A stretch of 64,000 nucleotides of DNA, from the IMG/VR virus record IMGVR_UViG_3300020582_000004. One strand, 5' to 3'. Below the pieces are notes generated by a model. The model ran no database searches. It saw only the letters and a list, made by a program, of their open reading frames with translations, and was not told the DNA's origin. The stretch comes from an uncultured virus (IMG/VR IMGVR_UViG_3300020582_000004) (lineage: Duplodnaviria; Heunggongvirae; Uroviricota; Caudoviricetes). Shown piece after piece: positions 1-64,000 of the stretch. The translations under genes were made by a program, and so were the position numbers. Each line of letters opens with the position of its first letter. Position 1 is the stretch's first letter.

Positions 1-251
1 GGCGGATCCGGCTCGCGGATCTCGACGAACGCCACAGAAGCTCGCGTGAGCCGCGCTCCGAGGGCCACGAGGGCGCTCTCGTCCGGCGCCGCGAGAACGA
101 TGGCGTGGGTGTCGTGAGGCAGGTTTCCTGGGCTACTTTCCCCTGCGGCGTGTACCAGCATCGCGGCTTGAAGGCCGCGGTCCAGGTCCTTTCTTACGAT
201 GACGTAGTGGACGAGGACGGGGGATTCTGTGGTCTGGCGGTCAGCCGACTC
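1..251 (-). CDS. Pth2-like peptidyl-tRNA hydrolase (runs off window edge; no in-frame start codon)
   Basis: Manual translation, not in the ORF track: ...ESPVLVHYVIVRKDLDRGLQAAMLVHAAGESSPGNLPHDTHAIVLAAPDESALVALGARL...EIREPDP. The YVIVRKDL / AxxxHA / IVL / IREPD pattern matches the Pth2 family. Confidence 0.7.
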
Positions 252-281
252 ACTGTAGCAACGAGCAGGTCATGAAGAGCC

Positions 282-309
282 ATGGTAGCGACGAACTCGC
301 TCTCGTCAA
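282..309 (-). promoter_or_regulatory. sigma70-like promoter (TTGACG-N16-TACCAT)
   Basis: Near-consensus hexamers; an ATG lies 8 nt downstream at 273. Confidence 0.5.
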
Positions 310-378
310 GGGCTCGAGTTGACGGCCGCTCACCTCTTCTTGAGCAGGTGGGCCGGCTCAAGATGTGAGGTGAGGTCG

Positions 379-807
379 ATGGCCGCAATCCAAAAATACG
401 CTGGACCCGCGCTCGTCGTCAAGGTAGCTCGGATCATGGCCGCCAAACCGAGTCCTCATTACCACCGGCCACGTCGCGCTTACCGGCCTCCGGGCACTCT
501 GGCGCTCAAGGTCTCTGGGCCGTATCGCGCCGAGCACCCCCAAACGAAGCTCGTTGGAAAATGGAAGGACGCCATCGAAGACGCGATCGACGACGCTCGC
601 AAGTTTGGCATCGGGGCGTGCGTGGTCTCGAGCGAGCGCATCTTGCTTCAGCGATTCGACAATGCGATGAAATACGTGCGAATGGAGCGCGATCAGCAGG
701 GAAGAGGTGAGAAAAAGGCCGACAAGCCGGATGACGATGATGACGATGATGACGATGACGACGATCTCGACGACGAACCCGGCGACGAGCCGAGCGATCC
801 GGAGTAG
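379..807 (+). CDS. hypothetical protein with poly-Asp acidic C-terminal tail
   Basis: ORF track 319..807; ATG at 379 follows GAGGTGAGG RBS; tail PDDDDDDDDDDDLDDEPGDE. Confidence 0.6.
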   Translation: MAAIQKYAGPALVVKVARIMAAKPSPHYHRPRRAYRPPGTLALKVSGPYRAEHPQTKLVGKWKDAIEDAIDDARKFGIGACVVSSERILLQRFDNAMKYVRMERDQQGRGEKKADKPDDDDDDDDDDDDLDDEPGDEPSDPE

Positions 808-813
808 TCTTTC

Positions 814-1176
814 ATGATGACCTCTTCGAGGATCGTCGCGTCTCTTTTCGTGCTCGCTCTGCTCGCGGTTTTGACGGCTTCATGTGGTCCGAGCATTTTG
901 ACGCCGCCCACGGGTCCGGGCACTTCTTACCCCTGCGGTACTCAGGGCCAGCAGTGTAGCTCCGGCGACTGTTGCCTCGGACCCGAGTACGAGGACTGCG
1001 GCGGCGATGTGCCGAATTGCCCGGCCGGGATGTGCTGCTCGAACGGCTGCAACGCGAGCGGTGACATTTTCGCTGGCTGTGCGAAGGCGCCTGTCTCTTC
1101 TACCTCTTCAACAGAAGCGCCCAAGCCCAAGACGTACGCTTCGATGCATCCGCAGACGAAGCCGAAGTCGCAGTGA
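814..1176 (+). CDS. Cys-rich lipoprotein
   Basis: Hydrophobic N-terminus ending in lipobox-like LTASC; about 10 further Cys (CSSGDCC, CPAGMCC). Confidence 0.65.
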   Translation: MMTSSRIVASLFVLALLAVLTASCGPSILTPPTGPGTSYPCGTQGQQCSSGDCCLGPEYEDCGGDVPNCPAGMCCSNGCNASGDIFAGCAKAPVSSTSSTEAPKPKTYASMHPQTKPKSQ

Positions 1177-1236
1177 AGGCCATGAGTCTGAGTACGACAT
1201 GACGTGTACTGACGGAACCAAGGTGAAGGGACAGCC

Positions 1237-1467
1237 ATGACCAAGCACGAGATCAAGCTGCCGCGATGCTCGGAGTGTGGAGGAGCCGTGAAGCTCACCG
1301 CGAAGCCCGGCCGCACGCGCGAGTATCGGCGCGGAGTGGTGCTACCTATTCCGGACGATTTCGAAACTCCCATCTGCATCAGCTGCGGTGAGGAGTTCAT
1401 GATCCCCGAGGTCTCCGAAGAACTCGATGCCCTACTCGAGTTAGCCTTTCATAAGGAGCTTGGATAA
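1237..1467 (+). CDS. MqsA/YgiT-type zinc-finger protein (antitoxin N-terminal domain only)
   Basis: CSECGG...CISCGEEF zinc ribbon with the spacing of MqsA N-domains; no HTH follows. Confidence 0.6.
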   Translation: MTKHEIKLPRCSECGGAVKLTAKPGRTREYRRGVVLPIPDDFETPICISCGEEFMIPEVSEELDALLELAFHKELG

Positions 1468-1505
1468 AGCTCTTATTAAAGGATAAAGCCCTAAACTATA
1501 ATTAG

Positions 1506-1588
1506 CGGAAGCAGGTCGACTCGAACGACAACGCTTTCACGTCGCATCCCTTAGCAGGGGAGCCCCGCGCCTTGCAGGTTCTACTTCC
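1506..1588 (-). tRNA. tRNA-Ser(GCT), 8/4 acceptor/T-stem form
   Basis: Acceptor GGAAGTAG/CTGCTTCC, D-stem CCTGC/GCGGG, anticodon loop CTGCTAA, long variable arm, T arm GTCG-TTCGAGT-CGAC, discriminator G, no encoded CCA. Confidence 0.88.
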
Positions 1589-1592
1589 GTAG

Positions 1593-1680
1593 CGGAAGAG
1601 GGAGATCTCGATTCCCAAGCGCCTCGTCGGCGCTCGCACCGTTTTCAAGACGGGCTCGGCCCCCGGCCGATTCCTCTTCC
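1593..1680 (-). tRNA. tRNA-Ser(TGA), 8/4 form
   Basis: Perfect 8-bp acceptor GGAAGAGG/CCTCTTCC, D-stem TCGGC/GCCGA, loop CTTGAAA, V-arm AGCGCC/GGCGCT, T arm GGGA-ATCGAGA-TCTC, discriminator G. Confidence 0.88.
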
Positions 1681-1691
1681 GTGTCTTGGAT

Positions 1692-1752
1692 TTGTCATTC
1701 TAATGGCAAATAACGAAGCCAAAAGCTTCAAAACTTGTCATTAAAATAGCAA
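1692..1752. promoter_or_regulatory. pair of related imperfect 18-bp palindromes (putative operators)
   Basis: TTGTCATTCTAATGGCAA (1692-1709) and TTGTCATTAAAATAGCAA (1735-1752) in an AT-rich inter-tRNA spacer. Confidence 0.4.
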
Positions 1753-1757
1753 TCCAG

Positions 1758-1843
1758 CGGAGGGAGGAGCATCGAAGCCCAACGCCTTTGACAGCGTCGC
1801 ACTGATTTCGAGTCAGGCCTGGCGCCCTGCCAGCTCACCCTCC
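1758..1843 (-). tRNA. tRNA-Ser(CGA), 8/4 form
   Basis: Acceptor GGAGGGTG/CTCCCTCC (one mismatch), D-stem CTGGC/GCCAG, loop CTCGAAA, long V-arm, T arm GGGC-TTCGAT-GCTC, discriminator G. Confidence 0.82.
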
Positions 1844-1864
1844 AAGTCTCCTGTTCGTCGTCAG

Positions 1865-1952
1865 CGGAAAGTGGAAGTCTCGATCTCCAAACCGTTTAGA
1901 GCGGTTCGCGCTGCGTTCCAGGCAGGCTCGGCTCCCAGCCGATTCACTTTCC
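1865..1952 (-). tRNA. tRNA-Ser(GGA), 8/4 form
   Basis: Perfect 8-bp acceptor GGAAAGTG/CACTTTCC, D-stem TCGGC/GCCGA, loop CTGGAAC, V-arm AACCG/CGGTT, T arm GGAG-ATCGAGA-CTTC, discriminator G. Confidence 0.88.
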
Positions 1953-2225
1953 GTGCGTGTTTTCGTTCTTTGGTTTGAGGACGCTTCCCTCATCGAACCC
2001 TTCGATGATGACGTGAGTGAACGTTCCGTCTTCCATCCAGATGCCCATGTCCATCTTCAAGATCTCGAGTGCGCGCTCACGCGACGAAGCCCAAAACCAT
2101 GCGCGCGACTCGATGCTCGATCGAAACTTCGACCAGGCCGTCACGATGTAGATGCGTGAAGGAGGCGACGATGGCATAGGCGTGCCCGAAGGTAAATTTG
2201 GAGGAAGAGGAAGCGGTGAAGTCAT
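1944..2225 (-). CDS. hypothetical protein
   Basis: ATGA overlap with the upstream ORF; its 3' end overlaps the tRNA-Ser(GGA) 5' end by 9 nt. Confidence 0.45.
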   Translation of the reverse strand: MTSPLPLPPNLPSGTPMPSSPPSRIYIVTAWSKFRSSIESRAWFWASSRERALEILKMDMGIWMEDGTFTHVIIEGFDEGSVLKPKNENTHGK

Positions 2226-2530
2226 GGCTTCATCATCTCACTTATTTCGTGGCGACTAATGAAAGCATCTCCAGCCTGAAGCGGTTGTGGGTTTTCGCCT
2301 TTATCGTTGACGATGTGCATTGTCCCGTCTGACTCTCGCCTAAGAAATCCCATGAAGGTGAGCAGACCACTCGATGCTTTTTGCAGAGCTTTGATGGATT
2401 GACGTTTCACGGCTACGTTAGTGAGTGTCATTGCGAGGTGGGGATTTTCTGGACGAACGACCAAAATAACTTCGCCATCAGGCCAGCGCTCGACATGATT
2501 AGGAATGTTTGGAAGCTTGATCTCGCTCAT
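2222..2530 (-). CDS. hypothetical protein
   Basis: Globular composition; part of an overlapping minus-strand gene chain. Confidence 0.55.
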   Translation of the reverse strand: MSEIKLPNIPNHVERWPDGEVILVVRPENPHLAMTLTNVAVKRQSIKALQKASSGLLTFMGFLRRESDGTMHIVNDKGENPQPLQAGDAFISRHEISEMMKP

Positions 2531-2882
2531 GGCTTTTCTTTTGCCTCGAGAATCCTCAGCGCTCGCGTCTCTTTCGGCATCGCTTCAGGGTGTTTTGCTT
2601 GGTCTTCTTGAACCAAACGCAGCGCAACGGTGTACGGCGTGCCCAATGCTTCTTGAACCATACGCGCGCACGCCTTGTCGTAGCTTTTGGTCATGGCTTC
2701 GCTGGAACCTTGGGCTGCTTACGCCTTCGAACGGGCTGGTTCGAGATCACAGCCGTGGGCACGATGGTGGGCGTGCCGCCGACCGTGGGAACAGGTCTCG
2801 AGTAGATCGGGCCGATGAGCGTGGTGCCGGGACGTTTGCGAGCCATGCCTGAAGCGTACCATGGCAAAATGCAAGAGTCGAC

Positions 2883-2910
2883 TTGTATTAGATCCAATTG
2901 AGGCTATGCT
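2883..2910 (+). promoter_or_regulatory. sigma70-like promoter of the TA operon (TTGTAT-N16-TATGCT)
   Basis: Hexamers end 9 nt before the toxin ATG at 2920; no SD visible. Confidence 0.5.
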
Positions 2911-2919
2911 GAAAATAAT

Positions 2920-3198
2920 ATGACCTGGCAAGTTCGTGAGCACAAAGGCGTTCGCAAGATCATCGAGTCGGCGGCGCCTGCCGTGCGTCAAAAGTACGAT
3001 CTCTGGGTTGAAACAGTTCGAGCCGGCGGCCCTCAAGCGCTTCGAGCCACACCAGGTTTTCATGATGAGGCGCTCAAAGGAGCGGCAGCAGGCTTACGCT
3101 CATCTAGACTCAATAATCGTTATCGCGTCATCTATGAAGTGCACGGACAGCTTTTGGTCGTAGACGTCATCAAGGTTACGGGACAACACGATTACTAA
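2920..3198 (+). CDS. RelE/HigB-family mRNA interferase toxin
   Basis: 92 aa, basic; PGFHDEALKG...RSSRLNNRYRVIYEV...HDY is typical of the RelE superfamily; precedes an XRE gene. Confidence 0.8.
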   Translation: MTWQVREHKGVRKIIESAAPAVRQKYDLWVETVRAGGPQALRATPGFHDEALKGAAAGLRSSRLNNRYRVIYEVHGQLLVVDVIKVTGQHDY

Positions 3199-3214
3199 AG
3201 AAAGAGAAGTTACC

Positions 3215-3472
3215 ATGGCATCCATTCATGATCACAACACGATTCCAGCTCGTACGTCTGGAACTCTAACTCCTGGTAAAGCTGTAAAGATGCTTCGTGA
3301 GCTTCATGAAATGTCTCAATCAGAGCTGGCTCGTGCCTCGGGCCTTTCTCAGCCCATTATCAGTGCCATTGAACGTGGAACCACGAACGTCGGAATCGAA
3401 CGTGCAAAGCGACTTGCAAAAGCATTGAATGTTCATCCTTCTGCTATTGCATTTGCCGATGTGCCTTCTTAA
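3215..3472 (+). CDS. XRE/HigA-type HTH antitoxin
   Basis: LRELHEMSQSELARASGLSQPIISAIERG...AKRLAKALNV; toxin-first gene order as in higBA. Confidence 0.85.
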   Translation: MASIHDHNTIPARTSGTLTPGKAVKMLRELHEMSQSELARASGLSQPIISAIERGTTNVGIERAKRLAKALNVHPSAIAFADVPS

Positions 3473-3473
3473 G

Positions 3474-4195
3474 CATGCTTATCCGGTTGCTTCCCAATGA
3501 CCATATGTACCCACTACCCACTAGGGATTGTGGTTGCTACTTTTTCGTCGATCACACAAGCACATCTCGGCATGCCTCTAGACGTGCCGCATCTGGCATC
3601 ACGAAGTGGTGCACGATCATTTCGCAACCTGCTTCGTGAATTGCTGTGAACGATTCGATGAGTATGTCATCCGGAAAAAACTCAGCCTGTTTCTTGGCGA
3701 TGGCACGCGGGTATTCGATAAACGTCTCCTCAGCGAAACGCCACTGGAGTGGTGAGCTACACGTGATGGGCACGACCATCATCGCAGCGTTGTTACCAGC
3801 ACGCTGACAAGTAGAGCAGCGAGGTCGCTTGCCAAGCTTTCTGCGCACTAACGCGAGAACGTCGCGTTCACAACCGCCACCACTCAAGCCGGTCTCGTGA
3901 CCACATTCGAGACGATAGGTTCGGTTCAACGAGAAGAATCTAGCGCCAGTCGAGTGCGTTGACACAAACACGTCACTTGCCACGGCTACAACTAGACGAC
4001 GCGGTCCGCCGAGACCGCGTTGATACCATTGCTCTCCACGCTCCCATCGCCCGCGCATCCTAAAGCAGCCTTTCGATTCGAATGTTCGCGAAGATTCGCA
4101 TCGCAAAATGTAGCATGCCGACGACCTAGCTAGAAAGCGCTACTACAGCCCGTAGTGGCTTCCACTTGGTTGGGAGAAGGAACCGGATAAGCATG
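3474..4195. repeat. segment bounded by terminal inverted repeats
   Basis: CATGCTTATCCGGTT at 3474-3488 and its exact reverse complement at 4181-4195; imperfect similarity continues inward. Confidence 0.6.
3552..4106 (-). CDS. hypothetical protein inside the inverted-repeat cassette
   Basis: Only long ORF between the IRs; LECGH...CSTC putative Zn ligands; start uncertain. Confidence 0.5.
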   Translation of the reverse strand: MRCESSRTFESKGCFRMRGRWERGEQWYQRGLGGPRRLVVAVASDVFVSTHSTGARFFSLNRTYRLECGHETGLSGGGCERDVLALVRRKLGKRPRCSTCQRAGNNAAMMVVPITCSSPLQWRFAEETFIEYPRAIAKKQAEFFPDDILIESFTAIHEAGCEMIVHHFVMPDAARLEACRDVLV

Positions 4196-4204
4196 GTATT
4201 AATA

Positions 4205-4747
4205 CTAGTTCACGAAGTCGTAGACGAAGACCGGTGTCGAGACCGAGATGAGCTGGTCAAGAAGAGGCCCGACGCGAGCCCAGCTCCCACCTGAGAGACC
4301 AGCTCCGAGCCTCGGCGCGTGTATGCTGGCTCCAAGCTCGCGCGCGAAGTCGTCCGCGTGGCGCAGGCAGAGAGCGAGCGCGGCGTACCGAATTGGCGGC
4401 CTCCGCTCTTCCTTGCCGCTGTAGTCGGCTCCGAGGCCATCTTGTGCGATCATGTTCAAGACGAAGATATCAGGCGTGACTTGAACGAGCTGCGACTCGC
4501 CGAGAGAAAAGTCGCCCGTCATCCGAAGAATGCCTTTTGGGTTGGGCTCGACCTGTGCTGGTTTTCGAACATGATGCCAGCCTCGATAGCAGCGCTCTGG
4601 TTCGGCCCAGCGGCGCGACACGGAGACCACGAAGCCGCGTCCCCAGGCGCCCACGGTGTTGCAAATATGGATGATGAGCTTCGGATCTGCGCCTTGAGGC
4701 TTTGTGGCGTCGCCTTGAAGGTACATGATTCGAGACCGAAGCGTCAT
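4205..4747 (-). CDS. macrodomain (ADP-ribose processing) protein
   Basis: YLQGDAT...IIHICNTVGAWGRGF...NMIAQ...IHAPRLGAGLSGGSW signature. Confidence 0.88.
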   Translation of the reverse strand: MTLRSRIMYLQGDATKPQGADPKLIIHICNTVGAWGRGFVVSVSRRWAEPERCYRGWHHVRKPAQVEPNPKGILRMTGDFSLGESQLVQVTPDIFVLNMIAQDGLGADYSGKEERRPPIRYAALALCLRHADDFARELGASIHAPRLGAGLSGGSWARVGPLLDQLISVSTPVFVYDFVN

Positions 4748-4750
4748 GAT

Positions 4751-4996
4751 TCACTTCTTGCGGCGCTCTTGCCAAAGCGTGACGGCTTTCTTCATTAGCT
4801 TTTTGGCAGTCTCGGGCGTGTATTCGCCAGCCTGGTAAATGGTGCGCTTGTCTAGCTCCGACTCGCGCTTGGCCGCCGTCTCGGCTTCCTCCATGCTCGA
4901 GAACTCCCACGTTCGGATGCGACCGTTTTGGCCGTCGCAGGCAAGCCAGCCGCTGTCAATGGGAGGCTCGAAGTACCAGATAGCGAAAGTGCTCAT
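4751..4996 (-). CDS. hypothetical protein
   Basis: C-terminal part of track ORF 4751..5434, starting MSTFAIWYF; fits the gap between neighbours. Confidence 0.5.
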   Translation of the reverse strand: MSTFAIWYFEPPIDSGWLACDGQNGRIRTWEFSSMEEAETAAKRESELDKRTIYQAGEYTPETAKKLMKKAVTLWQERRKK

Positions 4997-5006
4997 CGCG
5001 AAGAGG

Positions 5007-5438
5007 TCACCAATCACCGTATGCATAGTGCGCACTCGACGCATAGTAAATGCCGACGTAGCCGCAGCCCTTGGGACAGGGTTTTTCTTTCGTGAAGAAG
5101 CCGCGCGGCCAGCGCTTGCGAATTTCATTCGTGCGCGGGTTACCCAACTCGACATCGGTTGACGGCGCCCAGTTGCCGAGAATCTTTTTAGCTTCTTCTT
5201 CGTCGAACGTGACGCCGTGATCGCAGTGCTTTTGCACCTCGTCGGCGATGGCCTTGAGCCTGTCGTCCTTGATTGCTGACTTGGTGCTGGACTCCAGCTC
5301 TTCGATGCGCTTCGCGTTCTCCGCGAGGCCGCGCTGATAGCCAAGATTATAGTCGTGGGTGCGAACCTCTCCGCCGTCTTTGCACTCGGAACAAGATGCA
5401 TTGGACGTCGGCGTTTGGCACTTGATGCAAACACTCAT
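5007..5438 (-). CDS. hypothetical zinc-binding protein
   Basis: CIKC...CSEC and CPKGCG motifs; ATGA-type coupling. Confidence 0.55.
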   Translation of the reverse strand: MSVCIKCQTPTSNASCSECKDGGEVRTHDYNLGYQRGLAENAKRIEELESSTKSAIKDDRLKAIADEVQKHCDHGVTFDEEEAKKILGNWAPSTDVELGNPRTNEIRKRWPRGFFTKEKPCPKGCGYVGIYYASSAHYAYGDW

Positions 5439-5755
5439 GCTGAAGCTCCCATCTCGATTTTGACTCCGAGCCCAACGCTCTCGAGGAAGTCAGTTACGTC
5501 GCCCTCGAAGATGCTCGAGAGCATCTCGGCAATGTCTTGTCGATGAAGCTCGTTGGCCTTTCGTATCACGTCGGTGAATCTTCCGTGAGTGACTTGCGCG
5601 AGAAACATGTGCCGAGACCAAAAGAGATTGAAGACTTCTGAATCGCGCTCGGTACGGGCCACGACGAAGAAGCTCGTCGGACCGCCGAAGGCTTCGAATC
5701 GGTCGAGCCGACCATCGCGATTAGAGAACACGAGCGTCTTGATTTTGATTTCCAT
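5435..5755 (-). CDS. hypothetical protein immediately downstream of the pentamer array
   Basis: ATG at the array edge; overlaps the next gene. Confidence 0.55.
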   Translation of the reverse strand: MEIKIKTLVFSNRDGRLDRFEAFGGPTSFFVVARTERDSEVFNLFWSRHMFLAQVTHGRFTDVIRKANELHRQDIAEMLSSIFEGDVTDFLESVGLGVKIEMGASA

Positions 5756-5775
5756 GATCCACCCCTTCCATTGCC

Positions 5776-6800
5776 ATTTTCCGGCCGCTCCTCTTGACTC
5801 CTATCCATTACGTTCCCCGCCTATCCCATCCATTCCTTTTTCCGGCCACTCCGGTCCATTCCTGTCCGTTCAATTCGGATCCGGTCCGTTCCATTCCGTT
5901 TTACGGCCAATCCGATCCGGTCCATTCCTTTACTCTACGTTCCCATCCCGTCCTTTCCATTTTCCGGCCCATCCCCTCCATTCCGGCCCTGTCCGCAACC
6001 ATCCGCTCCCGTCCTTTCCATTTTCCGGCCCATCCCCTCCTGTCCTTTACGTTCCTGTCCCCACCGTTCCTGTCCGGTCGGTTCCGCTACGTTCCAATCC
6101 AATTCCAGTTTCCGGCCGGTCCAATCCCGTACCCTACGTTCCAGTCCACTTTTCTCCTCTCCACTTTCCGGCCAGTCCTGTCCATTCCGGTCCAATCGCT
6201 CCGTTCCGCTGCCATCCCTTGCTCTCGCCTCCGTTCCTGTCCTTTCCTTTTCCGGCCGCTCCCCTTCACTCCCTTCACATCCGCGCCATTCCGCTTCCTT
6301 TATTCCGGCCAATCCAGTTCGTTCCGCGTCGCTCCTGTGCGCTCCAATCCCTTACTCCGGCCCCTCCGCTCCCGTCGCGTCCCTTCCGATCGCTTCCGAT
6401 ACGGTCCATTTTCCGGCCGCTCCGTTCCGCTGCCATCCCTTGCTCTCGCCTCCGTTCCTTTCAGCCGGCCAGTACGATCCGGTCCTCGCCATTCCTGTGC
6501 GCTCCTATCCACTACGCTCCATTTTCCGGCCTATCCCATCCAATCCCATCCTTTGCTCTCGAATCCCATCCGTTCCCCTTTGCCGGCCGCTCCGGTCCGT
6601 TCGTTTCACTTCAATTCCGGTACTCTCCACTTTCCGGCCCGTACTCTCCTATCCAGTCCATATTCGCTACTTTCCATTTACCGGCCGGTCCGATCCCTTC
6701 CAGTCCACTAAATTCCAATCCATTCCGTTTTCCGGCCACTCCCGTCCGGTCCATTACGCTCCTGTCCATTCCTGTCCGTTACGCTCTATTATGCTTTGCT
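5776..6800 (-). ncRNA. putative guide-RNA array: GGCCGG(AAA)-delimited units of (GGA-NN)n pentamers
   Basis: 17 delimiters on the + strand, CCGGCC usually preceded by TTT, at 5781, 5842, 5903 (ACGGCC), 5964, 6025, 6112, 6168, 6252, 6305, 6357, 6413, 6465, 6526, 6583, 6634, 6681, 6732. Between them lie 7-15 NNTCC pentamers. The repeat structure is directly visible; the RNA function is inferred. Confidence 0.75.
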
Positions 6801-6810
6801 CGATTAGCGA

Positions 6811-7395
6811 TTACTCTGCTGCGTCAGTCACCCGCAACGAAGCATCGAATCGAATGAGAGCGCGTTTCACGTCAGAAAGAAGATCAGCGAGCGCGCTGTT
6901 CTCTTCACTGTGAGGATGGCTAATTGCGGCAAGCTGCGCCTCGGTTGCGCCTACCCAGGACCGAAGGTACTGCGCTCTGATGCGTGCGAGGGCCACACGT
7001 TCTTCCTTCGTTTTTCGAATCTCGGTGAGCGGGCGTCTACTGGCGCCGTGGGTTTTGCTTCTCGTAAAAACGAGGGCTCTCGTTTCGACTCGAATGGTAC
7101 GCCCTGGTTCACGTGTCACGGTAACCGACACGCGAACTTCGTTCATGAGACGGCCAATCTGGCTAATCCAGTATTGGCGCGCCGCTTTCTTGACGTTAGC
7201 TTCAAGATACTGCCTGAATGGGTGCGACTCATCGGCAAGCACTGCGTCGAGCACCGATTCCGGTGTCAAAACAGTGCGCCAGTCTGCACCACCGGCCATA
7301 TCCGTAAAGATGGCCCAGGCTTCTTGAAGTTGTTCTTTGGTGTACGAACCGCGCGGAGAAAACTTCATGCGCGGATGTTTATGTTTCGTCTTCAC
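6811..7395 (-). CDS. accessory protein coupled to the RAMP-like gene
   Basis: GTGA overlap with the RAMP-like stop; LTPESVLD...HPFRQYLE...KKAARQYW...RLMNEVRV motif; basic. Confidence 0.75.
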   Translation of the reverse strand: MKTKHKHPRMKFSPRGSYTKEQLQEAWAIFTDMAGGADWRTVLTPESVLDAVLADESHPFRQYLEANVKKAARQYWISQIGRLMNEVRVSVTVTREPGRTIRVETRALVFTRSKTHGASRRPLTEIRKTKEERVALARIRAQYLRSWVGATEAQLAAISHPHSEENSALADLLSDVKRALIRFDASLRVTDAAE

Positions 7396-8231
7396 GATGC
7401 GTTCGTTTCATCGCGATGGCTTGCGCCGTTTTTCTTGGACTTCGATTTCGCACCACCCTTGACGCGTTCCATTTCCTCCGCGACCTGTGCTTGCGTAACA
7501 CCTTTGGTCTTCATCGCTGTCATGAGCGCGGGCGGGATCACGAGTCGGCGTTCGGCAGACGAGCACGCCTTGATGATGCGATCGGTCTCACTTTCGTGGA
7601 TGCCCTTGATGTTGAAGAGACCGTACTCACCATTTTTCTCTGCACGCCAGTCACCAAGACCGACAAGCTCGCCCATCGCCTGAAGAGCCCAGGTCACGTG
7701 CTCCATGGGAGTCTGGTCGACGATCACCTTGACGACGATCTCGATCATCCATTCGTCGTAACGAGGCCGCGCTCGAACGTCTGGCGTGCGATTCGACCAC
7801 GAGCCGACGCGTACGACGTCGTGCTGAAGCTCGGCCTTCGCAGCTCGCTTCGTCTTTGGGTTCAGGATCGGAGAGGTGAAGCCAAGCACACGCACTGCAC
7901 GCCTCATGGCCGCAGCATTGAGCTGCTTTCGGCTCGCTGCGACAGCAGTGAGCATGCCGGCTTTGATCCAGCGGCAAGGGATGACTTCGTCGCCGCGCTC
8001 GTTGAATGCGTGGGCATCGACGAACTCGCGCTCGAGGTCCTTGGGTTCGCGTGCAGAATCGAGCGGCGTGCCGTCTTGGCGACAGCCGACCATCTTCTCG
8101 AGCATCTCGGTGAATGACTTCTGACCGAATGCGTGAACGAGCATCGGACCACTGCCGATGAGCGCGTAACACGCGGTGTGTGCTTCGATGGACGGGAGCT
8201 TCAGATTGATCGATTTCGATTGGCTTTTCAT
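7392..8231 (-). CDS. stand-alone Cas7/RAMP-like RNA-binding protein
   Basis: N-terminal LIGSGPMLVHAF, IPCRWIKAGM (compare RAMP IPGSSLKG) and C-terminal Gly-rich loop VGLGDWRAEKNGEYGLF; AGAGGA RBS before ATG 8231 (track start 8255). Confidence 0.72.
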   Translation of the reverse strand: MKSQSKSINLKLPSIEAHTACYALIGSGPMLVHAFGQKSFTEMLEKMVGCRQDGTPLDSAREPKDLEREFVDAHAFNERGDEVIPCRWIKAGMLTAVAASRKQLNAAAMRRAVRVLGFTSPILNPKTKRAAKAELQHDVVRVGSWSNRTPDVRARPRYDEWMIEIVVKVIVDQTPMEHVTWALQAMGELVGLGDWRAEKNGEYGLFNIKGIHESETDRIIKACSSAERRLVIPPALMTAMKTKGVTQAQVAEEMERVKGGAKSKSKKNGASHRDETNAS

Positions 8232-8310
8232 TGTCGTTCCTCTTTCTTGTTTCACTACATCGCAGCCCGTGGCACCTACCGAGGGCTGAGAACTTTTATC
8301 GTTTTTGTCG

Positions 8311-8586
8311 TCACTTTTTCCTATTGCATTGACAGAACAGAATATCGCCCTGAAGAACGCCCACCGTGTCGGACGGGCAGGAGTGAGGGAGAACGCTTCC
8401 TCCGATGTTGAGAGCTTCGTCTTGGCAAGCGCGTGGCTCGTGATGAGACGCCATGTAAGACGTGATCAAAGAAGAGATCAAGGCAGAGGCAATGCAGCTT
8501 AGAAGATAAACCAACAAGGTGACATGTCGTTTTTCTTCAGACATCTCTTCTTCCTTCTTTGCGGAAATTCTGTACGGATTTTTCAT
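8311..8586 (-). CDS. small single-pass membrane protein with Cys-rich C-terminus
   Basis: TM segment VTLLVYLLSCIASALISSLITSYM. Confidence 0.55.
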   Translation of the reverse strand: MKNPYRISAKKEEEMSEEKRHVTLLVYLLSCIASALISSLITSYMASHHEPRACQDEALNIGGSVLPHSCPSDTVGVLQGDILFCQCNRKK

Positions 8587-8755
8587 GATTTGCGAAACGG
8601 CGACTTGCCTCCTGAAGCAACATGGTAAGCGTTTTCCCAGCAGTCCAGAAACGTCGTCATGGGAAGCGATGGGTCGAGCAAATCAATCGCCTCGTCGGCG
8701 GCTTTACGTGCTCGCGCGTTCGGAAACAACTCCTCGACCGTAGGCTGCTTACGCT

Positions 8756-9073
8756 TCATGCGGACTTCTTTGTGACTTTGACGTCGACATCGAAACCGAG
8801 CGCATCTGCCGCTCGCAGAATCGTACTCAGAGTGAGCGAACCGCCGAACTCCTTGTGGAGCACACGCTGCACTTGCGACGGCGAGGTCTTCATCATGGAC
8901 GCGAGCGCTCGAATCGAGATGCCTCGGTTCGTTCGACTCGTTTCAAAGACATCGGCAATCTGCCGACGGAGCGAGTTCTCTTGCATCGCGACACGGACCT
9001 CCGGGTCTTTGCGAGCCAGACATATTAGCGAGACGTAAGACTCGCCGACTCGTTTTGCTTTTTTCTTTTTCAT
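8756..9073 (-). CDS. XRE-family HTH regulator
   Basis: GISIRALASMMKTSPSQVQRVL...LTLSTILRAADALG. Confidence 0.8.
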   Translation of the reverse strand: MKKKKAKRVGESYVSLICLARKDPEVRVAMQENSLRRQIADVFETSRTNRGISIRALASMMKTSPSQVQRVLHKEFGGSLTLSTILRAADALGFDVDVKVTKKSA

Positions 9074-9273
9074 GCAGGCACTTTTGCGGCTATCTGCATG
9101 TCATAGAGTTCTTTGCCTAGCTCCTCGACACGTCTTTCGTGGCTCTTGATTTCGCGCACCAAAAAGTCCATGCGTCGATTGAAGTGCTCCAAGCAATAGC
9201 CGGCTCGGTAAATAGGCTTGTCACATTGCTTGGTATTGAAGACAGTGTAATGACCGAATTCTTTGCAGTTCAT
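9070..9273 (-). CDS. hypothetical protein
   Basis: Overlapping gene chain; C..C..C..H then coiled coil. Confidence 0.5.
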   Translation of the reverse strand: MNCKEFGHYTVFNTKQCDKPIYRAGYCLEHFNRRMDFLVREIKSHERRVEELGKELYDMQIAAKVPA

Positions 9274-10367
9274 ATCGTCCCTCTTTCTTTGAAGCTTAGG
9301 AGCGTAGCGCCTTCAAACGCTTCGAGTATGTCGCGCACGACGGCATGGCCCTCGGCGATCTCGCGCGCGTCGTCACTCACTTCTTGTGCACCTGCTGTGA
9401 GGTCATCGTAGAACGCAGCTGGGTTTTGGAGGTACTCTTGCCTGTAGTTCTGGCACTGCTCGATCAGCTCTTCGGGGTATTGTTGATCAGGCCAAATGAG
9501 CATCGCGGTCTCACACCAGCGCCCTGTGCGTGCGTAGAGATCCACGATGACGTCCCAGCTCTTGAACTCGGGCGTCGGGTACGTCTGATCACCTCGTCCA
9601 GCGCCGCCCGAGCCGCCGAAGCCCTCAGGCGCATTGAACTGGATCTCGGGCCAGACGTATTGCTTTTTCTTGGGCGCGACCTTGCGCTTTTTGACCTCGG
9701 CGATGAACTTCGGGACCGCGTCTTTGAGTGAGCGAGTGGCCTTGTTGAAGACGAACCAGTGCCTCGGAGATGTGATGTCGAGGCGATCGTCCACGAGCAC
9801 GTAGTGGCCTTTGAACTTGCCGCGCGTGAAACGTCCCAGCCAAATCTTGTCGCGGAGCACGATGGGCGAGTCTTTGAAGTCGCGACAGAGCACGGGGTCT
9901 TTGGGCAGCCCGCGGACTCGGTCTCGAGCTTCTTCGGCCAAGATGCCGAGAGCCTTGAGAGCGCGCTCGAGTGAGTGTTTGGTCGAGTAGACGAGACGCC
10001 CCATGATGGGCGCCGTGCCGCCACCAATGTCGTCAAGCGCTTCGGCTTCGGCTTCGACTTTGGCTTTTGCTTCGGAGACGCGGCTGATAGGAAGTGACCA
10101 GTCGATGATGTTGTAGCTCCCCTTGGCGTCTCGCACGACCTGGAGCGAGCCGTCTTTGATGGGCATCCCGTTTTTCCCAACCAGAGGCGGGATGACTTTG
10201 CCCGTGAACTGCGAGCCCGGATGCCGAGGCGCGTCGACCTTGTTGCCGCGTCCGTCTTCCCACTTGCGCCAGTCTTTCGGTGCGCGAGAAACTTCTTTGC
10301 CAAACGCTGGCAGTTTCATTTGCCAGTCAGGCGAATAGATTGGTTTAGGTGTGTCGTCGCTCATCAA
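9270..10367 (-). CDS. hypothetical protein (365 aa)
   Basis: Long ORF with protein-like composition; the alternative frames are Arg/Ser-rich shadows. Confidence 0.7.
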   Translation of the reverse strand: MMSDDTPKPIYSPDWQMKLPAFGKEVSRAPKDWRKWEDGRGNKVDAPRHPGSQFTGKVIPPLVGKNGMPIKDGSLQVVRDAKGSYNIIDWSLPISRVSEAKAKVEAEAEALDDIGGGTAPIMGRLVYSTKHSLERALKALGILAEEARDRVRGLPKDPVLCRDFKDSPIVLRDKIWLGRFTRGKFKGHYVLVDDRLDITSPRHWFVFNKATRSLKDAVPKFIAEVKKRKVAPKKKQYVWPEIQFNAPEGFGGSGGAGRGDQTYPTPEFKSWDVIVDLYARTGRWCETAMLIWPDQQYPEELIEQCQNYRQEYLQNPAAFYDDLTAGAQEVSDDAREIAEGHAVVRDILEAFEGATLLSFKERGTI

Positions 10368-10874
10368 ATCTCCAGAAGCTGGCTCAGATCACTCGATCCG
10401 GCCGCACGGGCAGCGAAGCTCGTACGGTGTGTTGCAGTTACCGCATACGCACACTGGCAAGGCGCTCATTGCCCGCTCCATGTCACGGTGACGTGGCCAC
10501 TGCGACCTGGGAAGCCGCTTTGGCCTTTCGCGCCGCCAGTGCCAAGGAGCTTCATGAGCAGTCTCGCGGCGCGCATGCCCTTGCGACCGCGAAAGCAGGC
10601 TCTCTTGGCGAGGGTTTCGAAAGACGCGTTCGACGCGCTACGCAGAACAGCTTTCATCCGCGATCTCCGAATTCGAAACCTAAGATGAAGAATCCCCAGC
10701 GACGTGGCAGCAGCCTTCCAGGGATGTCGCGAATAACGCCGGGACGATTGCGGAACACGCCAATGCGTGGCCCGTGAAACAGAAGCATCTTCCAGAGGTG
10801 CCATGGTCCCATGTGCAGTGGCCAGCGGATCTTGCTGCCCACAATTCGAATGAGCCCGAGTCGAACCAAGAACT

Positions 10875-11105
10875 TCATTGCCCGCTCCTGATGATCGACC
10901 CGCCACTCCCATCGGTGCGGCTTTTGCAGAAGTGATCGACGAGGCCGCCTTGCCCAAGAACGTACTCGCCGCACACCGCGCAGCGCGGCATTTGATTCGA
11001 GACGCCTGAGTATTGACGGGGGCCGGCCTCGGTCATCCCGTTATCGCGGAGCCACTTGCAAGTTGCACATTCGCAGCCTGCGGTGGGAAGAGGATAGGCG
11101 CTCAT
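10875..11105 (-). CDS. small zinc-finger protein
   Basis: CECATC and CAVC...HFC motifs. Confidence 0.5.
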   Translation of the reverse strand: MSAYPLPTAGCECATCKWLRDNGMTEAGPRQYSGVSNQMPRCAVCGEYVLGQGGLVDHFCKSRTDGSGGSIIRSGQ

Positions 11106-11485
11106 GGTTTCTCCTTATTTGTATCGGCAATAAAAGCAGCAAGTGCCAGCTGACGACCTGACAGCATTGCGGCTATAGCGTAACCAGCAAAGGCGCCGTC
11201 TTCTTTGGGCATTCGACTTCGTTCCACGTTGATCTGATATACGCGTTCGTATTCGTACAGTGCTTCTCTGTACCGCTCCGCACGCGATCGTTCGACAGCA
11301 AGTTGTTTTTCAATCACGTTTCGTCCGTGCCGCACATCCTGTACTAACTGCTTTAGTTTCTCGAGCTGCACGGTGAGACAACGCTCAAGAGTGTGGAGTG
11401 GTACGTCGTCGGTGTTCTCGTGTTGAAAGTGTTCCGTAGTCACTTCAGGATCAAATTCCGTCCCGCACTTCGGACACGCGCTCAT
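11102..11485 (-). CDS. CxxC-HxxxxC zinc finger plus coiled coil (paralogue 1)
   Basis: MSACPKCGTEF...HTLERCLTVQLEKLK. Confidence 0.65.
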   Translation of the reverse strand: MSACPKCGTEFDPEVTTEHFQHENTDDVPLHTLERCLTVQLEKLKQLVQDVRHGRNVIEKQLAVERSRAERYREALYEYERVYQINVERSRMPKEDGAFAGYAIAAMLSGRQLALAAFIADTNKEKP

Positions 11486-11827
11486 GCCTTCTTCCCCGCA
11501 TCGTCGAGCACGCCGGCGGCGCCATCGCATTTGCACACGTCGCGAGCCTCACCACAGGTGTTGCAAAGTTGACCCGTGCCGTTGCAGTTGAAACATCTCT
11601 CGCACGACTCCTCGTCGTAGCAATCGGGGCAGTCCTGCCAACGCTCCACTTTGCTCACGTGCCGCCGCCTTTCTCGTGGTTGCGCTTCGCTCTCTTCTTG
11701 CGTCGCGATGCGCGTGGCGTGAGCTGATAGACGCGTTCATCAGACATGGGGCTACCCTTAATTATCTCTCGAGCAGTGAACTGCCCGATCATGAAGTTCC
11801 ACGAGACAGCGAATCTTTTAGGCCATC

Positions 11828-12139
11828 TCATCGCTCCCCCTTCCCCGTCTCCGCTCGGGCCTCGGTCTGGAGCAGGGCGATAATGGCCTCCTCGTACGGA
11901 TAGCTCTTGGCACCGTTAGGGCCGTGCCAACTCTGCCCAAAGCCCCGAGCTAACTTCGCCGCCGCCTCGATGCCCTCCCGCTTCCCGGCCGCGTGGGCTT
12001 CGTCGATCAGCTTGACGAGGTCGGTGAGGCATCCTGCACACTCGATCCGCTCAGTGCCAGCACGACATGGTCCGTTAGCGTACTCACGAGCCAGCTTCTT
12101 CGCGTCAAACTTCTCGTCCCAGAGACTATTCTCGCTCAC
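11828..12139 (-). CDS. hypothetical protein
   Basis: AGGATGG RBS-like sequence upstream; helical composition. Confidence 0.55.
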   Translation of the reverse strand: MSENSLWDEKFDAKKLAREYANGPCRAGTERIECAGCLTDLVKLIDEAHAAGKREGIEAAAKLARGFGQSWHGPNGAKSYPYEEAIIALLQTEARAETGKGER

Positions 12140-12142
12140 GTC

Positions 12143-12472
12143 TCACCCATCCTTTCGCGGGGCCTGGGAGGCGGCGAGGGCCTTCTTAGCCTCCGTCACC
12201 CACAATGGATCGCAGACTTCGCGGCCTTCGCTATCCGTCCACGGAGGCAGCTCCGCGATCCGTTGCAGCGCCTCCTCCAGCTCTGCTACGCGGGCTTGTT
12301 CAGCAGCGAGCTGTAGCTCGGCGTTCGCCGCATTAACTACGGCTTCACGAATGGCCTCATCACGCTCCGCCTTCATCTTCTCGAGCTGCACAATGAGGCA
12401 ATCAGCCTCCGTGTGTAAATTGTCGAGGAATGCCATCTCGTACTCCGTCCCGCACTTCGGACACGTGGTCAT
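12143..12472 (-). CDS. CxxC-HxxxxC zinc finger plus coiled coil (paralogue 2)
   Basis: MTTCPKCGTEY...HTEADCLIVQLEKMKAERDEA. Confidence 0.7.
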   Translation of the reverse strand: MTTCPKCGTEYEMAFLDNLHTEADCLIVQLEKMKAERDEAIREAVVNAANAELQLAAEQARVAELEEALQRIAELPPWTDSEGREVCDPLWVTEAKKALAASQAPRKDG

Positions 12473-12927
12473 GGCTTTTCCTCCTCGAACGCGCTTGTGG
12501 CGAGAGCTTCACGTGCTGCGTGCGTCAATGAGAACGGTGCGCTCTTGTATGCGAGCACTTTCTCCAATACGACCTTATACCGCTCTGCGCGTGCGCGTTC
12601 GGCGTTTCGACTTGCAGTTAGCTCTCGGACCGAACGAGCGTAGTCTCGTTCATACACAACGATGTCCGATGCATCACAGAGCGCTCCTGAAACGTTTTTC
12701 CACATTACGTGGAGCGCATCAAAATCTGCCTTCAGTTCCGCGTCGAACGCTGACAGCCTCGCCTCATCACGCTCCGCCTTCATCTTCGCGAGCTGCACGT
12801 TAAGGCAGCGCTCGGGGGTGTGCGGTTCGTGCGGCGGGAGGCTCTCACGGATTACACGAGTCTCTTCTAGTCCTTCGCCAATCCATTCTTCGTACAGCTC
12901 TGTTCTGCAATTCGGGCACGGGGTCAT
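12469..12927 (-). CDS. CxxC-HxxxxC zinc finger plus coiled coil (paralogue 3)
   Basis: MTPCPNCRTEL...HTPERCLNVQLAKMKAERDEA. Confidence 0.7.
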   Translation of the reverse strand: MTPCPNCRTELYEEWIGEGLEETRVIRESLPPHEPHTPERCLNVQLAKMKAERDEARLSAFDAELKADFDALHVMWKNVSGALCDASDIVVYERDYARSVRELTASRNAERARAERYKVVLEKVLAYKSAPFSLTHAAREALATSAFEEEKP

Positions 12928-13487
12928 GGTTCTCTCTTTTTCAAGTGATCGCCGCGCTCGATTTCGTTTCGAACAGCGCGTACCGACATGGCTGCCACAG
13001 TGGCTTCTTCGAGCTTGGAATTATGAAGTAGGTCTTCGACACGGTGGCTCAAGAAGATGACGATCTTGTCGCGTTCGTCCTGAGCGCCGGTCTTGAGCTT
13101 CGCGATTTCTTCTTTGGCCATCTCGAGGCGCGTCGTCGCGAGGTCAAGCTCGGCTTCGAGCACGCCGTTTTCGTCGGCGATCTCTCGAGCGCGCAAGTCC
13201 GGATCCTTGCACATGTACTCGCGTACGTATTCGCGCGTTCGTGCTTTCCACGCGTCACGTTCCGCGATCATCTCGGCGAGCTTCCACACGGCCTCCGCCC
13301 AGCGACAGCGATCCACGTCGTGCTCTTCGTGATTAGGCGAATCGAGATAATCATAGAACGCGCGGTCGTTGTTGCAGCTCAAACAGCGACCGCTGCCCGC
13401 CTCGCACGTGAGGTGTTTGCAGTCTCGAACGTGAAGCATCGTGCCGCAGTTGCGGCAGGGTTTGTCTTCTTTCAGCTTGAAGGCCAT
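12924..13487 (-). CDS. zinc finger plus coiled coil (paralogue 4)
   Basis: KPCRNCGT...HDVDRCRW...MIAERDA. Confidence 0.65.
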   Translation of the reverse strand: MAFKLKEDKPCRNCGTMLHVRDCKHLTCEAGSGRCLSCNNDRAFYDYLDSPNHEEHDVDRCRWAEAVWKLAEMIAERDAWKARTREYVREYMCKDPDLRAREIADENGVLEAELDLATTRLEMAKEEIAKLKTGAQDERDKIVIFLSHRVEDLLHNSKLEEATVAAMSVRAVRNEIERGDHLKKREP

Positions 13488-13897
13488 CACGTCACCTGCT
13501 TCGGCCGAAACGCTTCGAGCACCTTGGTCTCGGCAGCGAGCACCGCGGGCGTCGCTTCTTCGGGATGCCTCGCGATGTAACGGCACACGAGAGGCCGCGC
13601 GGCTTCGAGCGCGTCGCGGAGGCGCGCGTTTTCCGTCTCGATTGCTTTGCGCGCGGTTTCCTGCGTTTCAGCGTGCTTCTCAAGCTTCTCCCACCACTCG
13701 AGGCTAATTACAAGTACGTGCGCGTGCATCGAGGCGCTCATCTTCGACTTTGCCCACTTGGACGCGAGAATGTCGCGACACCTCGATGGCGAGTGCGGCA
13801 AAGTCTCATCCGGTAGCTCGTGCGGCCAGCGACCTTGACCAACCATGATGGTCGATTCGCGCTCACTCAGCTCGGTTTCGCAGTACTCGCACTTCAT
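13487..13897 (-). CDS. CxxC-HxxxxC zinc finger plus coiled coil (paralogue 5)
   Basis: MKCEYCETEL...HSPSRCRDIL. Confidence 0.65.
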   Translation of the reverse strand: MKCEYCETELSERESTIMVGQGRWPHELPDETLPHSPSRCRDILASKWAKSKMSASMHAHVLVISLEWWEKLEKHAETQETARKAIETENARLRDALEAARPLVCRYIARHPEEATPAVLAAETKVLEAFRPKQVT

Positions 13898-14166
13898 GTA
13901 CTCGCTCCTTCAAGCGCCTTGCGAAGAGAATCTTTTGCGATCTGAAACCCGAATCTCACGCCTTCGAGCGCGTCACGCCCGTACTGATACCCGGCTTTCT
14001 TCTTTTCCTCCCACGCGCGTTCGAAGGCGCGCCGATCGGAAAGCCAGACTCGTATCGCTTCACGCAGTTTGAAGTTTTGCGACTCGACTTCGACTAGCTT
14101 AACGCGAAGACACTCGGAGCAATCGTATGCCTCTCGCTCGGTAGCGCAATGTGGCTTGTCATTCAT
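13894..14166 (-). CDS. hypothetical protein
   Basis: ATGA-coupled; HC...CSEC plus coiled coil. Confidence 0.55.
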   Translation of the reverse strand: MNDKPHCATEREAYDCSECLRVKLVEVESQNFKLREAIRVWLSDRRAFERAWEEKKKAGYQYGRDALEGVRFGFQIAKDSLRKALEGAST

Positions 14167-14179
14167 GGTTGGCTCTCAA

Positions 14180-15286
14180 TCATAGAAACACCGACCTTGC
14201 GAGAATAGGCGCATCGGCGTCTTTGCCTGGCTTCCAATATGGCTCAATCCACTGCATGCGCCTGAGGCTCTGCTTTGGGCCACAAGCTTGATTGCGATAG
14301 TGGCCGCGCACGACGAACTGAAACGCGGGCGACTTGTGGTGCGTGCCATTGACGTATCGACGCACGCCCTCGCGGACGTCGGCGCGAACTTCTTTGCCGA
14401 GCACCGTGTACCGATGCTCAGGAGGCACGCCACGAACGCGTTTGGCTTGTGAGAGCCTGAGGCCCTCATACTTCCAATTGCTCTTGGTTTGATAGGCGAC
14501 GAGCATCCCGGCGACGTAGTGACGGATCATGATGAACATCCGCTGCTCTTCTTTCGTCGCATTGCGCATGGAACCTTCAGGAGGTAAAGCGCCACCTCTG
14601 TCCCTCTCGTCTTTATCTTTGGGCTCAGGCTCTGATGATGGCATGGAAACTTTAGCGCCAAGATCATCGGCCTCGAGTTGCTCTTCATCATCCACTTGTG
14701 GAACTTCAGATTCATCCAGAGGCGTAAAGAGCAAATCGTCAATAGTGTCCGAGAGCATAAACATCGTACGATGCCTTGAGCCACCGCACACATGAAGACC
14801 AACCTCGCCAAGACGTGCAATGTCGAGACGAGCATATTCCGCATCTACGAGACCGATTGGAATGCGAAATACGATGCCGGGTGAAGGAAAGTGAACGTCG
14901 TTGAAACCCACGGACTCGGCCGTCGTGCACATGAGGGCAGCCGCGTACGTGTCCGAGTGCGCTTCGAGTGTCGTGAATCCATCGTGAGCCCAGCGCTCAA
15001 TGCCGCTCGATTCGTCCATGTCGTCGCCGCGATCTTTGTTGGATTGCCAACAGAGAGCGGCCCACTTGCAAAGCTCATCGTATGGAAACGACCAAGGCTG
15101 CGAGAATCTCTTTCGCTGAGCCGCAGACGGCCCTAAGTCGATGACTCGAACGCGCTGCCTGATGAGATTGAGTAACTCATCGAGCGGGACTGGTTCGCCT
15201 GTGTCAGCATCGACGACTTCACGAGCCGCAGCGATGCCGCCGAAATAATTCTCAGGCCTCGAAGGCCTCTCTTCGTCGTCGGTCAT
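14180..15286 (-). CDS. phage hypothetical protein with C-terminal VRGH-x-R motif
   Basis: VVRGHYRNQACGP...QWIEPYWK, a motif I recognise from uncharacterised phage proteins. Confidence 0.7.
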   Translation of the reverse strand: MTDDEERPSRPENYFGGIAAAREVVDADTGEPVPLDELLNLIRQRVRVIDLGPSAAQRKRFSQPWSFPYDELCKWAALCWQSNKDRGDDMDESSGIERWAHDGFTTLEAHSDTYAAALMCTTAESVGFNDVHFPSPGIVFRIPIGLVDAEYARLDIARLGEVGLHVCGGSRHRTMFMLSDTIDDLLFTPLDESEVPQVDDEEQLEADDLGAKVSMPSSEPEPKDKDERDRGGALPPEGSMRNATKEEQRMFIMIRHYVAGMLVAYQTKSNWKYEGLRLSQAKRVRGVPPEHRYTVLGKEVRADVREGVRRYVNGTHHKSPAFQFVVRGHYRNQACGPKQSLRRMQWIEPYWKPGKDADAPILARSVFL

Positions 15287-15534
15287 GACAGCAGCGCATC
15301 TCCAGGAACGCCGTGCGCCCGGTTCCACGCGACGAGCTTGTCGTTGAACTCGACACGCGACGCGTCGATCTGCGTCTGCGAGAGCGCGAGCACGACGCGC
15401 AAAAACTCATCCACGTCATCGGGTTTGTTCTCGGACGTCATGAGCGTGTAGACGAGGAGCCCGAAGCGCTGCGTTTGAGGCGAGCATGCTTCGATGACTT
15501 CGCGCATCTTATGAACGAACGATACTTTCATCAC
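15283..15534 (-). CDS. hypothetical protein
   Basis: Coupled gene chain. Confidence 0.5.
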   Translation of the reverse strand: MMKVSFVHKMREVIEACSPQTQRFGLLVYTLMTSENKPDDVDEFLRVVLALSQTQIDASRVEFNDKLVAWNRAHGVPGDALLS

Positions 15535-15537
15535 CTC

Positions 15538-15789
15538 TTACCTCTTCTTCCTCTTTCTTGCGTTTCTTTTTGCCGCCTTGCGTACCGACTTCTTTTTGGG
15601 CTCTTGAGCGAGCTGGTAGCAAGCGATCACGACATCGTTTCTGATACCTTCTAAGCCTTCGTCATAGAGATAGTCTTCTACGTCGGCGTAGCTACTGAAC
15701 GCTCGACTGAGTTCTAGATACCATTGCTTGTAATCAACAGACGTGTACATCTTGTTAGCGACGACCCAAATTTTGCTCGGCATCTTCAT
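15538..15789 (-). CDS. hypothetical protein with basic tail
   Basis: Coupled gene chain; tail KKKSVRKAAKRNARKRKKR. Confidence 0.5.
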   Translation of the reverse strand: MKMPSKIWVVANKMYTSVDYKQWYLELSRAFSSYADVEDYLYDEGLEGIRNDVVIACYQLAQEPKKKSVRKAAKRNARKRKKR

Positions 15790-15979
15790 GACTTGATCGC
15801 AGCTCCGCTAATGTGAAGGTGAGCGCCGCACTCACACACGATTTCGATTCCGATGTTGAGAATCTCGGGAAAGCCTTTTGGAACCGTGACTTCGAGTCCT
15901 GTTAGAGTCGGGACCTCGCGCTCGCAGTTTGTGCAATGAGGCTTTTCACGGTGCTGTCCTGGAAATCGAACCACGTTGC

Positions 15980-16264
15980 TCATCGCGATTTGCTGCATCT
16001 CTCGTAGTGAAAGCCGCTGTCACGACTGCACTCCTTGCACCAAAGCGTTAGCTGGTCCTCGGAAGTCGGGCCAAGAAATGGATGAGCGAGACTCTTGGCG
16101 AAGCGAAACCCAGCTTCTTCGACAACGTCCAAGCGCTTGAGCGCGGCGTTCGCGGCTTGCGCGATGAGCGCCAGGTCCGAGTCGTCACGCCTCTTGAGGC
16201 ACGAGCGCCAAAGCCTCTCGAGAAGCTCGCGTTGCTTGTTCCAGATCTGATCATCGTCACTCAT
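15980..16264 (-). CDS. hypothetical protein
   Basis: AGGAG RBS; C-terminal CKEC...H...C. Confidence 0.5.
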   Translation of the reverse strand: MSDDDQIWNKQRELLERLWRSCLKRRDDSDLALIAQAANAALKRLDVVEEAGFRFAKSLAHPFLGPTSEDQLTLWCKECSRDSGFHYERCSKSR

Positions 16265-16444
16265 TTACTCGTCTCCTTGAAAGGCACGCGTGTGCTGTTC
16301 GCGGATGAACCGTCGAATCAGGATGGAAGCCGGCTCGCCCATGTGCGTCGAAAGCTCACGGAGCTGCATGCTTTCGTCTTTTGTGAGCAGCAGCGTGAAC
16401 TTCTTCGAGCGGATCTCGCTCTTCGTTTTCGTGGGTCTGGCCAT
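16265..16444 (-). CDS. ribbon-helix-helix DNA-binding protein
   Basis: MARP...RSKKFTLLLTKDESMQLRELS...ASILIRRFIRE. Confidence 0.65.
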   Translation of the reverse strand: MARPTKTKSEIRSKKFTLLLTKDESMQLRELSTHMGEPASILIRRFIREQHTRAFQGDE

Positions 16445-16451
16445 ATGGGAT

Positions 16452-16480
16452 AAGATACGGCAAATAAACTGCGACGTCAA
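16452..16480 (-). promoter_or_regulatory. sigma70-like promoter (TTGACG-N17-TATCTT), probably leaderless
   Basis: The -10 element ends 7 nt before ATG 16444. Confidence 0.6.
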
Positions 16481-16513
16481 CTTCGTCGCGAGGCTCTGGT
16501 AGAATCGAGGCCG

Positions 16514-17059
16514 ATGCCGCGAGAACCTAAGCCATCTCTGCCGATGATCGAGGTCATCGAAGGGGAGATGTCGATCCTCCGGCTCGGGCCGGTCACGATG
16601 CAGTGCTACGCGCTCGTGACGGTGTCAGCGAAGTCTGGCTTTCAGGGTCTCCTTGGGCTCCGAAGACCCCGTATCGAGGTGCAGACAACGGGCGGAGTCT
16701 TGCACGATCCCGAGTGGTGCGAAATCGGCAACATCTGGATTGACGCAGATCCCGACGTGCCACTCGAGCACAAGGAACTGAATATCATTCATCCCGGCCA
16801 AGTGCTCCGCGCGACGCTGATGAATCACTCGAAAGAGATCCGGAACGTCACGCTTGCGATTGAAGGCGACGCGGTGCGATTCGTTCACTGGGCGCTCGAG
16901 TGTCCCAAGTACTATGAAAGTGACGAGAGCTGTCCCGATTGCCGGTGGCGGACGCAGTGTCGTCACGAGGCCTGCGAGCGCTCACCTCTTGAAGCGAAAC
17001 GCTGCGCCGAATCAACGCTTGAAGCCGTGTTCCGAAAAGAAGGTCGTATTACGCTTTAG
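16514..17059 (+). CDS. hypothetical beta-rich protein with C-terminal Cys cluster
   Basis: Divergently transcribed after TGGTAGAAT; weak resemblance to 28594..29277. Confidence 0.6.
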   Translation: MPREPKPSLPMIEVIEGEMSILRLGPVTMQCYALVTVSAKSGFQGLLGLRRPRIEVQTTGGVLHDPEWCEIGNIWIDADPDVPLEHKELNIIHPGQVLRATLMNHSKEIRNVTLAIEGDAVRFVHWALECPKYYESDESCPDCRWRTQCRHEACERSPLEAKRCAESTLEAVFRKEGRITL

Positions 17060-17550
17060 ACTGGGGTGAGAATAATGCTGTGCCAGATACTGCTACTCGG
17101 GAATACCACGACACGTCCACTCGACTCCACGCGATAATCGCGAATGCGTTCTCCTTTTCCCAGGACCCGCTGATCACGAAGTGCGGCGCCAAGTCGCGTT
17201 TTGTTTCCGAGATGTGCTGGCGACAGAACCGCATCCCTTCCACCGTCACGTTCTGAAAGACTGATTTTATGCACGTATTGAGTGTGATAGCGCAAATGAT
17301 CAGGCTTCTCTCGTATGTGCTGAACTAATCCAGAGCGCAAGAGCATCTTGCGAACGCCTGGTTTGAATTCGTACTCGACGATGATCTGATTGTCTTGTTC
17401 AATTCTTAACCAAGCAACTTTGTTTTTAGTTTTGGCATCGCGGAGTACGAAGTTCACTGTCCCCGATCCCATGTAATCCACGTCTGTCATCGCAAAACCA
17501 TTTTCCAAAAAGAAGTCTTCAAGGACCGCGAGCTGGTCTGACGTCTTCAT
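17056..17550 (-). CDS. shared-N-terminal-module family protein A
   Basis: MKTSDQLAVLEDFFLENGF...VRKMLLRSGLVQHI. Confidence 0.6.
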   Translation of the reverse strand: MKTSDQLAVLEDFFLENGFAMTDVDYMGSGTVNFVLRDAKTKNKVAWLRIEQDNQIIVEYEFKPGVRKMLLRSGLVQHIREKPDHLRYHTQYVHKISLSERDGGRDAVLSPAHLGNKTRLGAALRDQRVLGKGERIRDYRVESSGRVVVFPSSSIWHSIILTPV

Positions 17551-17810
17551 GACGTTCCCTTGTTCGGCAAAATCGTAACCGCAGTCTCCGCCATGGCTAG
17601 AGTCACTCTGCACTCGAAGCAGAAACGCGAACGGTCATCGCTCGTGAAGCGCGTGTGTTTCTCATAGGTCATTCCAATCGTGATGCTACCGCGAACCATG
17701 TGAGCAATCGAGGCTTCGGACGTGAATCCATGCCCAAGCGTGCTCGACGCGTCATTCGCGCCACGCACGATGCCCTCGATGAGCTGGCACATGAGACAAG
17801 ATGTCGTCAC
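17547..17810 (-). CDS. hypothetical protein
   Basis: CLMC...CFEC; coupled at both ends. Confidence 0.5.
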   Translation of the reverse strand: MTTSCLMCQLIEGIVRGANDASSTLGHGFTSEASIAHMVRGSITIGMTYEKHTRFTSDDRSRFCFECRVTLAMAETAVTILPNKGTS

Positions 17811-18199
17811 TGATAGATCTTCCCATCGTGGACATAGAGATTCACTTCACCAAATGAATGCGCAACGTTCGCAAGCGTATCTGAAACTTCATCAGGCCAA
17901 TCATCATGGAAACCGACCCCATGACCATTGCGCGTGAACCAAAAGTCCATACCTGCGCGTTCCATCTTAGGTGTTCCTCTAACGCGGTCAGGTGTTTCAT
18001 CGAGCACCTTCCAGGTCTTATCGAGAAAACGTTTGCAGTCAGCGATCATTCGATCCTCTGTTTTTGAATCGAGATCGTCTGGACTGTAATTACTATCTAG
18101 AGGCTCGCCTCCTGCTTCATTGCTTTCGTCGCTACTAGAAAAGAGAGCTGCTGCGACGTAGCCGTCGAAGAAGTCTTCCAAGTCACCTCGCGAGTACAT
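17807..18199 (-). CDS. acidic phage hypothetical protein
   Basis: AGMDFWFTRNGHGVGF motif; GGAG RBS. Confidence 0.7.
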   Translation of the reverse strand: MYSRGDLEDFFDGYVAAALFSSSDESNEAGGEPLDSNYSPDDLDSKTEDRMIADCKRFLDKTWKVLDETPDRVRGTPKMERAGMDFWFTRNGHGVGFHDDWPDEVSDTLANVAHSFGEVNLYVHDGKIYQ

Positions 18200-18209
18200 T
18201 CGTTTTCTC

Positions 18210-18632
18210 CTAGCGTCGCAGCTCTAACGATTCGGTTCTCGAGATCGGTGTTGTTACGCAATCGAGCACGCCATCAGGCACTGGGTCATATCCTCCGCGT
18301 TCCTGATACACGCGGACTTCGTGTTCCGGCGTCACGTAAACCATGCAGATCCAGATCACTTCGCGCCTTTGCCGACCGCGGAACTCGAACTGGTCTTGTT
18401 CTGAGATTTCGAACGCGTAGTCACCGTCATTGCCCAATCTTTTTACCGGCCCCACACGAATGATGCCGCGCGTCGTCAGTGCGTCTTCAGGATCTTCGAC
18501 GCCTTTGGTCGCCACGGTGATGGCGCAGCGCTTCTGAATGATTGTCGCGTGCTCTTTCACCGTGATGTCTTCGCTGCGCTTCTTTGCCATGTCACTTCTC
18601 ATTTCTTCAATAGGAAGTGTTCGATCAGCCAT
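18210..18632 (-). CDS. hypothetical protein
   Basis: Fills the gap in the minus-strand chain; true start probably near 18590. Confidence 0.5.
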   Translation of the reverse strand: MADRTLPIEEMRSDMAKKRSEDITVKEHATIIQKRCAITVATKGVEDPEDALTTRGIIRVGPVKRLGNDGDYAFEISEQDQFEFRGRQRREVIWICMVYVTPEHEVRVYQERGGYDPVPDGVLDCVTTPISRTESLELRR

Positions 18633-19495
18633 CCAATCGCCGTGCCGCTACCGCCAATCAAAAGCACAATGAAGCTGAGCCACTTGAACGATGTCTTGAT
18701 GGCGGTCGTGATTTCGGTCTTGAGCGTGCTGAGGTCCGTTTTGGTGGTCGTCACATCGGCTGCAACTTTGGCTACAGCGCCTTTGACTTCAGTGACGTCT
18801 TCTTTCAGCGACTTGTGATTGGAGTGAAGATAACGAATGCGAAGCTCGGTAATAAACGACGAAGAGACGCCTTTCTTCGCTGCGAGCTGAATCATGTCGG
18901 TATCAACTTCCATGTCTTCATCATAAAGCGCCGAGAGATCAGGATTGCTAGGAGGCTTGTGGGGAGGGTTCATGTTTCTATTTTCAGCGTGATCGATATG
19001 AGGTAATCGCCCAGCAAACTCGCTCATGACCGAGAGATCGCTCTTTGCCGGAAAGCTTTGAGGTTCGATCTTGGCTATTTCACGAGCAACCCCACGCTCT
19101 TCACGAGGCCCGCGTGTGCACGAGAGCTGAGCAAACTGCTCGACAGTTGCAATGAGAAGCGCTGGGCTATTAGGCCCTTTTTCGATGATCGGGACTCCCG
19201 TGCGCCGAAGCCATGTCTCAGCGAGGTAACCCATACCCGTGAAAAACACCAAACGCTTTAGGCGCGCTGGAGCGTAGATCTTGAGAGCCTGATACACCTG
19301 TTCGCCGTTAACATCGGGCATCAGCAAATCCAAAAAGGTCACGTCGAAGAGCGACGGGCCTCGCAGAATCTGAATGGCTTTCTTGCCGCTCGTCTCAATC
19401 GTGACCTCGTGACCGTACGATTCGAAGAAGCGCTGCGCCGAACGCGCTTCTTCCAAGAGGTCATCCACGACGAAGATGGCGCACTTCAAAGTCAT
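18599..19495 (-). CDS. response-regulator receiver domain fused to coiled coil and C-terminal TM helix
   Basis: IFVVDD, FLDLLMPDVNG (phospho-Asp), FFTG, IIEK; C-terminal WLSFIVLLIGGSGTAIGWLI. Confidence 0.8.
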   Translation of the reverse strand: MTLKCAIFVVDDLLEEARSAQRFFESYGHEVTIETSGKKAIQILRGPSLFDVTFLDLLMPDVNGEQVYQALKIYAPARLKRLVFFTGMGYLAETWLRRTGVPIIEKGPNSPALLIATVEQFAQLSCTRGPREERGVAREIAKIEPQSFPAKSDLSVMSEFAGRLPHIDHAENRNMNPPHKPPSNPDLSALYDEDMEVDTDMIQLAAKKGVSSSFITELRIRYLHSNHKSLKEDVTEVKGAVAKVAADVTTTKTDLSTLKTEITTAIKTSFKWLSFIVLLIGGSGTAIGWLIEHFLLKK

Positions 19496-19974
19496 TAGCG
19501 CACCCAGTTCTTGCCGTTCCAGGTGCCCCGTACCCAGTTCTTGCCGTTCCAGGTGCCCATGTGCTCGCCGTCGTAGGACGCCTCGATGCGACCATCTTTG
19601 AACTGTGTGAACTTGAACTCGTTGATGTACGAACGCTGACGTGCACTGATGGCTTTGAGCGCTTTAGGCGGAAGCGACGTATGCGCGATGTTCCAGCTAT
19701 CAGGTGCTGTTTCGAGCAAATTTCCTAAACCTTGACGCTTGAGTGCAGCTTTAACTTTAGCTGCGCCACCACCTCGATCAACTGTCGCAATACGACCATG
19801 GTTATTTACAAATAAAGATGCGCCTGCGCGTGGCGACGGCCTCTCCTCAACGCGAAGTATGCACTGGTAGTCTGAGCGCACGTCTGTGTCGAGAATCTCG
19901 AAGTCTTCTTCCATGAGCGCATCGCCGATGACAGCGCACCACTGCTTCGCGGTTCGCGGTAAAGAGGTGGTCAT
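19495..19974 (-). CDS. shared-N-terminal-module family protein B
   Basis: TAKQWCAVIGDALMEEDF...VKAALKRQGLGNLL; ends with GTWNGKNWVR twice. Confidence 0.6.
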   Translation of the reverse strand: MTTSLPRTAKQWCAVIGDALMEEDFEILDTDVRSDYQCILRVEERPSPRAGASLFVNNHGRIATVDRGGGAAKVKAALKRQGLGNLLETAPDSWNIAHTSLPPKALKAISARQRSYINEFKFTQFKDGRIEASYDGEHMGTWNGKNWVRGTWNGKNWVR

Positions 19975-20184
19975 GGCCCAAGAGTACCGAATGAGGCGCT
20001 TTTGCGCACCTTTGCGAGATTCTTTAGGTCTGGTTTTGGCTCTTCAAACGTCGCTTCAATGACGTCGCAGCAAGAAGATTGGCTGATCGCAGGAAGTGGA
20101 TTGCAAGGGCGCCTTGGGCTAGGGAAGCACGGGAAGACCTCCGTGACCGTTGGTGAGAATCCAACCCAATCGTACGCTGCGACG

Positions 20185-20514
20185 TCACTTTCGCTTTCGA
20201 GTGAACGCTGAGCCTTCTTTTGTTTGAAAGTCGCCGCTCACAATCGGAAGCCCGAACGCCTGTTCTGCAAAGGCATACATCGCCGTCGCAAGACCTTTTC
20301 GCCTGTATGCGGGTTTCACTTCGACATTCCATCCCTTAAGCGCAATGAGCCTGCCTGAGGCGTCATCGCCGTATTCGTACACGCCCACGAACTCCGCCGA
20401 GCCCGCCGCTTTCCAATCACCGACGTACGCATCGATGTTCCACTCGTTCTTGCTCGGACGCGATGAAGCGTGCAGCTCGAATTCCTTGTATTTGATTTTG
20501 CCGTCACTGCTCAC
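20185..20514 (-). CDS. GNAT-family acetyltransferase
   Basis: Motif A VEVKPAYRRKGLATAMY. Confidence 0.75.
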   Translation of the reverse strand: MSSDGKIKYKEFELHASSRPSKNEWNIDAYVGDWKAAGSAEFVGVYEYGDDASGRLIALKGWNVEVKPAYRRKGLATAMYAFAEQAFGLPIVSGDFQTKEGSAFTRKRK

Positions 20515-20516
20515 GG

Positions 20517-21185
20517 CTATCGCTCACGCCGCGTCGCAGCGACGAAGTCTCGAAGCCACGCCTTGTACTCTTTCCACGGGGTCTTTTCCATGCGCTTGCC
20601 GTAAGCGCCGGCCCAAAAGTCTTTGTGCCAATCCTCGGCTTCGCGAATGATCTCGGTCTCATCGTCTTTGTCGAGTTCGAACTTGACGAGCTTCTTTGCG
20701 GCTACGGCCGGCGCCACGTCTTGGTCGAATGACGTGAGGAGCTTCTTCTGAAACTCTTCGTCGCGTGGGTCAAAGGTTTCTTTTTCAGAGTTGTATGTCT
20801 CGATGTATTTCGATGCGTCGGTGCCCTTGATCGCTTTGCCAAACTCATCAGGCTTGAGCGTCCAGGTCCGTGCGTTCGTGTTCTCCATGAACAAGCCATC
20901 AGCTTCATCGCCGTATTCCTTTTCAAGCTCTCTCAGATGCTTGCCCTGGTGCCCACGCTTCCATTCTTCGAGAATCTCGTAGGCTTCTTGAAGTGCTCCA
21001 TCTTCACTACCGCCTTGAGCAGCGTAGATTGCAGCAATATGCGGGCCGATGCTGTCGACGTCAAAGACGATTGCGACGTGCACCGGCCAGGCATCTTCAT
21101 AAACGTCAACGACGTCGCCGTCGCCACCAATGAGGACAGCCGAACGTTCGAGAGCTTCTCGAAACTCTCCCGCGTTACGACTCAT
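20517..21185 (-). CDS. acidic hypothetical protein
   Basis: 222-aa ORF with TAATG coupling. Confidence 0.65.
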   Translation of the reverse strand: MSRNAGEFREALERSAVLIGGDGDVVDVYEDAWPVHVAIVFDVDSIGPHIAAIYAAQGGSEDGALQEAYEILEEWKRGHQGKHLRELEKEYGDEADGLFMENTNARTWTLKPDEFGKAIKGTDASKYIETYNSEKETFDPRDEEFQKKLLTSFDQDVAPAVAAKKLVKFELDKDDETEIIREAEDWHKDFWAGAYGKRMEKTPWKEYKAWLRDFVAATRRER

Positions 21186-21709
21186 TAGAGGTCTTTCTGC
21201 CTCGGCACGTCTTCAACTCCCGCCTCGTACTTGACTCCATAGTCTCGCAGCCGCCAAAGCGGACGCTTCTTCCAGATAAGGCTCAAATGACCGTTCGCGA
21301 TGAGCCACTCCATAGCGCTTTGCACGTATTGCTCACCGTAGCCGTAGGCTCTAGGCGTCTTGTGAACGCGTTTGCCGTCGACGATGATTTCGGCCGTGTG
21401 ATACGTGTTGCCAGCGTCGCGTGCGAACCATCTTTTGCCGCGGATCTCGAGCGTCTTGAACTTGGGCTGATCCTCTACGATGTATTGGCTGAGGCCGGCC
21501 TTTTTGAACGCGGCTTTGACGAAGCCTGCGGGCCTGTCCCAATCGATCATGATGTTGCCGAGGTCGTCGACTATGATAAGAGCGATATTCTCACCACGCG
21601 CTCTCGAATCACGTTTCAACGTAATAGAAGCGTCTGGATGCGTGTACGTTCCGTACCCTAGCTCCTGGAAGAAGTCGGCGATGACCTCGGCTTGCTGTTT
21701 CGCGCTCAC
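21185..21709 (-). CDS. shared-N-terminal-module family protein C
   Basis: SAKQQAEVIADFFQELGY...VKAAFKKAGLSQYI; C-domain GNTYH...YGYGEQY. Confidence 0.65.
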   Translation of the reverse strand: MSAKQQAEVIADFFQELGYGTYTHPDASITLKRDSRARGENIALIIVDDLGNIMIDWDRPAGFVKAAFKKAGLSQYIVEDQPKFKTLEIRGKRWFARDAGNTYHTAEIIVDGKRVHKTPRAYGYGEQYVQSAMEWLIANGHLSLIWKKRPLWRLRDYGVKYEAGVEDVPRQKDL

Positions 21710-22416
21710 TGAGTCGTGATGCTAGCAGCGATCGAAGAGGTTGTCGCACTGGAGGAATTCACGCTCGCGTTCGAAGAGATCGGCTCCGGAATCGCGTCCG
21801 TGAACGGATGCTTTTGGTAGTAGTCCATCGCTCGGTCAAGCCGCGCCTTGGCCTTTGGATGGCGGTCCTCGTCGCAGGACTCGCCGCTGTATCGGCAAAG
21901 CGAATGCGTCCAGCGAAGCGAATCGCGCTCGATGCGCTGGGCGACGCGAATGGCATTCTTGCGATCGGCAATCAGCTCCGGGCCACGCAAAATCGCGTGA
22001 CTCGCTCGCACTTCGGGGGACGCGTACATGAAAGAAGTGAGCGAGCCGTCCTCGAGCAAGATGTACCCATTGCCGGCAATGTGAATCTGCCAGAGCGACC
22101 AAGCATGATGGCCATCGCATCCGCCGCGGCGATCAGCCACGTAATCGGGCTTGTTACAGGAGCCGTCGTCGACGAACTTCTGGTAGCCAGTCTCCATCGA
22201 GGCGATGGCGACTTGCAGGAGCGCGGTCTTGACGCGGCCGTCGGCGTGCGCGAATGCGGGAGGCTCGCTCGAGTCGAGGGCCACGCTGACAACGTCCTCG
22301 GCAATCGAGCGCATGCGCGCATGGGCTTCGTCTTCGGTTTCGCCGTACTGCGTGAGGTTACGAACGGGGATCCACGCAAGCATGGCAGCAAAAATGTAGC
22401 TAATGAGATTTGCCAT
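21706..22416 (-). CDS. putative lysozyme/lytic-transglycosylase-like hydrolase
   Basis: IASMETGY (candidate catalytic Glu) and WSLWQI (compare GLMQ/GLWQ motif); hydrophobic N-terminus. Confidence 0.5.
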   Translation of the reverse strand: MANLISYIFAAMLAWIPVRNLTQYGETEDEAHARMRSIAEDVVSVALDSSEPPAFAHADGRVKTALLQVAIASMETGYQKFVDDGSCNKPDYVADRRGGCDGHHAWSLWQIHIAGNGYILLEDGSLTSFMYASPEVRASHAILRGPELIADRKNAIRVAQRIERDSLRWTHSLCRYSGESCDEDRHPKAKARLDRAMDYYQKHPFTDAIPEPISSNASVNSSSATTSSIAASITTQ

Positions 22417-22583
22417 CCGAACGCGGGTACTTCACGACGCGCGCGATGGCAAGCGCAATCACGACTCCCGTGCCGATCGCTAGCACGTATGATGCCAACT
22501 GGGCTTTTGCTTCGTCCAATGAAGGTTTTGTTGTCATCTTCACACCTTAAGAGGCAATCGCTCATCGAACACGTTCAAACGCG

Positions 22584-22793
22584 TTAACGCGTTCGGAGGT
22601 GCCGCGCGCGGCGTTTCTTGTGCTTGCGTTTACGGAGCGTGAGCCACAAGGGCCTCTTGCCGGCTTCACGCGCTGAGACGCGAGCGTTGGAAAGCGCTAT
22701 CGCGATAGCCTGGCGACGAGGTTTACCTCGATGGATTTCTCGACGAATGTTTTTCGAGATCGTCGAGCGACTGTATCCCTTGAAGAGCGGCAA
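22584..22793 (-). CDS. small basic phage protein (MPLxKG...SxNI...QAIAIAL family)
   Basis: MPLFKGYSRSTISKNIRREIHRGKPRRQAIAIALSNAR. Confidence 0.7.
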   Translation of the reverse strand: MPLFKGYSRSTISKNIRREIHRGKPRRQAIAIALSNARVSAREAGKRPLWLTLRKRKHKKRRARHLRTR

Positions 22794-22802
22794 GACACCC
22801 TC

Positions 22803-23009
22803 CTACTCAGATCGCGGTTTCGACACAATAAAAGAGACTACGCTAACGACGAAACCAAACAGGATTAGCGAGTCGCTCTGCTCTTCACTTGGAATAATTC
22901 CACGCTGAGATTTATTTCCAAGGAAACTGCCGACAAGTCCTAGCCCCATCATCCCAACGCCTGCAATCGCGCCCATCTCCGCGATTGTTCTGGGTGCTGT
23001 GAGTGTCAT
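22803..23009 (-). CDS. small two-TM membrane protein
   Basis: Two hydrophobic segments. Confidence 0.55.
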   Translation of the reverse strand: MTLTAPRTIAEMGAIAGVGMMGLGLVGSFLGNKSQRGIIPSEEQSDSLILFGFVVSVVSFIVSKPRSE

Positions 23010-23019
23010 CGCGCCTTAC

Positions 23020-23304
23020 TTATCGTACTTGAGCTTTTCGCTCTGCCAAATCGTGCTTTGTGAATCGTGTGCGAACTTCAAGCTTGTAACCAATTTGCTC
23101 TAGCTCGCGCTTTAGACTTGCATATTCACTTGGCTTTGCTGGCGGTAGCGATGAAGCATATCGCTCATCGCATGAAGCATGTTGACCGCTGCGTGCATAG
23201 CACAAGCAAGTGTACGGACTGTTTGTGCCAGCCAAATTCGGAAAAACTGCGAGAACATCGCCGTCTTCCTTTTTGAAAATAACCGGTACGACTTCTCGCG
23301 GCAT
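23020..23304 (-). CDS. phage hypothetical protein
   Basis: VLAVFP...CYARSGQH...EYASLKRELEQIGY. Confidence 0.65.
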   Translation of the reverse strand: MPREVVPVIFKKEDGDVLAVFPNLAGTNSPYTCLCYARSGQHASCDERYASSLPPAKPSEYASLKRELEQIGYKLEVRTRFTKHDLAERKAQVR

Positions 23305-23310
23305 GTTTAC

Positions 23311-23751
23311 TTACCGCCGTCCGAAGTGACCGAACCCGCGTCCGAATCCGCCGCCGCGACCGAAGCCGCCCCAGCCGCGTCCGCCCCATCCGCGCCCGTA
23401 ACCATGACCGTAGTACTGCGGCCACTGCGGCGCCGGCATGCCTTCTTCGACGTCGAGAATTTCAGCTGCTGGGTCCATGCCCGGAACTCCAGGAAACTGC
23501 GTCACGCTGTCGCCCGTGTAGAAGTCGCCTGCTGCGCGGAACGGCCATGCGCCCTTGGCTTTCGTGAGAGAAAGCCCATAGCCGCAGAGCGCGCCGACGA
23601 TTGCGCCCGTCGAGGCCTTCTGCTTGAGCACATAGCCGCCGATGAGCGCGCCGAGCGCAGCTCCGACGATCTCTTCGGTGTAAGCCTGAACGACCGGGGG
23701 AAGCATTGCGCGAACGGTGGACATCGTCATCTCCTGGAGCACACGGGGCAC
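23311..23751 (-). CDS. glycine-zipper membrane protein with RG/GGFG-rich tail
   Basis: GAALGALIGG / GAIVGALCG; tail GRGWGGRGWGGFGRGGGFGRGFG. Confidence 0.6.
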   Translation of the reverse strand: MPRVLQEMTMSTVRAMLPPVVQAYTEEIVGAALGALIGGYVLKQKASTGAIVGALCGYGLSLTKAKGAWPFRAAGDFYTGDSVTQFPGVPGMDPAAEILDVEEGMPAPQWPQYYGHGYGRGWGGRGWGGFGRGGGFGRGFGHFGRR

Positions 23752-24128
23752 GGCACTTCGTGGCCCGGATAGCCAATCTTACCAGCGTCCCGACAGGTCG
23801 AACAAATTGGGGAATTTGTTGACTCTTCGAGAATCTCGGCGTCCGGAATGGTTTCTTTTCCCGGCGCTCTTGCCTTACGGCGTGCGTCGCGTTCGCGACC
23901 GCTGTCGTCGACGACCACGATCTGATGCCCTGGGCCAAGTCTCAAGGGCTTTGGCTCGCGTTCAGCTTTTGGCGGTGACTGTCTCGGTCTTGGAGGCGGG
24001 GGCCATGCCCCGAAGAGCAGATCCGCGAGGACATGAGCCGTGGGTTTCAAGTCGCCGTCGTAGGCCTCTCCGAGCTTTTTGACGATGAACGGGACCTCGC
24101 CTTTTCCAGTCTTTTTCTCGTTCGGCAT
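23727..24128 (-). CDS. hypothetical protein with C-terminal zinc ribbon
   Basis: CSTC...CPVC. Confidence 0.5.
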   Translation of the reverse strand: MPNEKKTGKGEVPFIVKKLGEAYDGDLKPTAHVLADLLFGAWPPPPRPRQSPPKAEREPKPLRLGPGHQIVVVDDSGRERDARRKARAPGKETIPDAEILEESTNSPICSTCRDAGKIGYPGHEVPCPVCSRR

Positions 24129-24224
24129 CTCGTCATTCTAGACGACGAAAGCCGAGGACGCGAGCGCGCTTGTCCCCGCAGACTAACGCGCTCACGCCTC
24201 GGCTTCGGTCGAAATCAAAGTTCG

Positions 24225-24608
24225 TTAGAGCGTCGGGATTTTGACGTGCTCTTGAGTCGGGAATTGAGTCTTGGCTCCGTTTGAACCGAGCACAGATGCG
24301 GGCTGCGAATTGATGATGCCAGCGGGCTGCGACATCGCAATAGCGGGTCCTGGCGTCGCGAGGTACTGCCCATCGAGACACGTCGTCGTGCGAGCGCAGA
24401 TGCCGAGCGAGACGAGCTGCCCGGTCACTTCGCGCGCGAGCCCGATCGCGAGATCACGAACGGTGCGCGCGTCGGTGTGTTTCGTCGCCAGACTTCCGGC
24501 AATGGCCGGCAGCATTCCCAGGAAGACTTCGACGTCGGACGGACGAAAATCTCTCCGGGGTTCTGGGTGCGTCATTGCGGGCGAAGAGGCTTCTTTGTTT
24601 TCTTCCAT
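24225..24608 (-). CDS. hypothetical protein
   Basis: AGGAG RBS before ATG. Confidence 0.6.
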   Translation of the reverse strand: MEENKEASSPAMTHPEPRRDFRPSDVEVFLGMLPAIAGSLATKHTDARTVRDLAIGLAREVTGQLVSLGICARTTTCLDGQYLATPGPAIAMSQPAGIINSQPASVLGSNGAKTQFPTQEHVKIPTL

Positions 24609-24657
24609 GGTCTTTGCTCCTACGAATCATTGGTAATGCGATTATAAATTCAAAACT

Positions 24658-25581
24658 TCAACTCGGTGACGCCGTGCTCTTGTCGTCGTCCTCGGCGTCT
24701 CGAATGGGAAGCGCCGACGGGCCATTCGCCTGATGGTTTTGCGGCGCGACTTCTTCGTCGTCACCTTGGCCGCCTTGAGTCTGCGCGCTTACCTCTTGTG
24801 CTGGCGCGTACTGTTCAACAGGGAGTCGAACCACGGGCATACGTTGTGGCGCTTGCGGTTGTTGAGCATGCCGCTGAGGATGGTACGCAGCAAAAGCCGC
24901 TGACGGCGGCAGGAGCGGCTCGCTCGGCGTTGAGACTGGCGCCACTGGCCTCTGCTGAGTGGGTCGCTGTTGCGGTTGCAGCTGCGACTGCGGTGCTTGC
25001 ATTCGAGGCGGCGGTCCTTGCCTGACTTGCGAAGGGTGAGGCGCGGGCTTCGGCTCACGAAGATGCGGCGGCAACAAATGCTGCGGAGGATACTGCGGCG
25101 GATACGCTGGCTCTTGTTCGAGCTGATGTGGGTACTGCGGCGCGGGCATCTGCGGCTGACGCATGGGCGGTTGCCGCATCATCCCTGGAGGCGGCGGAGC
25201 AAAGTCACTCGGAGGCTCGCCGTTCAGCCAGCGCTCCAGCTCGCCTTGCAAGAACAGCTCGATCTGAATCTGCTCATCGAGATGTTCTTTGTCTTTTTCG
25301 AGAGCCACGCGTGCGGCGTTGAGCCAAATGCCAAGTCGATTGAGACCTTGTGGATCGTTACGAATGTATCCAGCCATTCGATTGCAATCCATTTGAAGGT
25401 TCACGAGACTCGCAGCGATTTTTTCGCTCATCTCGGCGAATGTCGCGCAGCGGCGCTTCGAGACGCCGATCATGGACATAATGACGTTCGCGACTGATTT
25501 GTCCGGGCCGAATTCTTGATCCGGATTCGGATTGCGGCTTCTTGGACGACGATTTCTGTCGCCAGGCGGGGGAAAATTCAT
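24658..25581 (-). CDS. protein with helical N-domain and Pro/Gln-rich disordered C-half
   Basis: Long ORF; TTGCTA-N17-TATCTT promoter ends 6 nt before ATG 25581. Confidence 0.65.
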   Translation of the reverse strand: MNFPPPGDRNRRPRSRNPNPDQEFGPDKSVANVIMSMIGVSKRRCATFAEMSEKIAASLVNLQMDCNRMAGYIRNDPQGLNRLGIWLNAARVALEKDKEHLDEQIQIELFLQGELERWLNGEPPSDFAPPPPGMMRQPPMRQPQMPAPQYPHQLEQEPAYPPQYPPQHLLPPHLREPKPAPHPSQVRQGPPPRMQAPQSQLQPQQRPTQQRPVAPVSTPSEPLLPPSAAFAAYHPQRHAQQPQAPQRMPVVRLPVEQYAPAQEVSAQTQGGQGDDEEVAPQNHQANGPSALPIRDAEDDDKSTASPS

Positions 25582-25637
25582 GCAGCGAAGATAAGTCAAC
25601 TTGCCGTCAATAGCAAGCGCTGGGCCTGACGAGAAAC

Positions 25638-25673
25638 GAAGAGGTGAGTGAAGAGGTCAGTGAAGAGGTCAGT
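25638..25673. repeat. 3 x 12-bp intergenic tandem repeat GAAGAGGT(G/C)AGT
   Basis: Read directly from the sequence. Confidence 0.8.
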
Positions 25674-25696
25674 GAACTTTTCAATCCTCAATCGAG

Positions 25697-25927
25697 CTAT
25701 TTCTTGCCTGATTCATCATCCGAAGGTGGCGGCCTGACTGAAGGGAATTCGCCAGGGGTTACTTTTACCTCAGGGTGATCTGCAAACCAGGCAGCCGCTT
25801 TGAAACGGCTGACGACGCGATCTCCTTTGCAAAGATCGCAGTCGATGTCCAAGCCTCGACATTTGGGGCAGCGGCGCGGTGGAAACTGGGAGCTTTTCGA
25901 CGAGGAAGACGGAGGATCGCCTGCCAT
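25697..25927 (-). CDS. small zinc-finger protein
   Basis: CPKCRG...CDLCKG (CxxCxG repeats). Confidence 0.5.
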   Translation of the reverse strand: MAGDPPSSSSKSSQFPPRRCPKCRGLDIDCDLCKGDRVVSRFKAAAWFADHPEVKVTPGEFPSVRPPPSDDESGKK

Positions 25928-26193
25928 GTCGAAAGGCTATCTCGATACGGTGTCGCGCGCTACGTACGCCTACGTTCGACGGCCGCCGTCCGCGACGCCG
26001 CGACCACCGGGAAGCTCGAACACGAACGATGAAGGCTTTCGGCTTCGCCAGCAGGTCTCGCGCCTGTGAAGATCGAGATCGGCTTGCGTGGACATGCGCG
26101 CGCCGCACTCGTTGCAACCGAATTGAAGAAACGACAGCTCGGGTTCAAAAATCGGGAAGGTCATGACAGACGTGCACGCGTTACTTACCAATT

Positions 26194-26538
26194 TCACAGC
26201 TCGATGTCATCAGCTTCCGTTCCTGATCGCAGAGCCGAGAGCCACGCCTCAGTGAGCCTTCGTCCATCGATGCGCGCCACCATGCTCGGGTGATAACCAC
26301 GGAGGCTTCGAACAAGATGACAAAGCGAACCCGCAAGCTTCGGCGAGCCGAACCCCGAGCGCACGTGCTTGCGACACGAGCAGCCAAGAGACTTTCGTTT
26401 CGCAAACCACCACACCGAGCACTCGCAGACGCAGTCCACAACCCCATCCGGATGAACGACCCTCAGATGTTCGGCACGTGCACGCTCACCGTAGCGAATC
26501 GTTCGATCGCGACGGTCTTGTCGCTTTTTCTTGTCCAT
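26194..26538 (-). CDS. basic Cys-rich hypothetical protein
   Basis: AGAGGT RBS; CVCEC and CSC. Confidence 0.5.
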   Translation of the reverse strand: MDKKKRQDRRDRTIRYGERARAEHLRVVHPDGVVDCVCECSVWWFAKRKSLGCSCRKHVRSGFGSPKLAGSLCHLVRSLRGYHPSMVARIDGRRLTEAWLSALRSGTEADDIEL

Positions 26539-26650
26539 TCGACACCTCTGTGGCTGGCGCCCTCAAGGCGCGCGGCGGTGATGCCGAAGAAGCGATGGAA
26601 TGGCTGGGAATTTTCAGGTCGAAGTATCACGTGGTAGACTCCAAGATACG

Positions 26651-27056
26651 ATGACCAAGGCCGAAGACAAGAAGCTCCTCGCGAAAGCCCGCAAGGCTGG
26701 GCAAGACTACGCGATGAGTCAGATCGAGGGCGATTACTTCTCGGACTACGTCGCGCAGCAAGTCCATGAGGCCGAGAAAGACCCCGAGCATCACTGGTCG
26801 GTCACGAACAAGACCGAAGCGATGCGCGCCGCGGCTCGTGGACCTGGGTCACGATATCTCGCGCGATCTCGACACGAGCCATGCGCTCAAGAATGCCGGC
26901 GTTTCGTCATCTTTTTATGGCAGCGCAGTTTCCGATCAAGACTTGAAGGATGCCTTTTGGGAAGGCCTTCGCGAAGTGCTCGGGCGTAAGACGGTTCAGA
27001 GCTGGCTTGCTGACGAGATTCTTTTCCGTGCGAGAGAAGCGCGCGGCGAAACGTGA
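26651..27056 (+). pseudogene. hypothetical gene interrupted by a frameshift near 26835
   Basis: Protein-like MTKAEDKK...AMRAA in one frame continues as LVDLGHDISRDLD...EARGET in another. Confidence 0.5.
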
Positions 27057-27074
27057 AGAGGTGGTCGAAGAAGT

Positions 27075-27563
27075 ATGAACGCGATTGAGCTTTCGTCTTC
27101 GAGTTCCGAGCGTCCTAGCTTCGATGCGCATCGCATCCTAGGAGGCAAGCGATCAGGCCAAGGCTCGCTCTGGCAAGGCAGCGCGAGCACCACGCACATC
27201 GCCGATATGCATGACTTTCAAGTCGTCGTGCTCTGCGCGGTCGAGTGGCAGCCGCAGCTTTCGTCTCGGCTCGAAGTGATCCGATTTCTATCCGACGACT
27301 GCAAGCTCACGCGAGCGCATTTGCAGGAGGCGATCTACATCGCGTCCAAGGTCGAGCGCCGCGTGCGCACCGGCAAGAACGTGCTCGTCACATGCTTCGC
27401 GGGGCTCAATCGCTCGGGCCTCGTGACCGCGCTCGCGGCGATGAAGCTCACGAACAAACCCGGCAGCGAGGTCTTGAAACACATTCAAGCGCGGCGCCCT
27501 GGCGCGCTCTGCAATGCGAGTTTCGCGAACGTGATCTCCAAGCTCGTTCCCGTTTCCCGCTAG
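27075..27563 (+). CDS. dual-specificity/protein-tyrosine phosphatase
   Basis: CX5R P-loop VLVTCFAGLNRSG, acid-loop DD, C-terminal IQARRPGALCNASF. Confidence 0.85.
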   Translation: MNAIELSSSSSERPSFDAHRILGGKRSGQGSLWQGSASTTHIADMHDFQVVVLCAVEWQPQLSSRLEVIRFLSDDCKLTRAHLQEAIYIASKVERRVRTGKNVLVTCFAGLNRSGLVTALAAMKLTNKPGSEVLKHIQARRPGALCNASFANVISKLVPVSR

Positions 27564-28255
27564 TCGTTAGCTGTTAGCAAGTAGGCTCGTCGAGCGCTTC
27601 GGCCATCGCGATCCGTGTATCGTAGTTGAGCGCGCAGCGTTCGTACTCCGTGAGCCGATTGTACCAAATGTGATCGAGTGCGTCGGAGATGCGATCATAA
27701 GCGTCTTCGTCATCGGCGTCCGGGCGCATGTTGAACGCTTCGCCGATCATGAGGTACGCGAGCACCGAAGGCCGAATCTGTTTACGAGTCATTGCATCCT
27801 TTCTTACCGAAGCGCTTGCTCGGCAAAAGTTTTTCCTTTGCCCTTGATGCACGCCTCGCCGATTTCGGGATTACGCAAGCACTCATCGTGCTCCACGCAG
27901 CGCTCCACAAGTGAGAGCGCCATCTCGAAAGTTTGAGAACCGGTCGAGATATTCGCAACGCCGACCTCGATGAAGTCTTCCGGCTCAAGGAGCCATCGCG
28001 CGTCGCTCGTTCGAAAGAGTGCCACGAAGCTTGGAGCGCTCACCATCGGCGAGAGATCATCGACGGCAAGACGAACTAGATCGCTCGTTGTTCCGTCAGG
28101 TCGCGGGCGCAGGTGCGCGAAGCGATAGATTCCAAATGCGTAAATGAGACTATCGGGCACGTGCACCGCATTGAGGCGTGAGACGAGCTTGCAGCGCTGT
28201 GAAGTAAGGAGAAATTTCTCGTTGCTTCTTATAGCTTGAAACCCAAGCCCCAAGA

Positions 28256-28597
28256 TCACGGAACAGCCCTCTGCGCCGCATGAATCACGCGAATCTGCTC
28301 GGCGCTCGTGAGCTTGACGAGCGCGGGTGAGTCGGCCCCATACCCGAGTAGTTCGTTCTCGTGGAGCGCGCCGAGCGCATCCCAGTAGTGATCGCCCCAT
28401 AGGACCGCGACGTGGCCCACGAAGCGGCCAGCCGCGAGCCAACGTGAGTTCAAGCCGGCAACGTACTGCCCCTCACCGCCGAAGACTCTCTCGTTGATCT
28501 CGATCGCCGCAAGACCGCAGTCGCCGTCGAAGCCGTAGAGGCCGAGCGACGCGATGAGTTTCTCGATGGCTTCGACGTCCACAGAAGAGGTGGTCAT
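28256..28597 (-). CDS. hypothetical protein with possible Cys-His-Asp triad
   Basis: GDCGLAA...GHVAV...YWDA. Confidence 0.5.
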   Translation of the reverse strand: MTTSSVDVEAIEKLIASLGLYGFDGDCGLAAIEINERVFGGEGQYVAGLNSRWLAAGRFVGHVAVLWGDHYWDALGALHENELLGYGADSPALVKLTSAEQIRVIHAAQRAVP

Positions 28598-29277
28598 TCA
28601 TCGCCTCCGCGTCCAAACCGAGTGCCCGGTGAAGGGCTAACGATAAAAGGATACCTAAACGTCGCACCCTCTATGTCTTCAACTCTTATCCCAGGTCCTT
28701 CGTACGACTCAGCTCTTCTAGCGCCAACGATGACTGGTCCAGAACTATTTCCGGCAAATCGTTTACCAGATCGGGATTGGAATCGGATTTCGGGCTCAGG
28801 AACGTTGCCCAAAAAGACTCCCTGGAAACGACGCGCGACGATGCTCTTGTTGATGACTTGAAGCATAATCATGATACCAGGCATCGCTGTATCGCATTGG
28901 AGCTTGCGAACGATTCGAGGCTGATCCGGGTGCTTCTCGATACATTTCTCCATCAGCTTGAGCGCTTGTGCCGGATCCTTCTCGACAAGCTCGCCGTCAA
29001 CGTTTCTCTCGTGGCCTTCGCAGTCTTCGTGTCCACACGACCAAGCATAAAGCTCGGCAGATATTGGGCAGCTTGAGACGAAATAGCTGGTCATGCCGAT
29101 TCTAAAATCACTGATGTCGAAATGAACGGCAATGCTTCGAGGAATGAAAATACCGATGACTCTAAATGGGCGCTGAGGTTGCACAGCCAAAAGATGTGTC
29201 GCGCCTGATTCAATAAGCGGAACATCGAAGCCCATCGGCATGACGGGCAGCTCGGTATCGAGGACGAACTCTCTCAT
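28594..29277 (-). CDS. hypothetical beta-sandwich-like protein
   Basis: AVQPQRPFR...FDISDFRIG...CDTAMPG...LQVIN...RRFQGVFLG. Confidence 0.6.
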   Translation of the reverse strand: MREFVLDTELPVMPMGFDVPLIESGATHLLAVQPQRPFRVIGIFIPRSIAVHFDISDFRIGMTSYFVSSCPISAELYAWSCGHEDCEGHERNVDGELVEKDPAQALKLMEKCIEKHPDQPRIVRKLQCDTAMPGIMIMLQVINKSIVARRFQGVFLGNVPEPEIRFQSRSGKRFAGNSSGPVIVGARRAESYEGPGIRVEDIEGATFRYPFIVSPSPGTRFGRGGDE

Positions 29278-29280
29278 GAC

Positions 29281-29586
29281 TTAGCCGCCCTCGAGACAAT
29301 CATGAAGTCGCGCTTCGAACAACGGATCGCGGTTGAAAGGATTGCACGCAGCGAGAATGTTTCGCTCAGGCCCCACGTAAATGCCGCAGCCTGCGCGTCC
29401 GTCGTGAACCTCGAAAAAGTACCAGGCGCCCTTGGTTCCGAATTGCACGGCCAGCTCGGCAAGGCGCGTTTTGTCGTTCACGGTCTCGACGCCCGAGCGC
29501 GGGATAACGCGCCAGTCTTCGTCGTAGCCTGAGCAGCGCTTACGAAGAAAGAGCGCGAACTGCTTGGTCGTGTAGTTCGTCTTCAT
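29281..29586 (-). CDS. hypothetical protein
   Basis: GAGGGAAGG upstream of ATG. Confidence 0.55.
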   Translation of the reverse strand: MKTNYTTKQFALFLRKRCSGYDEDWRVIPRSGVETVNDKTRLAELAVQFGTKGAWYFFEVHDGRAGCGIYVGPERNILAACNPFNRDPLFEARLHDCLEGG

Positions 29587-29633
29587 GACCTTCCCTCACT
29601 TCGTTCGCTTGAGACTTCGTCTCGACATCGGAT

Positions 29634-30050
29634 TCATTCGCCGCTCTTCGGCTTATTGGATTCGGAATCTGGGTCCACGTCGAGATTGAGCGGCGCCGGA
29701 TCCGTAGGCCTTACAGCAGCCATCATTCTCGATGATATCGAAGCAAGTTTCCGGCACGCGTTATCCAAGCTTTCTTCGAGTGGAGCGAAGTCAGTAAAGA
29801 TCACGACCGCCGCGCCGGCTACTACTACGACACTGAATTGATCGGAAAAAACCTCAGAGGTCTTGATCCGCACCTCGACTCCTGGCGAAATAGCTCTTGC
29901 GCCTTTGCATAGCCTTTCGAGCGTATCGAGCGCGGTCATGATTCCTCTCAGACTTCGTCGAAGCGTCCAGCCTTCGCATTTGCATACCAACGATCGGCGA
30001 GGTCCTTGGCAACAAGATTGCGAACTACGGGCGGAAACATTTTTGCCCAT
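29634..30050 (-). CDS. hypothetical protein (start probably MTALD near 29939)
   Basis: AGAGGA RBS; protein-like C-terminal two thirds. Confidence 0.45.
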   Translation of the reverse strand: MGKNVSARSSQSCCQGPRRSLVCKCEGWTLRRSLRGIMTALDTLERLCKGARAISPGVEVRIKTSEVFSDQFSVVVVAGAAVVIFTDFAPLEESLDNACRKLASISSRMMAAVRPTDPAPLNLDVDPDSESNKPKSGE

Positions 30051-30277
30051 TCTCGCGGACGACCCGAACCAAATTCTTTGTCGTACGCCTTGGCTGCGCG
30101 CTCAACCACATAACCCCAAAGCTTGGGAGCTAGCTTGTGGTCGTAGGTTCCGTTTTTGATTTTGCGCGTCAAGTTCTTCGCGATCTCGACCTTTTGACGA
30201 TAAAGAGGTTCTTCGTTATCGAGAAATAGCGCTAGTTCAACTGCTGCGTGCTCGTCGGTTTCGTAACCCATGTTCAA
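29948..30277 (-). CDS. phage hypothetical protein
   Basis: ELALFLDNEEPLY...GTYD...AAKAYDKEFG motif. Confidence 0.65.
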   Translation of the reverse strand: MNMGYETDEHAAVELALFLDNEEPLYRQKVEIAKNLTRKIKNGTYDHKLAPKLWGYVVERAAKAYDKEFGSGRPREWAKMFPPVVRNLVAKDLADRWYANAKAGRFDEV

Positions 30278-30744
30278 ACCTTTCGGATGCGATGAGACTC
30301 GAGGAATTCTACTGCTTCATCCACGCTGCGTACAGTTTCGCAGAGAATTCCCCAGTACGAAGCCGTCTCGCGCCACTTGATCTGTGACGCGCGCTCTTTC
30401 TCGCTCAAGTCTCGCTTGAACTCGAGCCCGAAGAGTCGGCCTTTGCGCTCAGGCATGATCCCCAAAATGTCCGGGCAGCCTGGCTCGAGAACAGGCAAAA
30501 ACAGCGGCCAGTTTCGTGCGACGCGCTCAGCGCGAGCCTCGGACGAAGGATCGTAGATCGCGGCGCGCCCTGACCAGGTCTTGTAGCCGAGCTTCCCCAA
30601 AACGCGCCTCGTTCGCTCGACGACGTCTTTCTCGAGCGGCGCGACAAGCTCAGGAGGCATCTCGGTCGCAGCGAACATCCGAAGCTGCGAGCCTTTGGCT
30701 TCTGGCTGCTTCAGGCGCTTCAGGTTCTTGGGCGCAAAGCTCAT
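30274..30744 (-). CDS. VRR-NUC / PD-(D/E)xK nuclease
   Basis: PGCPDILG...FGLEFKR...SQIKW...VRSVDEA. Confidence 0.8.
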   Translation of the reverse strand: MSFAPKNLKRLKQPEAKGSQLRMFAATEMPPELVAPLEKDVVERTRRVLGKLGYKTWSGRAAIYDPSSEARAERVARNWPLFLPVLEPGCPDILGIMPERKGRLFGLEFKRDLSEKERASQIKWRETASYWGILCETVRSVDEAVEFLESHRIRKV

Positions 30745-32599
30745 GAGGCAGTCGCAATGTATCACCGAACGAACGTAAGGTGCGAGGTCGCGACGCCGCT
30801 TCGTAAGGCTCCGACTCGGTGCCGGCGATCGAGAGAGCGATTCGTATCGATGCACACGAGGTCCGCAAGACGCAGATCAGGCGCACCTCGCGTGGGATGA
30901 CTTTGCGTTCTGAGATAGACGATCTTCCATGTGAGCTGATGCCGATCAGTGCCGCACCAAACGACGTCGCCAACCTTGAAGCCGTCAAGCTCGCTGAATC
31001 GACCCGTCATTCGCACTCGGCTCGCGTGGTACGGCGTCATGGTCCACGGACATGCGGCTTATGAAGTCAGCCGAATCTCGCAAAGCGCGTAGGCCACGCT
31101 CCAGAGATCCCTGGCTCGTGCTGCCATGCACGTGCCGATGATGAAGGCCATGGAGTCTTTGTCTTGCCGCTCTCGAGGCGGCGTAAGGTCGTTTGAATGG
31201 CGAGCTATTCGAACGACTCGAACCAGCTCGATGAGCGCGATGCTCTTGCCTTCGCTGTAATTCGTGTTCATAGCTTCACCAAATCTCCGTTACAAAGTCG
31301 ATGTAGGAACGGCTCTCCGTCGATGCCACTCAGATTGTGCAGCTCTGTCGCGAGTGGATGCTTCCGATACTCTTTACTGCATGTCTCGCAGAGAACATCG
31401 CCGCTTGCGCGTCGCATCTTGCGGAGATCTTCTTCCTCCGTGTTCATCTGCGTCTACCGGTGCGAAGCGCACCGAGATGCGCCCAGATTCTTTCAAAGCT
31501 CCATCGCTGTGCGCGACGACGCTCACCTGCAAAGATTGGAGCAGTGGTTCCGGTATCGCCCCACACATAGATCCAACGCGCATCATCGCTGTCAGCGCGC
31601 CAGGTTTGACGAACGTGTTCTTCTAGGAGAACTGGACGAAGAAGCTCTTGCGTGTACACGTCGACCCACCATGAGCCATCGCTTGCGACGTCATGCGGCA
31701 ACATGATGCTCATGCCTCGCGCGTTCGCTTCACCCATGACTCACTTCCACTTGTCGCGCCACGCCTTCTGGCGCTCTTTCTCCTTGCGACGTTTCTCGAC
31801 TTCGGCTTTGAACTCTTCGCTGTTCATCGTGCGCTTGATCTCGCCATCGACGAAGCCCGCAACACCAAAACCAATCACGATGAGCGTCGCAAGACACAAG
31901 AGAAACGCCGTCATCATGATCGCGTACTCGGTTGTGCGCGCAATTCCTTTTCGACGCGCTGAGCTTGTTCGAATGCGTAGCGCGCATTGGCCAGCGCGAT
32001 GCCAGCCAAGTACCGCTCTTTGACGTCGCGCGGCGAGCTGCGTGCCCAACGCGACTCGGCTGAAACGAATGCCGAGCCGCACCTCGCGCGTTCGTTGATT
32101 GCTTCGCCAAGCGTCATTTCTTCACCGCCAAGAGGTGCGCGTCCAGAAGCTCTCTGCGTTTTCGCGCAGTCTTGACTCGACCCCAGGCATTATCGGCCTT
32201 GTCGAGCGCAAGCTGCTTGAGACGCCACGCGACGTCCGAGTGCCGGATCGCGTTGCCGTTTTCGCTCTCACACATCGCAGGCCCAATCGCGAAGATGGAC
32301 ATGCCGACCCAGAGGCCGTACGGGCGACGAACGTTGATGTGCGCGCTCGAAGGGGTGAGCCAGGTGACTTTTTTCTCGAAGTCAGCGAGCGCCTTCGAGT
32401 CAGTGATACGTTTGACGAAGTCACGTGCCGTGGAGTCTTTCTCTTTCACTGTTCGTAGCTCCGCATTTTGGACACTTGTAGATGGGCATCGGCACCGCAC
32501 GTCCCGCCATCGGTCTGCCAACACCAATACGAAAAATGTACGCCACGATCTGCTCTGGCTTCTTGAAGAAATGCTCATGGCAGTAGTGACACTCACACA

Positions 32600-33157
32600 T
32601 CATCGCCGTTTTCCCATGCGACGCCAAATCTCTTTCTCTTCGGCGTCGGTGAAACCTTTGAGGTGAAAGCTGTATAACGTTTGAGCACCGGTACGATAAT
32701 CCATATCGACTTCACTCTCAAACCAATCGCCACCTGAATCACTAGTGCCTTGATGTTTGAGATATTTCACGGCTACATCTGCAAAGGTTTCACCGTACGA
32801 CGGTTCGATCTCGTGCTCATCCTCTTCGCCTGTTTCTGCCTCTTCACCCTCTTCGGCTGACTCAGGAGACACAATGGAGAAGTATACTTTGATGGAGCGA
32901 CGTATATCTTTACCGAGTCGACTCCCTAAGCCGACATCTCTTATCGCTTTATTTGCAAGATTATTAGGCACACCGATTGCCAAAATCTTGCCATCAGGCG
33001 TTACGCGGTAAGAGCCAACAAAGTCACCACTAAACAGCGAGAGGTAATAGTCACCCGTCCCGTCCTCGGCGCTGTCGTCAATCTCGAATCCGCGCTCTTG
33101 CAGGCCGTCAGAGAGCACGTGACCGAGCTGCTTGGCTGAAGAAGTGGAAGAGGTCAT
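32600..33157 (-). CDS. shared-N-terminal-module family protein D
   Basis: SAKQLGHVLSDGLQERGF...NKAIRDVGLGSRL; acidic C-domain IVSPESAEEGE. Confidence 0.65.
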   Translation of the reverse strand: MTSSTSSAKQLGHVLSDGLQERGFEIDDSAEDGTGDYYLSLFSGDFVGSYRVTPDGKILAIGVPNNLANKAIRDVGLGSRLGKDIRRSIKVYFSIVSPESAEEGEEAETGEEDEHEIEPSYGETFADVAVKYLKHQGTSDSGGDWFESEVDMDYRTGAQTLYSFHLKGFTDAEEKEIWRRMGKRR

Positions 33158-33384
33158 CGCGTCCACCAAAGCACGACGCCCGCGCTTAGGCCCGCAAGAA
33201 GCGCGAACTTCGCGTCGCGCTCATGACGCTCCCAGAGCTGCGTTGCGAGCACGTCGGCCGCAGGGGGCCTGCGAAGGGCCGTCAGCGCGAAGTACGACAC
33301 GCCGAGCCCGGCGAATGCGAGCGGGAGCGCAGCTTTCCGAGAAAAGAGGTCTTTGGGGAAAGAGGGCAAAGAGGTGAGCTGCAT
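33154..33384 (-). CDS. small two-TM protein (paralogue of 44970..45260)
   Basis: LPLAFAGLGVSYF...WERH...LSAGVVLW. Confidence 0.6.
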   Translation of the reverse strand: MQLTSLPSFPKDLFSRKAALPLAFAGLGVSYFALTALRRPPAADVLATQLWERHERDAKFALLAGLSAGVVLWWTR

Positions 33385-33431
33385 GAAGAGACCATCATCT
33401 CAAGAGGCGGGTCGAGGCGCAAGTTTTCGGC

Positions 33432-33662
33432 CTATCCGCCAAACGTGCTGCGATGGGTAGCGGCAGCGGCGAGGACGTCGGCGTACGTCTTGGCGAGTTC
33501 GAGCGCTATGGTTCGCGCGACCTCGAACGCGTCGATGAAGGGCTTGCTGTCCGGGGATCCCGGATCGCAGTACGGCTTGAGGGCTTCCATGTCCGCGAGA
33601 AGCCCGCGTAGCTCTTTGCGGACTTCCTCGACCGTTATCGGCAAATCCATTCGCGTCGTCAT
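33432..33662 (-). CDS. hypothetical protein
   Basis: ATGA coupling. Confidence 0.5.
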   Translation of the reverse strand: MTTRMDLPITVEEVRKELRGLLADMEALKPYCDPGSPDSKPFIDAFEVARTIALELAKTYADVLAAAATHRSTFGG

Positions 33663-33922
33663 TTGATCACCTTGGTTTGCAGCTCTTCGAGCATCGCGCG
33701 ACGTTCGTCTTCGAGCTTCTCGAGATCGATCTCGAAGTATTCAGCGAGAAGGGCTTCGATGCGCTCGTTGATTGGAGTGTAGAGTACCCCATGTCTGGGC
33801 GACTCGATGAACGGATGCGCATGACAGAGAACGACTTTGTCTTCTCGCTCGGTCATCAACCACTCGAGAAAGGCGCCAATCTTTTGCGACTCCGCGCTAA
33901 CGCTCGAGAGCTTCGCGCACAT
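33659..33922 (-). CDS. phage hypothetical protein
   Basis: SQKIGAFLEWL...LLAEYFEIDLEKLEDERRAML. Confidence 0.6.
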   Translation of the reverse strand: MCAKLSSVSAESQKIGAFLEWLMTEREDKVVLCHAHPFIESPRHGVLYTPINERIEALLAEYFEIDLEKLEDERRAMLEELQTKVIK

Positions 33923-34025
33923 CGGGTATTTTTATCGTGCTCGCGCTTCTTCCGTTCGTATTCCAGCTTCTGAATGGTGGCCTGCGTCATCTCTTGTGAG
34001 AGCGGGTCACCGAGGTCGGGATGCG

Positions 34026-34280
34026 TCATGGTCGCCTCTCTTTCGTCAACTCGGCAATCAGGTCAAGCAGCTTCAAGATCTCTTCATTCCGAACAGTGCG
34101 TTGCCTTACTAACGCGTCGGTCAGTTCATCCCATGACTTGTTCAAGTCATCGATCGATTGCGACAGTTCATCCATTGCTGAAGTAACGTTTTTTCCTTCA
34201 GCTACAGCTGCGCTCAAACGACTGATGTTAGTCATCAATTGGCGCTTTGCTATCATCAGGTCACGATCGTAATCACTCAT
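34026..34280 (-). CDS. coiled-coil hypothetical protein
   Basis: Heptad pattern; AAGGA RBS. Confidence 0.5.
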   Translation of the reverse strand: MSDYDRDLMIAKRQLMTNISRLSAAVAEGKNVTSAMDELSQSIDDLNKSWDELTDALVRQRTVRNEEILKLLDLIAELTKERRP

Positions 34281-34964
34281 CGCTTTATCCTTGCAGCGAT
34301 CATCTCGCCAAGATCACGGCTTTGATCTCCTCACTTCACCTCGTAGAGGTGCTTGCCTTTTCGGCCGGTGAGCTTGAAGATTATGAACTGACGCCGCCAC
34401 GTACTTTATCGACGACTCGTCTACTTCAATAACCGTTGAAGGATAGTCGCCGTGCATGATGATCATGACATTCAGCTTGAGAAGCATCTTCGGCTTGTAC
34501 TTTCCATGCATCAGAACAATCTGAAACTGCGTCACATCGTCTATCTTTATGCGTTTCATTTTCATTTGTCGTGCACCGGGCAAAGCGTGAATTCATCGTG
34601 TACGAGATGCCCGGTGCAGCGGTCACGACTCGATTGCGCGTGCTTGAGACGTTCCCAGCAATCGGGGAACTCGACTTGAGCTTGCGCGAGAATGAGCTGC
34701 TCATTCCACGTTCGAGCCGCCGCGCGTATCGATGGTGTTGTCATGGCACGACAGGATCGACATGATGCTCCCGCCCTCGCCAAACCGAAGCTGCGTGAGT
34801 CTCCAGCCTCGATCATTGCGATCGAGAGGCGTAAACGTCCCATCGAGCATCCACACCGGGAATCCGTTCTCGAGTCGATCGCGGTCTTTCGAGTGCTGCG
34901 AGCCGTGAATGAAGTGACCAGCTTCTTTACCGCGACAGCCGAAGTAATAAAAGCGTCTCACGCT

Positions 34965-35471
34965 TCACCGCGGCCAGTTGTGAAAGAGATTCTCGATGGC
35001 CTCAGCGCGCTTCTCAGCGACGTGATGCTCATGAGAAAGCTCCTGAAACATGACCGCAGACATCGAGGGCGGCCGGGAGAAGTGAACGACGCCGTTGGTG
35101 ATCTTGCCGTTCTTGGGCGCGCCGGCTTTCTTGTGCTTCTTGTTCTTGTTGTATTTGTGCTTGCCGATGCTCGCGGTCTTCGTCGCTTCAGTAGCCAGGC
35201 GCTTGGCGGTCTTGCTCATGATCGGTTTGTCGTTGATCGCGACGTTGAAGGTTTCGAGCACCGAAGCTCCTTTACTCGTCAAAAAGAAAGGCTCGAATTT
35301 TTTCTTTTGTGAAACAAGACCAACCTTTTTGATACCACACATCGTCGAGTCAACGAGGTGAGTCCCGAGGCCCAGCGTAGCTTTGATTTCCTTGCTCGTC
35401 ATTCCGCCGCGTTTATTCAGCGCGCAAAGAATCTTGAATCCTGCTCCGTCTTTCGTAATAGGACGTCTCAT
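34965..35471 (-). CDS. winged-helix DNA-binding protein with Lys-rich tail
   Basis: ILCALNKRGGMTSKEIKATLGL...GLV...FFLTSKG. Confidence 0.6.
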   Translation of the reverse strand: MRRPITKDGAGFKILCALNKRGGMTSKEIKATLGLGTHLVDSTMCGIKKVGLVSQKKKFEPFFLTSKGASVLETFNVAINDKPIMSKTAKRLATEATKTASIGKHKYNKNKKHKKAGAPKNGKITNGVVHFSRPPSMSAVMFQELSHEHHVAEKRAEAIENLFHNWPR

Positions 35472-35474
35472 GGC

Positions 35475-35942
35475 TTACTCCTCGTCTTTCGGTTCGAACT
35501 TCGTGCGCACGTCATCGAGACGGTGCGCGTGTCCTTTGAGAGCGCGTTTGCTGCGCTCGATGACCTTTTTGCCCGATGACTTTGCGCGGACATTGACGCG
35601 CGGCTTGCGAACATCTTGCGGCGAGACAGGCGAAAGGACGTACTCGCCTGTCGACATCATCTTGTTTCGATCAAAGCTCACGATCTCTTTCTGCACGCTC
35701 GGAGGCAGACGGTAACGGACCATCTTGTCCTCGAACTCGAGCCACGCGGTCGTGCGGAGAAAGTACGCGGCCTTCACCGGCATGCTGCGCTTGACGGCGC
35801 GAGCGAGAGCGCACTCTTTCGAGTTCTTGGCCTTGGCGAGCTTGATGTCTCGCGCAGTCACCTCGACTGCGAGAGGCTTCTTTGCGTCGACCTCTTCCAG
35901 CTCGCGCTCGTGAGCGCGCTTCGTTACGAATGTCGCAGACAT
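35475..35942 (-). CDS. hypothetical protein
   Basis: GAGGT RBS; VEVTARDIK...CALARAVKR. Confidence 0.6.
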   Translation of the reverse strand: MSATFVTKRAHERELEEVDAKKPLAVEVTARDIKLAKAKNSKECALARAVKRSMPVKAAYFLRTTAWLEFEDKMVRYRLPPSVQKEIVSFDRNKMMSTGEYVLSPVSPQDVRKPRVNVRAKSSGKKVIERSKRALKGHAHRLDDVRTKFEPKDEE

Positions 35943-36190
35943 CTCTTACCTCTTTCCTCTTACCTCTTACTATTTCTCTTTCATCATCAGCTGCCCAGAT
36001 TGGCTTGCGCCTTGAGCGCTTCAACGCACCTGTCGAAGAGCGCCTCGAGATCCGAGTCCTGCGTTTTCGTGGACCACGCGTCGCCGTCGGACGTCACGAC
36101 GAGCAGCGTCCAGCCGTCCGGACGCGAGTACGAGAGCTTGACGTGGCCGCGGGGACCAACGAACTCGGCCAAAGAAGTGAGAGTCATGAT

Positions 36191-36874
36191 CTAGCCTTTC
36201 GTGTCGCACATCATCGAGGTGACGGTGGAATCAGCGCCGAATCCGACCCTGAATGCGGCAATCTCGTTTGCCATGACTGCGGTCGTAACGTTTCTAGAAC
36301 AATAGATGTCGAGCAGTCGCTTGGCCCAATCTTCTTTCATGCCGACAACGTTTCCAAGCTTCCACACTGGCAATGGAATGCCGTCGACTGTTCGCAATCG
36401 AGGTGTGAATTTCAAAATGTATTTCGCTTCGTCGCTCTTCGTCACGAATTTAGAAAGCGCATCCGCCGCACTTCTGCGCTCTCCTTCGGTACACGCAAAT
36501 CCCAAAAGATTGCTTTTTCGACAATCATCAAGATGAACGCGGCAAGCAAAAGCAGAAGACACAGCATCAGGATGCGGAGACGCGCCACCGTCTCTGCGAG
36601 AAGACATACTAAGGCCTGCTTCAAGCTCTCGAGGGCCTAAGGATGCAAACGTCGTTGCTTCCGCACCTAGAGCGAAAAACCATGCGAAGATGTATTCATC
36701 GTTTCCTATTTGAGCAAAGTTAGACTCGCTCTGAATCATGGAAATCTGTTCCCTCGAAGAGGCCTTCTCGAAGACGTTTCGACACCAGCTTTGGTAGTCA
36801 CGCCAGCGCTCTTCGACGTTCGGGCTCATGTGGGCCTTCTTTCTTTGGGCGCATCCGATGCTTGCGCAACCCAA
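36191..36874 (-). CDS. hypothetical protein
   Basis: Long ORF in the chain; start probably MSPNVEE. Confidence 0.55.
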   Translation of the reverse strand: MGCASIGCAQRKKAHMSPNVEERWRDYQSWCRNVFEKASSREQISMIQSESNFAQIGNDEYIFAWFFALGAEATTFASLGPRELEAGLSMSSRRDGGASPHPDAVSSAFACRVHLDDCRKSNLLGFACTEGERRSAADALSKFVTKSDEAKYILKFTPRLRTVDGIPLPVWKLGNVVGMKEDWAKRLLDIYCSRNVTTAVMANEIAAFRVGFGADSTVTSMMCDTKG

Positions 36875-37097
36875 AGCTTGACGCCTTCAATGGTTATTAG
36901 CTCCGCGCGCCTGCGCACAGTCTTGTAAGACGGGCCATGATGAATGCCGAGAATCTCGACCATCCACCCGTAGTCGCGAAAGCTCCAGCACGAGATGAAC
37001 GGCGACTCGTAATTCAGATTGAAACGCTCAATCGCGTTGATTGCGCGCAGAAACTCCGGCATCGGCGGCAGAAAAAACGTGCTCGTGGCAATCGCTG

Positions 37098-37760
37098 TCA
37101 CGCTTGGTCTCCTTCCCCGATTCGAAACACGGGCTTGCGACCAAGGACAGCGGCCATGGCTTTGATGATTGCGGCTGCGACTTCGAGATTGCTCTCGTGC
37201 GGCGTAAAGCCAGACGCAGTTTCGTAGGAGGTATCATCGAGGCGCGCGTGATACGAGAGCTGCGCGCCGCGTTCGTCTCGGAACATGAGGACTTGCTTGC
37301 CCTTCATGAACCGCGGCGTTACGGCACCGATGAAGATATCCGGGATCTCGATATTCTTGAGGGGCCGCGAGAGCTGAATCGCGGCGCTGTCCACGAGAAA
37401 ATCCTGCACGACGGCGACGAGGTGACCAGGCCAGTCGTTTGGGCCAGCAGCTTCTTCTCGCGTGCCCGAGCCGAGCGCCCACGCACCGTCCGCGATCCAA
37501 GAGGTTAGCTCGGCGGGCTCGGGCCAGCGTCCCAAGATGCGAAGGTTCTCTGCGTAGATCTTGTTCATGGCGATGGTCTTGACGGACATCGGCACTGCTC
37601 GAACGTTGAAGGCGCGCATCACTTCGAGGCACACGCGCGTCGAGTTCAGGCAGCGCGTCGCCATGAAGTGCTTGCGAAAGATCGGCGTCGCGATCTTCGA
37701 GTACAACCGGATCATCGGACCGGGCTCTTGAGCACGCGCATCGTACTTCCGCTTCTTCAC
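37098..37760 (-). CDS. hypothetical protein, possible transglutaminase-like Cys-His-Asp core
   Basis: RCLNST...GHLVAVV...LVDS. Confidence 0.55.
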   Translation of the reverse strand: MKKRKYDARAQEPGPMIRLYSKIATPIFRKHFMATRCLNSTRVCLEVMRAFNVRAVPMSVKTIAMNKIYAENLRILGRWPEPAELTSWIADGAWALGSGTREEAAGPNDWPGHLVAVVQDFLVDSAAIQLSRPLKNIEIPDIFIGAVTPRFMKGKQVLMFRDERGAQLSYHARLDDTSYETASGFTPHESNLEVAAAIIKAMAAVLGRKPVFRIGEGDQA

Positions 37761-38278
37761 TTAATTTTCTCCAGGAAGTCGAACATGCATTTGTTGTGAC
37801 GAGCGTCCGCGAGCGCGTTGTGCGCATGGGACTCTTGCTTCGGCAACTTCGGGTTGCCGAGCGCGATGCACCGCTGCTTGATGTCGAGACAGATCTTCGG
37901 GAAATGCTTCGGGAGTTCAACCATCCGTCCGAAGAGCTGACAGAGAACCACGAAATCGTAATCAGCGTAGTACCCCCAGATCTCTGGCTTAGGATTAACT
38001 TCGTATCGAATGAACTCTGCGAGCGATGCTGCGATCTCAGCTCTCGAGCACCACGTATCTTGAAACCACCCGTAAACGTCTTTGTTCACTGTGCAGGCAT
38101 CGAGGTGCGGAAGAACATTTTCTTTGAGCCAGTTGCTCACGCTGTATTCGCTCCAGCCGTCTGAAGCCACCGCGTAAAACTCACGGCCGTCGTCACACAC
38201 GAGCGCAAGCGAGATCAGCTCGATGGGCCGGCCGTAACCGGACTCGTGAAACTCGGCGTCGAGGAAGTAACGACTCAT
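37757..38278 (-). CDS. DEDDh 3'-5' exo(ribo)nuclease, Rv2179c/RNase AS-like
   Basis: YFLDAEF...ELISLALV...YYADYDFV...HNALADARH. Confidence 0.88.
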   Translation of the reverse strand: MSRYFLDAEFHESGYGRPIELISLALVCDDGREFYAVASDGWSEYSVSNWLKENVLPHLDACTVNKDVYGWFQDTWCSRAEIAASLAEFIRYEVNPKPEIWGYYADYDFVVLCQLFGRMVELPKHFPKICLDIKQRCIALGNPKLPKQESHAHNALADARHNKCMFDFLEKIK

Positions 38279-38282
38279 GACT

Positions 38283-38621
38283 CTATTGAACGCCCCCTCC
38301 TAAAGCATCGAAGAGGTGAAAGACGAGCGCGCCGTCATCAAGCTGAAACGTTCCGACGAAATTCCAGCCGCTCACTACGTCAGCGTCGTGACCAGTGCCA
38401 ATCGTCGCGAACCTTCGCTTCTCCATGACACGCTCATTCGGATCAAGGAGAACCCACATCACGGCATCATTCTTTTGCGTTGCAACGGAAAGCACTCGCG
38501 CGCCACGTGGCAATTCGATCTCGAACTTACCGGGCTTCACTGGGTACTTGTAGATGCGCTTGTACATGTCGACTCTTTCTGAAAATTCCAGTCTCTCCTG
38601 GGAGTCGCGCACTTCGGGCAC
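38283..38621 (-). CDS. phage hypothetical protein
   Basis: IYKYP...LPRGARVLSV...WVLLDP...IGTGH...VGTFQ...VFHLF. Confidence 0.7.
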   Translation of the reverse strand: MPEVRDSQERLEFSERVDMYKRIYKYPVKPGKFEIELPRGARVLSVATQKNDAVMWVLLDPNERVMEKRRFATIGTGHDADVVSGWNFVGTFQLDDGALVFHLFDALGGGVQ

Positions 38622-38687
38622 CGCCCGTAAAGCCTATACGCCCTTGGGAGGGACGAGCCCAGGCGCCGGCAGCGTGGACCGGCTTCG

Positions 38688-38705
38688 GTAGAACGGCCGT
38701 TCTAC
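38688..38705. promoter_or_regulatory. perfect 18-bp palindrome GTAGAACGGCCGTTCTAC
   Basis: Lies 5 nt past the stop of the RHH gene; operator or hairpin. Confidence 0.45.
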
Positions 38706-38710
38706 GTCAT

Positions 38711-38899
38711 CTATGGATTCCTCCGCGTTTGCCACTCCTCGAACCACCGAGGAGGCTTGTCATCGATCTCGTTTTGGAGCGCGCGAATGAGCACGATGGT
38801 CTCCGTGACCTGCTCCTTGTTCGCCCGGTCCTCGAGCTGCTTCTTCAGCGACCGCGGGATCCTGAAGGTCACCGTTCGTAGGTCATCACCGACTGCCAT
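38711..38899 (-). CDS. ribbon-helix-helix (CopG/Arc-like) regulator
   Basis: TVTFRIPRSLKKQLEDRANKEQVTETIVLIRAL. Confidence 0.7.
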   Translation of the reverse strand: MAVGDDLRTVTFRIPRSLKKQLEDRANKEQVTETIVLIRALQNEIDDKPPRWFEEWQTRRNP

Positions 38900-38906
38900 G
38901 CAGACT

Positions 38907-38935
38907 ACAGTAGCAGCACTGCAAAATGCTGTCAA
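38907..38935 (-). promoter_or_regulatory. sigma70-like promoter (TTGACA-N17-TACTGT), probably leaderless
   Basis: Perfect -35; the -10 ends 7 nt before ATG 38899. Confidence 0.6.
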
Positions 38936-39150
38936 GCCTTCGAAGGCGGCAGCTTAGAGCGGCTCGATCACTTCGTACTCAGCGACCGTCGACACGCGGC
39001 AGCTCGAACGGCCATAGAGCTGGACCCCCGAGTACGGTTCCTTGTGCAGGTGCGAGTGCGGAATGGGAGCCATGCCGAGCGTCTCACGGATGGCGTTGAT
39101 GAAGGCCGCGCGATGCGCGTGATCCCACTTGTCAGCTTTTGCGGTCGCCA

Positions 39151-39405
39151 TCAGTGAAGCTCTCTCAACAAGGACTCCGAGCGCTCTTGATAACATTTTG
39201 GACAACAAGGGCGAGCTGAAAAATCGATGCTCTTTCTTTGCTCTGGATCGCGATCTGGCATGAGCTTTTGTCCGCACGCGCAGATCATCGGAGCGAAGCG
39301 CGGAAGCTCGTCGTCTTTCGTTTGGTACACGCGCTCGCAGTTCGCGCAAACGATGTGACCTTCCCACTCGACTCGCTCGTGATCGTCGCACTCAATCGTC
39401 GTCAT
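39151..39405 (-). CDS. Cys-rich hypothetical protein
   Basis: CANC, CAC, CCPKC. Confidence 0.5.
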   Translation of the reverse strand: MTTIECDDHERVEWEGHIVCANCERVYQTKDDELPRFAPMICACGQKLMPDRDPEQRKSIDFSARPCCPKCYQERSESLLRELH

Positions 39406-39798
39406 CGTGGGTTCATCATACTCACGGGCCGCTCAGTGCGCACTCGAGAAACTCGTAAGGCACTTTGCCTTCTTCTTCTGCAACGTACACGCTGAGGTCT
39501 TTGTCGACTCTGATGACTGCGAGCCAAATAGTTTTGTCCGTACGATTGTCGACGGCAAAGACATCGAATGAAGCGGCTCCTGTAAGCTTTGAGCTGTGAA
39601 CGCCTGTCACAGTCATCGAGTAATCGCCGCGGTCTTTATCGTAGTTACTTCGCTTCGTCTTCCCACGAGCTATTGCACGAGTTTGAGGCCTGCCGAATGC
39701 CATAGCGCATCGGTCGCGAAGAAACGTCGCTACTTTCCTTGGCGACCAGCCTTGTCCGCCAGCATAAACGACTTGAGATGAACGACGATTTGAAGCCA

Positions 39799-40278
39799 TC
39801 ACCAATAGCCGTGCCAACCGTATCCGTACTCCATCGGCGCTGCATACCATTCATCGGGCCAGTACCCCACTGCGTACTTGGCATTCATTGCTAGCCTTCG
39901 CCGTTCGGACTCTTCAGGTTCGTACGGAATCCCAGCAGGAGCACCGAGTGTTTCCCACCAAGAATCGTACGACATGCCGATGGGACCGTTGAAACCAGCT
40001 CTCATCAAACGCGCACCGGGATCCCGCGAAGTCGCGTGCGTCAAGAACGCATCGATCTGATCCCAGGCATGAGGCCCGAGCCCCGCGTCATCGGTAATCT
40101 GCGCTCGAACGCCGCCTTCTTCAACATCGTGGACCACGTTGAAGCGTACGCCTTGCCAGATGCAGCGAGCAAAGCTTGGCCTCTCTAACGAGCACGATGC
40201 TCCTGCATGTCTCAAGCCCTCGATGAGATCGATGAACGCGCCATCAGAGACTGGAGGATAGAAATGCAGGTTCAACAT
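39799..40278 (-). CDS. hypothetical protein with aromatic C-terminus
   Basis: Fills the chain; tail GYWPDEWY...GYGWHGYW. Confidence 0.55.
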   Translation of the reverse strand: MLNLHFYPPVSDGAFIDLIEGLRHAGASCSLERPSFARCIWQGVRFNVVHDVEEGGVRAQITDDAGLGPHAWDQIDAFLTHATSRDPGARLMRAGFNGPIGMSYDSWWETLGAPAGIPYEPEESERRRLAMNAKYAVGYWPDEWYAAPMEYGYGWHGYW

Positions 40279-40287
40279 AGAAGGAGG

Positions 40288-40497
40288 TCACCGATGCTGT
40301 ACAGAGCCGCCACCACCGTTTGCGACGCCCATCGAGCAACTCTGAGCGCCCGAACCGAGCAAAAAGGCCAAGAGCCCCATCGCGAACATAATGCGCCCAA
40401 TTTCAGCGACTGACGTCTTCGAGACGCTGACGCAGAAAAAGTACATGACGAGGCCAGCGACGAACACGAGCACAGGGATCAGGGCAACGATTGTCAT
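40288..40497 (-). CDS. small two-TM membrane protein
   Basis: Two hydrophobic helices flanking AEIGRIMF. Confidence 0.65.
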   Translation of the reverse strand: MTIVALIPVLVFVAGLVMYFFCVSVSKTSVAEIGRIMFAMGLLAFLLGSGAQSCSMGVANGGGGSVQHR

Positions 40498-40563
40498 GCT
40501 ACCAAGATTACCAGTCTCGCTTCGTGGATGCCAACTGCGCCAAAATCCGAAAATGTGAAGTGG

Positions 40564-40833
40564 TCAGTACTTCAGATCGCGAAGGACACGCGCCACCTGC
40601 AAGTAGAAGTCCGGACCAGCCAGCGCGGCATGTTCCAACGCTTCATGGGCGTACTCGGCAACATCCATGAGTTCGGTGAGCGAGCCCGACGACGCATACG
40701 ATTGATATGAAACGATCGCTCGAGCGCTCCACGTGATGGCCGTCGATTTTTGGATCTCATGCAGCGTTGTCTGCGCAAGCTCGAGAGACGCCTTGTGAAT
40801 CGCATCGGCTAATTCCACTTCGAATGAAGCCAT
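40564..40833 (-). CDS. hypothetical protein
   Basis: AGGAG RBS; EYAHEALEHAAL. Confidence 0.6.
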   Translation of the reverse strand: MASFEVELADAIHKASLELAQTTLHEIQKSTAITWSARAIVSYQSYASSGSLTELMDVAEYAHEALEHAALAGPDFYLQVARVLRDLKY

Positions 40834-40844
40834 GGTCTTTGCTC

Positions 40845-41126
40845 CTAGAAGCGCGTCACGAGAGAAGGTGGCGGAGGGAACGTATCGGCTCGTGCGCTGC
40901 GCTCAGCTCGCTCAACGTCTTTGTCGACGAAGTCTTTGTTGTCGAATGCGAACGCGAGTGCGGAGAGAACCTTGGCGGGTCCGAGCGCAGGATAACGCTT
41001 GATGAGCGTCTCGGCAGGAACGCCACGACGAAACCAGTCCCAAATGCGACGCACGGGAATCTCGGTGCCGATGACGAACGGACTCTCATCTCGAACCTCG
41101 ATGTGCGGATAGTCAACCATGCTCAT
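40845..41126 (-). CDS. DUF433-domain (antitoxin-like) protein
   Basis: PFVIGTEIPV...G...ETLIKRYPAL...VLSALAF. Confidence 0.75.
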   Translation of the reverse strand: MSMVDYPHIEVRDESPFVIGTEIPVRRIWDWFRRGVPAETLIKRYPALGPAKVLSALAFAFDNKDFVDKDVERAERSARADTFPPPPSLVTRF

Positions 41127-42147
41127 AGCCCCTTGCAACACTTGCAAAACTTCACTGGGTAACCACGATCTTCCAAGTCAGCGATGACCTCTTCCGAGGC
41201 TTCATCGCGTATAACCTTGCCTCTACGTCTCGCGGCATTCGTCACGAGCGGACAGCTAGAACGATGAACACGTGCCGCGAGTTCGGGTTTTGACACAGTG
41301 TTGAACAAGAGGACAAGTTTTTCGCCGGTCATAAAATCGGCTCCTTGAGCGCCGTGGCGATGGCTTTCTCGTCAGGCCCGCGCACCTCAACGCCGCCAGC
41401 GGCGCTTGCCATGACGACGTTACAGCGCTCGATGAAACGAGAAGTGCGTGTCGTGCTCATCACGTAGACATAAAAGATCCACGTGCCAGGTGCATCCTCC
41501 GCCGCTACAACCTTACCAACTTCGGTATCCGGATCATCGGCAAACGCGAAAGCGCAGCGCGAGGCAAGCGCCTCGGCAACTGCGTATGCGGCTTTGTCCT
41601 CAATCAATCCGACTACGTGCACGAGGCTACCGCTTTCTTGCCTTCGTCAGTCGGAATCCAAATCGATTCTTCAACGAGAGGATCGCGAACACGAGCCGGC
41701 CAAATGATGTGGCCTTCCTGTTTCTTCAACAAGCCTTCACGAACAAGCTCTTCGGCGTGAGCATGAGCGCCGTAATACGGACACTCGTGGCCATGCCAGT
41801 ATCCAGTTTGCACGGCGCCGCACTCTACGGCTGTCTTTAGGAAGCTCATCTTGGAATGCGGACTGTCCCCGCGGCCTCGCCAGTAATCATCTCGGTTTTC
41901 CTCGAAGCCCATGGGCACGCTCTACTTTTTGTTCACCACGTATCCGTAGGCTTCGAGCCACTTGATGACGTGCGGAATGTCTGACTCTTCTAATGTCTCG
42001 ACGTACGCATCGCGACTAGCGAATGCCGCATCTTCGCGCTCATGAGCGAGACGAATAGCAAGAGCGGCTTCTCGCTCTTCAGGAGTTCCGTAACTCATCT
42101 CATCGAGCAAGTCGCTGTCGCCATGACCAAAGATCATTCCCATAACG

Positions 42148-42510
42148 TCACCTCACGTATCCATAAATCAGATAGCCGCCTTTGACGCCCTCATAAGGTC
42201 GAACCTCGACGCCCTCGGCACCTTCGATCACAGGCTTGGAAAGCGCGACTACTTCCATCGCGCGCTTTCGAGATTCTTCGCGCTCGAAGTCGATCTGATC
42301 GCTGGCTTTAACATGAAGCCCTCGATTGTGCTCCGCACGACGCCTTCGATCGCAGCCCTTGCAACGTGACTGACGGCCGTCTTTGCTCGATGTGGACGTG
42401 TAGAACGCGGCGAGCGGGAATGGAAAGCTGCAGTCGATGCATTCTTTCAGCTCGCTCAAGCTGCTCGTAGGGAGCGAAGGCGACGAAGACGATTCTTCTA
42501 CTAGTTCCAT
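42148..42510 (-). CDS. zinc-finger protein (type often found N-terminal to HNH/EndoVII domains)
   Basis: KECIDC...PLAAFY...KDGRQSRCKGC. Confidence 0.6.
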   Translation of the reverse strand: MELVEESSSSPSLPTSSLSELKECIDCSFPFPLAAFYTSTSSKDGRQSRCKGCDRRRRAEHNRGLHVKASDQIDFEREESRKRAMEVVALSKPVIEGAEGVEVRPYEGVKGGYLIYGYVR

Positions 42511-42521
42511 TTCGCTTTTTC

Positions 42522-43067
42522 CTACTTGAGCCATTTGAGACAGCCTTTGGGCGCATCGGGTATGTCGCGCACGATGACGAAGTCCTGATTGTACTTCGCA
42601 CAAAATGCACGCTCTTCGATGTAATAATACTCTCGAGCCCAGAACCGATCATCGCTCAGATCGTAGTTCTCGTCTTTGTTCGTCAGTATCCATGCAGCGT
42701 TATCAGCAGACGCTGGAGACACCGGAGTGACGTGCGGCGTGCTTTGCGAATGAAGGCAAAGCGTAATGCTCATGACAACCCACGCGAGCGCAATGCCGCT
42801 TAGATAACCGACGAAGTCGCCGATCCCATCGAGCCAGGTTTGTTTCGGACGCTCGAACATCATGTCGTACCAAAATTCCTTAATCGCGGCAAAAACAAAC
42901 ATGAAGGCACTGACGCCTATACACCAATGCATGTTGCTTGATGAGATGAGCGCTGTGCTTAGTATGATGAGGCAAGCCCACCCGACGTGAGCCATCGCGG
43001 CCAAGAACGTCACCGAGTTCATGAAATCAGAGTGCGTCGTCAGCCACTCTTTGATTTTGGCCCACAT
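42522..43067 (-). CDS. multi-pass membrane protein
   Basis: Three TM helices with AH, KEFWYD and DF polar motifs. Confidence 0.65.
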   Translation of the reverse strand: MWAKIKEWLTTHSDFMNSVTFLAAMAHVGWACLIILSTALISSSNMHWCIGVSAFMFVFAAIKEFWYDMMFERPKQTWLDGIGDFVGYLSGIALAWVVMSITLCLHSQSTPHVTPVSPASADNAAWILTNKDENYDLSDDRFWAREYYYIEERAFCAKYNQDFVIVRDIPDAPKGCLKWLK

Positions 43068-43068
43068 G

Positions 43069-43947
43069 TCAGACTGACGGCGTCGTGGGCTTTGACGGAA
43101 ACAGCGCGACGATCGCATTGACCTTGTTCGCGTCCCCGCCCATCGCGATCCACGCTGCGGCCTGATCGCATACGTGGCGACCGTGCGAGTCGTAGCCGGT
43201 GTTCTTGTTGAACTGGAGCGCCGAGAACGTGACGAAGCTCTCGGGGTCCACCGATGCCATGAACGAGGGACTCACCCAGCACCACGCGCCCCACGTCCAA
43301 AGGCGGTAGTTGCCCGAAGCGTCCACGTCTGCGAGCGGCGTGAAGTGGCCGTTCTCGGGATCAGGCGTCATGGGCGAAAGGAACGACGCGCCGAGAGCAA
43401 ACTCGTTCAAAAACTCGTCAGGCACCGACCAAGCAACGTTGACCGCATAGAATTGATCGATGAAGTACTGCGCTAACGAGGTGTTCGTCACATCGAAGTC
43501 CATGTGATCGCAAACAACCGCAGTCGTGTCTCCTGCGAGGCCCGTCATCCAAATCCCGCCCGAGCCAACGAGCATGTCTTCCGTCGTGCCGTTGTCGCCG
43601 CCTGAAACTTGCTCGTACTGTGCAACGAGCGCGCTTTGATCGACAAGGCACTCGATGAAACCGGGTTGTCCTTGACCGAATGTACGAATCTCATCAACGT
43701 GCGCGCACATCACAGGCCCGCAGTCTCCGTACTGATCATTGCCGAGCATTTGACAAGTGACAGCTGCATTACCTGTGCAGTCCACGGGAAGCACTGTCGT
43801 CGGAACAGGAGCCGTATGAGATGCGTGAGGCGCCAAAGCCTTCATCGTAGGCGTACGTCGCATCAAATCGCGATGTACGAAGTGCACCCACGTGCCATGC
43901 TTCTCGAGCCATTTCTTACGGGCGAGTGCGGTCTTTTTCATGATCAC
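43069..43947 (-). CDS. putative papain-fold cysteine peptidase/amidase
   Basis: MLGNDQYGDC (Cys), NGHF (His), WTWG. Confidence 0.6.
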   Translation of the reverse strand: MIMKKTALARKKWLEKHGTWVHFVHRDLMRRTPTMKALAPHASHTAPVPTTVLPVDCTGNAAVTCQMLGNDQYGDCGPVMCAHVDEIRTFGQGQPGFIECLVDQSALVAQYEQVSGGDNGTTEDMLVGSGGIWMTGLAGDTTAVVCDHMDFDVTNTSLAQYFIDQFYAVNVAWSVPDEFLNEFALGASFLSPMTPDPENGHFTPLADVDASGNYRLWTWGAWCWVSPSFMASVDPESFVTFSALQFNKNTGYDSHGRHVCDQAAAWIAMGGDANKVNAIVALFPSKPTTPSV

Positions 43948-44393
43948 GAACCTCCGTCAACGAGCTTGAGAGCCGCATCGTGAATCGTTTGAACGCGCGA
44001 ACGCTGTGCGTCGGTGAGCACGATGTTCGCAAGGTGCGTCGGAAGAAGCTTGGGCTTGAATGTAGCAACTGCGGCGCCGCCATCTGCGCTCGGAGGCCCG
44101 CCGCCATCTGCCACGCTCGCGGGCGTCGCGAGAAGGTCCTCGGCCAGCGTAATGAGCTGCGAGACGAGCAGCGGTCCACACTGTGCAAGAATCTGAGCTG
44201 GATCCATGAGGCCGCCCTGAAGAAGCTGACCGACGACGCACTCGACGTCGCCGAGCCCGTCAGCCGGGATCTGCGAATCGATGATCGCCACTTGTGCAGG
44301 CGTGCACGAGGTCTCCGACATGCACACCGCGACACTTCCACTCGCGCTCAGAATCATGGCGAACGTAGACCCAGCTAAAATATTGCGTAGCAT
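43944..44393 (-). CDS. secreted or lipoprotein-like protein
   Basis: Signal-like N-terminus; paired Cys. Confidence 0.55.
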   Translation of the reverse strand: MLRNILAGSTFAMILSASGSVAVCMSETSCTPAQVAIIDSQIPADGLGDVECVVGQLLQGGLMDPAQILAQCGPLLVSQLITLAEDLLATPASVADGGGPPSADGGAAVATFKPKLLPTHLANIVLTDAQRSRVQTIHDAALKLVDGGS

Positions 44394-44394
44394 T

Positions 44395-44700
44395 TCAGTT
44401 TCTCCTCACTTCTTTTGCGTCTTTCACAACATGCACAATATGCTCGAATCTCGGTTTCGTTTCGCCGGAATCGAGTACGACCAACTCGGTAAAGTTTGCC
44501 ATCGTGCGAGTCCAAAGCGTGCCATGCAAAATGGACTCATAAAGCACGACTGGCTTGAGCGTTTCTTCATCAATCGAGACGGCAATCGCCCAATACTCGG
44601 GACCCTTATAGTGTTTGTACAATCCAAGAGGAAACTCGAGCGCCTCGAGCTTTGCCTGTGCGAGGTCTTTCTCATCTAGCGTTTCAGGTATGTCGGTCAC
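44395..44700 (-). CDS. DUF1653-family protein
   Basis: GLYKHYKG.EY...EET...VVLY...LWTR...F...RF. Confidence 0.85.
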   Translation of the reverse strand: MTDIPETLDEKDLAQAKLEALEFPLGLYKHYKGPEYWAIAVSIDEETLKPVVLYESILHGTLWTRTMANFTELVVLDSGETKPRFEHIVHVVKDAKEVRRN

Positions 44701-44970
44701 TTACTTCTTCTCTCCTGTTAAAGGCGGCCTGAGTGATTCGTTTTTCGTAATGGGCTCTTCCGGCGAAAAAGAATCAGCGGCGGCTGCAGCTTCAGCCGCC
44801 CGCGCTCGCTCGCGCATCGCATTCAGGATCGTGTGCGGAAAGAAGCCGACCGCGATGCCGATGATGACGAAGAGCGCGTGACTTGGAACCGTGCCCTTGT
44901 AGACCAAAAACGAGACGCAGATGGTCAAGATCGACAAGAAAAAAGTCGCCGGCCACGTGAGCGACGGCAT
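44701..44970 (-). CDS. two-TM holin-like protein
   Basis: Two TM helices plus charged C-terminal tail. Confidence 0.5.
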   Translation of the reverse strand: MPSLTWPATFFLSILTICVSFLVYKGTVPSHALFVIIGIAVGFFPHTILNAMRERARAAEAAAAADSFSPEEPITKNESLRPPLTGEKK

Positions 44971-45260
44971 CAGGAGCCGCCTCCCGAACCCCCATTGAAC
45001 GAGCGCCGCGATCGAAGCCGGTAAAGAAGCACACCTGCCGAAAGCGCAGCTGCGGCGACGACTTGCCCTACTTGAACGTGCTTTTCCCAGTCCTCAAGCT
45101 CACGCGCCGAGCCGCCTCGAACATGCGGAGCCTGAGTCTGAAGCGTGTAGTATGCAACGCCTGCGGCTCCAACGGCGAAGGGCAAAATGCCGTTCAGATT
45201 CACGCCAAATAGACGCTTTGACATGGTGCGAATTATCGCTCTTTCCAGCGCTGGGAGCAA
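44970..45260 (-). CDS. small two-TM protein (paralogue of 33154..33384)
   Basis: LPFAVGAAGVAYY...WEKH...LSAGVLLY. Confidence 0.6.
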   Translation of the reverse strand: MLPALERAIIRTMSKRLFGVNLNGILPFAVGAAGVAYYTLQTQAPHVRGGSARELEDWEKHVQVGQVVAAAALSAGVLLYRLRSRRSFNGGSGGGS

Positions 45261-46000
45261 AATGCTTCAATTCGTCAGCCGTGCAAACCCGAAGGCCGCA
45301 TGCACGGGATCTCGGAGCCATGAGGGATGCCGCAAAACGAACAGATGAACGCCATCTCCGGCTTGGGTGAGTCAGAAGAAGCAGAAGCGGAAGCGGTTTT
45401 TGACCAGCACTTGTAACAGCCGAGAGCCACTCGACATCGCTTCGGATCAGTCATGCGTCCAGCAACAGGTTGCGGCGCAAAAATGACATGGCCGCACGAG
45501 AGTCGCGCGGAAAAGTAACCGGGATGCGGATAAGCCTCTGACGCGATAAAACGCCAGCCTTCTACGAGCATGGACGGAAAGAGGTGGCCTGCTGCATGCC
45601 AAAGCTGCTCAAGCTCTGCCTGATTCATACTCTTTTTTCCTCAACCTCGAATTCCTCTGCATCGGATTCATGCGTAGCAAAATGATAGTGGTAGCACCAA
45701 TCGCAGACTGCCACATCACACTCGAAGCAAGACCAGATTTCTGGATCGTTGTGTTTCTGTTGCCGCTTGATGTTGCGACCACACATGCACGTTCCGAACT
45801 TCTGAATCCGAGTCACTTAAGCTCAAAGCCGGGATGTGACAAGATCCAGTAGCCGCAATTGAGACAAGAGCCGCTCACGGCACGTGTGTAACCAGACTTG
45901 ATACACTGACGCATGATTTCCTTACCGCGTTCCACACTCCACTCATGTGAGTGAAACTTCAGCCACTCAGGATACATGCGACTCACCGTGACGCCGCGCC

Positions 46001-46366
46001 TCATTTCTCATCCAAGATGCGACGAATATGAAGGTTGGCGTCCACTGCGATCGAGACACAGCTCGCGGTGCCGCGGCCACCTGGAAACGCCACCACGATG
46101 CACTCCCAGCCAGCACTCTCGAGCGCCTTGACAATCTTTACCATGATGGCGTTTCGCATCGGACCTGCGGCTTTTCCACGCTTGGCCCAATTTGCTGGAA
46201 AAATGCCGTAATGAATTCCGTGCGCTTCAGCCCATTTGCGAACCAATTCATCGGCGCCGATGGCTCCGCCCTCGATCACGAGGTCCGGCTTTAGCTCATC
46301 GAGCGTCTCGAAGACGCAATCTGAGTCACGATAATCGCGTCCACCTGTCACGAGCACACACTTCAT
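46001..46366 (-). CDS. SLOG-superfamily (YspA/DUF2493-like) protein
   Basis: VLVTGGRDY...GGAIGAD...ANW...GKAAGPMRN...AFPGGRGT. Confidence 0.88.
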   Translation of the reverse strand: MKCVLVTGGRDYRDSDCVFETLDELKPDLVIEGGAIGADELVRKWAEAHGIHYGIFPANWAKRGKAAGPMRNAIMVKIVKALESAGWECIVVAFPGGRGTASCVSIAVDANLHIRRILDEK

Positions 46367-46650
46367 ACTGGCCTCGAGACGATGCCCATGCGCTCCGGCA
46401 CTGTTGAACCATAATCGCTTTCATCTTCACGCGCGATGCGCTGCATGCCGACGATGCAACCCGGATCAAAACTGTCACGTCTCAAGTTGGCTCCAAGGCG
46501 CTCCATGAACCAGTCTTCTGTGTCGCCGATCGTCCACCCAATCGGAATCGAGACTTCCACGGTCACAGACAAGCGATGCGTTTTAGTTTGATGAAGGATA
46601 GGCACTTTTACCTTCTTTTGAGCCTTCGCCTTTATCTTCGCCTTCTTCAT
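46363..46650 (-). CDS. hypothetical protein
   Basis: Coupled at both ends. Confidence 0.5.
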   Translation of the reverse strand: MKKAKIKAKAQKKVKVPILHQTKTHRLSVTVEVSIPIGWTIGDTEDWFMERLGANLRRDSFDPGCIVGMQRIAREDESDYGSTVPERMGIVSRPV

Positions 46651-47069
46651 TCGCTGACTTCCTCGTTTTCTTTACGCCTCAAGCGCCCCGAGATTTTGAG
46701 ACCGCTCTTCTCGACGTCATCGAGCGCGGCCACGACCACGTTCTCGACACGCATCATGGCATGCGGGCCTAAAAGCACGAATGCTTGCCTATCGGCGAGA
46801 AGGACTTCAATCGCCGCGAGCGCTCTCAACGCAGCATCGCGTTGCTCGGCAATGATTGTTGCGTCATTCGAGATGCGAACAAACCTTGCGGTTATTTCGC
46901 TGGCCATCTGCGCCATCGGCGTTGTCTCTTTTTGAAGAGCCTTCAACGTGTCTTCGCAGCCGCGCGCATATGCATCACGGCAAATGGGAATCTCACAGTC
47001 AGCTTGCCCAACGGGCACGAGACTTCCGCACCTACGACAAGAATGACCAATGGGCTCGATGTCAGACAT
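46647..47069 (-). CDS. zinc finger plus helical hypothetical protein
   Basis: CRRC...C...C. Confidence 0.55.
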   Translation of the reverse strand: MSDIEPIGHSCRRCGSLVPVGQADCEIPICRDAYARGCEDTLKALQKETTPMAQMASEITARFVRISNDATIIAEQRDAALRALAAIEVLLADRQAFVLLGPHAMMRVENVVVAALDDVEKSGLKISGRLRRKENEEVSE

Positions 47070-47089
47070 ACGACTCTCTATGCCCGGCG

Positions 47090-47590
47090 CTATCGCGACT
47101 TCTTTCGTTTAGCGCTAGCGGTTTTACGAGTCTTGGTTTGAGTCACTGATGGCATGACGCCTAACGTAGCCATCGTGGGAGCTGGTTCCGTCGGGAACTG
47201 AGTAACCAACTTACCGTGCTGGCCCGCAGGAGTGCCGCCCGGCCACTGGCTATTGAACGCGTCTGCCGTTCGACGTGCAAGCTCGTCTTGCTGCGCCTTA
47301 TGCTCTTCAGGCGTCTCGAGCTTCAAACCAAGAAGGTAAGCGAGTCGCTTCGTGCAGCGATCACAGAGCGAAGTTCCCCAGCGTTCGTTTTCGATTTCTG
47401 AAAGCTCCAGCGTTACCGGGATGCCGTACACAGCTCCAGCTCCTCGGTCTTTCAAGCGCAAGACCGTGGCAGGCATGAAGCGTTGACCACGTAAAACGAT
47501 TTCCAAAGAGCAATGAGGTTTGTTTAGCCCGGCGACCTCTTCATCGAATCGCGTACCACAGTGATCACATGTAAAAGCGACTGTTTCCAT
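47090..47590 (-). CDS. zinc-ribbon hypothetical protein
   Basis: FTCDHCG...LCDRC. Confidence 0.6.
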   Translation of the reverse strand: METVAFTCDHCGTRFDEEVAGLNKPHCSLEIVLRGQRFMPATVLRLKDRGAGAVYGIPVTLELSEIENERWGTSLCDRCTKRLAYLLGLKLETPEEHKAQQDELARRTADAFNSQWPGGTPAGQHGKLVTQFPTEPAPTMATLGVMPSVTQTKTRKTASAKRKKSR

Positions 47591-47719
47591 TTTCTTACTC
47601 TTTCTTTTTGTCTTTCTCGAGCACTAACTCGAGCTTCACCGAATCAGACATCATCATGAACAGATACTTCGCTACCGTAATAATAGATGCAGTAACAATT
47701 ATGATTGAATGAGCCGTAG

Positions 47720-48040
47720 TCATTTGTCATTCACTGCTTCCCGCATCGCAGCCTTTCGTTCGGAGTCTTTCGCGATCTCGATGGCTTCACCAAGAGTCTT
47801 ATAAAGCCACTTTGCAGCGGTCACATCGAGGACGACGACGTCTTTATCGAGAACGCTTTGCGCTCCGTCTTTCAATAACGCGCTTTCTTCGATCGCGATG
47901 AATGCGTAAAGCGAACCTGGTTGAGGCTCGTCGACAGACAAGCGCCATTCCATCCGAGAGCCGTTTGCTCCCGTAGGCTCGGATTCCTGAAACCGTCGTT
48001 CGAAGGTCGACTTGTTCATCCGCGTTTGTTTTTCATCCAC
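47720..48040 (-). CDS. hypothetical protein
   Basis: Protein-like composition in the chain. Confidence 0.5.
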   Translation of the reverse strand: MDEKQTRMNKSTFERRFQESEPTGANGSRMEWRLSVDEPQPGSLYAFIAIEESALLKDGAQSVLDKDVVVLDVTAAKWLYKTLGEAIEIAKDSERKAAMREAVNDK

Positions 48041-48293
48041 ATCGCATAAAGCTCCGGCCGATGCTTACGAGCGAACGTCTTGAGCGAGGTTCGCTTGCCA
48101 CTCGAGTAGTGAGCGCGCTTCAACTGCATGCCGGGCTTGTGCTGACGACTTCCGGGCTCGCCGCTCGGTCCGCGCCTTCGGGGAACTTCGGGCACCGCGG
48201 GTGCGGTTGTCATTACAGGTACGGCTGCCGTTTTGCTCACTTCGCTTGCTTCATTCATCGCTTCCACCAAGATGTCACCTCCTAGATTCGCCA

Positions 48294-48725
48294 CTACGGA
48301 ATTTCTCTGAACTTTACGCCCCAGTTCGTTGCCAGCATCACGGCCTCTGCGCCGTCGAACACCGTCGAGTCTTTTTCTTCTCCGACCCACTCGAGATGCT
48401 CAGGGCCATAAGACTCCGACGTGAGAGGATTTGGTGTAACAATGCGCTTCAAGAAGTATTCACGACCGCGCATTTGAGCATAGATACGCGCTCGCTTGGG
48501 CACGACTTGCGCGGTCACGACGATCGGTTGCTCCGCTGCCGTTGCCGCTGCCCTTGCCCTTGCCGCTGCCGCTGTCACAGGCGCCTTTTCAATCGCGGTT
48601 TGCTGAGCGTTTGCTTCACGGCGCGCATTGCATGCGGGCCAGTCATGACAGCGCTGCATGGGAGGCGCTGTAAGAGGCTCGCCTGTCGCACCACAATTCG
48701 AGCATGAAGGAGTCTTCGCGCTCAA
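48294..48725 (-). CDS. hypothetical protein
   Basis: CSNC...C...C and Ala-rich linker. Confidence 0.55.
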   Translation of the reverse strand: MSAKTPSCSNCGATGEPLTAPPMQRCHDWPACNARREANAQQTAIEKAPVTAAAARARAAATAAEQPIVVTAQVVPKRARIYAQMRGREYFLKRIVTPNPLTSESYGPEHLEWVGEEKDSTVFDGAEAVMLATNWGVKFREIP

Positions 48726-49375
48726 GCCGCAACTCCAATTGGAAGGCGACCCTTGAGGTCCGCGATCACGCTGTCGTAATCGATCGTGACTTTGGTTCCT
48801 GCACCGTCATCAAGTACGACCTCGAATGGCCTTCCCTGACGAATCGCATAGTCGCATTCGGGCACGAGACCCGCGTCGACACCGGGACCCGCGTCACGCA
48901 AATCCGAGCACGATGCCCAGTAAAGCGTTTGCGGAAGATCCCAAAGCTGCTTGCTCGTAAGAAGTGAGCCCTCACCGACGTACACTGACGCGAGGCACTT
49001 ACCCTTCTGAATCCCTTCTCCGTGAGCGGTCACATGCGCGATCACGTCGGCTACAGTGCCGCCAGGCCCCTCGAGATCAAACGCCACGTGAACGCCAATC
49101 GGAATCGCTAACGCAGCAAGTCGAGCAAGGTCATTAGCCGCATCTGTAGCACCTTCTACAGCCGACGGAATCCAACCAGGATTACGCGAATGACGAACGA
49201 AATAAGCTTCCAAACCTTCCGTCAAAATCGTGTTCAGTTCGGTGGGACTCAAGTCTTCGAGGTAACGCCAAACTCCAACAATTCCCTTGGAACGAAGCAG
49301 CCTACAACCCGCAGCCGTAAGAACTTCGTCCGTATCGCAGTACATCGCATTCGGCGTTGCAGTCACAAGTCTCAC
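48722..49375 (-). CDS. DUF1906 (Rv2525c-like) glycoside hydrolase, putative endolysin
   Basis: CDT...VWRYL...LSPTE...GATDA...AIPIG...AFDLE...VYVG; GGAGGT RBS before GTG 49375. Confidence 0.75.
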   Translation of the reverse strand: MRLVTATPNAMYCDTDEVLTAAGCRLLRSKGIVGVWRYLEDLSPTELNTILTEGLEAYFVRHSRNPGWIPSAVEGATDAANDLARLAALAIPIGVHVAFDLEGPGGTVADVIAHVTAHGEGIQKGKCLASVYVGEGSLLTSKQLWDLPQTLYWASCSDLRDAGPGVDAGLVPECDYAIRQGRPFEVVLDDGAGTKVTIDYDSVIADLKGRLPIGVAA

Positions 49376-49707
49376 GAGACACCTCCTTTGATGAGCGAAC
49401 GCGCATAGCACAATGCGAAGCGCGTTACTTTCCAATGCGACACGCTTCCATCGGGCTCCGTCACAGCGCAGGTTCGATCACCATCGAGATTGAGGCGATC
49501 AGCTGCGAGTCGCGCAGCAAGACTCGGGAAACTCGATTCAACGACTTCGACCGGGTGATTCTCGAACGAAACCAAAAACGCCATGTTCCCTCCTCACGTA
49601 AAATCAATGATGCGGGGCGTACACGATCAAATAAGACACCACGATGGCAAGGCACGCAGCAAGGAGCACCGGAAGCGCGTGCACTCGCAAAGTCGAAACC
49701 AAATACT

Positions 49708-50016
49708 TCATACTCCCACCGCTCCCACCACACACTTGAGCGCACGCACTTCCTCGAGAAGCTCGGAGCATCGACGTTGTACTCGCGAAAGCGCATCAAG
49801 AGCCATCTTTCGCTCGGTCTCGGTGCGAAAGAGAAGCGAACGCAATGAGGCAAGCTCGGTGCGCAGGTGTTCGGGACCCTCGCGCGTGATGTAATCGCGA
49901 AGCTCGTCTCGGTCGCGTGTTACGAACTTCAAACAGTCTTCGGGGCCATGACCTAAGTAGTCCATCTTTGGCTCATAACTTTCACCGCAACGCTGACATC
50001 GAATCAAAGAGGTCAC
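49708..50016 (-). CDS. CxxC-HxxxxC zinc finger plus coiled coil (dispersed paralogue 6)
   Basis: CQRCGESY...HGPEDCLKFVTRDRDE. Confidence 0.6.
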   Translation of the reverse strand: MTSLIRCQRCGESYEPKMDYLGHGPEDCLKFVTRDRDELRDYITREGPEHLRTELASLRSLLFRTETERKMALDALSRVQRRCSELLEEVRALKCVVGAVGV

Positions 50017-50279
50017 AGGTTCGCCTCGCCCCACCATGTTTGAACCACGAAGCGGCCGACGTCGCCTTTTTTCTTCACCTTGTTTTTCTTGTGAAGCACG
50101 CTCTTGGGCGCCCAAAGCTCTCCAACACGCCCATCGCGGAGCTTGCCCTCGACAAGAATCGCTTTCGCGGTTGTCTTGAGACACGTCATGCGACCTACGT
50201 CGAAAGGCTCTTGGCCCTTCTTCCAATCAACCGAGTCTTCTCTCTTTTCACGTAGTCCCATCAATCCGTCTCCGTTCAT
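50013..50279 (-). CDS. hypothetical protein
   Basis: TAKAILV...WAPKS...VQTWW motif. Confidence 0.55.
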   Translation of the reverse strand: MNGDGLMGLREKREDSVDWKKGQEPFDVGRMTCLKTTAKAILVEGKLRDGRVGELWAPKSVLHKKNKVKKKGDVGRFVVQTWWGEANL

Positions 50280-50817
50280 AGGTCACGAATTCGACGTTAG
50301 GAGACTCGGTCGCGACCTCAGCATGTGTGCATCGAAAGATCCAGAGGTTTGGATAACTCCATTCGTCGTCTGTTGGAAACATCGTAACCGATAAATTACG
50401 GCCAGCAGCATATTTAGGTACGACGTATGTAATCTCGAGCTTCGTAGCGAGCGGTAACGCAAGCTTATAAATCTCACCGCCACCGATTACGAATGGCGAC
50501 TCGTCACACTTGTAGGCGACATCCAGCGCATCTTCCAATGACGTTGCGACAGTAATCCCAGAACCAGACGGTATTGACATGAGCAAAGCGTTGTCGAGCA
50601 AAGCGCTGTCGAGACCTTTATGAGTAAGAACGATGTTCGTGCGATTCGGAAGCGGCTTGCCGATAGACTCATAAGTCTTCCGGCCCATGATAATGGCATG
50701 CCCCGTCGTGAGTCGCTTGAAGCGCTTCATGTCCTCCGAGACGTGCCACGGGATCTTACCGTCTACCGCGATGACTCCCGACGGCGTCATCGCAACGATG
50801 AGCGTGAGCGGTTTCAT
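50248..50817 (-). CDS. folA: dihydrofolate reductase
   Basis: LIVAM...IPWHVSEDMKRFKRLTTGHAIIMGRKTYESIGKPLPNRTNIVLT...VIGGGEIY. Confidence 0.96.
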   Translation of the reverse strand: MKPLTLIVAMTPSGVIAVDGKIPWHVSEDMKRFKRLTTGHAIIMGRKTYESIGKPLPNRTNIVLTHKGLDSALLDNALLMSIPSGSGITVATSLEDALDVAYKCDESPFVIGGGEIYKLALPLATKLEITYVVPKYAAGRNLSVTMFPTDDEWSYPNLWIFRCTHAEVATESPNVEFVTYERRRIDGTT

Positions 50818-51076
50818 AGGTGGTCGTAGCTCGCAGCAATTGCCTTCTTTCTCTTACGCGCCTGCGCCTTCGTCGCGGCATCGAGAATCGAGACGAGGTA
50901 AAGGAGCTTCCGATCGAGCTGACGCTGTTTCGCGAGCGGCAGCTTTCGGAACTTGCGAAGTGTGGCTTGTACCTCGGCGCGACGATGCGTGAGAAGCCAA
51001 AAGATCGTCTCTTCGATCTCACGCTTCGAGAGTCCGCGCTTCGAAGAAGTGGAAGAGGTGGTCTTCGAAGAGGCGG

Positions 51077-51376
51077 TCATCGTGTTGCTCGTTTCACGGC
51101 TGGTTCTTCGCCGTCGTTGTAGAGCGTGTTTGGAATGAGCTTCCAGCCATCGAGCGCGCCCTTGCGATCGGGATCCGCTCGATTCCATTCCCACACGCGG
51201 CCTTTCGCATCGAGGCCGTAGAGCATTTCCGAGAGAATCGAATCTTCCGGAGTCCTGCCACACGAGGCAGAGACCGCCGTAACGATTTGAATGAACGGCG
51301 GGACGCGCGGCTCGACTCCCATTGCCGCGTCAATCTCTTCTCTAGACTTCGGTGTCTGATCCATAGTCATCCTCAA
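51077..51376 (-). CDS. hypothetical protein
   Basis: LYGLDAKGRVWEW...W. Confidence 0.5.
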   Translation of the reverse strand: MRMTMDQTPKSREEIDAAMGVEPRVPPFIQIVTAVSASCGRTPEDSILSEMLYGLDAKGRVWEWNRADPDRKGALDGWKLIPNTLYNDGEEPAVKRATR

Positions 51377-51756
51377 CGGTTGTTGTACGCGTTAGACGTG
51401 CTGATAAAGCGCTCTTTCCAACCCCAATCGTCCATCACATATTGGCTGTACTCGGTTGACGTGATGAGCACGTTCTCATCAATCGACATTTCGAGCATGC
51501 CGATCACACGATCGTAATCCTTTACGTGGTCCTCTGGAATGTCGAGATGAATCATGTGCTGCACCTCGAGCCCCTTTCGAGCGTCGTCGTACATCTTGGC
51601 AACGGTCTCGATAAGTGCTTTTCGATAACCCGCGTGCGCTGCTTCGTATTGTGCGTGATGCCCGTCGCGATTCTTTTTGAGCGCGTCGATGAGCGCGGAT
51701 TTCTTGACCACGATGTGCTGAATGCCTTTGATCGTTTCGGGAGCAGCCATGTTCAT
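51373..51756 (-). CDS. phage hypothetical protein
   Basis: PEDHVKDYDRVIGMLEMS...YVMDDWGW. Confidence 0.7.
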   Translation of the reverse strand: MNMAAPETIKGIQHIVVKKSALIDALKKNRDGHHAQYEAAHAGYRKALIETVAKMYDDARKGLEVQHMIHLDIPEDHVKDYDRVIGMLEMSIDENVLITSTEYSQYVMDDWGWKERFISTSNAYNNR

Positions 51757-52232
51757 TCCTCTTTCTTTTCTTCTCGTAGCTTGAGATCTTCACCACAGAA
51801 TTCCGAGACAGCCTTGCTGAGATTCACGCCGTACTTATGAAACTCGAGAACCTTGGCGTGAACACAGTAAGGATTCATATCGAGATCCATATTGCAATAC
51901 TTGCATGTCGAGCATCGACCAGGATCAGTCCAGACGCTCATTTGCCGAGACCAGACCAGCGTGCGATTCGCCTCGAGACGCAAAAGCGTCTTGTCACGGG
52001 GCATCTTGCACACGTTCGCGCGGTAAATCGCCGCGCCTGCACACTGCGGGCCGTTGATCGCGTGGCAATCGATTCGCGAATCGCTATGAAGAGTCTGGAC
52101 CCACTCTTCACGTGTAGCCGCTCCAAGCCACCCTGGAAGCGCCGTTCGAGCGAAGGGACAGTCGGTACACGGATGGGTGTGCTGGACGTTCGAGACGGGG
52201 GCTTCGTCACTGATGATGGCTCTTCGAGTCAC
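51753..52232 (-). CDS. Cys-rich protein, possibly two fused domains
   Basis: PCTDCPF...PGWLG...CH...CAGA, then CSTCKYC...C. Confidence 0.55.
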   Translation of the reverse strand: MTRRAIISDEAPVSNVQHTHPCTDCPFARTALPGWLGAATREEWVQTLHSDSRIDCHAINGPQCAGAAIYRANVCKMPRDKTLLRLEANRTLVWSRQMSVWTDPGRCSTCKYCNMDLDMNPYCVHAKVLEFHKYGVNLSKAVSEFCGEDLKLREEKKEE

Positions 52233-52561
52233 GACTCGTCCTCCTTCTTTTCTTCCTTCACCCCTTCAATAGCTGCATCACGTGCATCGCCGCGTGCATT
52301 CCAGTCTTGGTTCCAGCGCGCCCAGTCATCACGATTCCGCGCGCCTGCGTCACGAAGCTGCTCAAGAGCGCTCTTTGCAAACTGTGCAGTCTCCAGGTTC
52401 GTCACCGCGAGCTTCTGCCACTTGTTCGACATATGAAAGCAATAGGCGCAAGCGATCCATCCGAGCACGTTTTCCCAAGCAAGTGCCGTGGACGAAAACC
52501 AGAATGACGCAGACACGCCAAACAGAATCACGATAAAGAACGCGATCTTCAAAATCTTCAT
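52229..52561 (-). CDS. two-TM membrane protein with coiled tail
   Basis: Hydrophobic N-terminal half. Confidence 0.55.
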   Translation of the reverse strand: MKILKIAFFIVILFGVSASFWFSSTALAWENVLGWIACAYCFHMSNKWQKLAVTNLETAQFAKSALEQLRDAGARNRDDWARWNQDWNARGDARDAAIEGVKEEKKEDES

Positions 52562-53181
52562 TCGTTCTTATCCGACTTGAGGAGACCATCACATGCAGCT
52601 TCAACAGCTCGCACGGCTCTTTCAAACGAACGCATGTAACCTGACGCCTTCGCAAACTGCACTGCACGACGAGGTCTTTGCACGTACTCGAGCGGCGTCA
52701 CCGAGTAACGCCAGCGAACTCCGTTCGCGGCCTTTGCGACGAGAAGGTAGTACCCGTCGCGAATACGTTCGCATGACAGCGTCTGCCAATCAGTAGAACG
52801 GCTCGCGCGACTCACGGAGGTTTACCTCCCTTCGAGTAATCCGGCTTGAGATCAGCGTGACCGCCCCATTCCCTCGGCACTTTGGATATGTCGAGCGGCA
52901 TGGCCTTCATGCGATGACATCGTTTGCACGAGACACGCTCTACAGGACGAAGCGGGATTCCGAGGTGCGAAACGTTGTTCGTGCCGCACGCACCACACAC
53001 CCATCGCATGTTCGGCTTGAAGATCGTTCCGAAAAGCTGCGTCTTCGGCATTTGTTCCGCTGTCACGTCGCCACCTCCGCACTCGGATTCTCTTTTTCCT
53101 TCTCCCATACGCAAAGACCGATGTGACCCGCAGGCTTGACGCACTGCTGAAACTCGGCGCTCGTCCAACCGCAGCGCTCAG

Positions 53182-54996
53182 TCAATGTTTCGTTTTTTCC
53201 TCGCCGAGGTCCATGGCATCGAGGAGTTTCTCTTTGCGTTCGAGGATGATCGCAACGCGTTGATCGATAGCATGAGCTGCATTCAAGATCGTAACGATGA
53301 CACCGCGCGTTTGTCCGATTCGAACTGCGCGGTCCTCTGCTTGAAGATTATTTGCTGGTACGAAGTCGCGATCCAGGAACATGACGTTCGCCGACTTGGT
53401 CAACGTGACGCCGACGCCCATCGAGCCGATCGTTCCCGCGATACCACGAAGCTCACCACGCTGAAACTTTTCGACAAGCGCCGTCCGCTCGACATCGGAC
53501 GTGCTTCCCGTGATGCACGCCCAGCCCTTTCGAGCCCCGAGCGAAATGATCGGATCGCGGTGATAGGAGAAAGCGATAACGGGTTCCTCGACTTGCTCGC
53601 ATTCTTTGATCAAGTCGATGAGCGTCGAGAGCTTGAGCAGCGCAAGCTCTTTTCGGATCATCGAGAGCGCGCCGCCCGCGGCGCACTCTTCAAGCACCTT
53701 GTCATCGGACCAATCTTGGAACTGGAGGAGCAGATTCTCGGTGAGCGTAACGAGCTTCGAGAGCGCACGTGACTCGACTTTGACCTCCACGATGCGACGC
53801 GTTTTGACCGGTAAGTCAGGAAGCACGTCGACGCGCATGCGACGAAGCATGACTGTTCCGAGACACTCACGCGCTTCGGGAGAAGCGTAGCCAGGACGCC
53901 ATTCATAGCCACGAGGTTGGCCTTTGAACTCGAGCTTGCGACCGCCGAACATTTCGACGAAATCTTTCCAGCCTCCGAACGTGTCCCAAGCTCCGTCATC
54001 GAATTGACCGCCTTGTCCTGGAAAGAGCTGACAGAGAGACCAAAGCTCAGGAGGATGATTCAGGAGCGGAGTACCTGTCAAAACCCATACAGAAGAACCG
54101 CGGCCCACGACTCCCGTACTGCATGCCGCTGCGATGGTGCGCACCGCGATCGTGCGTTGAGAATCTTTGTTTTTGCAGTAATGCCCCTCGTCGACCACGA
54201 GCTGCACGGAATGCTTCGCCGGAGGACCGATCCACACCCACTCGGGCCACGCGTCTTCGCGTTGTTGAAAACGCCTCATGGCTATCGTCATATCCGTTCT
54301 TGTGCATCGACCTCCGCGCTCAGGATCGCACTTGTCCGTCCAAGGCTGCTCCTGCTTCCGAGCAAAGAGAATTTCTTCGTCCTCGAGAGGTACGACAGAA
54401 AGACGCCCGCAGTAAGGACAGCGCGTGCGCTTCTCGAGCCACTCATGCGGAAGCTGCGAATACGGAACGATGTTCAGCTCGCCGGGCTCGGGGAAAAGCG
54501 GATACGGGAAACCCCAGAGTCGCAAAGTGAAGTCCGGACGCCCACGTTGTGCTTCTTTTAACCAACTACCAACAACTACCGATGGAACTATAAAGAGCGC
54601 GCCTTTCCTAATGTCTAGTGCTGCTAATGAGGTAAAACTTTTTCCGGTCCCCATCTGATCAGCTAATAATGCACGCCTTCTAGAGCGTAAAAACTCAGCA
54701 CCAATTCGTTGATAGGGATAAAGCCTATTATCAGTGCACTTCCAGGCTGACGACCTTAGCGTCTCTGGCACACCTGATTTTGAACGAAGCTCGATGCCGT
54801 GCTTTTGCAAGGCCCCACATGCGCGCAGCGCAGCTTCGAGCGGCACCACGTAGTCGACGTTCGAGCCTTTCTTTTGACGAAGGCCGTACGGACCTAGGAC
54901 TCGGCGAAAGAGCGCGGCGCCGCCAGCACTTGGCGAGAAGAGAGCAAGGCGCTCCCCATCAGCCCCCGTACCGAGTGCGACGCTCACCGCGGGCAT
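53182..54996 (-). CDS. SNF2-family helicase/translocase
   Basis: LYPYQ, LLADQMGTGKS (Walker A), VVDEGH, LTGTP, MLRR, GVGVTLT, QAEDRAVRIGQ. Confidence 0.93.
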   Translation of the reverse strand: MPAVSVALGTGADGERLALFSPSAGGAALFRRVLGPYGLRQKKGSNVDYVVPLEAALRACGALQKHGIELRSKSGVPETLRSSAWKCTDNRLYPYQRIGAEFLRSRRRALLADQMGTGKSFTSLAALDIRKGALFIVPSVVVGSWLKEAQRGRPDFTLRLWGFPYPLFPEPGELNIVPYSQLPHEWLEKRTRCPYCGRLSVVPLEDEEILFARKQEQPWTDKCDPERGGRCTRTDMTIAMRRFQQREDAWPEWVWIGPPAKHSVQLVVDEGHYCKNKDSQRTIAVRTIAAACSTGVVGRGSSVWVLTGTPLLNHPPELWSLCQLFPGQGGQFDDGAWDTFGGWKDFVEMFGGRKLEFKGQPRGYEWRPGYASPEARECLGTVMLRRMRVDVLPDLPVKTRRIVEVKVESRALSKLVTLTENLLLQFQDWSDDKVLEECAAGGALSMIRKELALLKLSTLIDLIKECEQVEEPVIAFSYHRDPIISLGARKGWACITGSTSDVERTALVEKFQRGELRGIAGTIGSMGVGVTLTKSANVMFLDRDFVPANNLQAEDRAVRIGQTRGVIVTILNAAHAIDQRVAIILERKEKLLDAMDLGEEKTKH

Positions 54997-54999
54997 GAC

Positions 55000-55404
55000 T
55001 CACAGAGCCTTGTTCCCGTGACGAAAAGGTCGAGTTTTGTTGTAAGCCATCTTCTCGAGCACGATGCGCTCGAGATCGATTTCATGCTCTCCGCAGAAGT
55101 CGAAGACACGAATGACGATGTCCGCGATCTCACTCGCAACACCTACGGGCTTATGAGCGCACTCGTTCGTCCCATCGTCTGGATAACACCTCGGAGAACC
55201 GTAACCGCCGCAATCTCCCTTTGGGTGTCTGCATTCGTATCGCACTTCTGCGACTTTACTTCCTTCACGAAACGCTTCGTAGGCCTCGCCGACTTCAGTC
55301 GTGATGAGCATAAGCGCGTCTCCGACGGTGCGCTTGACGTCGTGAAAGCCGTGAGCTTTTGCGTTTGCGTAAGCCTCATCGCGAAGCTCGTTGAGCGATC
55401 TCAT
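55000..55404 (-). CDS. MazG-like NTP pyrophosphohydrolase
   Basis: LITTEVGEAYEA...SEIADIVIR...KMAYNKTR. Confidence 0.85.
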   Translation of the reverse strand: MRSLNELRDEAYANAKAHGFHDVKRTVGDALMLITTEVGEAYEAFREGSKVAEVRYECRHPKGDCGGYGSPRCYPDDGTNECAHKPVGVASEIADIVIRVFDFCGEHEIDLERIVLEKMAYNKTRPFRHGNKAL

Positions 55405-55871
55405 TATCGCGTTCTCCTTCCGCGTCGCGATGTGCTCGGCGACGAGAGCCTCATGCCGCACGCTTCGCGAATTTGACGCGCATGATCGAGCGCGTTCGTC
55501 TTCGAGCCATAAGAGGTAAGAGGTAACTCGGTAAAGCCCCGCGCTCCGACATACACAATGTGATTGCCTTGAGGACCGCCTTTTCGAACCCATGCCGTCA
55601 CTGCGAAGTAGCTGCTCATGGCTTTTTCTCCTCTCCATTATTCTCTCGAGCAAGCTCTTCCCTTGCACGCATCAACGTCGCCGTTGAAAAAAGAGTCGCG
55701 TCCTCACGAATCCCGGCTTTCAAGGTCTTCTTTGCCAGCACGATCTCACGCTCGATGTACGCCTGAAACTCTTCTGGAGTTGGATGCCAGCGAGCTTTCT
55801 CGTACCAGTCTTCCTTGGTGTTACCTCGCGAAGGCGTCAACGACGTTGCCGAATCATCACGTCTCTCCATC

Positions 55872-56297
55872 TCACTCACCTTTTCCGAGACCGATAATAT
55901 ATTCAAGTGCTTCCTCGTGCGACTCAAAGCGTACATCGGCCAGATCGCTAAAGATGCATTTGCGTGACGCGCCTGATACGACAATAGTCTTTGACGACTT
56001 CTGAACCAAGTCACGATAAGCCAGTGCGTGCCCAAGCTCCACCCATGCTCCCGTCGACGTAGATGTCACCTCGGGCTGCACAAGCCAGACAACACGAGCT
56101 TTGGCAACGCCTCCCAAGTCCGCAAGCGCCGCACTACGACGAATGCCGGGATCATCCGGCGAAGCATTTCCGACTTGACGCACCGGGACCGTCCAATCGA
56201 ACGTGATCGTCCAACCAGCATCGAGCAATGCCGCTATAAAAACTTCAATCTCATCAATCTGAGCCGAGGCTCCCGCGACGTAAGCTTCTTTTCTCAC
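55872..56297 (-). CDS. nucleoside 2-deoxyribosyltransferase-like protein
   Basis: AYVAG...DLGGV...STGAWVELGHALA. Confidence 0.75.
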   Translation of the reverse strand: MRKEAYVAGASAQIDEIEVFIAALLDAGWTITFDWTVPVRQVGNASPDDPGIRRSAALADLGGVAKARVVWLVQPEVTSTSTGAWVELGHALAYRDLVQKSSKTIVVSGASRKCIFSDLADVRFESHEEALEYIIGLGKGE

Positions 56298-56521
56298 GAC
56301 GCGTTCTCGCTATCCGTGCGCATCGCCTCGCGCATGTAGCCCATGTAGTCCACGCTGATCGCGTTGAGCGCGTCCACGATAAACTGCGCATTGGCCTTGT
56401 CGTAGCAATGCGCGAGAGCGCAGTCCGTTCGAATGTACCTCACGCGATAACGAACACCTGGCGTGGGACCTGTCGTCACCGAGGCGTCTTTGATCGTCTC
56501 GAAATCGTACTTCGCAGTCAT
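56294..56521 (-). CDS. hypothetical protein
   Basis: ANAQFIVDALN motif. Confidence 0.5.
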   Translation of the reverse strand: MTAKYDFETIKDASVTTGPTPGVRYRVRYIRTDCALAHCYDKANAQFIVDALNAISVDYMGYMREAMRTDSENAS

Positions 56522-56724
56522 TTGGCACTTTCTCCTGCAGCTCTTCGAATTTGCCCAGCCAACGCATCAAGACATGCCGCGCAAAGCGGAAAGGGATCGC
56601 TACGAGTGATGTGAAGGCACAAAACCATGCGCTCACATCCTACGCACTTGGTGTGCTCGTACCACTCGAATACGCGCGCAGTGGGCTTGATAGTCAGATC
56701 AAGACTCATCACGTCACTCGTCAC

Positions 56725-57762
56725 TCAGTGCAGAAGGCCGTGAATCTCGGCGTACCTACGGCGCTCGTGACGCGGAACGGTGTGCGGGATGTTTTTCTCC
56801 TGCATCAAGGTCGTGATGTTCGCGGTCTCCCAGAACTTCTCACGCGTTGCCTCGCTCGCCTCGAGCCAGAGCTTTTGTGTGAGGAGCACATCGCCGATCG
56901 GTACGCCGGAAGGCTGAATGCAGAACGAGCGAATGATGGAGCCTTTCTCATCGACCTGCTTCACGTTGCCATGAGAGCCGCGGTCGATGCGATAGCGCTC
57001 TTTCTTTCTGCCATCCGAAGAGGTGACCTCGATGTAGAAGCAATTCTTCTTTTCGAAGTCCTCGATCTGCTGCGGCGAGAGACAGAGACGCAAGAGGTCA
57101 TCGGCACGCTTTTCGGCCATCTTTGCCGCGAGCGCTCGCTTCTCGGCTTCTTCGCGCGCGCGTTTTTCTTGCTCGAGAGCCGCGAGTAGCTCGGTGTCCG
57201 ATAGCTTGCGACGCGAGTAGCGTTGAATGTTGGCCGCGTGATCGCCGGCTTCCTTGATACGCTCGTAACGATCAACCCATGCGTTCCAGGCGAAGTGATT
57301 GATGGTGTTCGTGGAAGAGGTAATCGTATTGAACGGAAAATTGTTATACGTGACAGCGCTGGTAGACGTGTATTGAATGTTCCAAAGTGGCCACGTGTTG
57401 TTCATGGTCGCCGCTCCAGTTCCGATCGTTTGCGTAATCGTATAATTCGCACAGGTGCCCGCCCATACCTCGATGATTGGCGGATACATCTCCTCGTACT
57501 TGCGACGCGCTTCGGCAATCTCCTCGTACTTGCGACGCGCTTCGGCAAGAGCTTGACGTTGCTGCAACTGTCGCTCTTCCAACTCAATACGAGCAGCAAT
57601 GACTTCACGCCGTCGCTGATCAGCGGCGAGTGAATTGATCGATACTGGCGGCGGAGGACCCGCGAGCGCGTTGATCGGCACAGGCGGAGTACCAGCATTG
57701 ATCGGCACAGGCGGAGTTGCAGCTCGCAACTCCGCAGCCCCAACAACCTGTAGGCCTGGCAT
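56725..57762 (-). CDS. hypothetical protein: low-complexity N-half, globular-looking C-domain
   Basis: TGATG-coupled to the upstream di-Gly protein; C-domain ADDLLRLCLSPQQ...RYRI...FCIQP...D.LLTQKLWLE...AN. Confidence 0.7.
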   Translation of the reverse strand: MPGLQVVGAAELRAATPPVPINAGTPPVPINALAGPPPPVSINSLAADQRRREVIAARIELEERQLQQRQALAEARRKYEEIAEARRKYEEMYPPIIEVWAGTCANYTITQTIGTGAATMNNTWPLWNIQYTSTSAVTYNNFPFNTITSSTNTINHFAWNAWVDRYERIKEAGDHAANIQRYSRRKLSDTELLAALEQEKRAREEAEKRALAAKMAEKRADDLLRLCLSPQQIEDFEKKNCFYIEVTSSDGRKKERYRIDRGSHGNVKQVDEKGSIIRSFCIQPSGVPIGDVLLTQKLWLEASEATREKFWETANITTLMQEKNIPHTVPRHERRRYAEIHGLLH

Positions 57763-58037
57763 CAGCCGCCTGCTTGTGGCCGCGTAAAGATGATTCGCTC
57801 CGCGTTTGCGTCGAATTCCTTCATCTGCTCGCCTGGCTCGCCGTTCTTTCCAGTCACGCGAAACGCCGTGTAGCCTTTTGCGACCATGTCTTTAAAGGTA
57901 CGACGCGCATTTGCAACCTCGTCCTCGTTATCACGAGACCACATCACCTTCGTGTCGCCGGTCTCGTCCGTGATCGCCATCCAATGCTTGCCGTCGAACG
58001 GAGTCGTCATTGCCTCGGTCATGAGATCTGATGCCAT
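57762..58037 (-). CDS. small protein ending in di-glycine
   Basis: 91 aa; C-terminus ERIIFTRPQAGG. Confidence 0.7.
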   Translation of the reverse strand: MASDLMTEAMTTPFDGKHWMAITDETGDTKVMWSRDNEDEVANARRTFKDMVAKGYTAFRVTGKNGEPGEQMKEFDANAERIIFTRPQAGG

Positions 58038-58061
58038 GGGATTCTCTCTTTCTTTTTCAAT

Positions 58062-58208
58062 TTCGGCATTCGAAAGAGGCAGAAGAAGCGAGTACTAATC
58101 GCTTCACGATCTAATCATCAACGCGTTAGTACCCGATAGCACCGGGTTATAAAACCCGACTCGGACGCCATGATGGATCATTTCCTTCTGCCTCTTGCGA
58201 ATGTCGAA
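58062..58208. ncRNA. candidate structured RNA
   Basis: 24-nt arms at 58062-58085 and 58185-58208 are 22/24 complementary and enclose nested hairpins. Confidence 0.5.
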
Positions 58209-58261
58209 GAAAGACGCACGGAGTCTACCAAGACTCCGTGCATCCTTGCTGCACAATCCGC

Positions 58262-58834
58262 TCAGTCCGCCTCGACCTGGAACGTCGGATCGGCAGCTGT
58301 CTCGGCCGCCTCGTCGCCCACGCCCTGAACCTCGCTGATCGCGATGATACGATGCGGCGCCGCCGAAACCTTGAGAGGCTTGACGTCGTACATCTTGCGA
58401 CCCTTGCCGATGTCACGCTGCGGAAGACGCGTGAACGAGACCTTGTGACCAGCCTTCGCCGGCCACATCCCGACGAAACCCTTCCACTCGGGCACCGCGA
58501 CCATGCAGCCCTTCGGAGCCTTGTGGAGTTTGTTATCGCCCTTGCTGCCTGGCATCCTGTCCGAGCCGCCGTTCTTGACGTGCTCGGTGGTCTCGAGGAC
58601 CTCGAAGACGAGCGAATTCGACTGAAGCTTCTCCGAACGCGCCTTGTCGATGAAGTTCACGAGAATGCCCGTGAACGAAGCGGAGATGTCCTTGGGAGGA
58701 GACCACCATCCGTCCACGCTTCCGCCGAATTGACCCTGCCAATCCTGCATGTCGTCATCCGCGCCGTTGGCGGGAGCCGAGGCACCCGTCGTTCCGGCCG
58801 GAGCTGCTTGCATCTTTTCATTCGCTTTTGCCAT
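58262..58834 (-). CDS. putative ssDNA-binding protein
   Basis: Beta-rich core with aromatic and basic residues, acidic C-terminal tail; replication-gene neighbourhood. Confidence 0.45.
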   Translation of the reverse strand: MAKANEKMQAAPAGTTGASAPANGADDDMQDWQGQFGGSVDGWWSPPKDISASFTGILVNFIDKARSEKLQSNSLVFEVLETTEHVKNGGSDRMPGSKGDNKLHKAPKGCMVAVPEWKGFVGMWPAKAGHKVSFTRLPQRDIGKGRKMYDVKPLKVSAAPHRIIAISEVQGVGDEAAETAADPTFQVEAD

Positions 58835-58859
58835 TTGGAATCTCCATCAATCACTAGAA

Positions 58860-58888
58860 CACAACTCACAACTCACAACTCACAACAC
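58860..58888. repeat. about 4 x 7-bp tandem repeat (CACAACT)
   Basis: acacaactcacaactcacaactcacaacac upstream of the SSB-like gene. Confidence 0.75.
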
Positions 58889-58911
58889 CGAGATCGGGAC
58901 CGAAGTCCCAA

Positions 58912-59424
58912 TCACGACTCTTTTGATTTCTCTAAATAATTCGCAGCCGCACGAAGCCAGTCTGGCCGATCAGCAAAACGGCCCAAACCATTATTGCACG
59001 AAGAGCACAACAAGCCTCGTAAAGCATTGGTAAACAAGCCTCGTAAAGCATTGGTAATATGATCATGATCAACTGCAAGCTCGCGCACCTTATCGCGGCA
59101 CTTGCTAGTTTCCTTTCGAAAACAAATCGCACATACACCATGCTGAGCCTTCAGCATCTCCTCATATTCAGAGACAGAGATGTTGAATTTTCGACGCAAT
59201 GCAGAACGCCGATCAGCCTGAAGCGCTTGAGCCCTATTGAGTGAACGCCACTTCTGTGAGTACTTTACTGAACGGCCGTCGGCCTTCGCTGCTGCTGCAA
59301 TAGCAGCCATCTTTTCGGGATGACGACGTGAGTAATCACGACATCTCGCTCTGCATTTTTCACAAGTCTTCAGCTTGACGCCTAATGCCTTTTGCACTCG
59401 GCACCTTCTACAGCCGCCAGCCAT
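58912..59424 (-). CDS. recombination endonuclease VII-family (His-Me) nuclease
   Basis: YEEMLKAQHGVCAIC...LAVDHDH...RGLLCSSCNNGLG. Confidence 0.9.
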   Translation of the reverse strand: MAGGCRRCRVQKALGVKLKTCEKCRARCRDYSRRHPEKMAAIAAAAKADGRSVKYSQKWRSLNRAQALQADRRSALRRKFNISVSEYEEMLKAQHGVCAICFRKETSKCRDKVRELAVDHDHITNALRGLFTNALRGLLCSSCNNGLGRFADRPDWLRAAANYLEKSKES

Positions 59425-60035
59425 TACTCAGCAGACGTCGTGGTTGCCTCGGTCGCGGCTGCCGTGACGCCGTTCGTGTGAGCGGCCTTCTTCGAAGCGT
59501 GATGCCTCGACTTGCTGCGCGCCTTGCCACCCTTCGGAGCTGTCTTCTTTGCCGCTTTCTTCTTGGTCTTCTTCGCGCCGCCTTTGCCACTCGCGCTCTT
59601 CTTGCTGCCAGCGAAGTACATCGTCGCGCGCTTGTGACCGCGCTTGGTGATCAAATGCTTTTTGAGAGCCTCTGCAATCAAGCGCGGAAGCTCTTTTCGC
59701 TCAATGCCGAGTTCCTCGCGAATGCCCTCAGCGTTGATGCCGTTCTTGCCACGGCCCCTAACTACACGAGCAAGAATCAAAGAGCCCGAAGCAATATCCT
59801 CTTCTGAACGACGAACGCGTTTGCCTCCACCGCTCGCCTTGCGACCCGGCTTGCGACCGGGCTTACGACCCGGCTTTTTTCCATTGCTAGCCTTTTCCGA
59901 CAAAGCGATCAGCTCGCCAATCGAAAGACTGCCCAAAGACGCTAGCGCTTCCTGCCTGCCGTCCTCTTTGCCCTCTTCGTATGCGTGATCCGCAACTTCA
60001 ACAGCCAGCGACCTGTACTCTTTCTCTTCAATCAT
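59424..60035 (-). CDS. basic histone-like/nucleoid-associated DNA-binding protein
   Basis: (KPGR)3; RRSEEDI...GINAEGIREELG...ITKRGHKRATMYF wHTH-like core; KKAAKK tail. Confidence 0.7.
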   Translation of the reverse strand: MIEEKEYRSLAVEVADHAYEEGKEDGRQEALASLGSLSIGELIALSEKASNGKKPGRKPGRKPGRKASGGGKRVRRSEEDIASGSLILARVVRGRGKNGINAEGIREELGIERKELPRLIAEALKKHLITKRGHKRATMYFAGSKKSASGKGGAKKTKKKAAKKTAPKGGKARSKSRHHASKKAAHTNGVTAAATEATTTSAE

Positions 60036-60054
60036 GATCGTTCACCTTTGTTTG

Positions 60055-60885
60055 TCAGTCGTAATTCTTGATCAAAAGCTCGCGGACCCCAACGCGGGAT
60101 GACGCTTTCGCTCCGATCATGTGCTTCACGGTTACCGGGACAATCGTGAACTCCTTGTATAGCGCACGAATCGTACTGGAGTCACCCTGAGAGCACAAAA
60201 ACTTTGCGCCACGCTTATGCACACTCGTGAGCGATTGCGCAAGTCGCTCGTGGTCTTTCTCACCGAATTTGCCTGCCGTGTAAGAGGTGAAGTTCGCGGA
60301 CTCGGACCTCGGCAGGTAAGGAGGATCAGCGTAAACGAAGTCACTCTTCTTTACTTCCGCAAGTCGATACATAAAGTCTTCTGACCAAAGATCGACGCCT
60401 TTCAATGCCGCACGCCATGTGTTCATGACGTCGGGCTCCACGATCGTCGGATTCACGTACGAGCCTATGGGCACATTGAACTTTCCCTTTCCGTTCACGC
60501 GCCACAAGCCATTGAAGCACGTCTTATTGAGATAACAAAAACGAATTGCACGAGCCAGCGACGTATCTGGCTCCTCATCTCTAATGCGATAATATTCTTT
60601 CTTCGAATGCTTGATCGCTTGAAGCCCTCGAATCAGCTCTGAAGTCTTGTTCTTTACAACCGAGTAAGCGTTCATCAACTCGGCATTCACATCATTGAGG
60701 ACAGCCCACGACGTACCAAACTCGCGAACTCTAGCCTCACCCTCGGACTCATAGAGAGCCAAGAACACGGCTCCGCCACCTACGAATGGCTCGTGGTAGC
60801 AACCCGTAAACGCGGGCACGTGCTGCATGATGGTGGGAACAAGCTTCGTCTTCCCACCTGCGGCTTTAAAACACGGCTTAGACAA
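60055..60885 (-). CDS. dam: Dam/D12-class DNA adenine methyltransferase
   Basis: AGGK, EPFVGGG, LNDVN, YLNKTCFNGLWRVN, YADPPY, ELLI. Confidence 0.93.
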   Translation of the reverse strand: MSKPCFKAAGGKTKLVPTIMQHVPAFTGCYHEPFVGGGAVFLALYESEGEARVREFGTSWAVLNDVNAELMNAYSVVKNKTSELIRGLQAIKHSKKEYYRIRDEEPDTSLARAIRFCYLNKTCFNGLWRVNGKGKFNVPIGSYVNPTIVEPDVMNTWRAALKGVDLWSEDFMYRLAEVKKSDFVYADPPYLPRSESANFTSYTAGKFGEKDHERLAQSLTSVHKRGAKFLCSQGDSSTIRALYKEFTIVPVTVKHMIGAKASSRVGVRELLIKNYD

Positions 60886-61113
60886 CTACCCCTTCAAACT
60901 ACCGAGCCTAGCGAGCCTCGGATCGTGGACGCGAGAGCGTCGCCACGCACCGTTCTTCTGCCAGCTCAGATGACCGCTCGTCAAACAAAATCGACGCGCT
61001 TCTAACAAAAACGACACACAGCTTATCCACAGCCGGCCTCACCGACGTGCATTCAACCACTTAGCTGACGCACTTAACGAAGTACTTCATCAACCACAAA
61101 CGAACCAACGAGC

Positions 61114-61596
61114 CTACCTCGGTCGCAGCTGATAGACGGGTTGACTGTTTCGCGAGTCACTCACGTGAAGCTCGTACTCATCTCCTTCAATCTCGATATC
61201 CGAAAGCTTGATGTGCGGATCAATGAAACCGTCTTCTTTGAGCACTCGCAAGATGTCAGCGTCCTTGGCCCCAGATGGAATTTCGATCGTGCCACTCGAC
61301 GAATAGACGTTGACCCCGAATCCGTCTTCTTCGTTGCCCCACACGTCGAGCGAATGTACATTATAGAGTTTGCCTCGAATCTTGATGGCGCGAGAAAGAC
61401 GCGATTCTTTGAGCAAGTGTTCGACTTCATCAGGTTCGCGCTCATGATCGATGACGACAGCGCCCTTATCTACAACCGTGAATTCTGCGCGCTTGCCTCT
61501 TTCAACAAGTACCGTTCCCCCACGTGCCTTGGCGTCATATCCCGCTTCCTGTAACGCGTCGACAATGACTTCGGCTGTCTCACTCGCACGACTCAT
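61114..61596 (-). CDS. shared-N-terminal-module family protein E
   Basis: ASETAEVIVDALQEAGY...VEHLLKESRLSRAI; C-domain SLDVWGNEEDGF.VN. Confidence 0.65.
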   Translation of the reverse strand: MSRASETAEVIVDALQEAGYDAKARGGTVLVERGKRAEFTVVDKGAVVIDHEREPDEVEHLLKESRLSRAIKIRGKLYNVHSLDVWGNEEDGFGVNVYSSSGTIEIPSGAKDADILRVLKEDGFIDPHIKLSDIEIEGDEYELHVSDSRNSQPVYQLRPR

Positions 61597-61909
61597 GACT
61601 CGCTCCTAATGAACTACGGTCCTTCGCTGAAAGCCGCACAAGAGGCCTATTGTGCGTGTCGCTGATCTTGACCCTCGGCCAAGGAAACACGAGCGAGCCC
61701 GGAATCGTGCCGTAAGTCCACGACACGCGATCCCCACTACGCGGCGCGTGAAGTCCGAAGACGAGAAGCGCGTGTGCAAGCTCCATGCGATACGCGTTAT
61801 CCGGTAAAAGTACGGAACCGCAGTCTTTCCAGTGATCGAGCATCGCGTCGTAGCGCTCGACGCGAAAGATGAAAAGCGGCCTGCGAAAAGCTAGCTGCTT
61901 ACGAGTCAT
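61580..61909 (-). CDS. hypothetical protein
   Basis: GAGGGT upstream; chain position. Confidence 0.5.
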   Translation of the reverse strand: MTRKQLAFRRPLFIFRVERYDAMLDHWKDCGSVLLPDNAYRMELAHALLVFGLHAPRSGDRVSWTYGTIPGSLVFPWPRVKISDTHNRPLVRLSAKDRSSLGASHESCE

Positions 61910-62804
61910 GCGACACCCTCACCTCGAATCACGGCTCGCCTCTCCCGCCGCGTCCACGATCCGTGAACGCGAGACCGAGGTTCACGATGCCGAAGATCAC
62001 ATTCAAGACGCCGACGAATACGAAAAAGCCACTGCGAATCGGGTGCGCATCAAATCGAAAGACTCCCCAGCCGATGAGCGCGACTCCTATAGCGAGAGCA
62101 ACCAGCCCGTCTTTCACGTTCGAACGCGAAAGCGGAAGCTTGGGCGTCAAGTCGTCGCTCACAGAGACACCACTCGACGTTCGAATGCGTCGAGACATGC
62201 GTTGCACGTTGCCAGAGACGATCGCGACTCCCAAACGAATTCTATTTCAGGAGTGAATGAGCCGTCGAAAAGCTCGATGAACGTCGCGCCGCACCACATC
62301 GTCGTGGTCATCTCCGACGATGGGCTCTTGCTCTCATTGACGATGTGCCGCATTCCTGGCGCCGATCCTACCACGACATCAGAGCGGCCCAAAAATCCTC
62401 ATCCCCTGGCTACGCCTCTCATCATCGACCTCGTCGCTCCTCTTGATTGAGCTGCCTCACGGCTTCACGAGCCTCGCTGCGCGTGTCCCAGTAGCTCACG
62501 AGCCCGAGCCCCGTTTCGAACCTCTCGAGCACGCACCACTTCGAATCCAGCTTCCGAACCAAAAACGGCACCTTCCATTTTTGGGCACTACTCTTTGTCA
62601 TCGCTATCTGTTCGCTTCTTTCTCGTATTCCGAGCATGCAGGCTCGGAATGCAGCTCGTATGAATCCCGGCTTGAGGTTCACGTTCTCCATTCGAGAGAG
62701 TCTCGGCAGCGACCGGTAAAATGGCCCAGTCCGTTCGGAACCCGCCGCACGAGACGCAGATCAAGTCCGTGCGTGACACGCGCTCGAGTGCGACTTTTAC
62801 CATC

Positions 62805-63041
62805 TTACGTTTCATGTTTCTCCCTTGGATGATCGAGTATCTCGAGCACGACGTTCTCGACGAAAGCAGGCGTCTTACTTCGCAACCACTCGAGCAAGCT
62901 CTCTCGAGTGAGGTACGAGATGTCGACTACATCCAGCCTTCCGTTCTCATCTACAGCGCACACACGAACTCCTGTTTTGTGCTTTAGGCGACGGCCTAAT
63001 CGATTAGGGTCGACGCGCAGAATCACCCCTGGAGACCCCAA
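62805..63041 (-). CDS. hypothetical protein
   Basis: TGV.V.A...DIS.LTRESLLEWLRS. Confidence 0.5.
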   Translation of the reverse strand: MGSPGVILRVDPNRLGRRLKHKTGVRVCAVDENGRLDVVDISYLTRESLLEWLRSKTPAFVENVVLEILDHPREKHET

Positions 63042-63256
63042 GTCACGCGGAGCTGATCGCAGTAGTCTTTGGAATCTTTCAGGCCCAACCCAGTCAAAGT
63101 GCGGTGCAACTTGATGGCACTGATGATCCCGTTCTGCTTCATCTCACGCATAACAGTAAGCTCGATTGCGGCCGGACCCGAAGACGAACCATTCACGACC
63201 TCTTTGCACTGAGCCACAATCTCGGCCCACGTATCACCGCGAACAATCAGCTCCAT
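63023..63256 (-). CDS. ribosomal protein bL12 (L7/L12) C-terminal-domain-like protein
   Basis: IISAIKLHRTLTGLGLKDSKDYCD matches the bL12 CTD pattern IxAIKxxRxxTGLGLKEAKDxVE. Confidence 0.75.
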   Translation of the reverse strand: MELIVRGDTWAEIVAQCKEVVNGSSSGPAAIELTVMREMKQNGIISAIKLHRTLTGLGLKDSKDYCDQLRVTWGLQG

Positions 63257-63408
63257 GACATCAACCCTCGCTTATCACGATGACAAGCGTGTAAACAATG
63301 GCGTTCACGGCTGCACCGCTGCGCGAGCAAGATACGCTCCCGCCATCAAGAACACCAGACAAGGAAGAACGAACGACGCAATCAACTTCACTCCATAGAT
63401 GAACCGCT

Positions 63409-64000
63409 TCATGACCACACCTTCACGCGCGCATCCTTGCGCGCCACCTTCACGGGTTTCACACCATCATCTCCAACATCATTCGAACCATTCGAAAGAA
63501 TGCTCTCGTCGTACGCAGGAACTCCCTGCGTGCACAAGTAACCAGTCACCGACTCAATCTCGCCCTCGGTGATCATCGGGCACTGCACGCGAACCGCGGC
63601 ATCGGCACCATTGAGTTTCACGAGCGAATCACCGCGACCCGTGAGCTGCTCAGCGCCTTGCTCATCGAGCACCACGCGCGAGTCGACTTTCTGCGACACG
63701 CGGAATGCGATGCGCGTCGGGAAGTTTGCTTTGATCGTGCCCGTGATGACATCAACCGAAGGACGCTGCGTCGCAAGGATCAAGTGCATGCCTGCGGCAC
63801 GCGCCTTCTGAGCAAGCCGAGCGACGAGCGCTTCAACGGCTTTTCCTTGCGACGCAATGAGGTCCGCGAACTCGTCCACGACGATCACGATGTAAGGCAG
63901 CTTCCCCGAAGAGGTCTTCGCACGAGCGTTGAACGTCGCGATGTTCTTTGCACCCGCTGACGCAAGGAGCTGGTAACGACGCTCCATCTCGCTCACGGCC
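63409..64000 (-). CDS. ftsK: FtsK/SpoIIIE DNA translocase (5' part outside the window)
   Basis: EMERRY...LPYIVIVVDEFADL...RLAQKARAAGMHLILATQRPSVDVITGTIKANFPTRIAF...GAEQL.GRGD. Confidence 0.93.
   Translation of the reverse strand, partial: AVSEMERRYQLLASAGAKNIATFNARAKTSSGKLPYIVIVVDEFADLIASQGKAVEALVARLAQKARAAGMHLILATQRPSVDVITGTIKANFPTRIAFRVSQKVDSRVVLDEQGAEQLTGRGDSLVKLNGADAAVRVQCPMITEGEIESVTGYLCTQGVPAYDESILSNGSNDVGDDGVKPVKVARKDARVKVWS

What the first reader, a model, noticed from the sequence alone, without database searches (positions are those of the whole stretch)
1506..1952. Complete set of four serine tRNAs, all in the non-canonical 8/4 fold
Seen: anticodons GCT, TGA, CGA and GGA, enough to read all six Ser codons, and I found no other tRNA in the window. 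All four have an 8-bp acceptor stem with a 4-bp T-stem (canonical is 7/5), a 5-bp D-stem with a 5-nt loop, a long variable arm, G73 and no encoded CCA. Two have an ATCGAGA T-loop instead of TTCGA. Established: 8/4 tRNA-Ser and allo-tRNAs have been described in some bacteria and phages (Mukai et al. 2017), and SerRS recognises the variable arm rather than the anticodon. Inference: this is a full replacement Ser-tRNA pool whose altered shape evades a host defence that attacks tRNA-Ser, such as an anticodon nuclease or an acceptor-end-modifying toxin. Standard tRNA finders may score these poorly.
Basis: partly seen in the sequence, partly recalled or inferred. Interest (0 to 1): 0.74.

Follow-up and report, generated by a model that had tools for sequence, protein, structure and literature searches.

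The report
Phage serine tRNAs with 8/4 fold
Four real serine tRNA genes in a soil phage have a rare but already published shape that standard gene finders miss, and they belong to a larger phage tRNA region instead of forming a serine-only set.

Summary
Window 1506-1952 (minus strand) carries four tRNA genes with anticodons GGA, CGA, UGA and GCU. Each has a long variable arm and G73, and none encodes CCA. ARAGORN and Rfam report none of them.

The 8/4 fold is supported by covariation in 11 related sequences. The eighth acceptor pair forms in 11 of 11. The extra T-stem pair that a 7/5 fold needs forms in 0 of 11. Copy B (CGA) is irregular, with a U.U mismatch and a 6-nt T-loop.

The window is a new large soil phage. 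An identical metagenome contig (L010) runs 772 bases past the window's left edge and holds three more tRNA-like genes. So "Ser only" is a window-edge effect.

The same four-anticodon 8/4 Ser set recurs in other contigs (L009, L012). In L009 it sits inside a mixed tRNA array with an HNH endonuclease ORF.

This is the (8/4) tRNA-Ser class of Mukai et al. 2017, already reported in phage tRNA clusters. This scan has met it on other DNA before. Nothing here ties it to a defence aimed at tRNA-Ser.

Verdict: real, a new member of a known kind, of modest interest.

The parts
1865..1952 (-). tRNA-Ser(GGA), copy A: 88 nt, 8-bp acceptor stem, 5-bp D-stem, 6-bp bulged anticodon stem, long V-arm, 4-bp T-stem, T-loop AUCGAGA, G73, no CCA
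   Evidence: MFE is the 8/4 cloverleaf at -33.6 kcal/mol. Model R1 scores it 91.9 bits. Covariation.
1758..1843 (-). tRNA-Ser(CGA), copy B: 86 nt, irregular, with a U.U mismatch at acceptor pair 7 and a 6-nt T-loop UUCGAU. Possibly impaired.
   Evidence: Best cloverleaf -37.9 against a non-cloverleaf MFE of -42.1. Cloverleaf pairs have probability <=0.03. R1 scores it 74.3 bits.
1593..1680 (-). tRNA-Ser(UGA), copy C: 88 nt, 8/4 fold, T-loop AUCGAGA, G73, no CCA
   Evidence: MFE is the 8/4 cloverleaf at -44.9. R1 scores it 91.6 bits.
1506..1588 (-). tRNA-Ser(GCU), copy D: 83 nt, 8/4 fold, T-loop UUCGAGU, G73, no CCA. Starts 4 nt after the end of copy C.
   Evidence: MFE is the 8/4 cloverleaf at -37.0. 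R1 scores it 82.3 bits.
1681..1757 (-). AT-rich 77-nt spacer between B and C, with a terminator-like hairpin (1730..1714). It may split the cluster into two transcription units (inference).
   Evidence: Consensus scan. That scan found 7 terminator-like sites against 3.3 expected in the region, so the evidence is weak.
2920..3472 (+). Neighbour, with no link shown: a RelE/HigB-like toxin ORF (2920-3198) and an HTH_3 antitoxin-like ORF (3215-3472), about 1 kb from the cluster
   Evidence: phrog_1213 RelE-like toxin, E=1.7e-8. TIGR02385, E=8.1e-6, below its cut-off. HTH_3, E=1.9e-16.

Best explanation
The four elements are real phage genes for serine tRNA isoacceptors of the (8/4) class. Their 12-bp acceptor/T helix is split 8+4 instead of 7+5.

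How they most likely work (inferred):
- They are transcribed from the minus strand.
- Host RNase P and 3' processing enzymes trim them, and the host CCA-adding enzyme adds CCA.
- Host SerRS charges them through the long variable arm, G73 and the conserved G1-C72, G2-C71 and A3-U70 pairs.
- They are then used in ordinary translation of all six Ser codons during infection.

They are the Ser part of a larger tRNA region in a new large soil phage, and the window cuts through that region. The 8/4 shape is an inherited trait of a tRNA-Ser lineage that travels in phage tRNA arrays. It is tolerated because SerRS and the ribosome accept it.

Copy B (CGA) may be decaying. Its codon UCG can also be read by the UGA copy.
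For: Shown here:
- Four well-folded cloverleaves.
- On 11 related sequences, 97.9% of cells pair, 18 of 26 pairs change on both sides, and 0 of 500 shuffles reach this.
- 8/4 over 7/5: pair 8:81 forms in 11 of 11, and pair 65:81 in 0 of 11.
- G1-C72 and G2-C71 are invariant in 11 of 11, and A3-U70 forms in 10 of 10 scorable rows. G73 is present in 4 of 4.
- Phage context of the window: RNase H, DHFR, SNF2 helicase, endonuclease VII, Dam-type methylase, FtsK-like ORF, and many ORFs with no match.
- Contig L010 is 100% identical to window 1-2469. It carries three more tRNA-like genes beyond the window edge.
- Complete GGA/UGA/CGA/GCU sets, all 8/4, occur in L009 (also L014, L015) and in L012. 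Partial sets occur in L016 and L001.
- Those contigs look like phage. L016 has a terminase large subunit (E=1.2e-151). L009, L015 and L001 have HNH endonucleases among the tRNA genes.
- All six Ser codons are used in 25 confident ORFs (315 Ser of 4920 codons).

From the literature:
- (8/4) tRNA-Ser occurs in phage tRNA clusters, and SerRS accepts 8/5, 9/4, 8/4 and 9/3 shapes (PMC5389517, sections 13 and 16 and passages read).
- 8/4 tRNAs inserted Ser efficiently in E. coli (same paper, abstract passage).
Against: - No expression or charging data. No RNA run is listed among holders, which is not evidence either way.
- Copy B is predicted to misfold, although UCG is the commonest Ser codon in the window's ORFs (31%).
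- The host is unknown, so codon-supply arguments cannot be tested.
- The neighbouring tRNA-like genes in L010 have abnormal anticodon arms. Not everything in this region need be an ordinary translational tRNA.
- Mukai et al. report that some allo-tRNAs near toxin-antitoxin systems were inactive in translation. A RelE-like/HTH pair lies about 1 kb away.
Confidence: 0.75

Rival explanations
1. Counter-defence pool. The host carries a toxin or nuclease that disables its own 7/5 tRNA-Ser. Examples would be a VapC-type enzyme that cuts within NGA anticodons, or an enzyme acting on the acceptor end. The phage's 8/4 tRNAs, with a longer bulged anticodon stem and a longer acceptor stem, escape recognition and keep Ser decoding going.
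For: - Phage tRNAs are known to evade tRNA-targeting defences (PMC10264068 title and passages; PMC11555353 search listing and abstract start).
- In mycobacteriophages, the Ser NGA tRNAs are reported as avoided because VapC cuts inside the anticodon (passage). This phage encodes all three NGA isoacceptors, and only in the 8/4 form.
- In the related arrays the other long-arm tRNAs (Leu) are ordinary tRNAs by Rfam's model, and only the Ser genes are 8/4.
- The bacterial genome with a related 8/4 tRNA that I examined for this uses a 7/5 tRNA-Ser (L025 in G002).
Against: - The anticodon loops are standard, so a nuclease that reads the loop would still see its site.
- The set is not Ser-only.
- No such toxin, and no host, has been identified.
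- The shape is spread over unrelated phage contigs. That fits inheritance as well as it fits selection.
Confidence: 0.12
2. Non-translational tRNA-like RNAs. The genes yield regulatory or decoy RNAs linked to toxin-antitoxin modules or mobile DNA, as Mukai et al. proposed for some allo-tRNAs. They would not be working Ser tRNAs.
For: - Allo-tRNA genes often lie near toxin-antitoxin systems, and some were inactive in translation (PMC5389517 section 16).
- A RelE/HigB-like toxin and HTH pair lies at 2920-3472.
- Copy B and the three neighbouring tRNA-like genes in L010 are irregular.
Against: - A, C and D have intact stems, G18G19, a UCG core in the T-loop, U33, A37 and G73.
- The anticodons are exactly the four needed for six Ser codons, and the same four recur in L009 and L012.
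- Inactive allo-tRNAs are described as carrying stem-destabilising changes. A, C and D have none.
Confidence: 0.07
3. Host-derived set. The unknown host itself uses 8/4 tRNA-Ser, and the phage simply copied host genes.
For: Mukai et al. report (8/4) tRNA-Ser in proteobacteria and rumen Clostridia as well as in phages.
Against: - The strict pattern found no Ser-anticodon 8/4 gene among representative genomes of 185,579 species. It found two Solirubrobacterales allo-tRNAs (GCC) and two chance hits.
- In a sample of 121 genomes of that order, 11 carry 8/4 tRNAs, and 0 of 16 genes read have a Ser anticodon.
- One such genome has a 7/5 tRNA-Ser.
- The pattern is strict, so more distant host genes could have been missed.
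Confidence: 0.08

Closest known systems
[quoted passage not shown]
   Same: 12-bp acceptor/T helix split 8/4, long variable arm, G73, lengthened anticodon stem, Ser anticodons, location in a phage tRNA region, a toxin-antitoxin-like pair nearby, missed by standard finders.
   Different: - All four isoacceptors are present side by side.
- The D-arm is a 5-bp stem with a 5-nt loop. The described allo-tRNA D-arm is a long stem with a tetraloop.
- A and C have a purine at position 20 and an A54/A60 T-loop.
- One copy (B) is irregular.
- I could not see the paper's supplementary figures, so I cannot say whether complete four-gene sets are shown there.
Missense-type (8/4) allo-tRNAs of bacteria
   Same: The same scaffold, down to a shared 47-column pattern of the 5' half. 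Solirubrobacterales genes (L005, L006, L011) score 84-88 bits with the model.
   Different: Those carry non-Ser anticodons (GCC, CAG, GAG, CGG, GAC). They are single or scattered chromosomal genes. The window's genes carry Ser anticodons and form a cluster in a phage.
Bacterial tRNA-Sec (selC)
   Same: 8-bp acceptor stem, long variable arm, 6-bp anticodon stem, charged first by SerRS (as cited in PMC5389517).
   Different: tRNA-Sec is 8/5 (13 bp) and reads UGA with a UCA anticodon. Here the helix is 8/4 (12 bp), the anticodons are for Ser, and no Rfam family matches even at E<=10.
Phage tRNAs that escape anticodon nucleases through anticodon-loop changes (van den Berg et al. 2023, PMC10264068)
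   Same: Phage-encoded tRNAs that differ from host tRNAs.
   Different: There the changes are in the anticodon loop. Here the loops are standard and the difference lies in the stems.

Membership tests
(8/4) tRNA-Ser / (8/4) allo-tRNA (Mukai 2017) | 12-bp acceptor branch made of an 8-bp acceptor stem and a 4-bp T-stem | tested here: met
   Pair 8:81 forms in 11 of 11 sequences, including one G-C to A-U change. The 7/5-specific pair 65:81 forms in 0 of 11. A, C and D fold this way as their MFE. B does so only with a U.U mismatch and a 6-nt T-loop.
(8/4) tRNA-Ser / (8/4) allo-tRNA (Mukai 2017) | Long variable arm and discriminator G73 or U73 (SerRS identity) | tested here: met
   The variable region is 14-19 nt with a paired stem in all four. 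G73 is present in 4 of 4.
(8/4) tRNA-Ser / (8/4) allo-tRNA (Mukai 2017) | Anticodon stem longer than 5 bp | tested here: met
   6 pairs with one bulged base on the 3' side. Pair 26:45 is G-C in 11 of 11, and pair 27:44 is C-G in 10 of 11.
(8/4) tRNA-Ser / (8/4) allo-tRNA (Mukai 2017) | Long D-stem with a tetraloop, like tRNA-Sec | tested here: inconclusive
   5-bp stem with a 5-nt loop in all four. A and C can form a sixth pair, leaving a 3-nt loop. No tetraloop as such.
(8/4) tRNA-Ser / (8/4) allo-tRNA (Mukai 2017) | Serine anticodon (this sets tRNA-Ser apart from other allo-tRNAs) | tested here: met
   GGA, CGA, UGA and GCU at positions 34-36 of 7-nt loops, with U33 and A37.
(8/4) tRNA-Ser / (8/4) allo-tRNA (Mukai 2017) | Pyrimidine at position 20 (Figure 1 legend: (8/4) tRNA-Ser with Y20 is also classed as allo-tRNA) | tested here: inconclusive
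   The base after G18G19 is C in B and D, A in copy A and G in copy C. So 2 of 4 meet it. The numbering is my own reading of the loop.
(8/4) tRNA-Ser / (8/4) allo-tRNA (Mukai 2017) | Serylated and active in translation | not testable with these tools
   No expression or charging data are available.
tRNA-Sec (Rfam tRNA-Sec; selC) | UCA anticodon and 13-bp (8/5) acceptor branch | tested here: not met
   The anticodons are for Ser, the branch is 8/4, and Rfam gives no match at E<=10.
Canonical tRNA (Rfam RF00005) | Reaches the family's gathering score | tested here: not met
   0 of 4 in the window. 0 of 12 related 8/4 Ser genes in L009, L012, L016 and L001. ARAGORN finds 0 of 4 here and 5 of those 12.

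The most novel reading that the evidence does not exclude
The 8/4 architecture is what lets this phage carry the three NGA-anticodon Ser tRNAs that other actinophages are reported to avoid. Its longer bulged anticodon stem and 8-bp acceptor stem would make the tRNAs poor substrates for host toxins that disable 7/5 tRNA-Ser. The odd-looped tRNA-like genes next door would act as decoys for anticodon nucleases. On this reading, the recurring all-8/4 Ser set in phage arrays is a conserved counter-defence module and not a frozen accident.
Probability: 0.1. Interest if true: 0.75.

Novelty: new member of a known kind. Interest (0 to 1): 0.3.

Why it matters
These genes are invisible to ARAGORN and Rfam. 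Automatic annotation would therefore report this phage as lacking any Ser tRNA, and phage tRNA censuses and codon-supply analyses would be biased in the same way.

The case adds a clean example in which all four Ser isoacceptors of a phage have the 8/4 shape. The same four-gene set appears in at least two other contig lineages. This suggests that a distinct tRNA-Ser lineage circulates in phage tRNA arrays.

The sequence-level kinship with missense-type allo-tRNAs of soil Actinomycetota hints at where those odd bacterial tRNAs come from. None of this changes the known picture. It extends it.

Tried and rejected
- Whole genome: none is held for this window.
- D-arm pattern in viral contigs: 3 loci, of which 1 is real (L001) and 2 are chance (L002 a terminator hairpin, L003 coding).
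- Strict 47-column pattern:
  - 0 loci in viral contigs.
  - 4 loci in genome contigs, 2 of them chance (L004, L007).
  - 10 loci in metagenome contigs. L010 is the same element, L013 and L017 are chance, and 7 are real.
- Deposited phages: no megablast match for window 1-12000. No blastn match for the tRNA cluster. The helicase is only about 25% identical to actinophage helicases.
- Relatives of two nearby proteins in viral contigs: none usable.
- AATGACAA repeat in the B-C spacer: 5 matches in the window, and 11 of 100 shuffles reach that. Dropped.
- The ORFs flanking the cluster (1237-1467 + and 2222-2530 -) share only 'EIKLP' (E=0.24). Not related.
- Pfam, NCBIfam and PADLOC gave no credible assignment for the small ORFs next to the cluster, apart from the RelE-like/HTH pair.
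- Orthology of isoacceptors across lineages is inconclusive. Mean anticodon-arm identity is 0.66 for the same anticodon in another lineage and 0.59 for the same lineage with another anticodon. For the rest of the molecule the figures are 0.60 and 0.62.
- Sequencing runs: no RNA holder is listed. Contigs of 4 soil DNA runs laid on 1400-2300 showed no variant letters or indels, and some of those runs may be the source of this DNA.
- Earlier notes of this scan: none for this genome.

Full report
**1. What is there**

Window 1506-1952 carries four tRNA-shaped genes on the minus strand:
- A: 1952..1865, anticodon GGA.
- B: 1843..1758, anticodon CGA.
- C: 1680..1593, anticodon UGA.
- D: 1588..1506, anticodon GCU.

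Each ends in G73 and is followed by CT, so none encodes CCA.

Standard finders report none of them:
- ARAGORN finds no tRNA in the whole window.
- Rfam finds nothing at gathering score in the window.
- Rfam finds nothing at E<=10 in 1400-2100.

**2. Is it more than chance, and is it 8/4?**

Evidence from the four genes alone:
- The unconstrained minimum-energy folds of A, C and D are cloverleaves. Each has an 8-bp acceptor stem, a two-base linker, a 5-bp D-stem, a 6-bp anticodon stem with one bulged base, a paired variable arm, and a 4-bp T-stem with a 7-nt loop.
- Fold z-scores are -2.74 to -3.39. At most 2 of 200 shuffles fold as well.
- A forced 8/4 fold beats a forced 7/5 fold by 3.8-5.1 kcal/mol in all four.
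- A pattern of the invariant columns of the 5' halves hits the window 4 times and 100 shuffles 0 times.

I aligned the four genes with seven distinct relatives from other loci (alignment A2). Under the 8/4 structure:
- 97.9% of 282 cells pair.
- 18 of 26 pairs change on both sides.
- 0 of 500 shuffles reach this, and no slid register comes near.

The deciding pairs are clear. The eighth acceptor pair (columns 8:81) forms in 11 of 11 sequences (GC 9, AU 1, GU 1). The fifth T-stem pair that a 7/5 fold needs (65:81) forms in 0 of 11.

**3. Copy B**

Copy B is irregular:
- It has a U.U mismatch at acceptor pair 7.
- Its T-loop has 6 nt. The alternative is a C.C mismatch in the T-stem.
- Its best cloverleaf (-37.9 kcal/mol) loses to a non-cloverleaf fold (-42.1).
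- Its cloverleaf pairs have probability 0.03 or less in the ensemble.

The CGA genes of the relatives L009 and L012 show no such deletion in the model alignment. Contigs from four soil runs show no variant at this site, though some of those runs may be the source of this DNA.

B may be decaying. By standard wobble rules, the UGA copy can read UCG. Against that, TCG is the commonest Ser codon in 25 confident ORFs (98 of 315 Ser codons).

**4. Context**

The window looks like part of a large, new phage:
- It has many short co-oriented ORFs.
- It encodes RNase H/Rv2179c-like, DHFR, an SNF2-type helicase, endonuclease VII, a Dam-type methylase and an FtsK-like ORF. Most ORFs have no match.
- No deposited phage matches at the DNA level.
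- The helicase is about 25% identical to actinophage helicases.
- Two nearby proteins have no usable relatives in the viral contig collection.
- No SerRS, CCA-adding enzyme or tRNA repair enzyme was found.
- A RelE/HigB-like toxin ORF with an HTH partner lies at 2920-3472.

**5. The set is not Ser-only**

Metagenome contig L010 is 100% identical to window 1-2469 over 2,469 bases, and it runs 772 bases beyond the window's left edge. In that stretch:
- ARAGORN calls two tRNAs, and Rfam's tRNA model calls a third.
- All three are 7/5 cloverleaves with abnormal anticodon arms: a 6-nt loop, a 10-bp stem with a 4-nt loop, and a 9-nt loop.

The Ser cluster lies at the very edge of the window. "No other tRNA" is therefore a window-edge effect.

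**6. Relatives**

I built a covariance model from A2 (R1). It finds only the four genes in the window. In other contigs it finds more:
- L009 (also L014 and L015) has Ser GGA, UGA, CGA and GCU in a row, all 8/4. They sit inside an array with Gly, Arg, Arg, Met, Ile, Leu and Gln genes and an HNH endonuclease ORF.
- L012 has tRNA-Pro followed by Ser GGA, UGA, CGA and GCU.
- L016 has Ser UGA and GCU next to a terminase large subunit (E=1.2e-151).
- L001, an IMG/VR viral contig, has Arg, Ser CGA, Ser GCU, Tyr and His genes.

Rfam's tRNA model reaches none of these 12 related 8/4 Ser genes. ARAGORN reaches 5 of the 12. In L009 the Leu genes, which are also long-arm tRNAs, are ordinary by Rfam.

Whether the isoacceptors are orthologous across lineages is unclear. 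The CGA anticodon arms are 82-94% identical, but overall the sequences group neither by anticodon nor by lineage.

**7. Bacterial relatives**

Among representative genomes of 185,579 species, the strict pattern hit two Solirubrobacterales MAGs plus two chance sites. Those bacterial genes are 8/4 long-arm tRNAs with a GCC anticodon.

Genome G002 had six matches at E<=0.01 that are not its tRNA-Ser, some of them truncated or irregular. Its own tRNA-Ser(GGA) is an ordinary 7/5 tRNA.

In a sample of 121 genomes of that order, 11 carry such genes. Of the 16 genes read, none has a Ser anticodon (GCC 5, CAG 5, GAG 4, CGG 1, GAC 1).

So the bacterial kin are missense-type allo-tRNAs. The Ser-anticodon sets sit on contigs that carry tRNA arrays, and those with enough flanking DNA to judge look like phage.

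**8. How it most likely works**

Shown:
- Four tRNA genes with an intact 8/4 architecture in three of them.
- Invariant G1-C72 and G2-C71, with A3-U70 formed in every scorable row, plus G73 and a long variable arm.
- Standard anticodon loops with U33 and A37.
- A phage setting.

Inferred:
- Host enzymes process the transcripts and add CCA.
- Host SerRS charges them.
- They decode all six Ser codons during infection, as the Ser part of the phage's tRNA complement.

Support from the literature (PMC5389517, sections 13 and 16 and passages read):
- SerRS recognises the variable arm and discriminator, and it accepts 8/5, 9/4, 8/4 and 9/3 shapes.
- 8/4 tRNAs inserted Ser efficiently in E. coli.
- (8/4) tRNA-Ser occurs in phage tRNA clusters.

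That G2-C71 and A3-U70 are SerRS identity elements in E. coli is my recollection. It comes from no call.

**9. The counter-defence idea**

Phage tRNAs that escape tRNA-directed defences are established (PMC10264068, title and passages; PMC11555353, search listing and abstract start).

One passage is pertinent. Mycobacteriophages are said to avoid the Ser GGA, UGA and CGA tRNAs because VapC toxins cut inside the anticodon, and to carry only Ser GCU. This phage carries all three NGA isoacceptors, and only in 8/4 form. That is compatible with shape-based escape.

Nothing here tests the idea, however:
- The anticodon loops are unchanged.
- The host and any such toxin are unknown.
- The set is not Ser-only.
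- Simple inheritance of a phage tRNA-Ser lineage explains the same facts.

The bacterial Schlafen paper (PMC13056530, passages seen) reports cleavage in the anticodon arm of Lys, Met and a phage Ala tRNA. It mentions no Ser tRNA in those passages.

I put this reading at about 0.1.

**10. Comparison and novelty**

This is the (8/4) tRNA-Ser class of Mukai et al. 2017. All the structural features I could test are met, apart from the tetraloop D-arm and Y20 in two copies.

It is not tRNA-Sec: the anticodons are wrong, the branch is 12 bp and not 13 bp, and Rfam gives no match.

Earlier follow-ups in this scan report the same class on other DNA. One is a four-gene 8/4 Ser set in a soil bacterium's tRNA array, and several are phage cases. 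I did not test those claims on their own DNA.

I did not see the supplements of the 2017 paper, so complete four-gene sets may already be shown there.

**Verdict:** real, correctly described, a new member of a known kind. The special-purpose interpretation is not supported.

Noticed in passing
L010:2470-3241 (DNA just left of window position 1, same element): Three 7/5 tRNA-like genes with abnormal anticodon arms: 2569-2640 has a 6-nt loop (CACUAA); 2698-2776 has a 10-bp anticodon stem with a 4-nt loop (Rfam tRNA, 43.8 bits); 2800-2874 has a 9-nt loop and ARAGORN calls it Tyr GTA. They recall the irregular tRNA polycistrons that Mukai et al. describe from soil.
   Followed up: partly
L005, L006, L011, L018-L041 (Solirubrobacterales MAGs and a related metagenome contig): 11 of 121 sampled genomes of this order carry 8/4 long-arm allo-tRNAs. 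Of the 16 genes read, the anticodons are GCC 5, CAG 5, GAG 4, CGG 1 and GAC 1, and none is for Ser. Genome G002 had six matches at E<=0.01 that are not its 7/5 tRNA-Ser, some of them truncated or irregular. The 2017 paper lists only Clostridia, Proteobacteria and Acidobacteria.
   Followed up: partly
window:1758-1843 (-): The CGA copy is the one irregular gene, yet its codon TCG is the commonest Ser codon in 25 confident ORFs of the window (98 of 315, 31%).
   Followed up: partly
window:2920-3472 (+): A RelE/HigB-like toxin ORF followed by an HTH_3 antitoxin-like ORF, about 1 kb from the tRNA cluster. This echoes the reported closeness of allo-tRNA genes to toxin-antitoxin systems.
   Followed up: partly
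window:1865-1952 and 1593-1680 (-): Copies A and C have the T-loop AUCGAGA, with A at positions 54 and 60. From recall, this resembles the T-loop of eukaryotic initiator tRNA. Relatives have A, G or U at position 54.
   Followed up: no
window:1504-1953 (-): Three of the four genes have C at position -1, which could pair with G73 in the precursor. All four are followed by CT. These could bear on RNase P and 3'-end processing.
   Followed up: no
window:1237-1467 (+): A 76-aa ORF with two CxxC motifs (zinc-ribbon-like) ends 39 bases from the cluster. Its only hit is a weak one to a dual-CXXC small-protein family (E=1.3e-4, below the cut-off).
   Followed up: partly
window:37757-38278, 48722-49435, 63409-63996 (-): The Rv2179c-like exoribonuclease, Rv2525c-like domain and FtsK/SpoIIIE ORF, together with weak helicase matches to actinophages, hint at an actinobacterial host. 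The window's GC content is 56%.
   Followed up: no

What the first reader, a model, noticed from the sequence alone, without database searches (positions are those of the whole stretch)
5776..8231. Lone Cas7/RAMP-like gene, accessory gene and ~1 kb array of (GGA-NN) pentamer units: candidate RNA-guided system with a gapped dinucleotide code
Seen: two coupled minus-strand genes (7392-8231 and 6811-7395) are followed immediately, on the same strand, by a purine-rich array with two levels of order. First, there is a 5-nt period of constant GGA plus a free dinucleotide. Unit 5848-5897 on the + strand reads actcc ggtcc attcc tgtcc gttca attcg gatcc ggtcc gttcc attcc. Second, 17 GGCCGG(AAA) delimiters cut the array into units; spacings are 61,61,61,61,87,56,84,53,52,56,52,61,57,51,47,51, mostly about 11+5n. 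There are about 160 pentamers in total, all 16 NN combinations occur, and each unit has its own NN string. That pattern indicates information content rather than a drifting microsatellite. Established: RAMP/Cas7 proteins polymerise along RNA with a fixed footprint per subunit and carry a C-terminal Gly-rich loop, seen here as VGLGDWRAEKNGEYGLF. Inference: each unit is a processed guide, one subunit grips each GGA, and the NNs together specify a non-contiguous target, possibly 2-on/1-off, which would tolerate codon wobble. No cas1/2/3/5/6 or nuclease is adjacent, so silencing of a competing phage or host genes is plausible. From memory, and not verified here, this resembles recently reported phage 'VIPR' systems with GGY/NN RNAs; the constant triplet here is GGA.
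Basis: partly seen in the sequence, partly recalled or inferred. Interest (0 to 1): 0.96.

Follow-up and report, generated by a model that had tools for sequence, protein, structure and literature searches.

The report
VIPR system with GGA guide scaffold
A soil phage carries a version of the recently described VIPR RNA-guided gene-silencing system in which the repeating guide scaffold reads GGA instead of the usual GGC/GGU, a change the best-studied VIPR protein is reported not to accept, so it may be a natural, non-cross-reacting variant.

Summary
Gene 7392-8231 is a Vipr: its profile finds the solved SUSP1 Vipr (E 4.6e-7), it folds as a RAMP (pLDDT 92; Csm3/Cmr4 matches) and keeps the G1/G2-reading residues. 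Gene 6811-7395 belongs to the accessory family found beside Vipr genes with staggered arrays. The array holds 162 pentamers with near-maximal NN entropy, split by 17 junctions. So this is a member of the published VIPR family, not a new system. What differs: position 3 is A in 155 of 162 pentamers, whereas the SUSP1 pocket is reported to exclude purines; three homologous loci share GGA, the sister clade uses GGY; Trp at the SUSP1-M72 pocket position goes with A-dominant arrays (4 of 4 versus 6 of 65 loci); junctions keep GGC. GGA arrays also occur in other Vipr lineages, and the papers mention non-GGY cores in figures I could not see. No target was found, no RNA run exists; NN composition gives only modest support for the 1-nt wobble skip. 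Verdict: new variant of a known system.

The parts
7392..8231 (-). vipr gene, 279 aa RAMP (RRM core, thumb, G-loop) with a ~70 aa C-terminal extension
   Evidence: phrog_4652 E 2e-12, the family of the wV8 Vipr (1e-96); PDB 36pp SUSP1 Vipr E 0.008 single sequence and 4.6e-7 profile; hhalign 99.0%; AF2 pLDDT 92; Foldseek Csm3 E 1.5e-6; VIA Z 12.3, rmsd 3.9, 155 aligned
7968..7970 (-). codon for Trp88, aligned to SUSP1 Met72 that lines the Y3 pocket; candidate determinant of A at repeat position 3
   Evidence: alignment; W in 18 of 146 family members, invariant in the 8 close homologues; covariation
7620..7664 (-). G-loop V190-G204 (D194, W195, R196 = SUSP1 D177, W178, R179)
   Evidence: R196 and G204 invariant in 146 sequences
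7395..7598 (-). C-terminal extension (helices 213-258, basic tail), shared with the GGY-using sister clade, absent from SUSP1-type Vipr
   Evidence: no family found (best score 0.81, lead only)
6811..7395 (-). vap accessory gene, 194 aa, phrog_15946 family, translationally coupled to vipr
   Evidence: phrog_15946 E 5e-5; same family follows Vipr in Cy-LDV1 and Gordonia phage Ecliptus; not the SUSP1 vap1 family phrog_5926
5776..6790 (-). staggered-type vrRNA array: one leader run plus 15-16 units of GGCCG-G + 5-6 nt A-rich linker + 7-15 (G/n)(G/n)A-NN pentamers; 162 pentamers
   Evidence: units do not fold better than shuffles (z -1.1 to +1.1); no Rfam match
5781..6737 (-). 17 junctions GGCCG(G/T), 5' ends at 6737, 6686, 6639, 6588, 6531, 6470, 6418, 6362, 6310, 6257, 6173, 6117, 6030, 5969, 5908, 5847, 5786; the only place where the canonical GGC triplet is kept; putative processing signal
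   Evidence: counterparts GGCCG in L003/L004 and GGCAG in L001, L065, L072, L112, L118 and in GGY arrays
6197..6417 (.). 221 nt (about four units) missing in one other soil sample, between two copies of a 42-nt block (6197-6238 and 6418-6459)
   Evidence: run X6 contig joins 6196 to 6418 at depth 12; run X4 keeps both copies, block at doubled depth

Best explanation
A phage-borne VIPR system of the staggered-array kind with a switched scaffold. vipr, vap and the array are probably one transcript (inferred). The array is cut into roughly 50-60 nt guides at the GGCCG junctions (inferred). Vipr protomers polymerise one per pentamer, bury the fixed triplet and present NN for pairing to double-stranded DNA with one target base skipped per repeat, silencing genes of competing phages or satellites (by analogy with SUSP1 and P. 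fulva VIPR; not shown here). G1 and G2 are read as in SUSP1, since H33, R155, D194, W195 and R196 are kept (shown by alignment). The third-base pocket has been remodelled to take adenine, most likely through Trp88 (correlation shown, causation inferred). Odds: VIPR family member about 0.95; works by the 1-nt-skip DNA code about 0.8; Trp88 a main cause of A3 preference about 0.5.
For: Homology and fold. Array information content. All three homologous loci with DNA available (L003 86%, L004 60%, L001 38% identity) carry GGA/NN arrays with GGC junctions, with no shared NN run of 4 or more between loci. Staggered GGY arrays plus the same Vap family in Cy-LDV1 and Ecliptus. Survey of 114 Vipr loci (74 after removing duplicates, 69 with 8 or more informative steps): W at the M72 position gives A-dominant arrays in 4 of 4, other residues in 6 of 65 (Fisher p 2.4e-4, loci not phylogenetically independent); two more W loci below that filter also have A3 (L004 4 of 4; L064 CGA/NN by eye); sister-clade loci L045, L046, L060 use GGY. 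Pooled clade NN (46 runs, 413 NN) fit codon positions 1-2 best (GC-matched delta lnL 11.2 versus -7.7 to -8.7 for skips 0, 2, 3), RY over YR 140:88 (p 0.0007), strand coherence p 0.0045; 132 GGY guides show the same pattern (p 0.002). One sample lacks 221 nt between duplicated blocks, so the array turns over.
Against: For the window alone the codon model (2.4) does not beat an independent-base model (3.3) and strand coherence is absent (p 0.64); in L001 phase 2-3 fits slightly better than 1-2. A-dominant arrays also occur beside Vipr proteins without Trp (L072, L079, L089, L095, L112, L118), so Trp is not necessary. SUSP1 K82, needed for repression there, aligns to A98 here. No structured 3' tail as in SUSP1. 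The pocket mapping rests on sequence alignment; Vipr structures were not in the fold libraries.
Confidence: 0.78

Rival explanations
1. A relaxed VIPR: the third position is simply unconstrained by this Vipr (the NNNGG class already noted), and A3 reflects drift or mutational bias fixed in the array by duplication, not protein specificity.
For: Yoon et al. report NNNGG, YNNNG and NNNNG alternatives. Mixed GGC/GGA arrays exist (L035: 46 A, 46 C). Arrays expand by unit duplication.
Against: A3 is the most fixed position (155 of 162; entropy 0.32 bits versus 0.60 and 0.95 for G1, G2), is kept in loci down to 38% protein identity whose NN are unrelated, and stays A even where G1 becomes C (L064).
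Confidence: 0.12
2. The RNP binds RNA or uses a different skip length or register (for instance because of the C-terminal extension), so that it is VIPR-like in build but not in code.
For: No DNA target found under skip 1; 70 aa extension of unknown role; SUSP1 Vipr can also pair with RNA; K82 not conserved in place.
Against: Pooled NN composition fits only a phase-keeping skip; the extension is shared with GGY-using sister loci; thumb and G-loop residues are kept.
Confidence: 0.07
3. The array is a protein-coding region on the plus strand (ORFs 5589-6857 and 5794-6711) or a drifting microsatellite.
For: A stop-free frame of 337 codons runs through the array on the plus strand, and likewise in L003 and L004.
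Against: The same frame length arises in 83% of 1000 NN-shuffled arrays, because the TCC strand lacks stops; L001 has no such frame. NN entropy is near maximal and junctions are conserved across loci.
Confidence: 0.03

Closest known systems
VIPR systems, staggered-array kind (Yoon et al., bioRxiv 10.64898/2026.04.26.720920, fig. S18 legend)
   Same: Lone RAMP gene plus one accessory gene in a phage, array of pentamer repeats with hypervariable NN, units offset in register at conserved junctions; same Vap family and GGC junction as in Cy-LDV1 and Ecliptus loci.
   Different: Scaffold GGA rather than GGY; junction GGCCG plus a 5-6 nt A-rich linker rather than a bare 4-nt GGCA overlap; Vipr with C-terminal extension. 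The type number (I-VII) could not be assigned: figure 5A, S16, S17 and data S4 were not visible.
SUSP1 / P. fulva type II VIPR (structures in bioRxiv 10.64898/2026.04.26.720927)
   Same: H17, R138, D177, W178, R179 equivalents kept (H33, R155, D194, W195, R196).
   Different: Y3 pocket E71/M72/C173/175 is R87/W88/V190/L192; K82 aligns to A98; vap1 family (phrog_5926) replaced by phrog_15946; no structured 3' tail; the paper says the pocket excludes purines, and GGY>GGA is among the substitutions tested in fig. S12B, where the text says GGY perturbation abolished silencing.
Non-canonical VIPR arrays (bioRxiv 10.64898/2026.10.21.760802)
   Same: Vipr-like fold beside 5-mer arrays with a non-GGY core (21 clusters).
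   Different: The text names GAC, CAC, WGT and TGH cores; GGA is not in the main text (0 occurrences), but fig. S10A could list it and was not visible.
CRISPR Cas7-group RAMPs (Csm3, Cmr4, type VII Cas7)
   Same: RAMP fold with thumb and G-loop.
   Different: No CRISPR repeat-spacer array or cas genes nearby; 5-nt footprint with gapped code instead of 6-nt contiguous pairing.

Membership tests
VIPR | Vipr protein: single-RRM RAMP with thumb and G-loop, homologous to SUSP1 Vipr | tested here: met
VIPR | Minimal locus (vipr plus a vap gene), no CRISPR array or cas genes | tested here: met
   neighbours are small phage genes and an HTH gene; tandem-repeat scan shows no CRISPR-like array in the window
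VIPR | Mostly viral or proviral location | tested here: met
   window carries FtsK, SF2 helicase, DNA methyltransferase, DHFR and many small ORFs with PHROG hits; closest viral homologue in IMG/VR
VIPR | Flanking array of pentamer repeats, fixed triplet alternating with hypervariable NN ('GGY/NN or a related consensus') | tested here: met
   162 pentamers, NN entropy 1.98/1.97 bits; same in L001, L003, L004
canonical GGY/NN VIPR (SUSP1 type II) | Pyrimidine at repeat position 3 | tested here: not met
   A in 155 of 162, GGY in 4 of 162
canonical GGY/NN VIPR (SUSP1 type II) | vap1 family and structured 3' tail on each guide | tested here: not met
   Vap is phrog_15946, no likeness to wV8 vap1; units unstructured
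VIPR | Array expressed as small RNAs that co-purify with Vipr | not testable with these tools
   no RNA holder listed
VIPR | 1-nt skip rule, skip on the codon wobble position, natural targets in competing elements | tested here: inconclusive
   no target found; pooled codon-phase signal favours skip 1, window alone weak
CRISPR-Cas class 1 | Repeat-spacer array and cas5/cas6/large subunit genes | tested here: not met

The most novel reading that the evidence does not exclude
Scaffold switching is a real evolutionary move in VIPR: a single helix-1 residue (Trp at the M72 position, arisen at least twice) flips the third-base pocket from pyrimidine to adenine, making a Vipr that ignores GGY guides. 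That would shield the phage from the orphan GGY guides with which satellites hijack VIPR (10.64898/2026.10.15.759431), give a natural orthogonal VIPR pair for multiplexed gene control, and, because the junctions alone keep GGC, expose the junction as a processing signal read separately from the repeats.
Probability: 0.3. Interest if true: 0.78.

Novelty: new variant of a known kind. Interest (0 to 1): 0.52.

Why it matters
VIPR is a 2026 discovery whose structural account says the third scaffold base must be a pyrimidine. A clade that uses adenine almost without exception, with a matching change at the pocket, is a natural experiment on how the scaffold is read, points to one testable residue, and would supply a second, non-cross-reacting compact RNA-guided DNA binder. 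The retained GGC junction gives a concrete handle on the open question of how staggered arrays are cut into guides.

Tried and rejected
Single-sequence folding was uninformative (pLDDT 40). Pfam gave nothing for Vipr and only sub-threshold hits for Vap; no solved relative of Vap; Atlas hits for Vap were unnamed viral clusters and for the C-terminal extension a lead only; weak HTH/RHH hits for the extension (phrog_1373 E 0.0099, VapB26 E 0.46) were not accepted. An early reading of the hmmsearch alignment put SUSP1 E71/M72 on G92/M93; the profile alignments put them on R87/W88 and were preferred. No whole genome is held for the window, so host-wide target search was impossible; the host is unknown. 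No RNA holder listed. Close homologues were not found in IMG/VR by the single protein or in GTDB; a second GTDB scan gave three distant loci. A scan for the array pattern in IMG/VR gave 20 hits, of which 2 (one element, L035/L042) were real arrays. Target searches: 106/108, 118/120, 122, all negative; the perfect skip-3 scores of L001 guides are self-matches to L092, the same record. In the tree the row 'Ecl' was translated out of frame and was ignored; L092 was dropped as a duplicate of L001. No sigma-70 promoter match or useful terminator. No earlier notes of this scan matched. A plus-strand ORF and a microsatellite reading were rejected. No complex prediction was run.

Full report
Observation. 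The minus strand carries a 279 aa gene (7392-8231), a 194 aa gene overlapping it by GTGA (6811-7395) and, 20 nt further, a purine-rich kilobase. Its autocorrelation at lag 5 is 0.50 against 0.315 +/- 0.014 in 200 shuffles, and no other part of the window has this period. A parse gives 162 pentamers: G1 146, G2 132, A3 155; positions 4 and 5 have 1.98 and 1.97 bits and all 16 dinucleotides occur; GGA makes 114, GGY 4. A count that does not favour A gives A in 80 of 85 GG-x-NN-GG steps. A long plus-strand frame is a by-product: 83% of 1000 NN-shuffled arrays have it too. Seven folded stretches are no more stable than shuffles, and Rfam has no match. The window is identical over 12,217 nt to a metagenome contig (L002), so the array is not a one-off assembly error, and soil runs X4 and X6 cover it.

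The protein. It hits phrog_4652 (E 2e-12), the family of the Felixounavirus wV8 Vipr (1e-96), and the only PDB sequence hit is the SUSP1 Vipr (E 0.008 alone; 4.6e-7 with an 8-sequence profile). A 146-sequence profile aligns to the wV8 Vipr at 99.0% probability. With that alignment AlphaFold gives pLDDT 92; Foldseek ranks Csm3 first (E 1.5e-6) and VIA-align gives Z 12.3, rmsd 3.9 over 155 residues, followed by Cmr, Cas7-11 and other RAMPs. The second gene hits phrog_15946, as do the genes after Vipr in cyanophage Cy-LDV1 and Gordonia phage Ecliptus, whereas SUSP1-type vap1 is phrog_5926. Those two phages have GGY/NN arrays whose register shifts at GGCAG junctions. The window looks like part of a large phage; its host is unknown.

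What is known. I read the whole text of 10.64898/2026.04.26.720920 (term search of its supplement), parts 1-2 of 6 and passages of 10.64898/2026.04.26.720927, part 1 of 8 and passages of 10.64898/2026.10.15.759431, and passages plus one methods section of 10.64898/2026.10.21.760802. No figures were visible. VIPR systems are a Vipr, a Vap and GGY/NN guides that read double-stranded DNA with a 1-nt skip; seven types, staggered arrays, and NNNGG, YNNNG and NNNNG alternatives are described. In SUSP1, H17, D177, R138 and W178 read G1 and G2, and a pocket of E71, M72, C173, residue 175 and R179 is said to exclude purines at position 3; GGY>GGA is among the substitutions tested, and the text says GGY perturbation abolished silencing. 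The COMPASS paper reports 21 clusters with non-GGY cores and names GAC, CAC, WGT and TGH. Searches for GGANN, ANNGG and GGA NN found 0 occurrences in the four VIPR papers listed, but supplementary figures may show such cores.

What differs here. The G1/G2 readers are kept (H33, R155, D194, W195, R196), while the third-base pocket reads R87, W88, V190, L192. All three homologous loci with DNA (L003, L004, L001; 86, 60 and 38% identity) have GGA arrays with GGC junctions and unrelated NN strings. These proteins form a clade of 9 (support 0.97) whose sister clade shares the C-terminal extension but lacks Trp88, and the three sister loci fetched use GGY, so GGA is derived. Across 114 Vipr loci (74 distinct, 69 with at least 8 informative steps), Trp at this position goes with A-dominant arrays in 4 of 4 and other residues in 6 of 65 (p 2.4e-4, not corrected for kinship). 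A second Trp lineage gives GGA (L065, 24 of 24) and CGA/NN (L064, read by eye). Trp is not necessary: L072, L079, L089, L095, L112 and L118 are A-dominant without it, and L035 mixes C and A. In every A-dominant array inspected the junction keeps GGC: GGCCG in the window, L003 and L004, GGCAG in L001, L065, L072, L112, L118. GGA arrays are thus not unique to this locus but recur in several Vipr lineages.

Code and targets. No target was found. An indirect test asks whether NN look like codon positions 1-2, as a 1-nt skip on the wobble base predicts. For the clade (46 runs, 413 NN) that model is best after GC matching (delta lnL 11.2; independent bases 5.6; skips 0, 2, 3 between -7.7 and -8.7), purine-pyrimidine order beats the reverse 140:88, and guides are strand-coherent (p 0.0045); 132 GGY guides behave alike. 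For the window alone the signal is weak (2.4 versus 3.3; coherence p 0.64), and for the six other GGA loci coherence is absent (p 0.59). In run X6 a contig joins 6196 to 6418 across a duplicated 42-nt block, while X4 keeps both copies: the array gains or loses units by recombination, though a contig cannot prove absence. No RNA run is listed.

Mechanism and verdict. Most likely this is a working VIPR: one transcript, guides cut at the GGC junctions, one protomer per pentamer, NN paired to DNA with a 1-nt skip, silencing of competing elements. Homology, fold, array structure and covariation are shown; expression, processing, skip length and targets are inferred from SUSP1. It is a member of the VIPR family but fails the canonical GGY test, so it is filed as a new variant. 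Interest 0.52: the system is published, yet the adenine scaffold runs against the published pocket model and points to a one-residue experiment and a possible orthogonal tool.

Noticed in passing
L004:462-1217: A second, divergent vipr-like ORF (G-loop GVWRPE) lies upstream of the main vipr, with a GGA array between them and another behind; no vap gene between vipr and array.
   Followed up: partly
L064:3650-4000 (same element L107): Array with CGA/NN repeats and GCAGTAA junctions beside a Trp-bearing Vipr: first scaffold base switched as well.
   Followed up: partly
L035 (same element L042), about 1.5 kb between vipr and vap: Very long staggered array mixing GGC and GGA about equally, beside a Vipr with Gly at the pocket position.
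   Followed up: partly
L162:3750-4100 and 4660-5260: Mixed, A-leaning VIPR arrays with GGCTGTA junctions on a 174 kb contig of a Desulfatibacillum MAG.
   Followed up: no
window 2920-3472 (+): RelE-like toxin and HTH antitoxin pair on the strand opposite to most genes.
   Followed up: no
window 8756-9073 (-): Cro/C1-type HTH gene two small ORFs upstream of vipr; not conserved beside the L003 homologue as far as seen.
   Followed up: no
window 19502-19558, 57488-57548, 59009-59057: Perfect two-copy tandem duplications of 30, 30 and 24 nt inside or between genes; may be natural or assembly artefacts.
   Followed up: no
L005, L009, L144, L145, L007: Cultured Gordonia, Mycobacterium and Pseudomonas phages annotated as hypothetical proteins carry Vipr genes with GGY arrays, offering culturable systems for tests.
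   Followed up: partly
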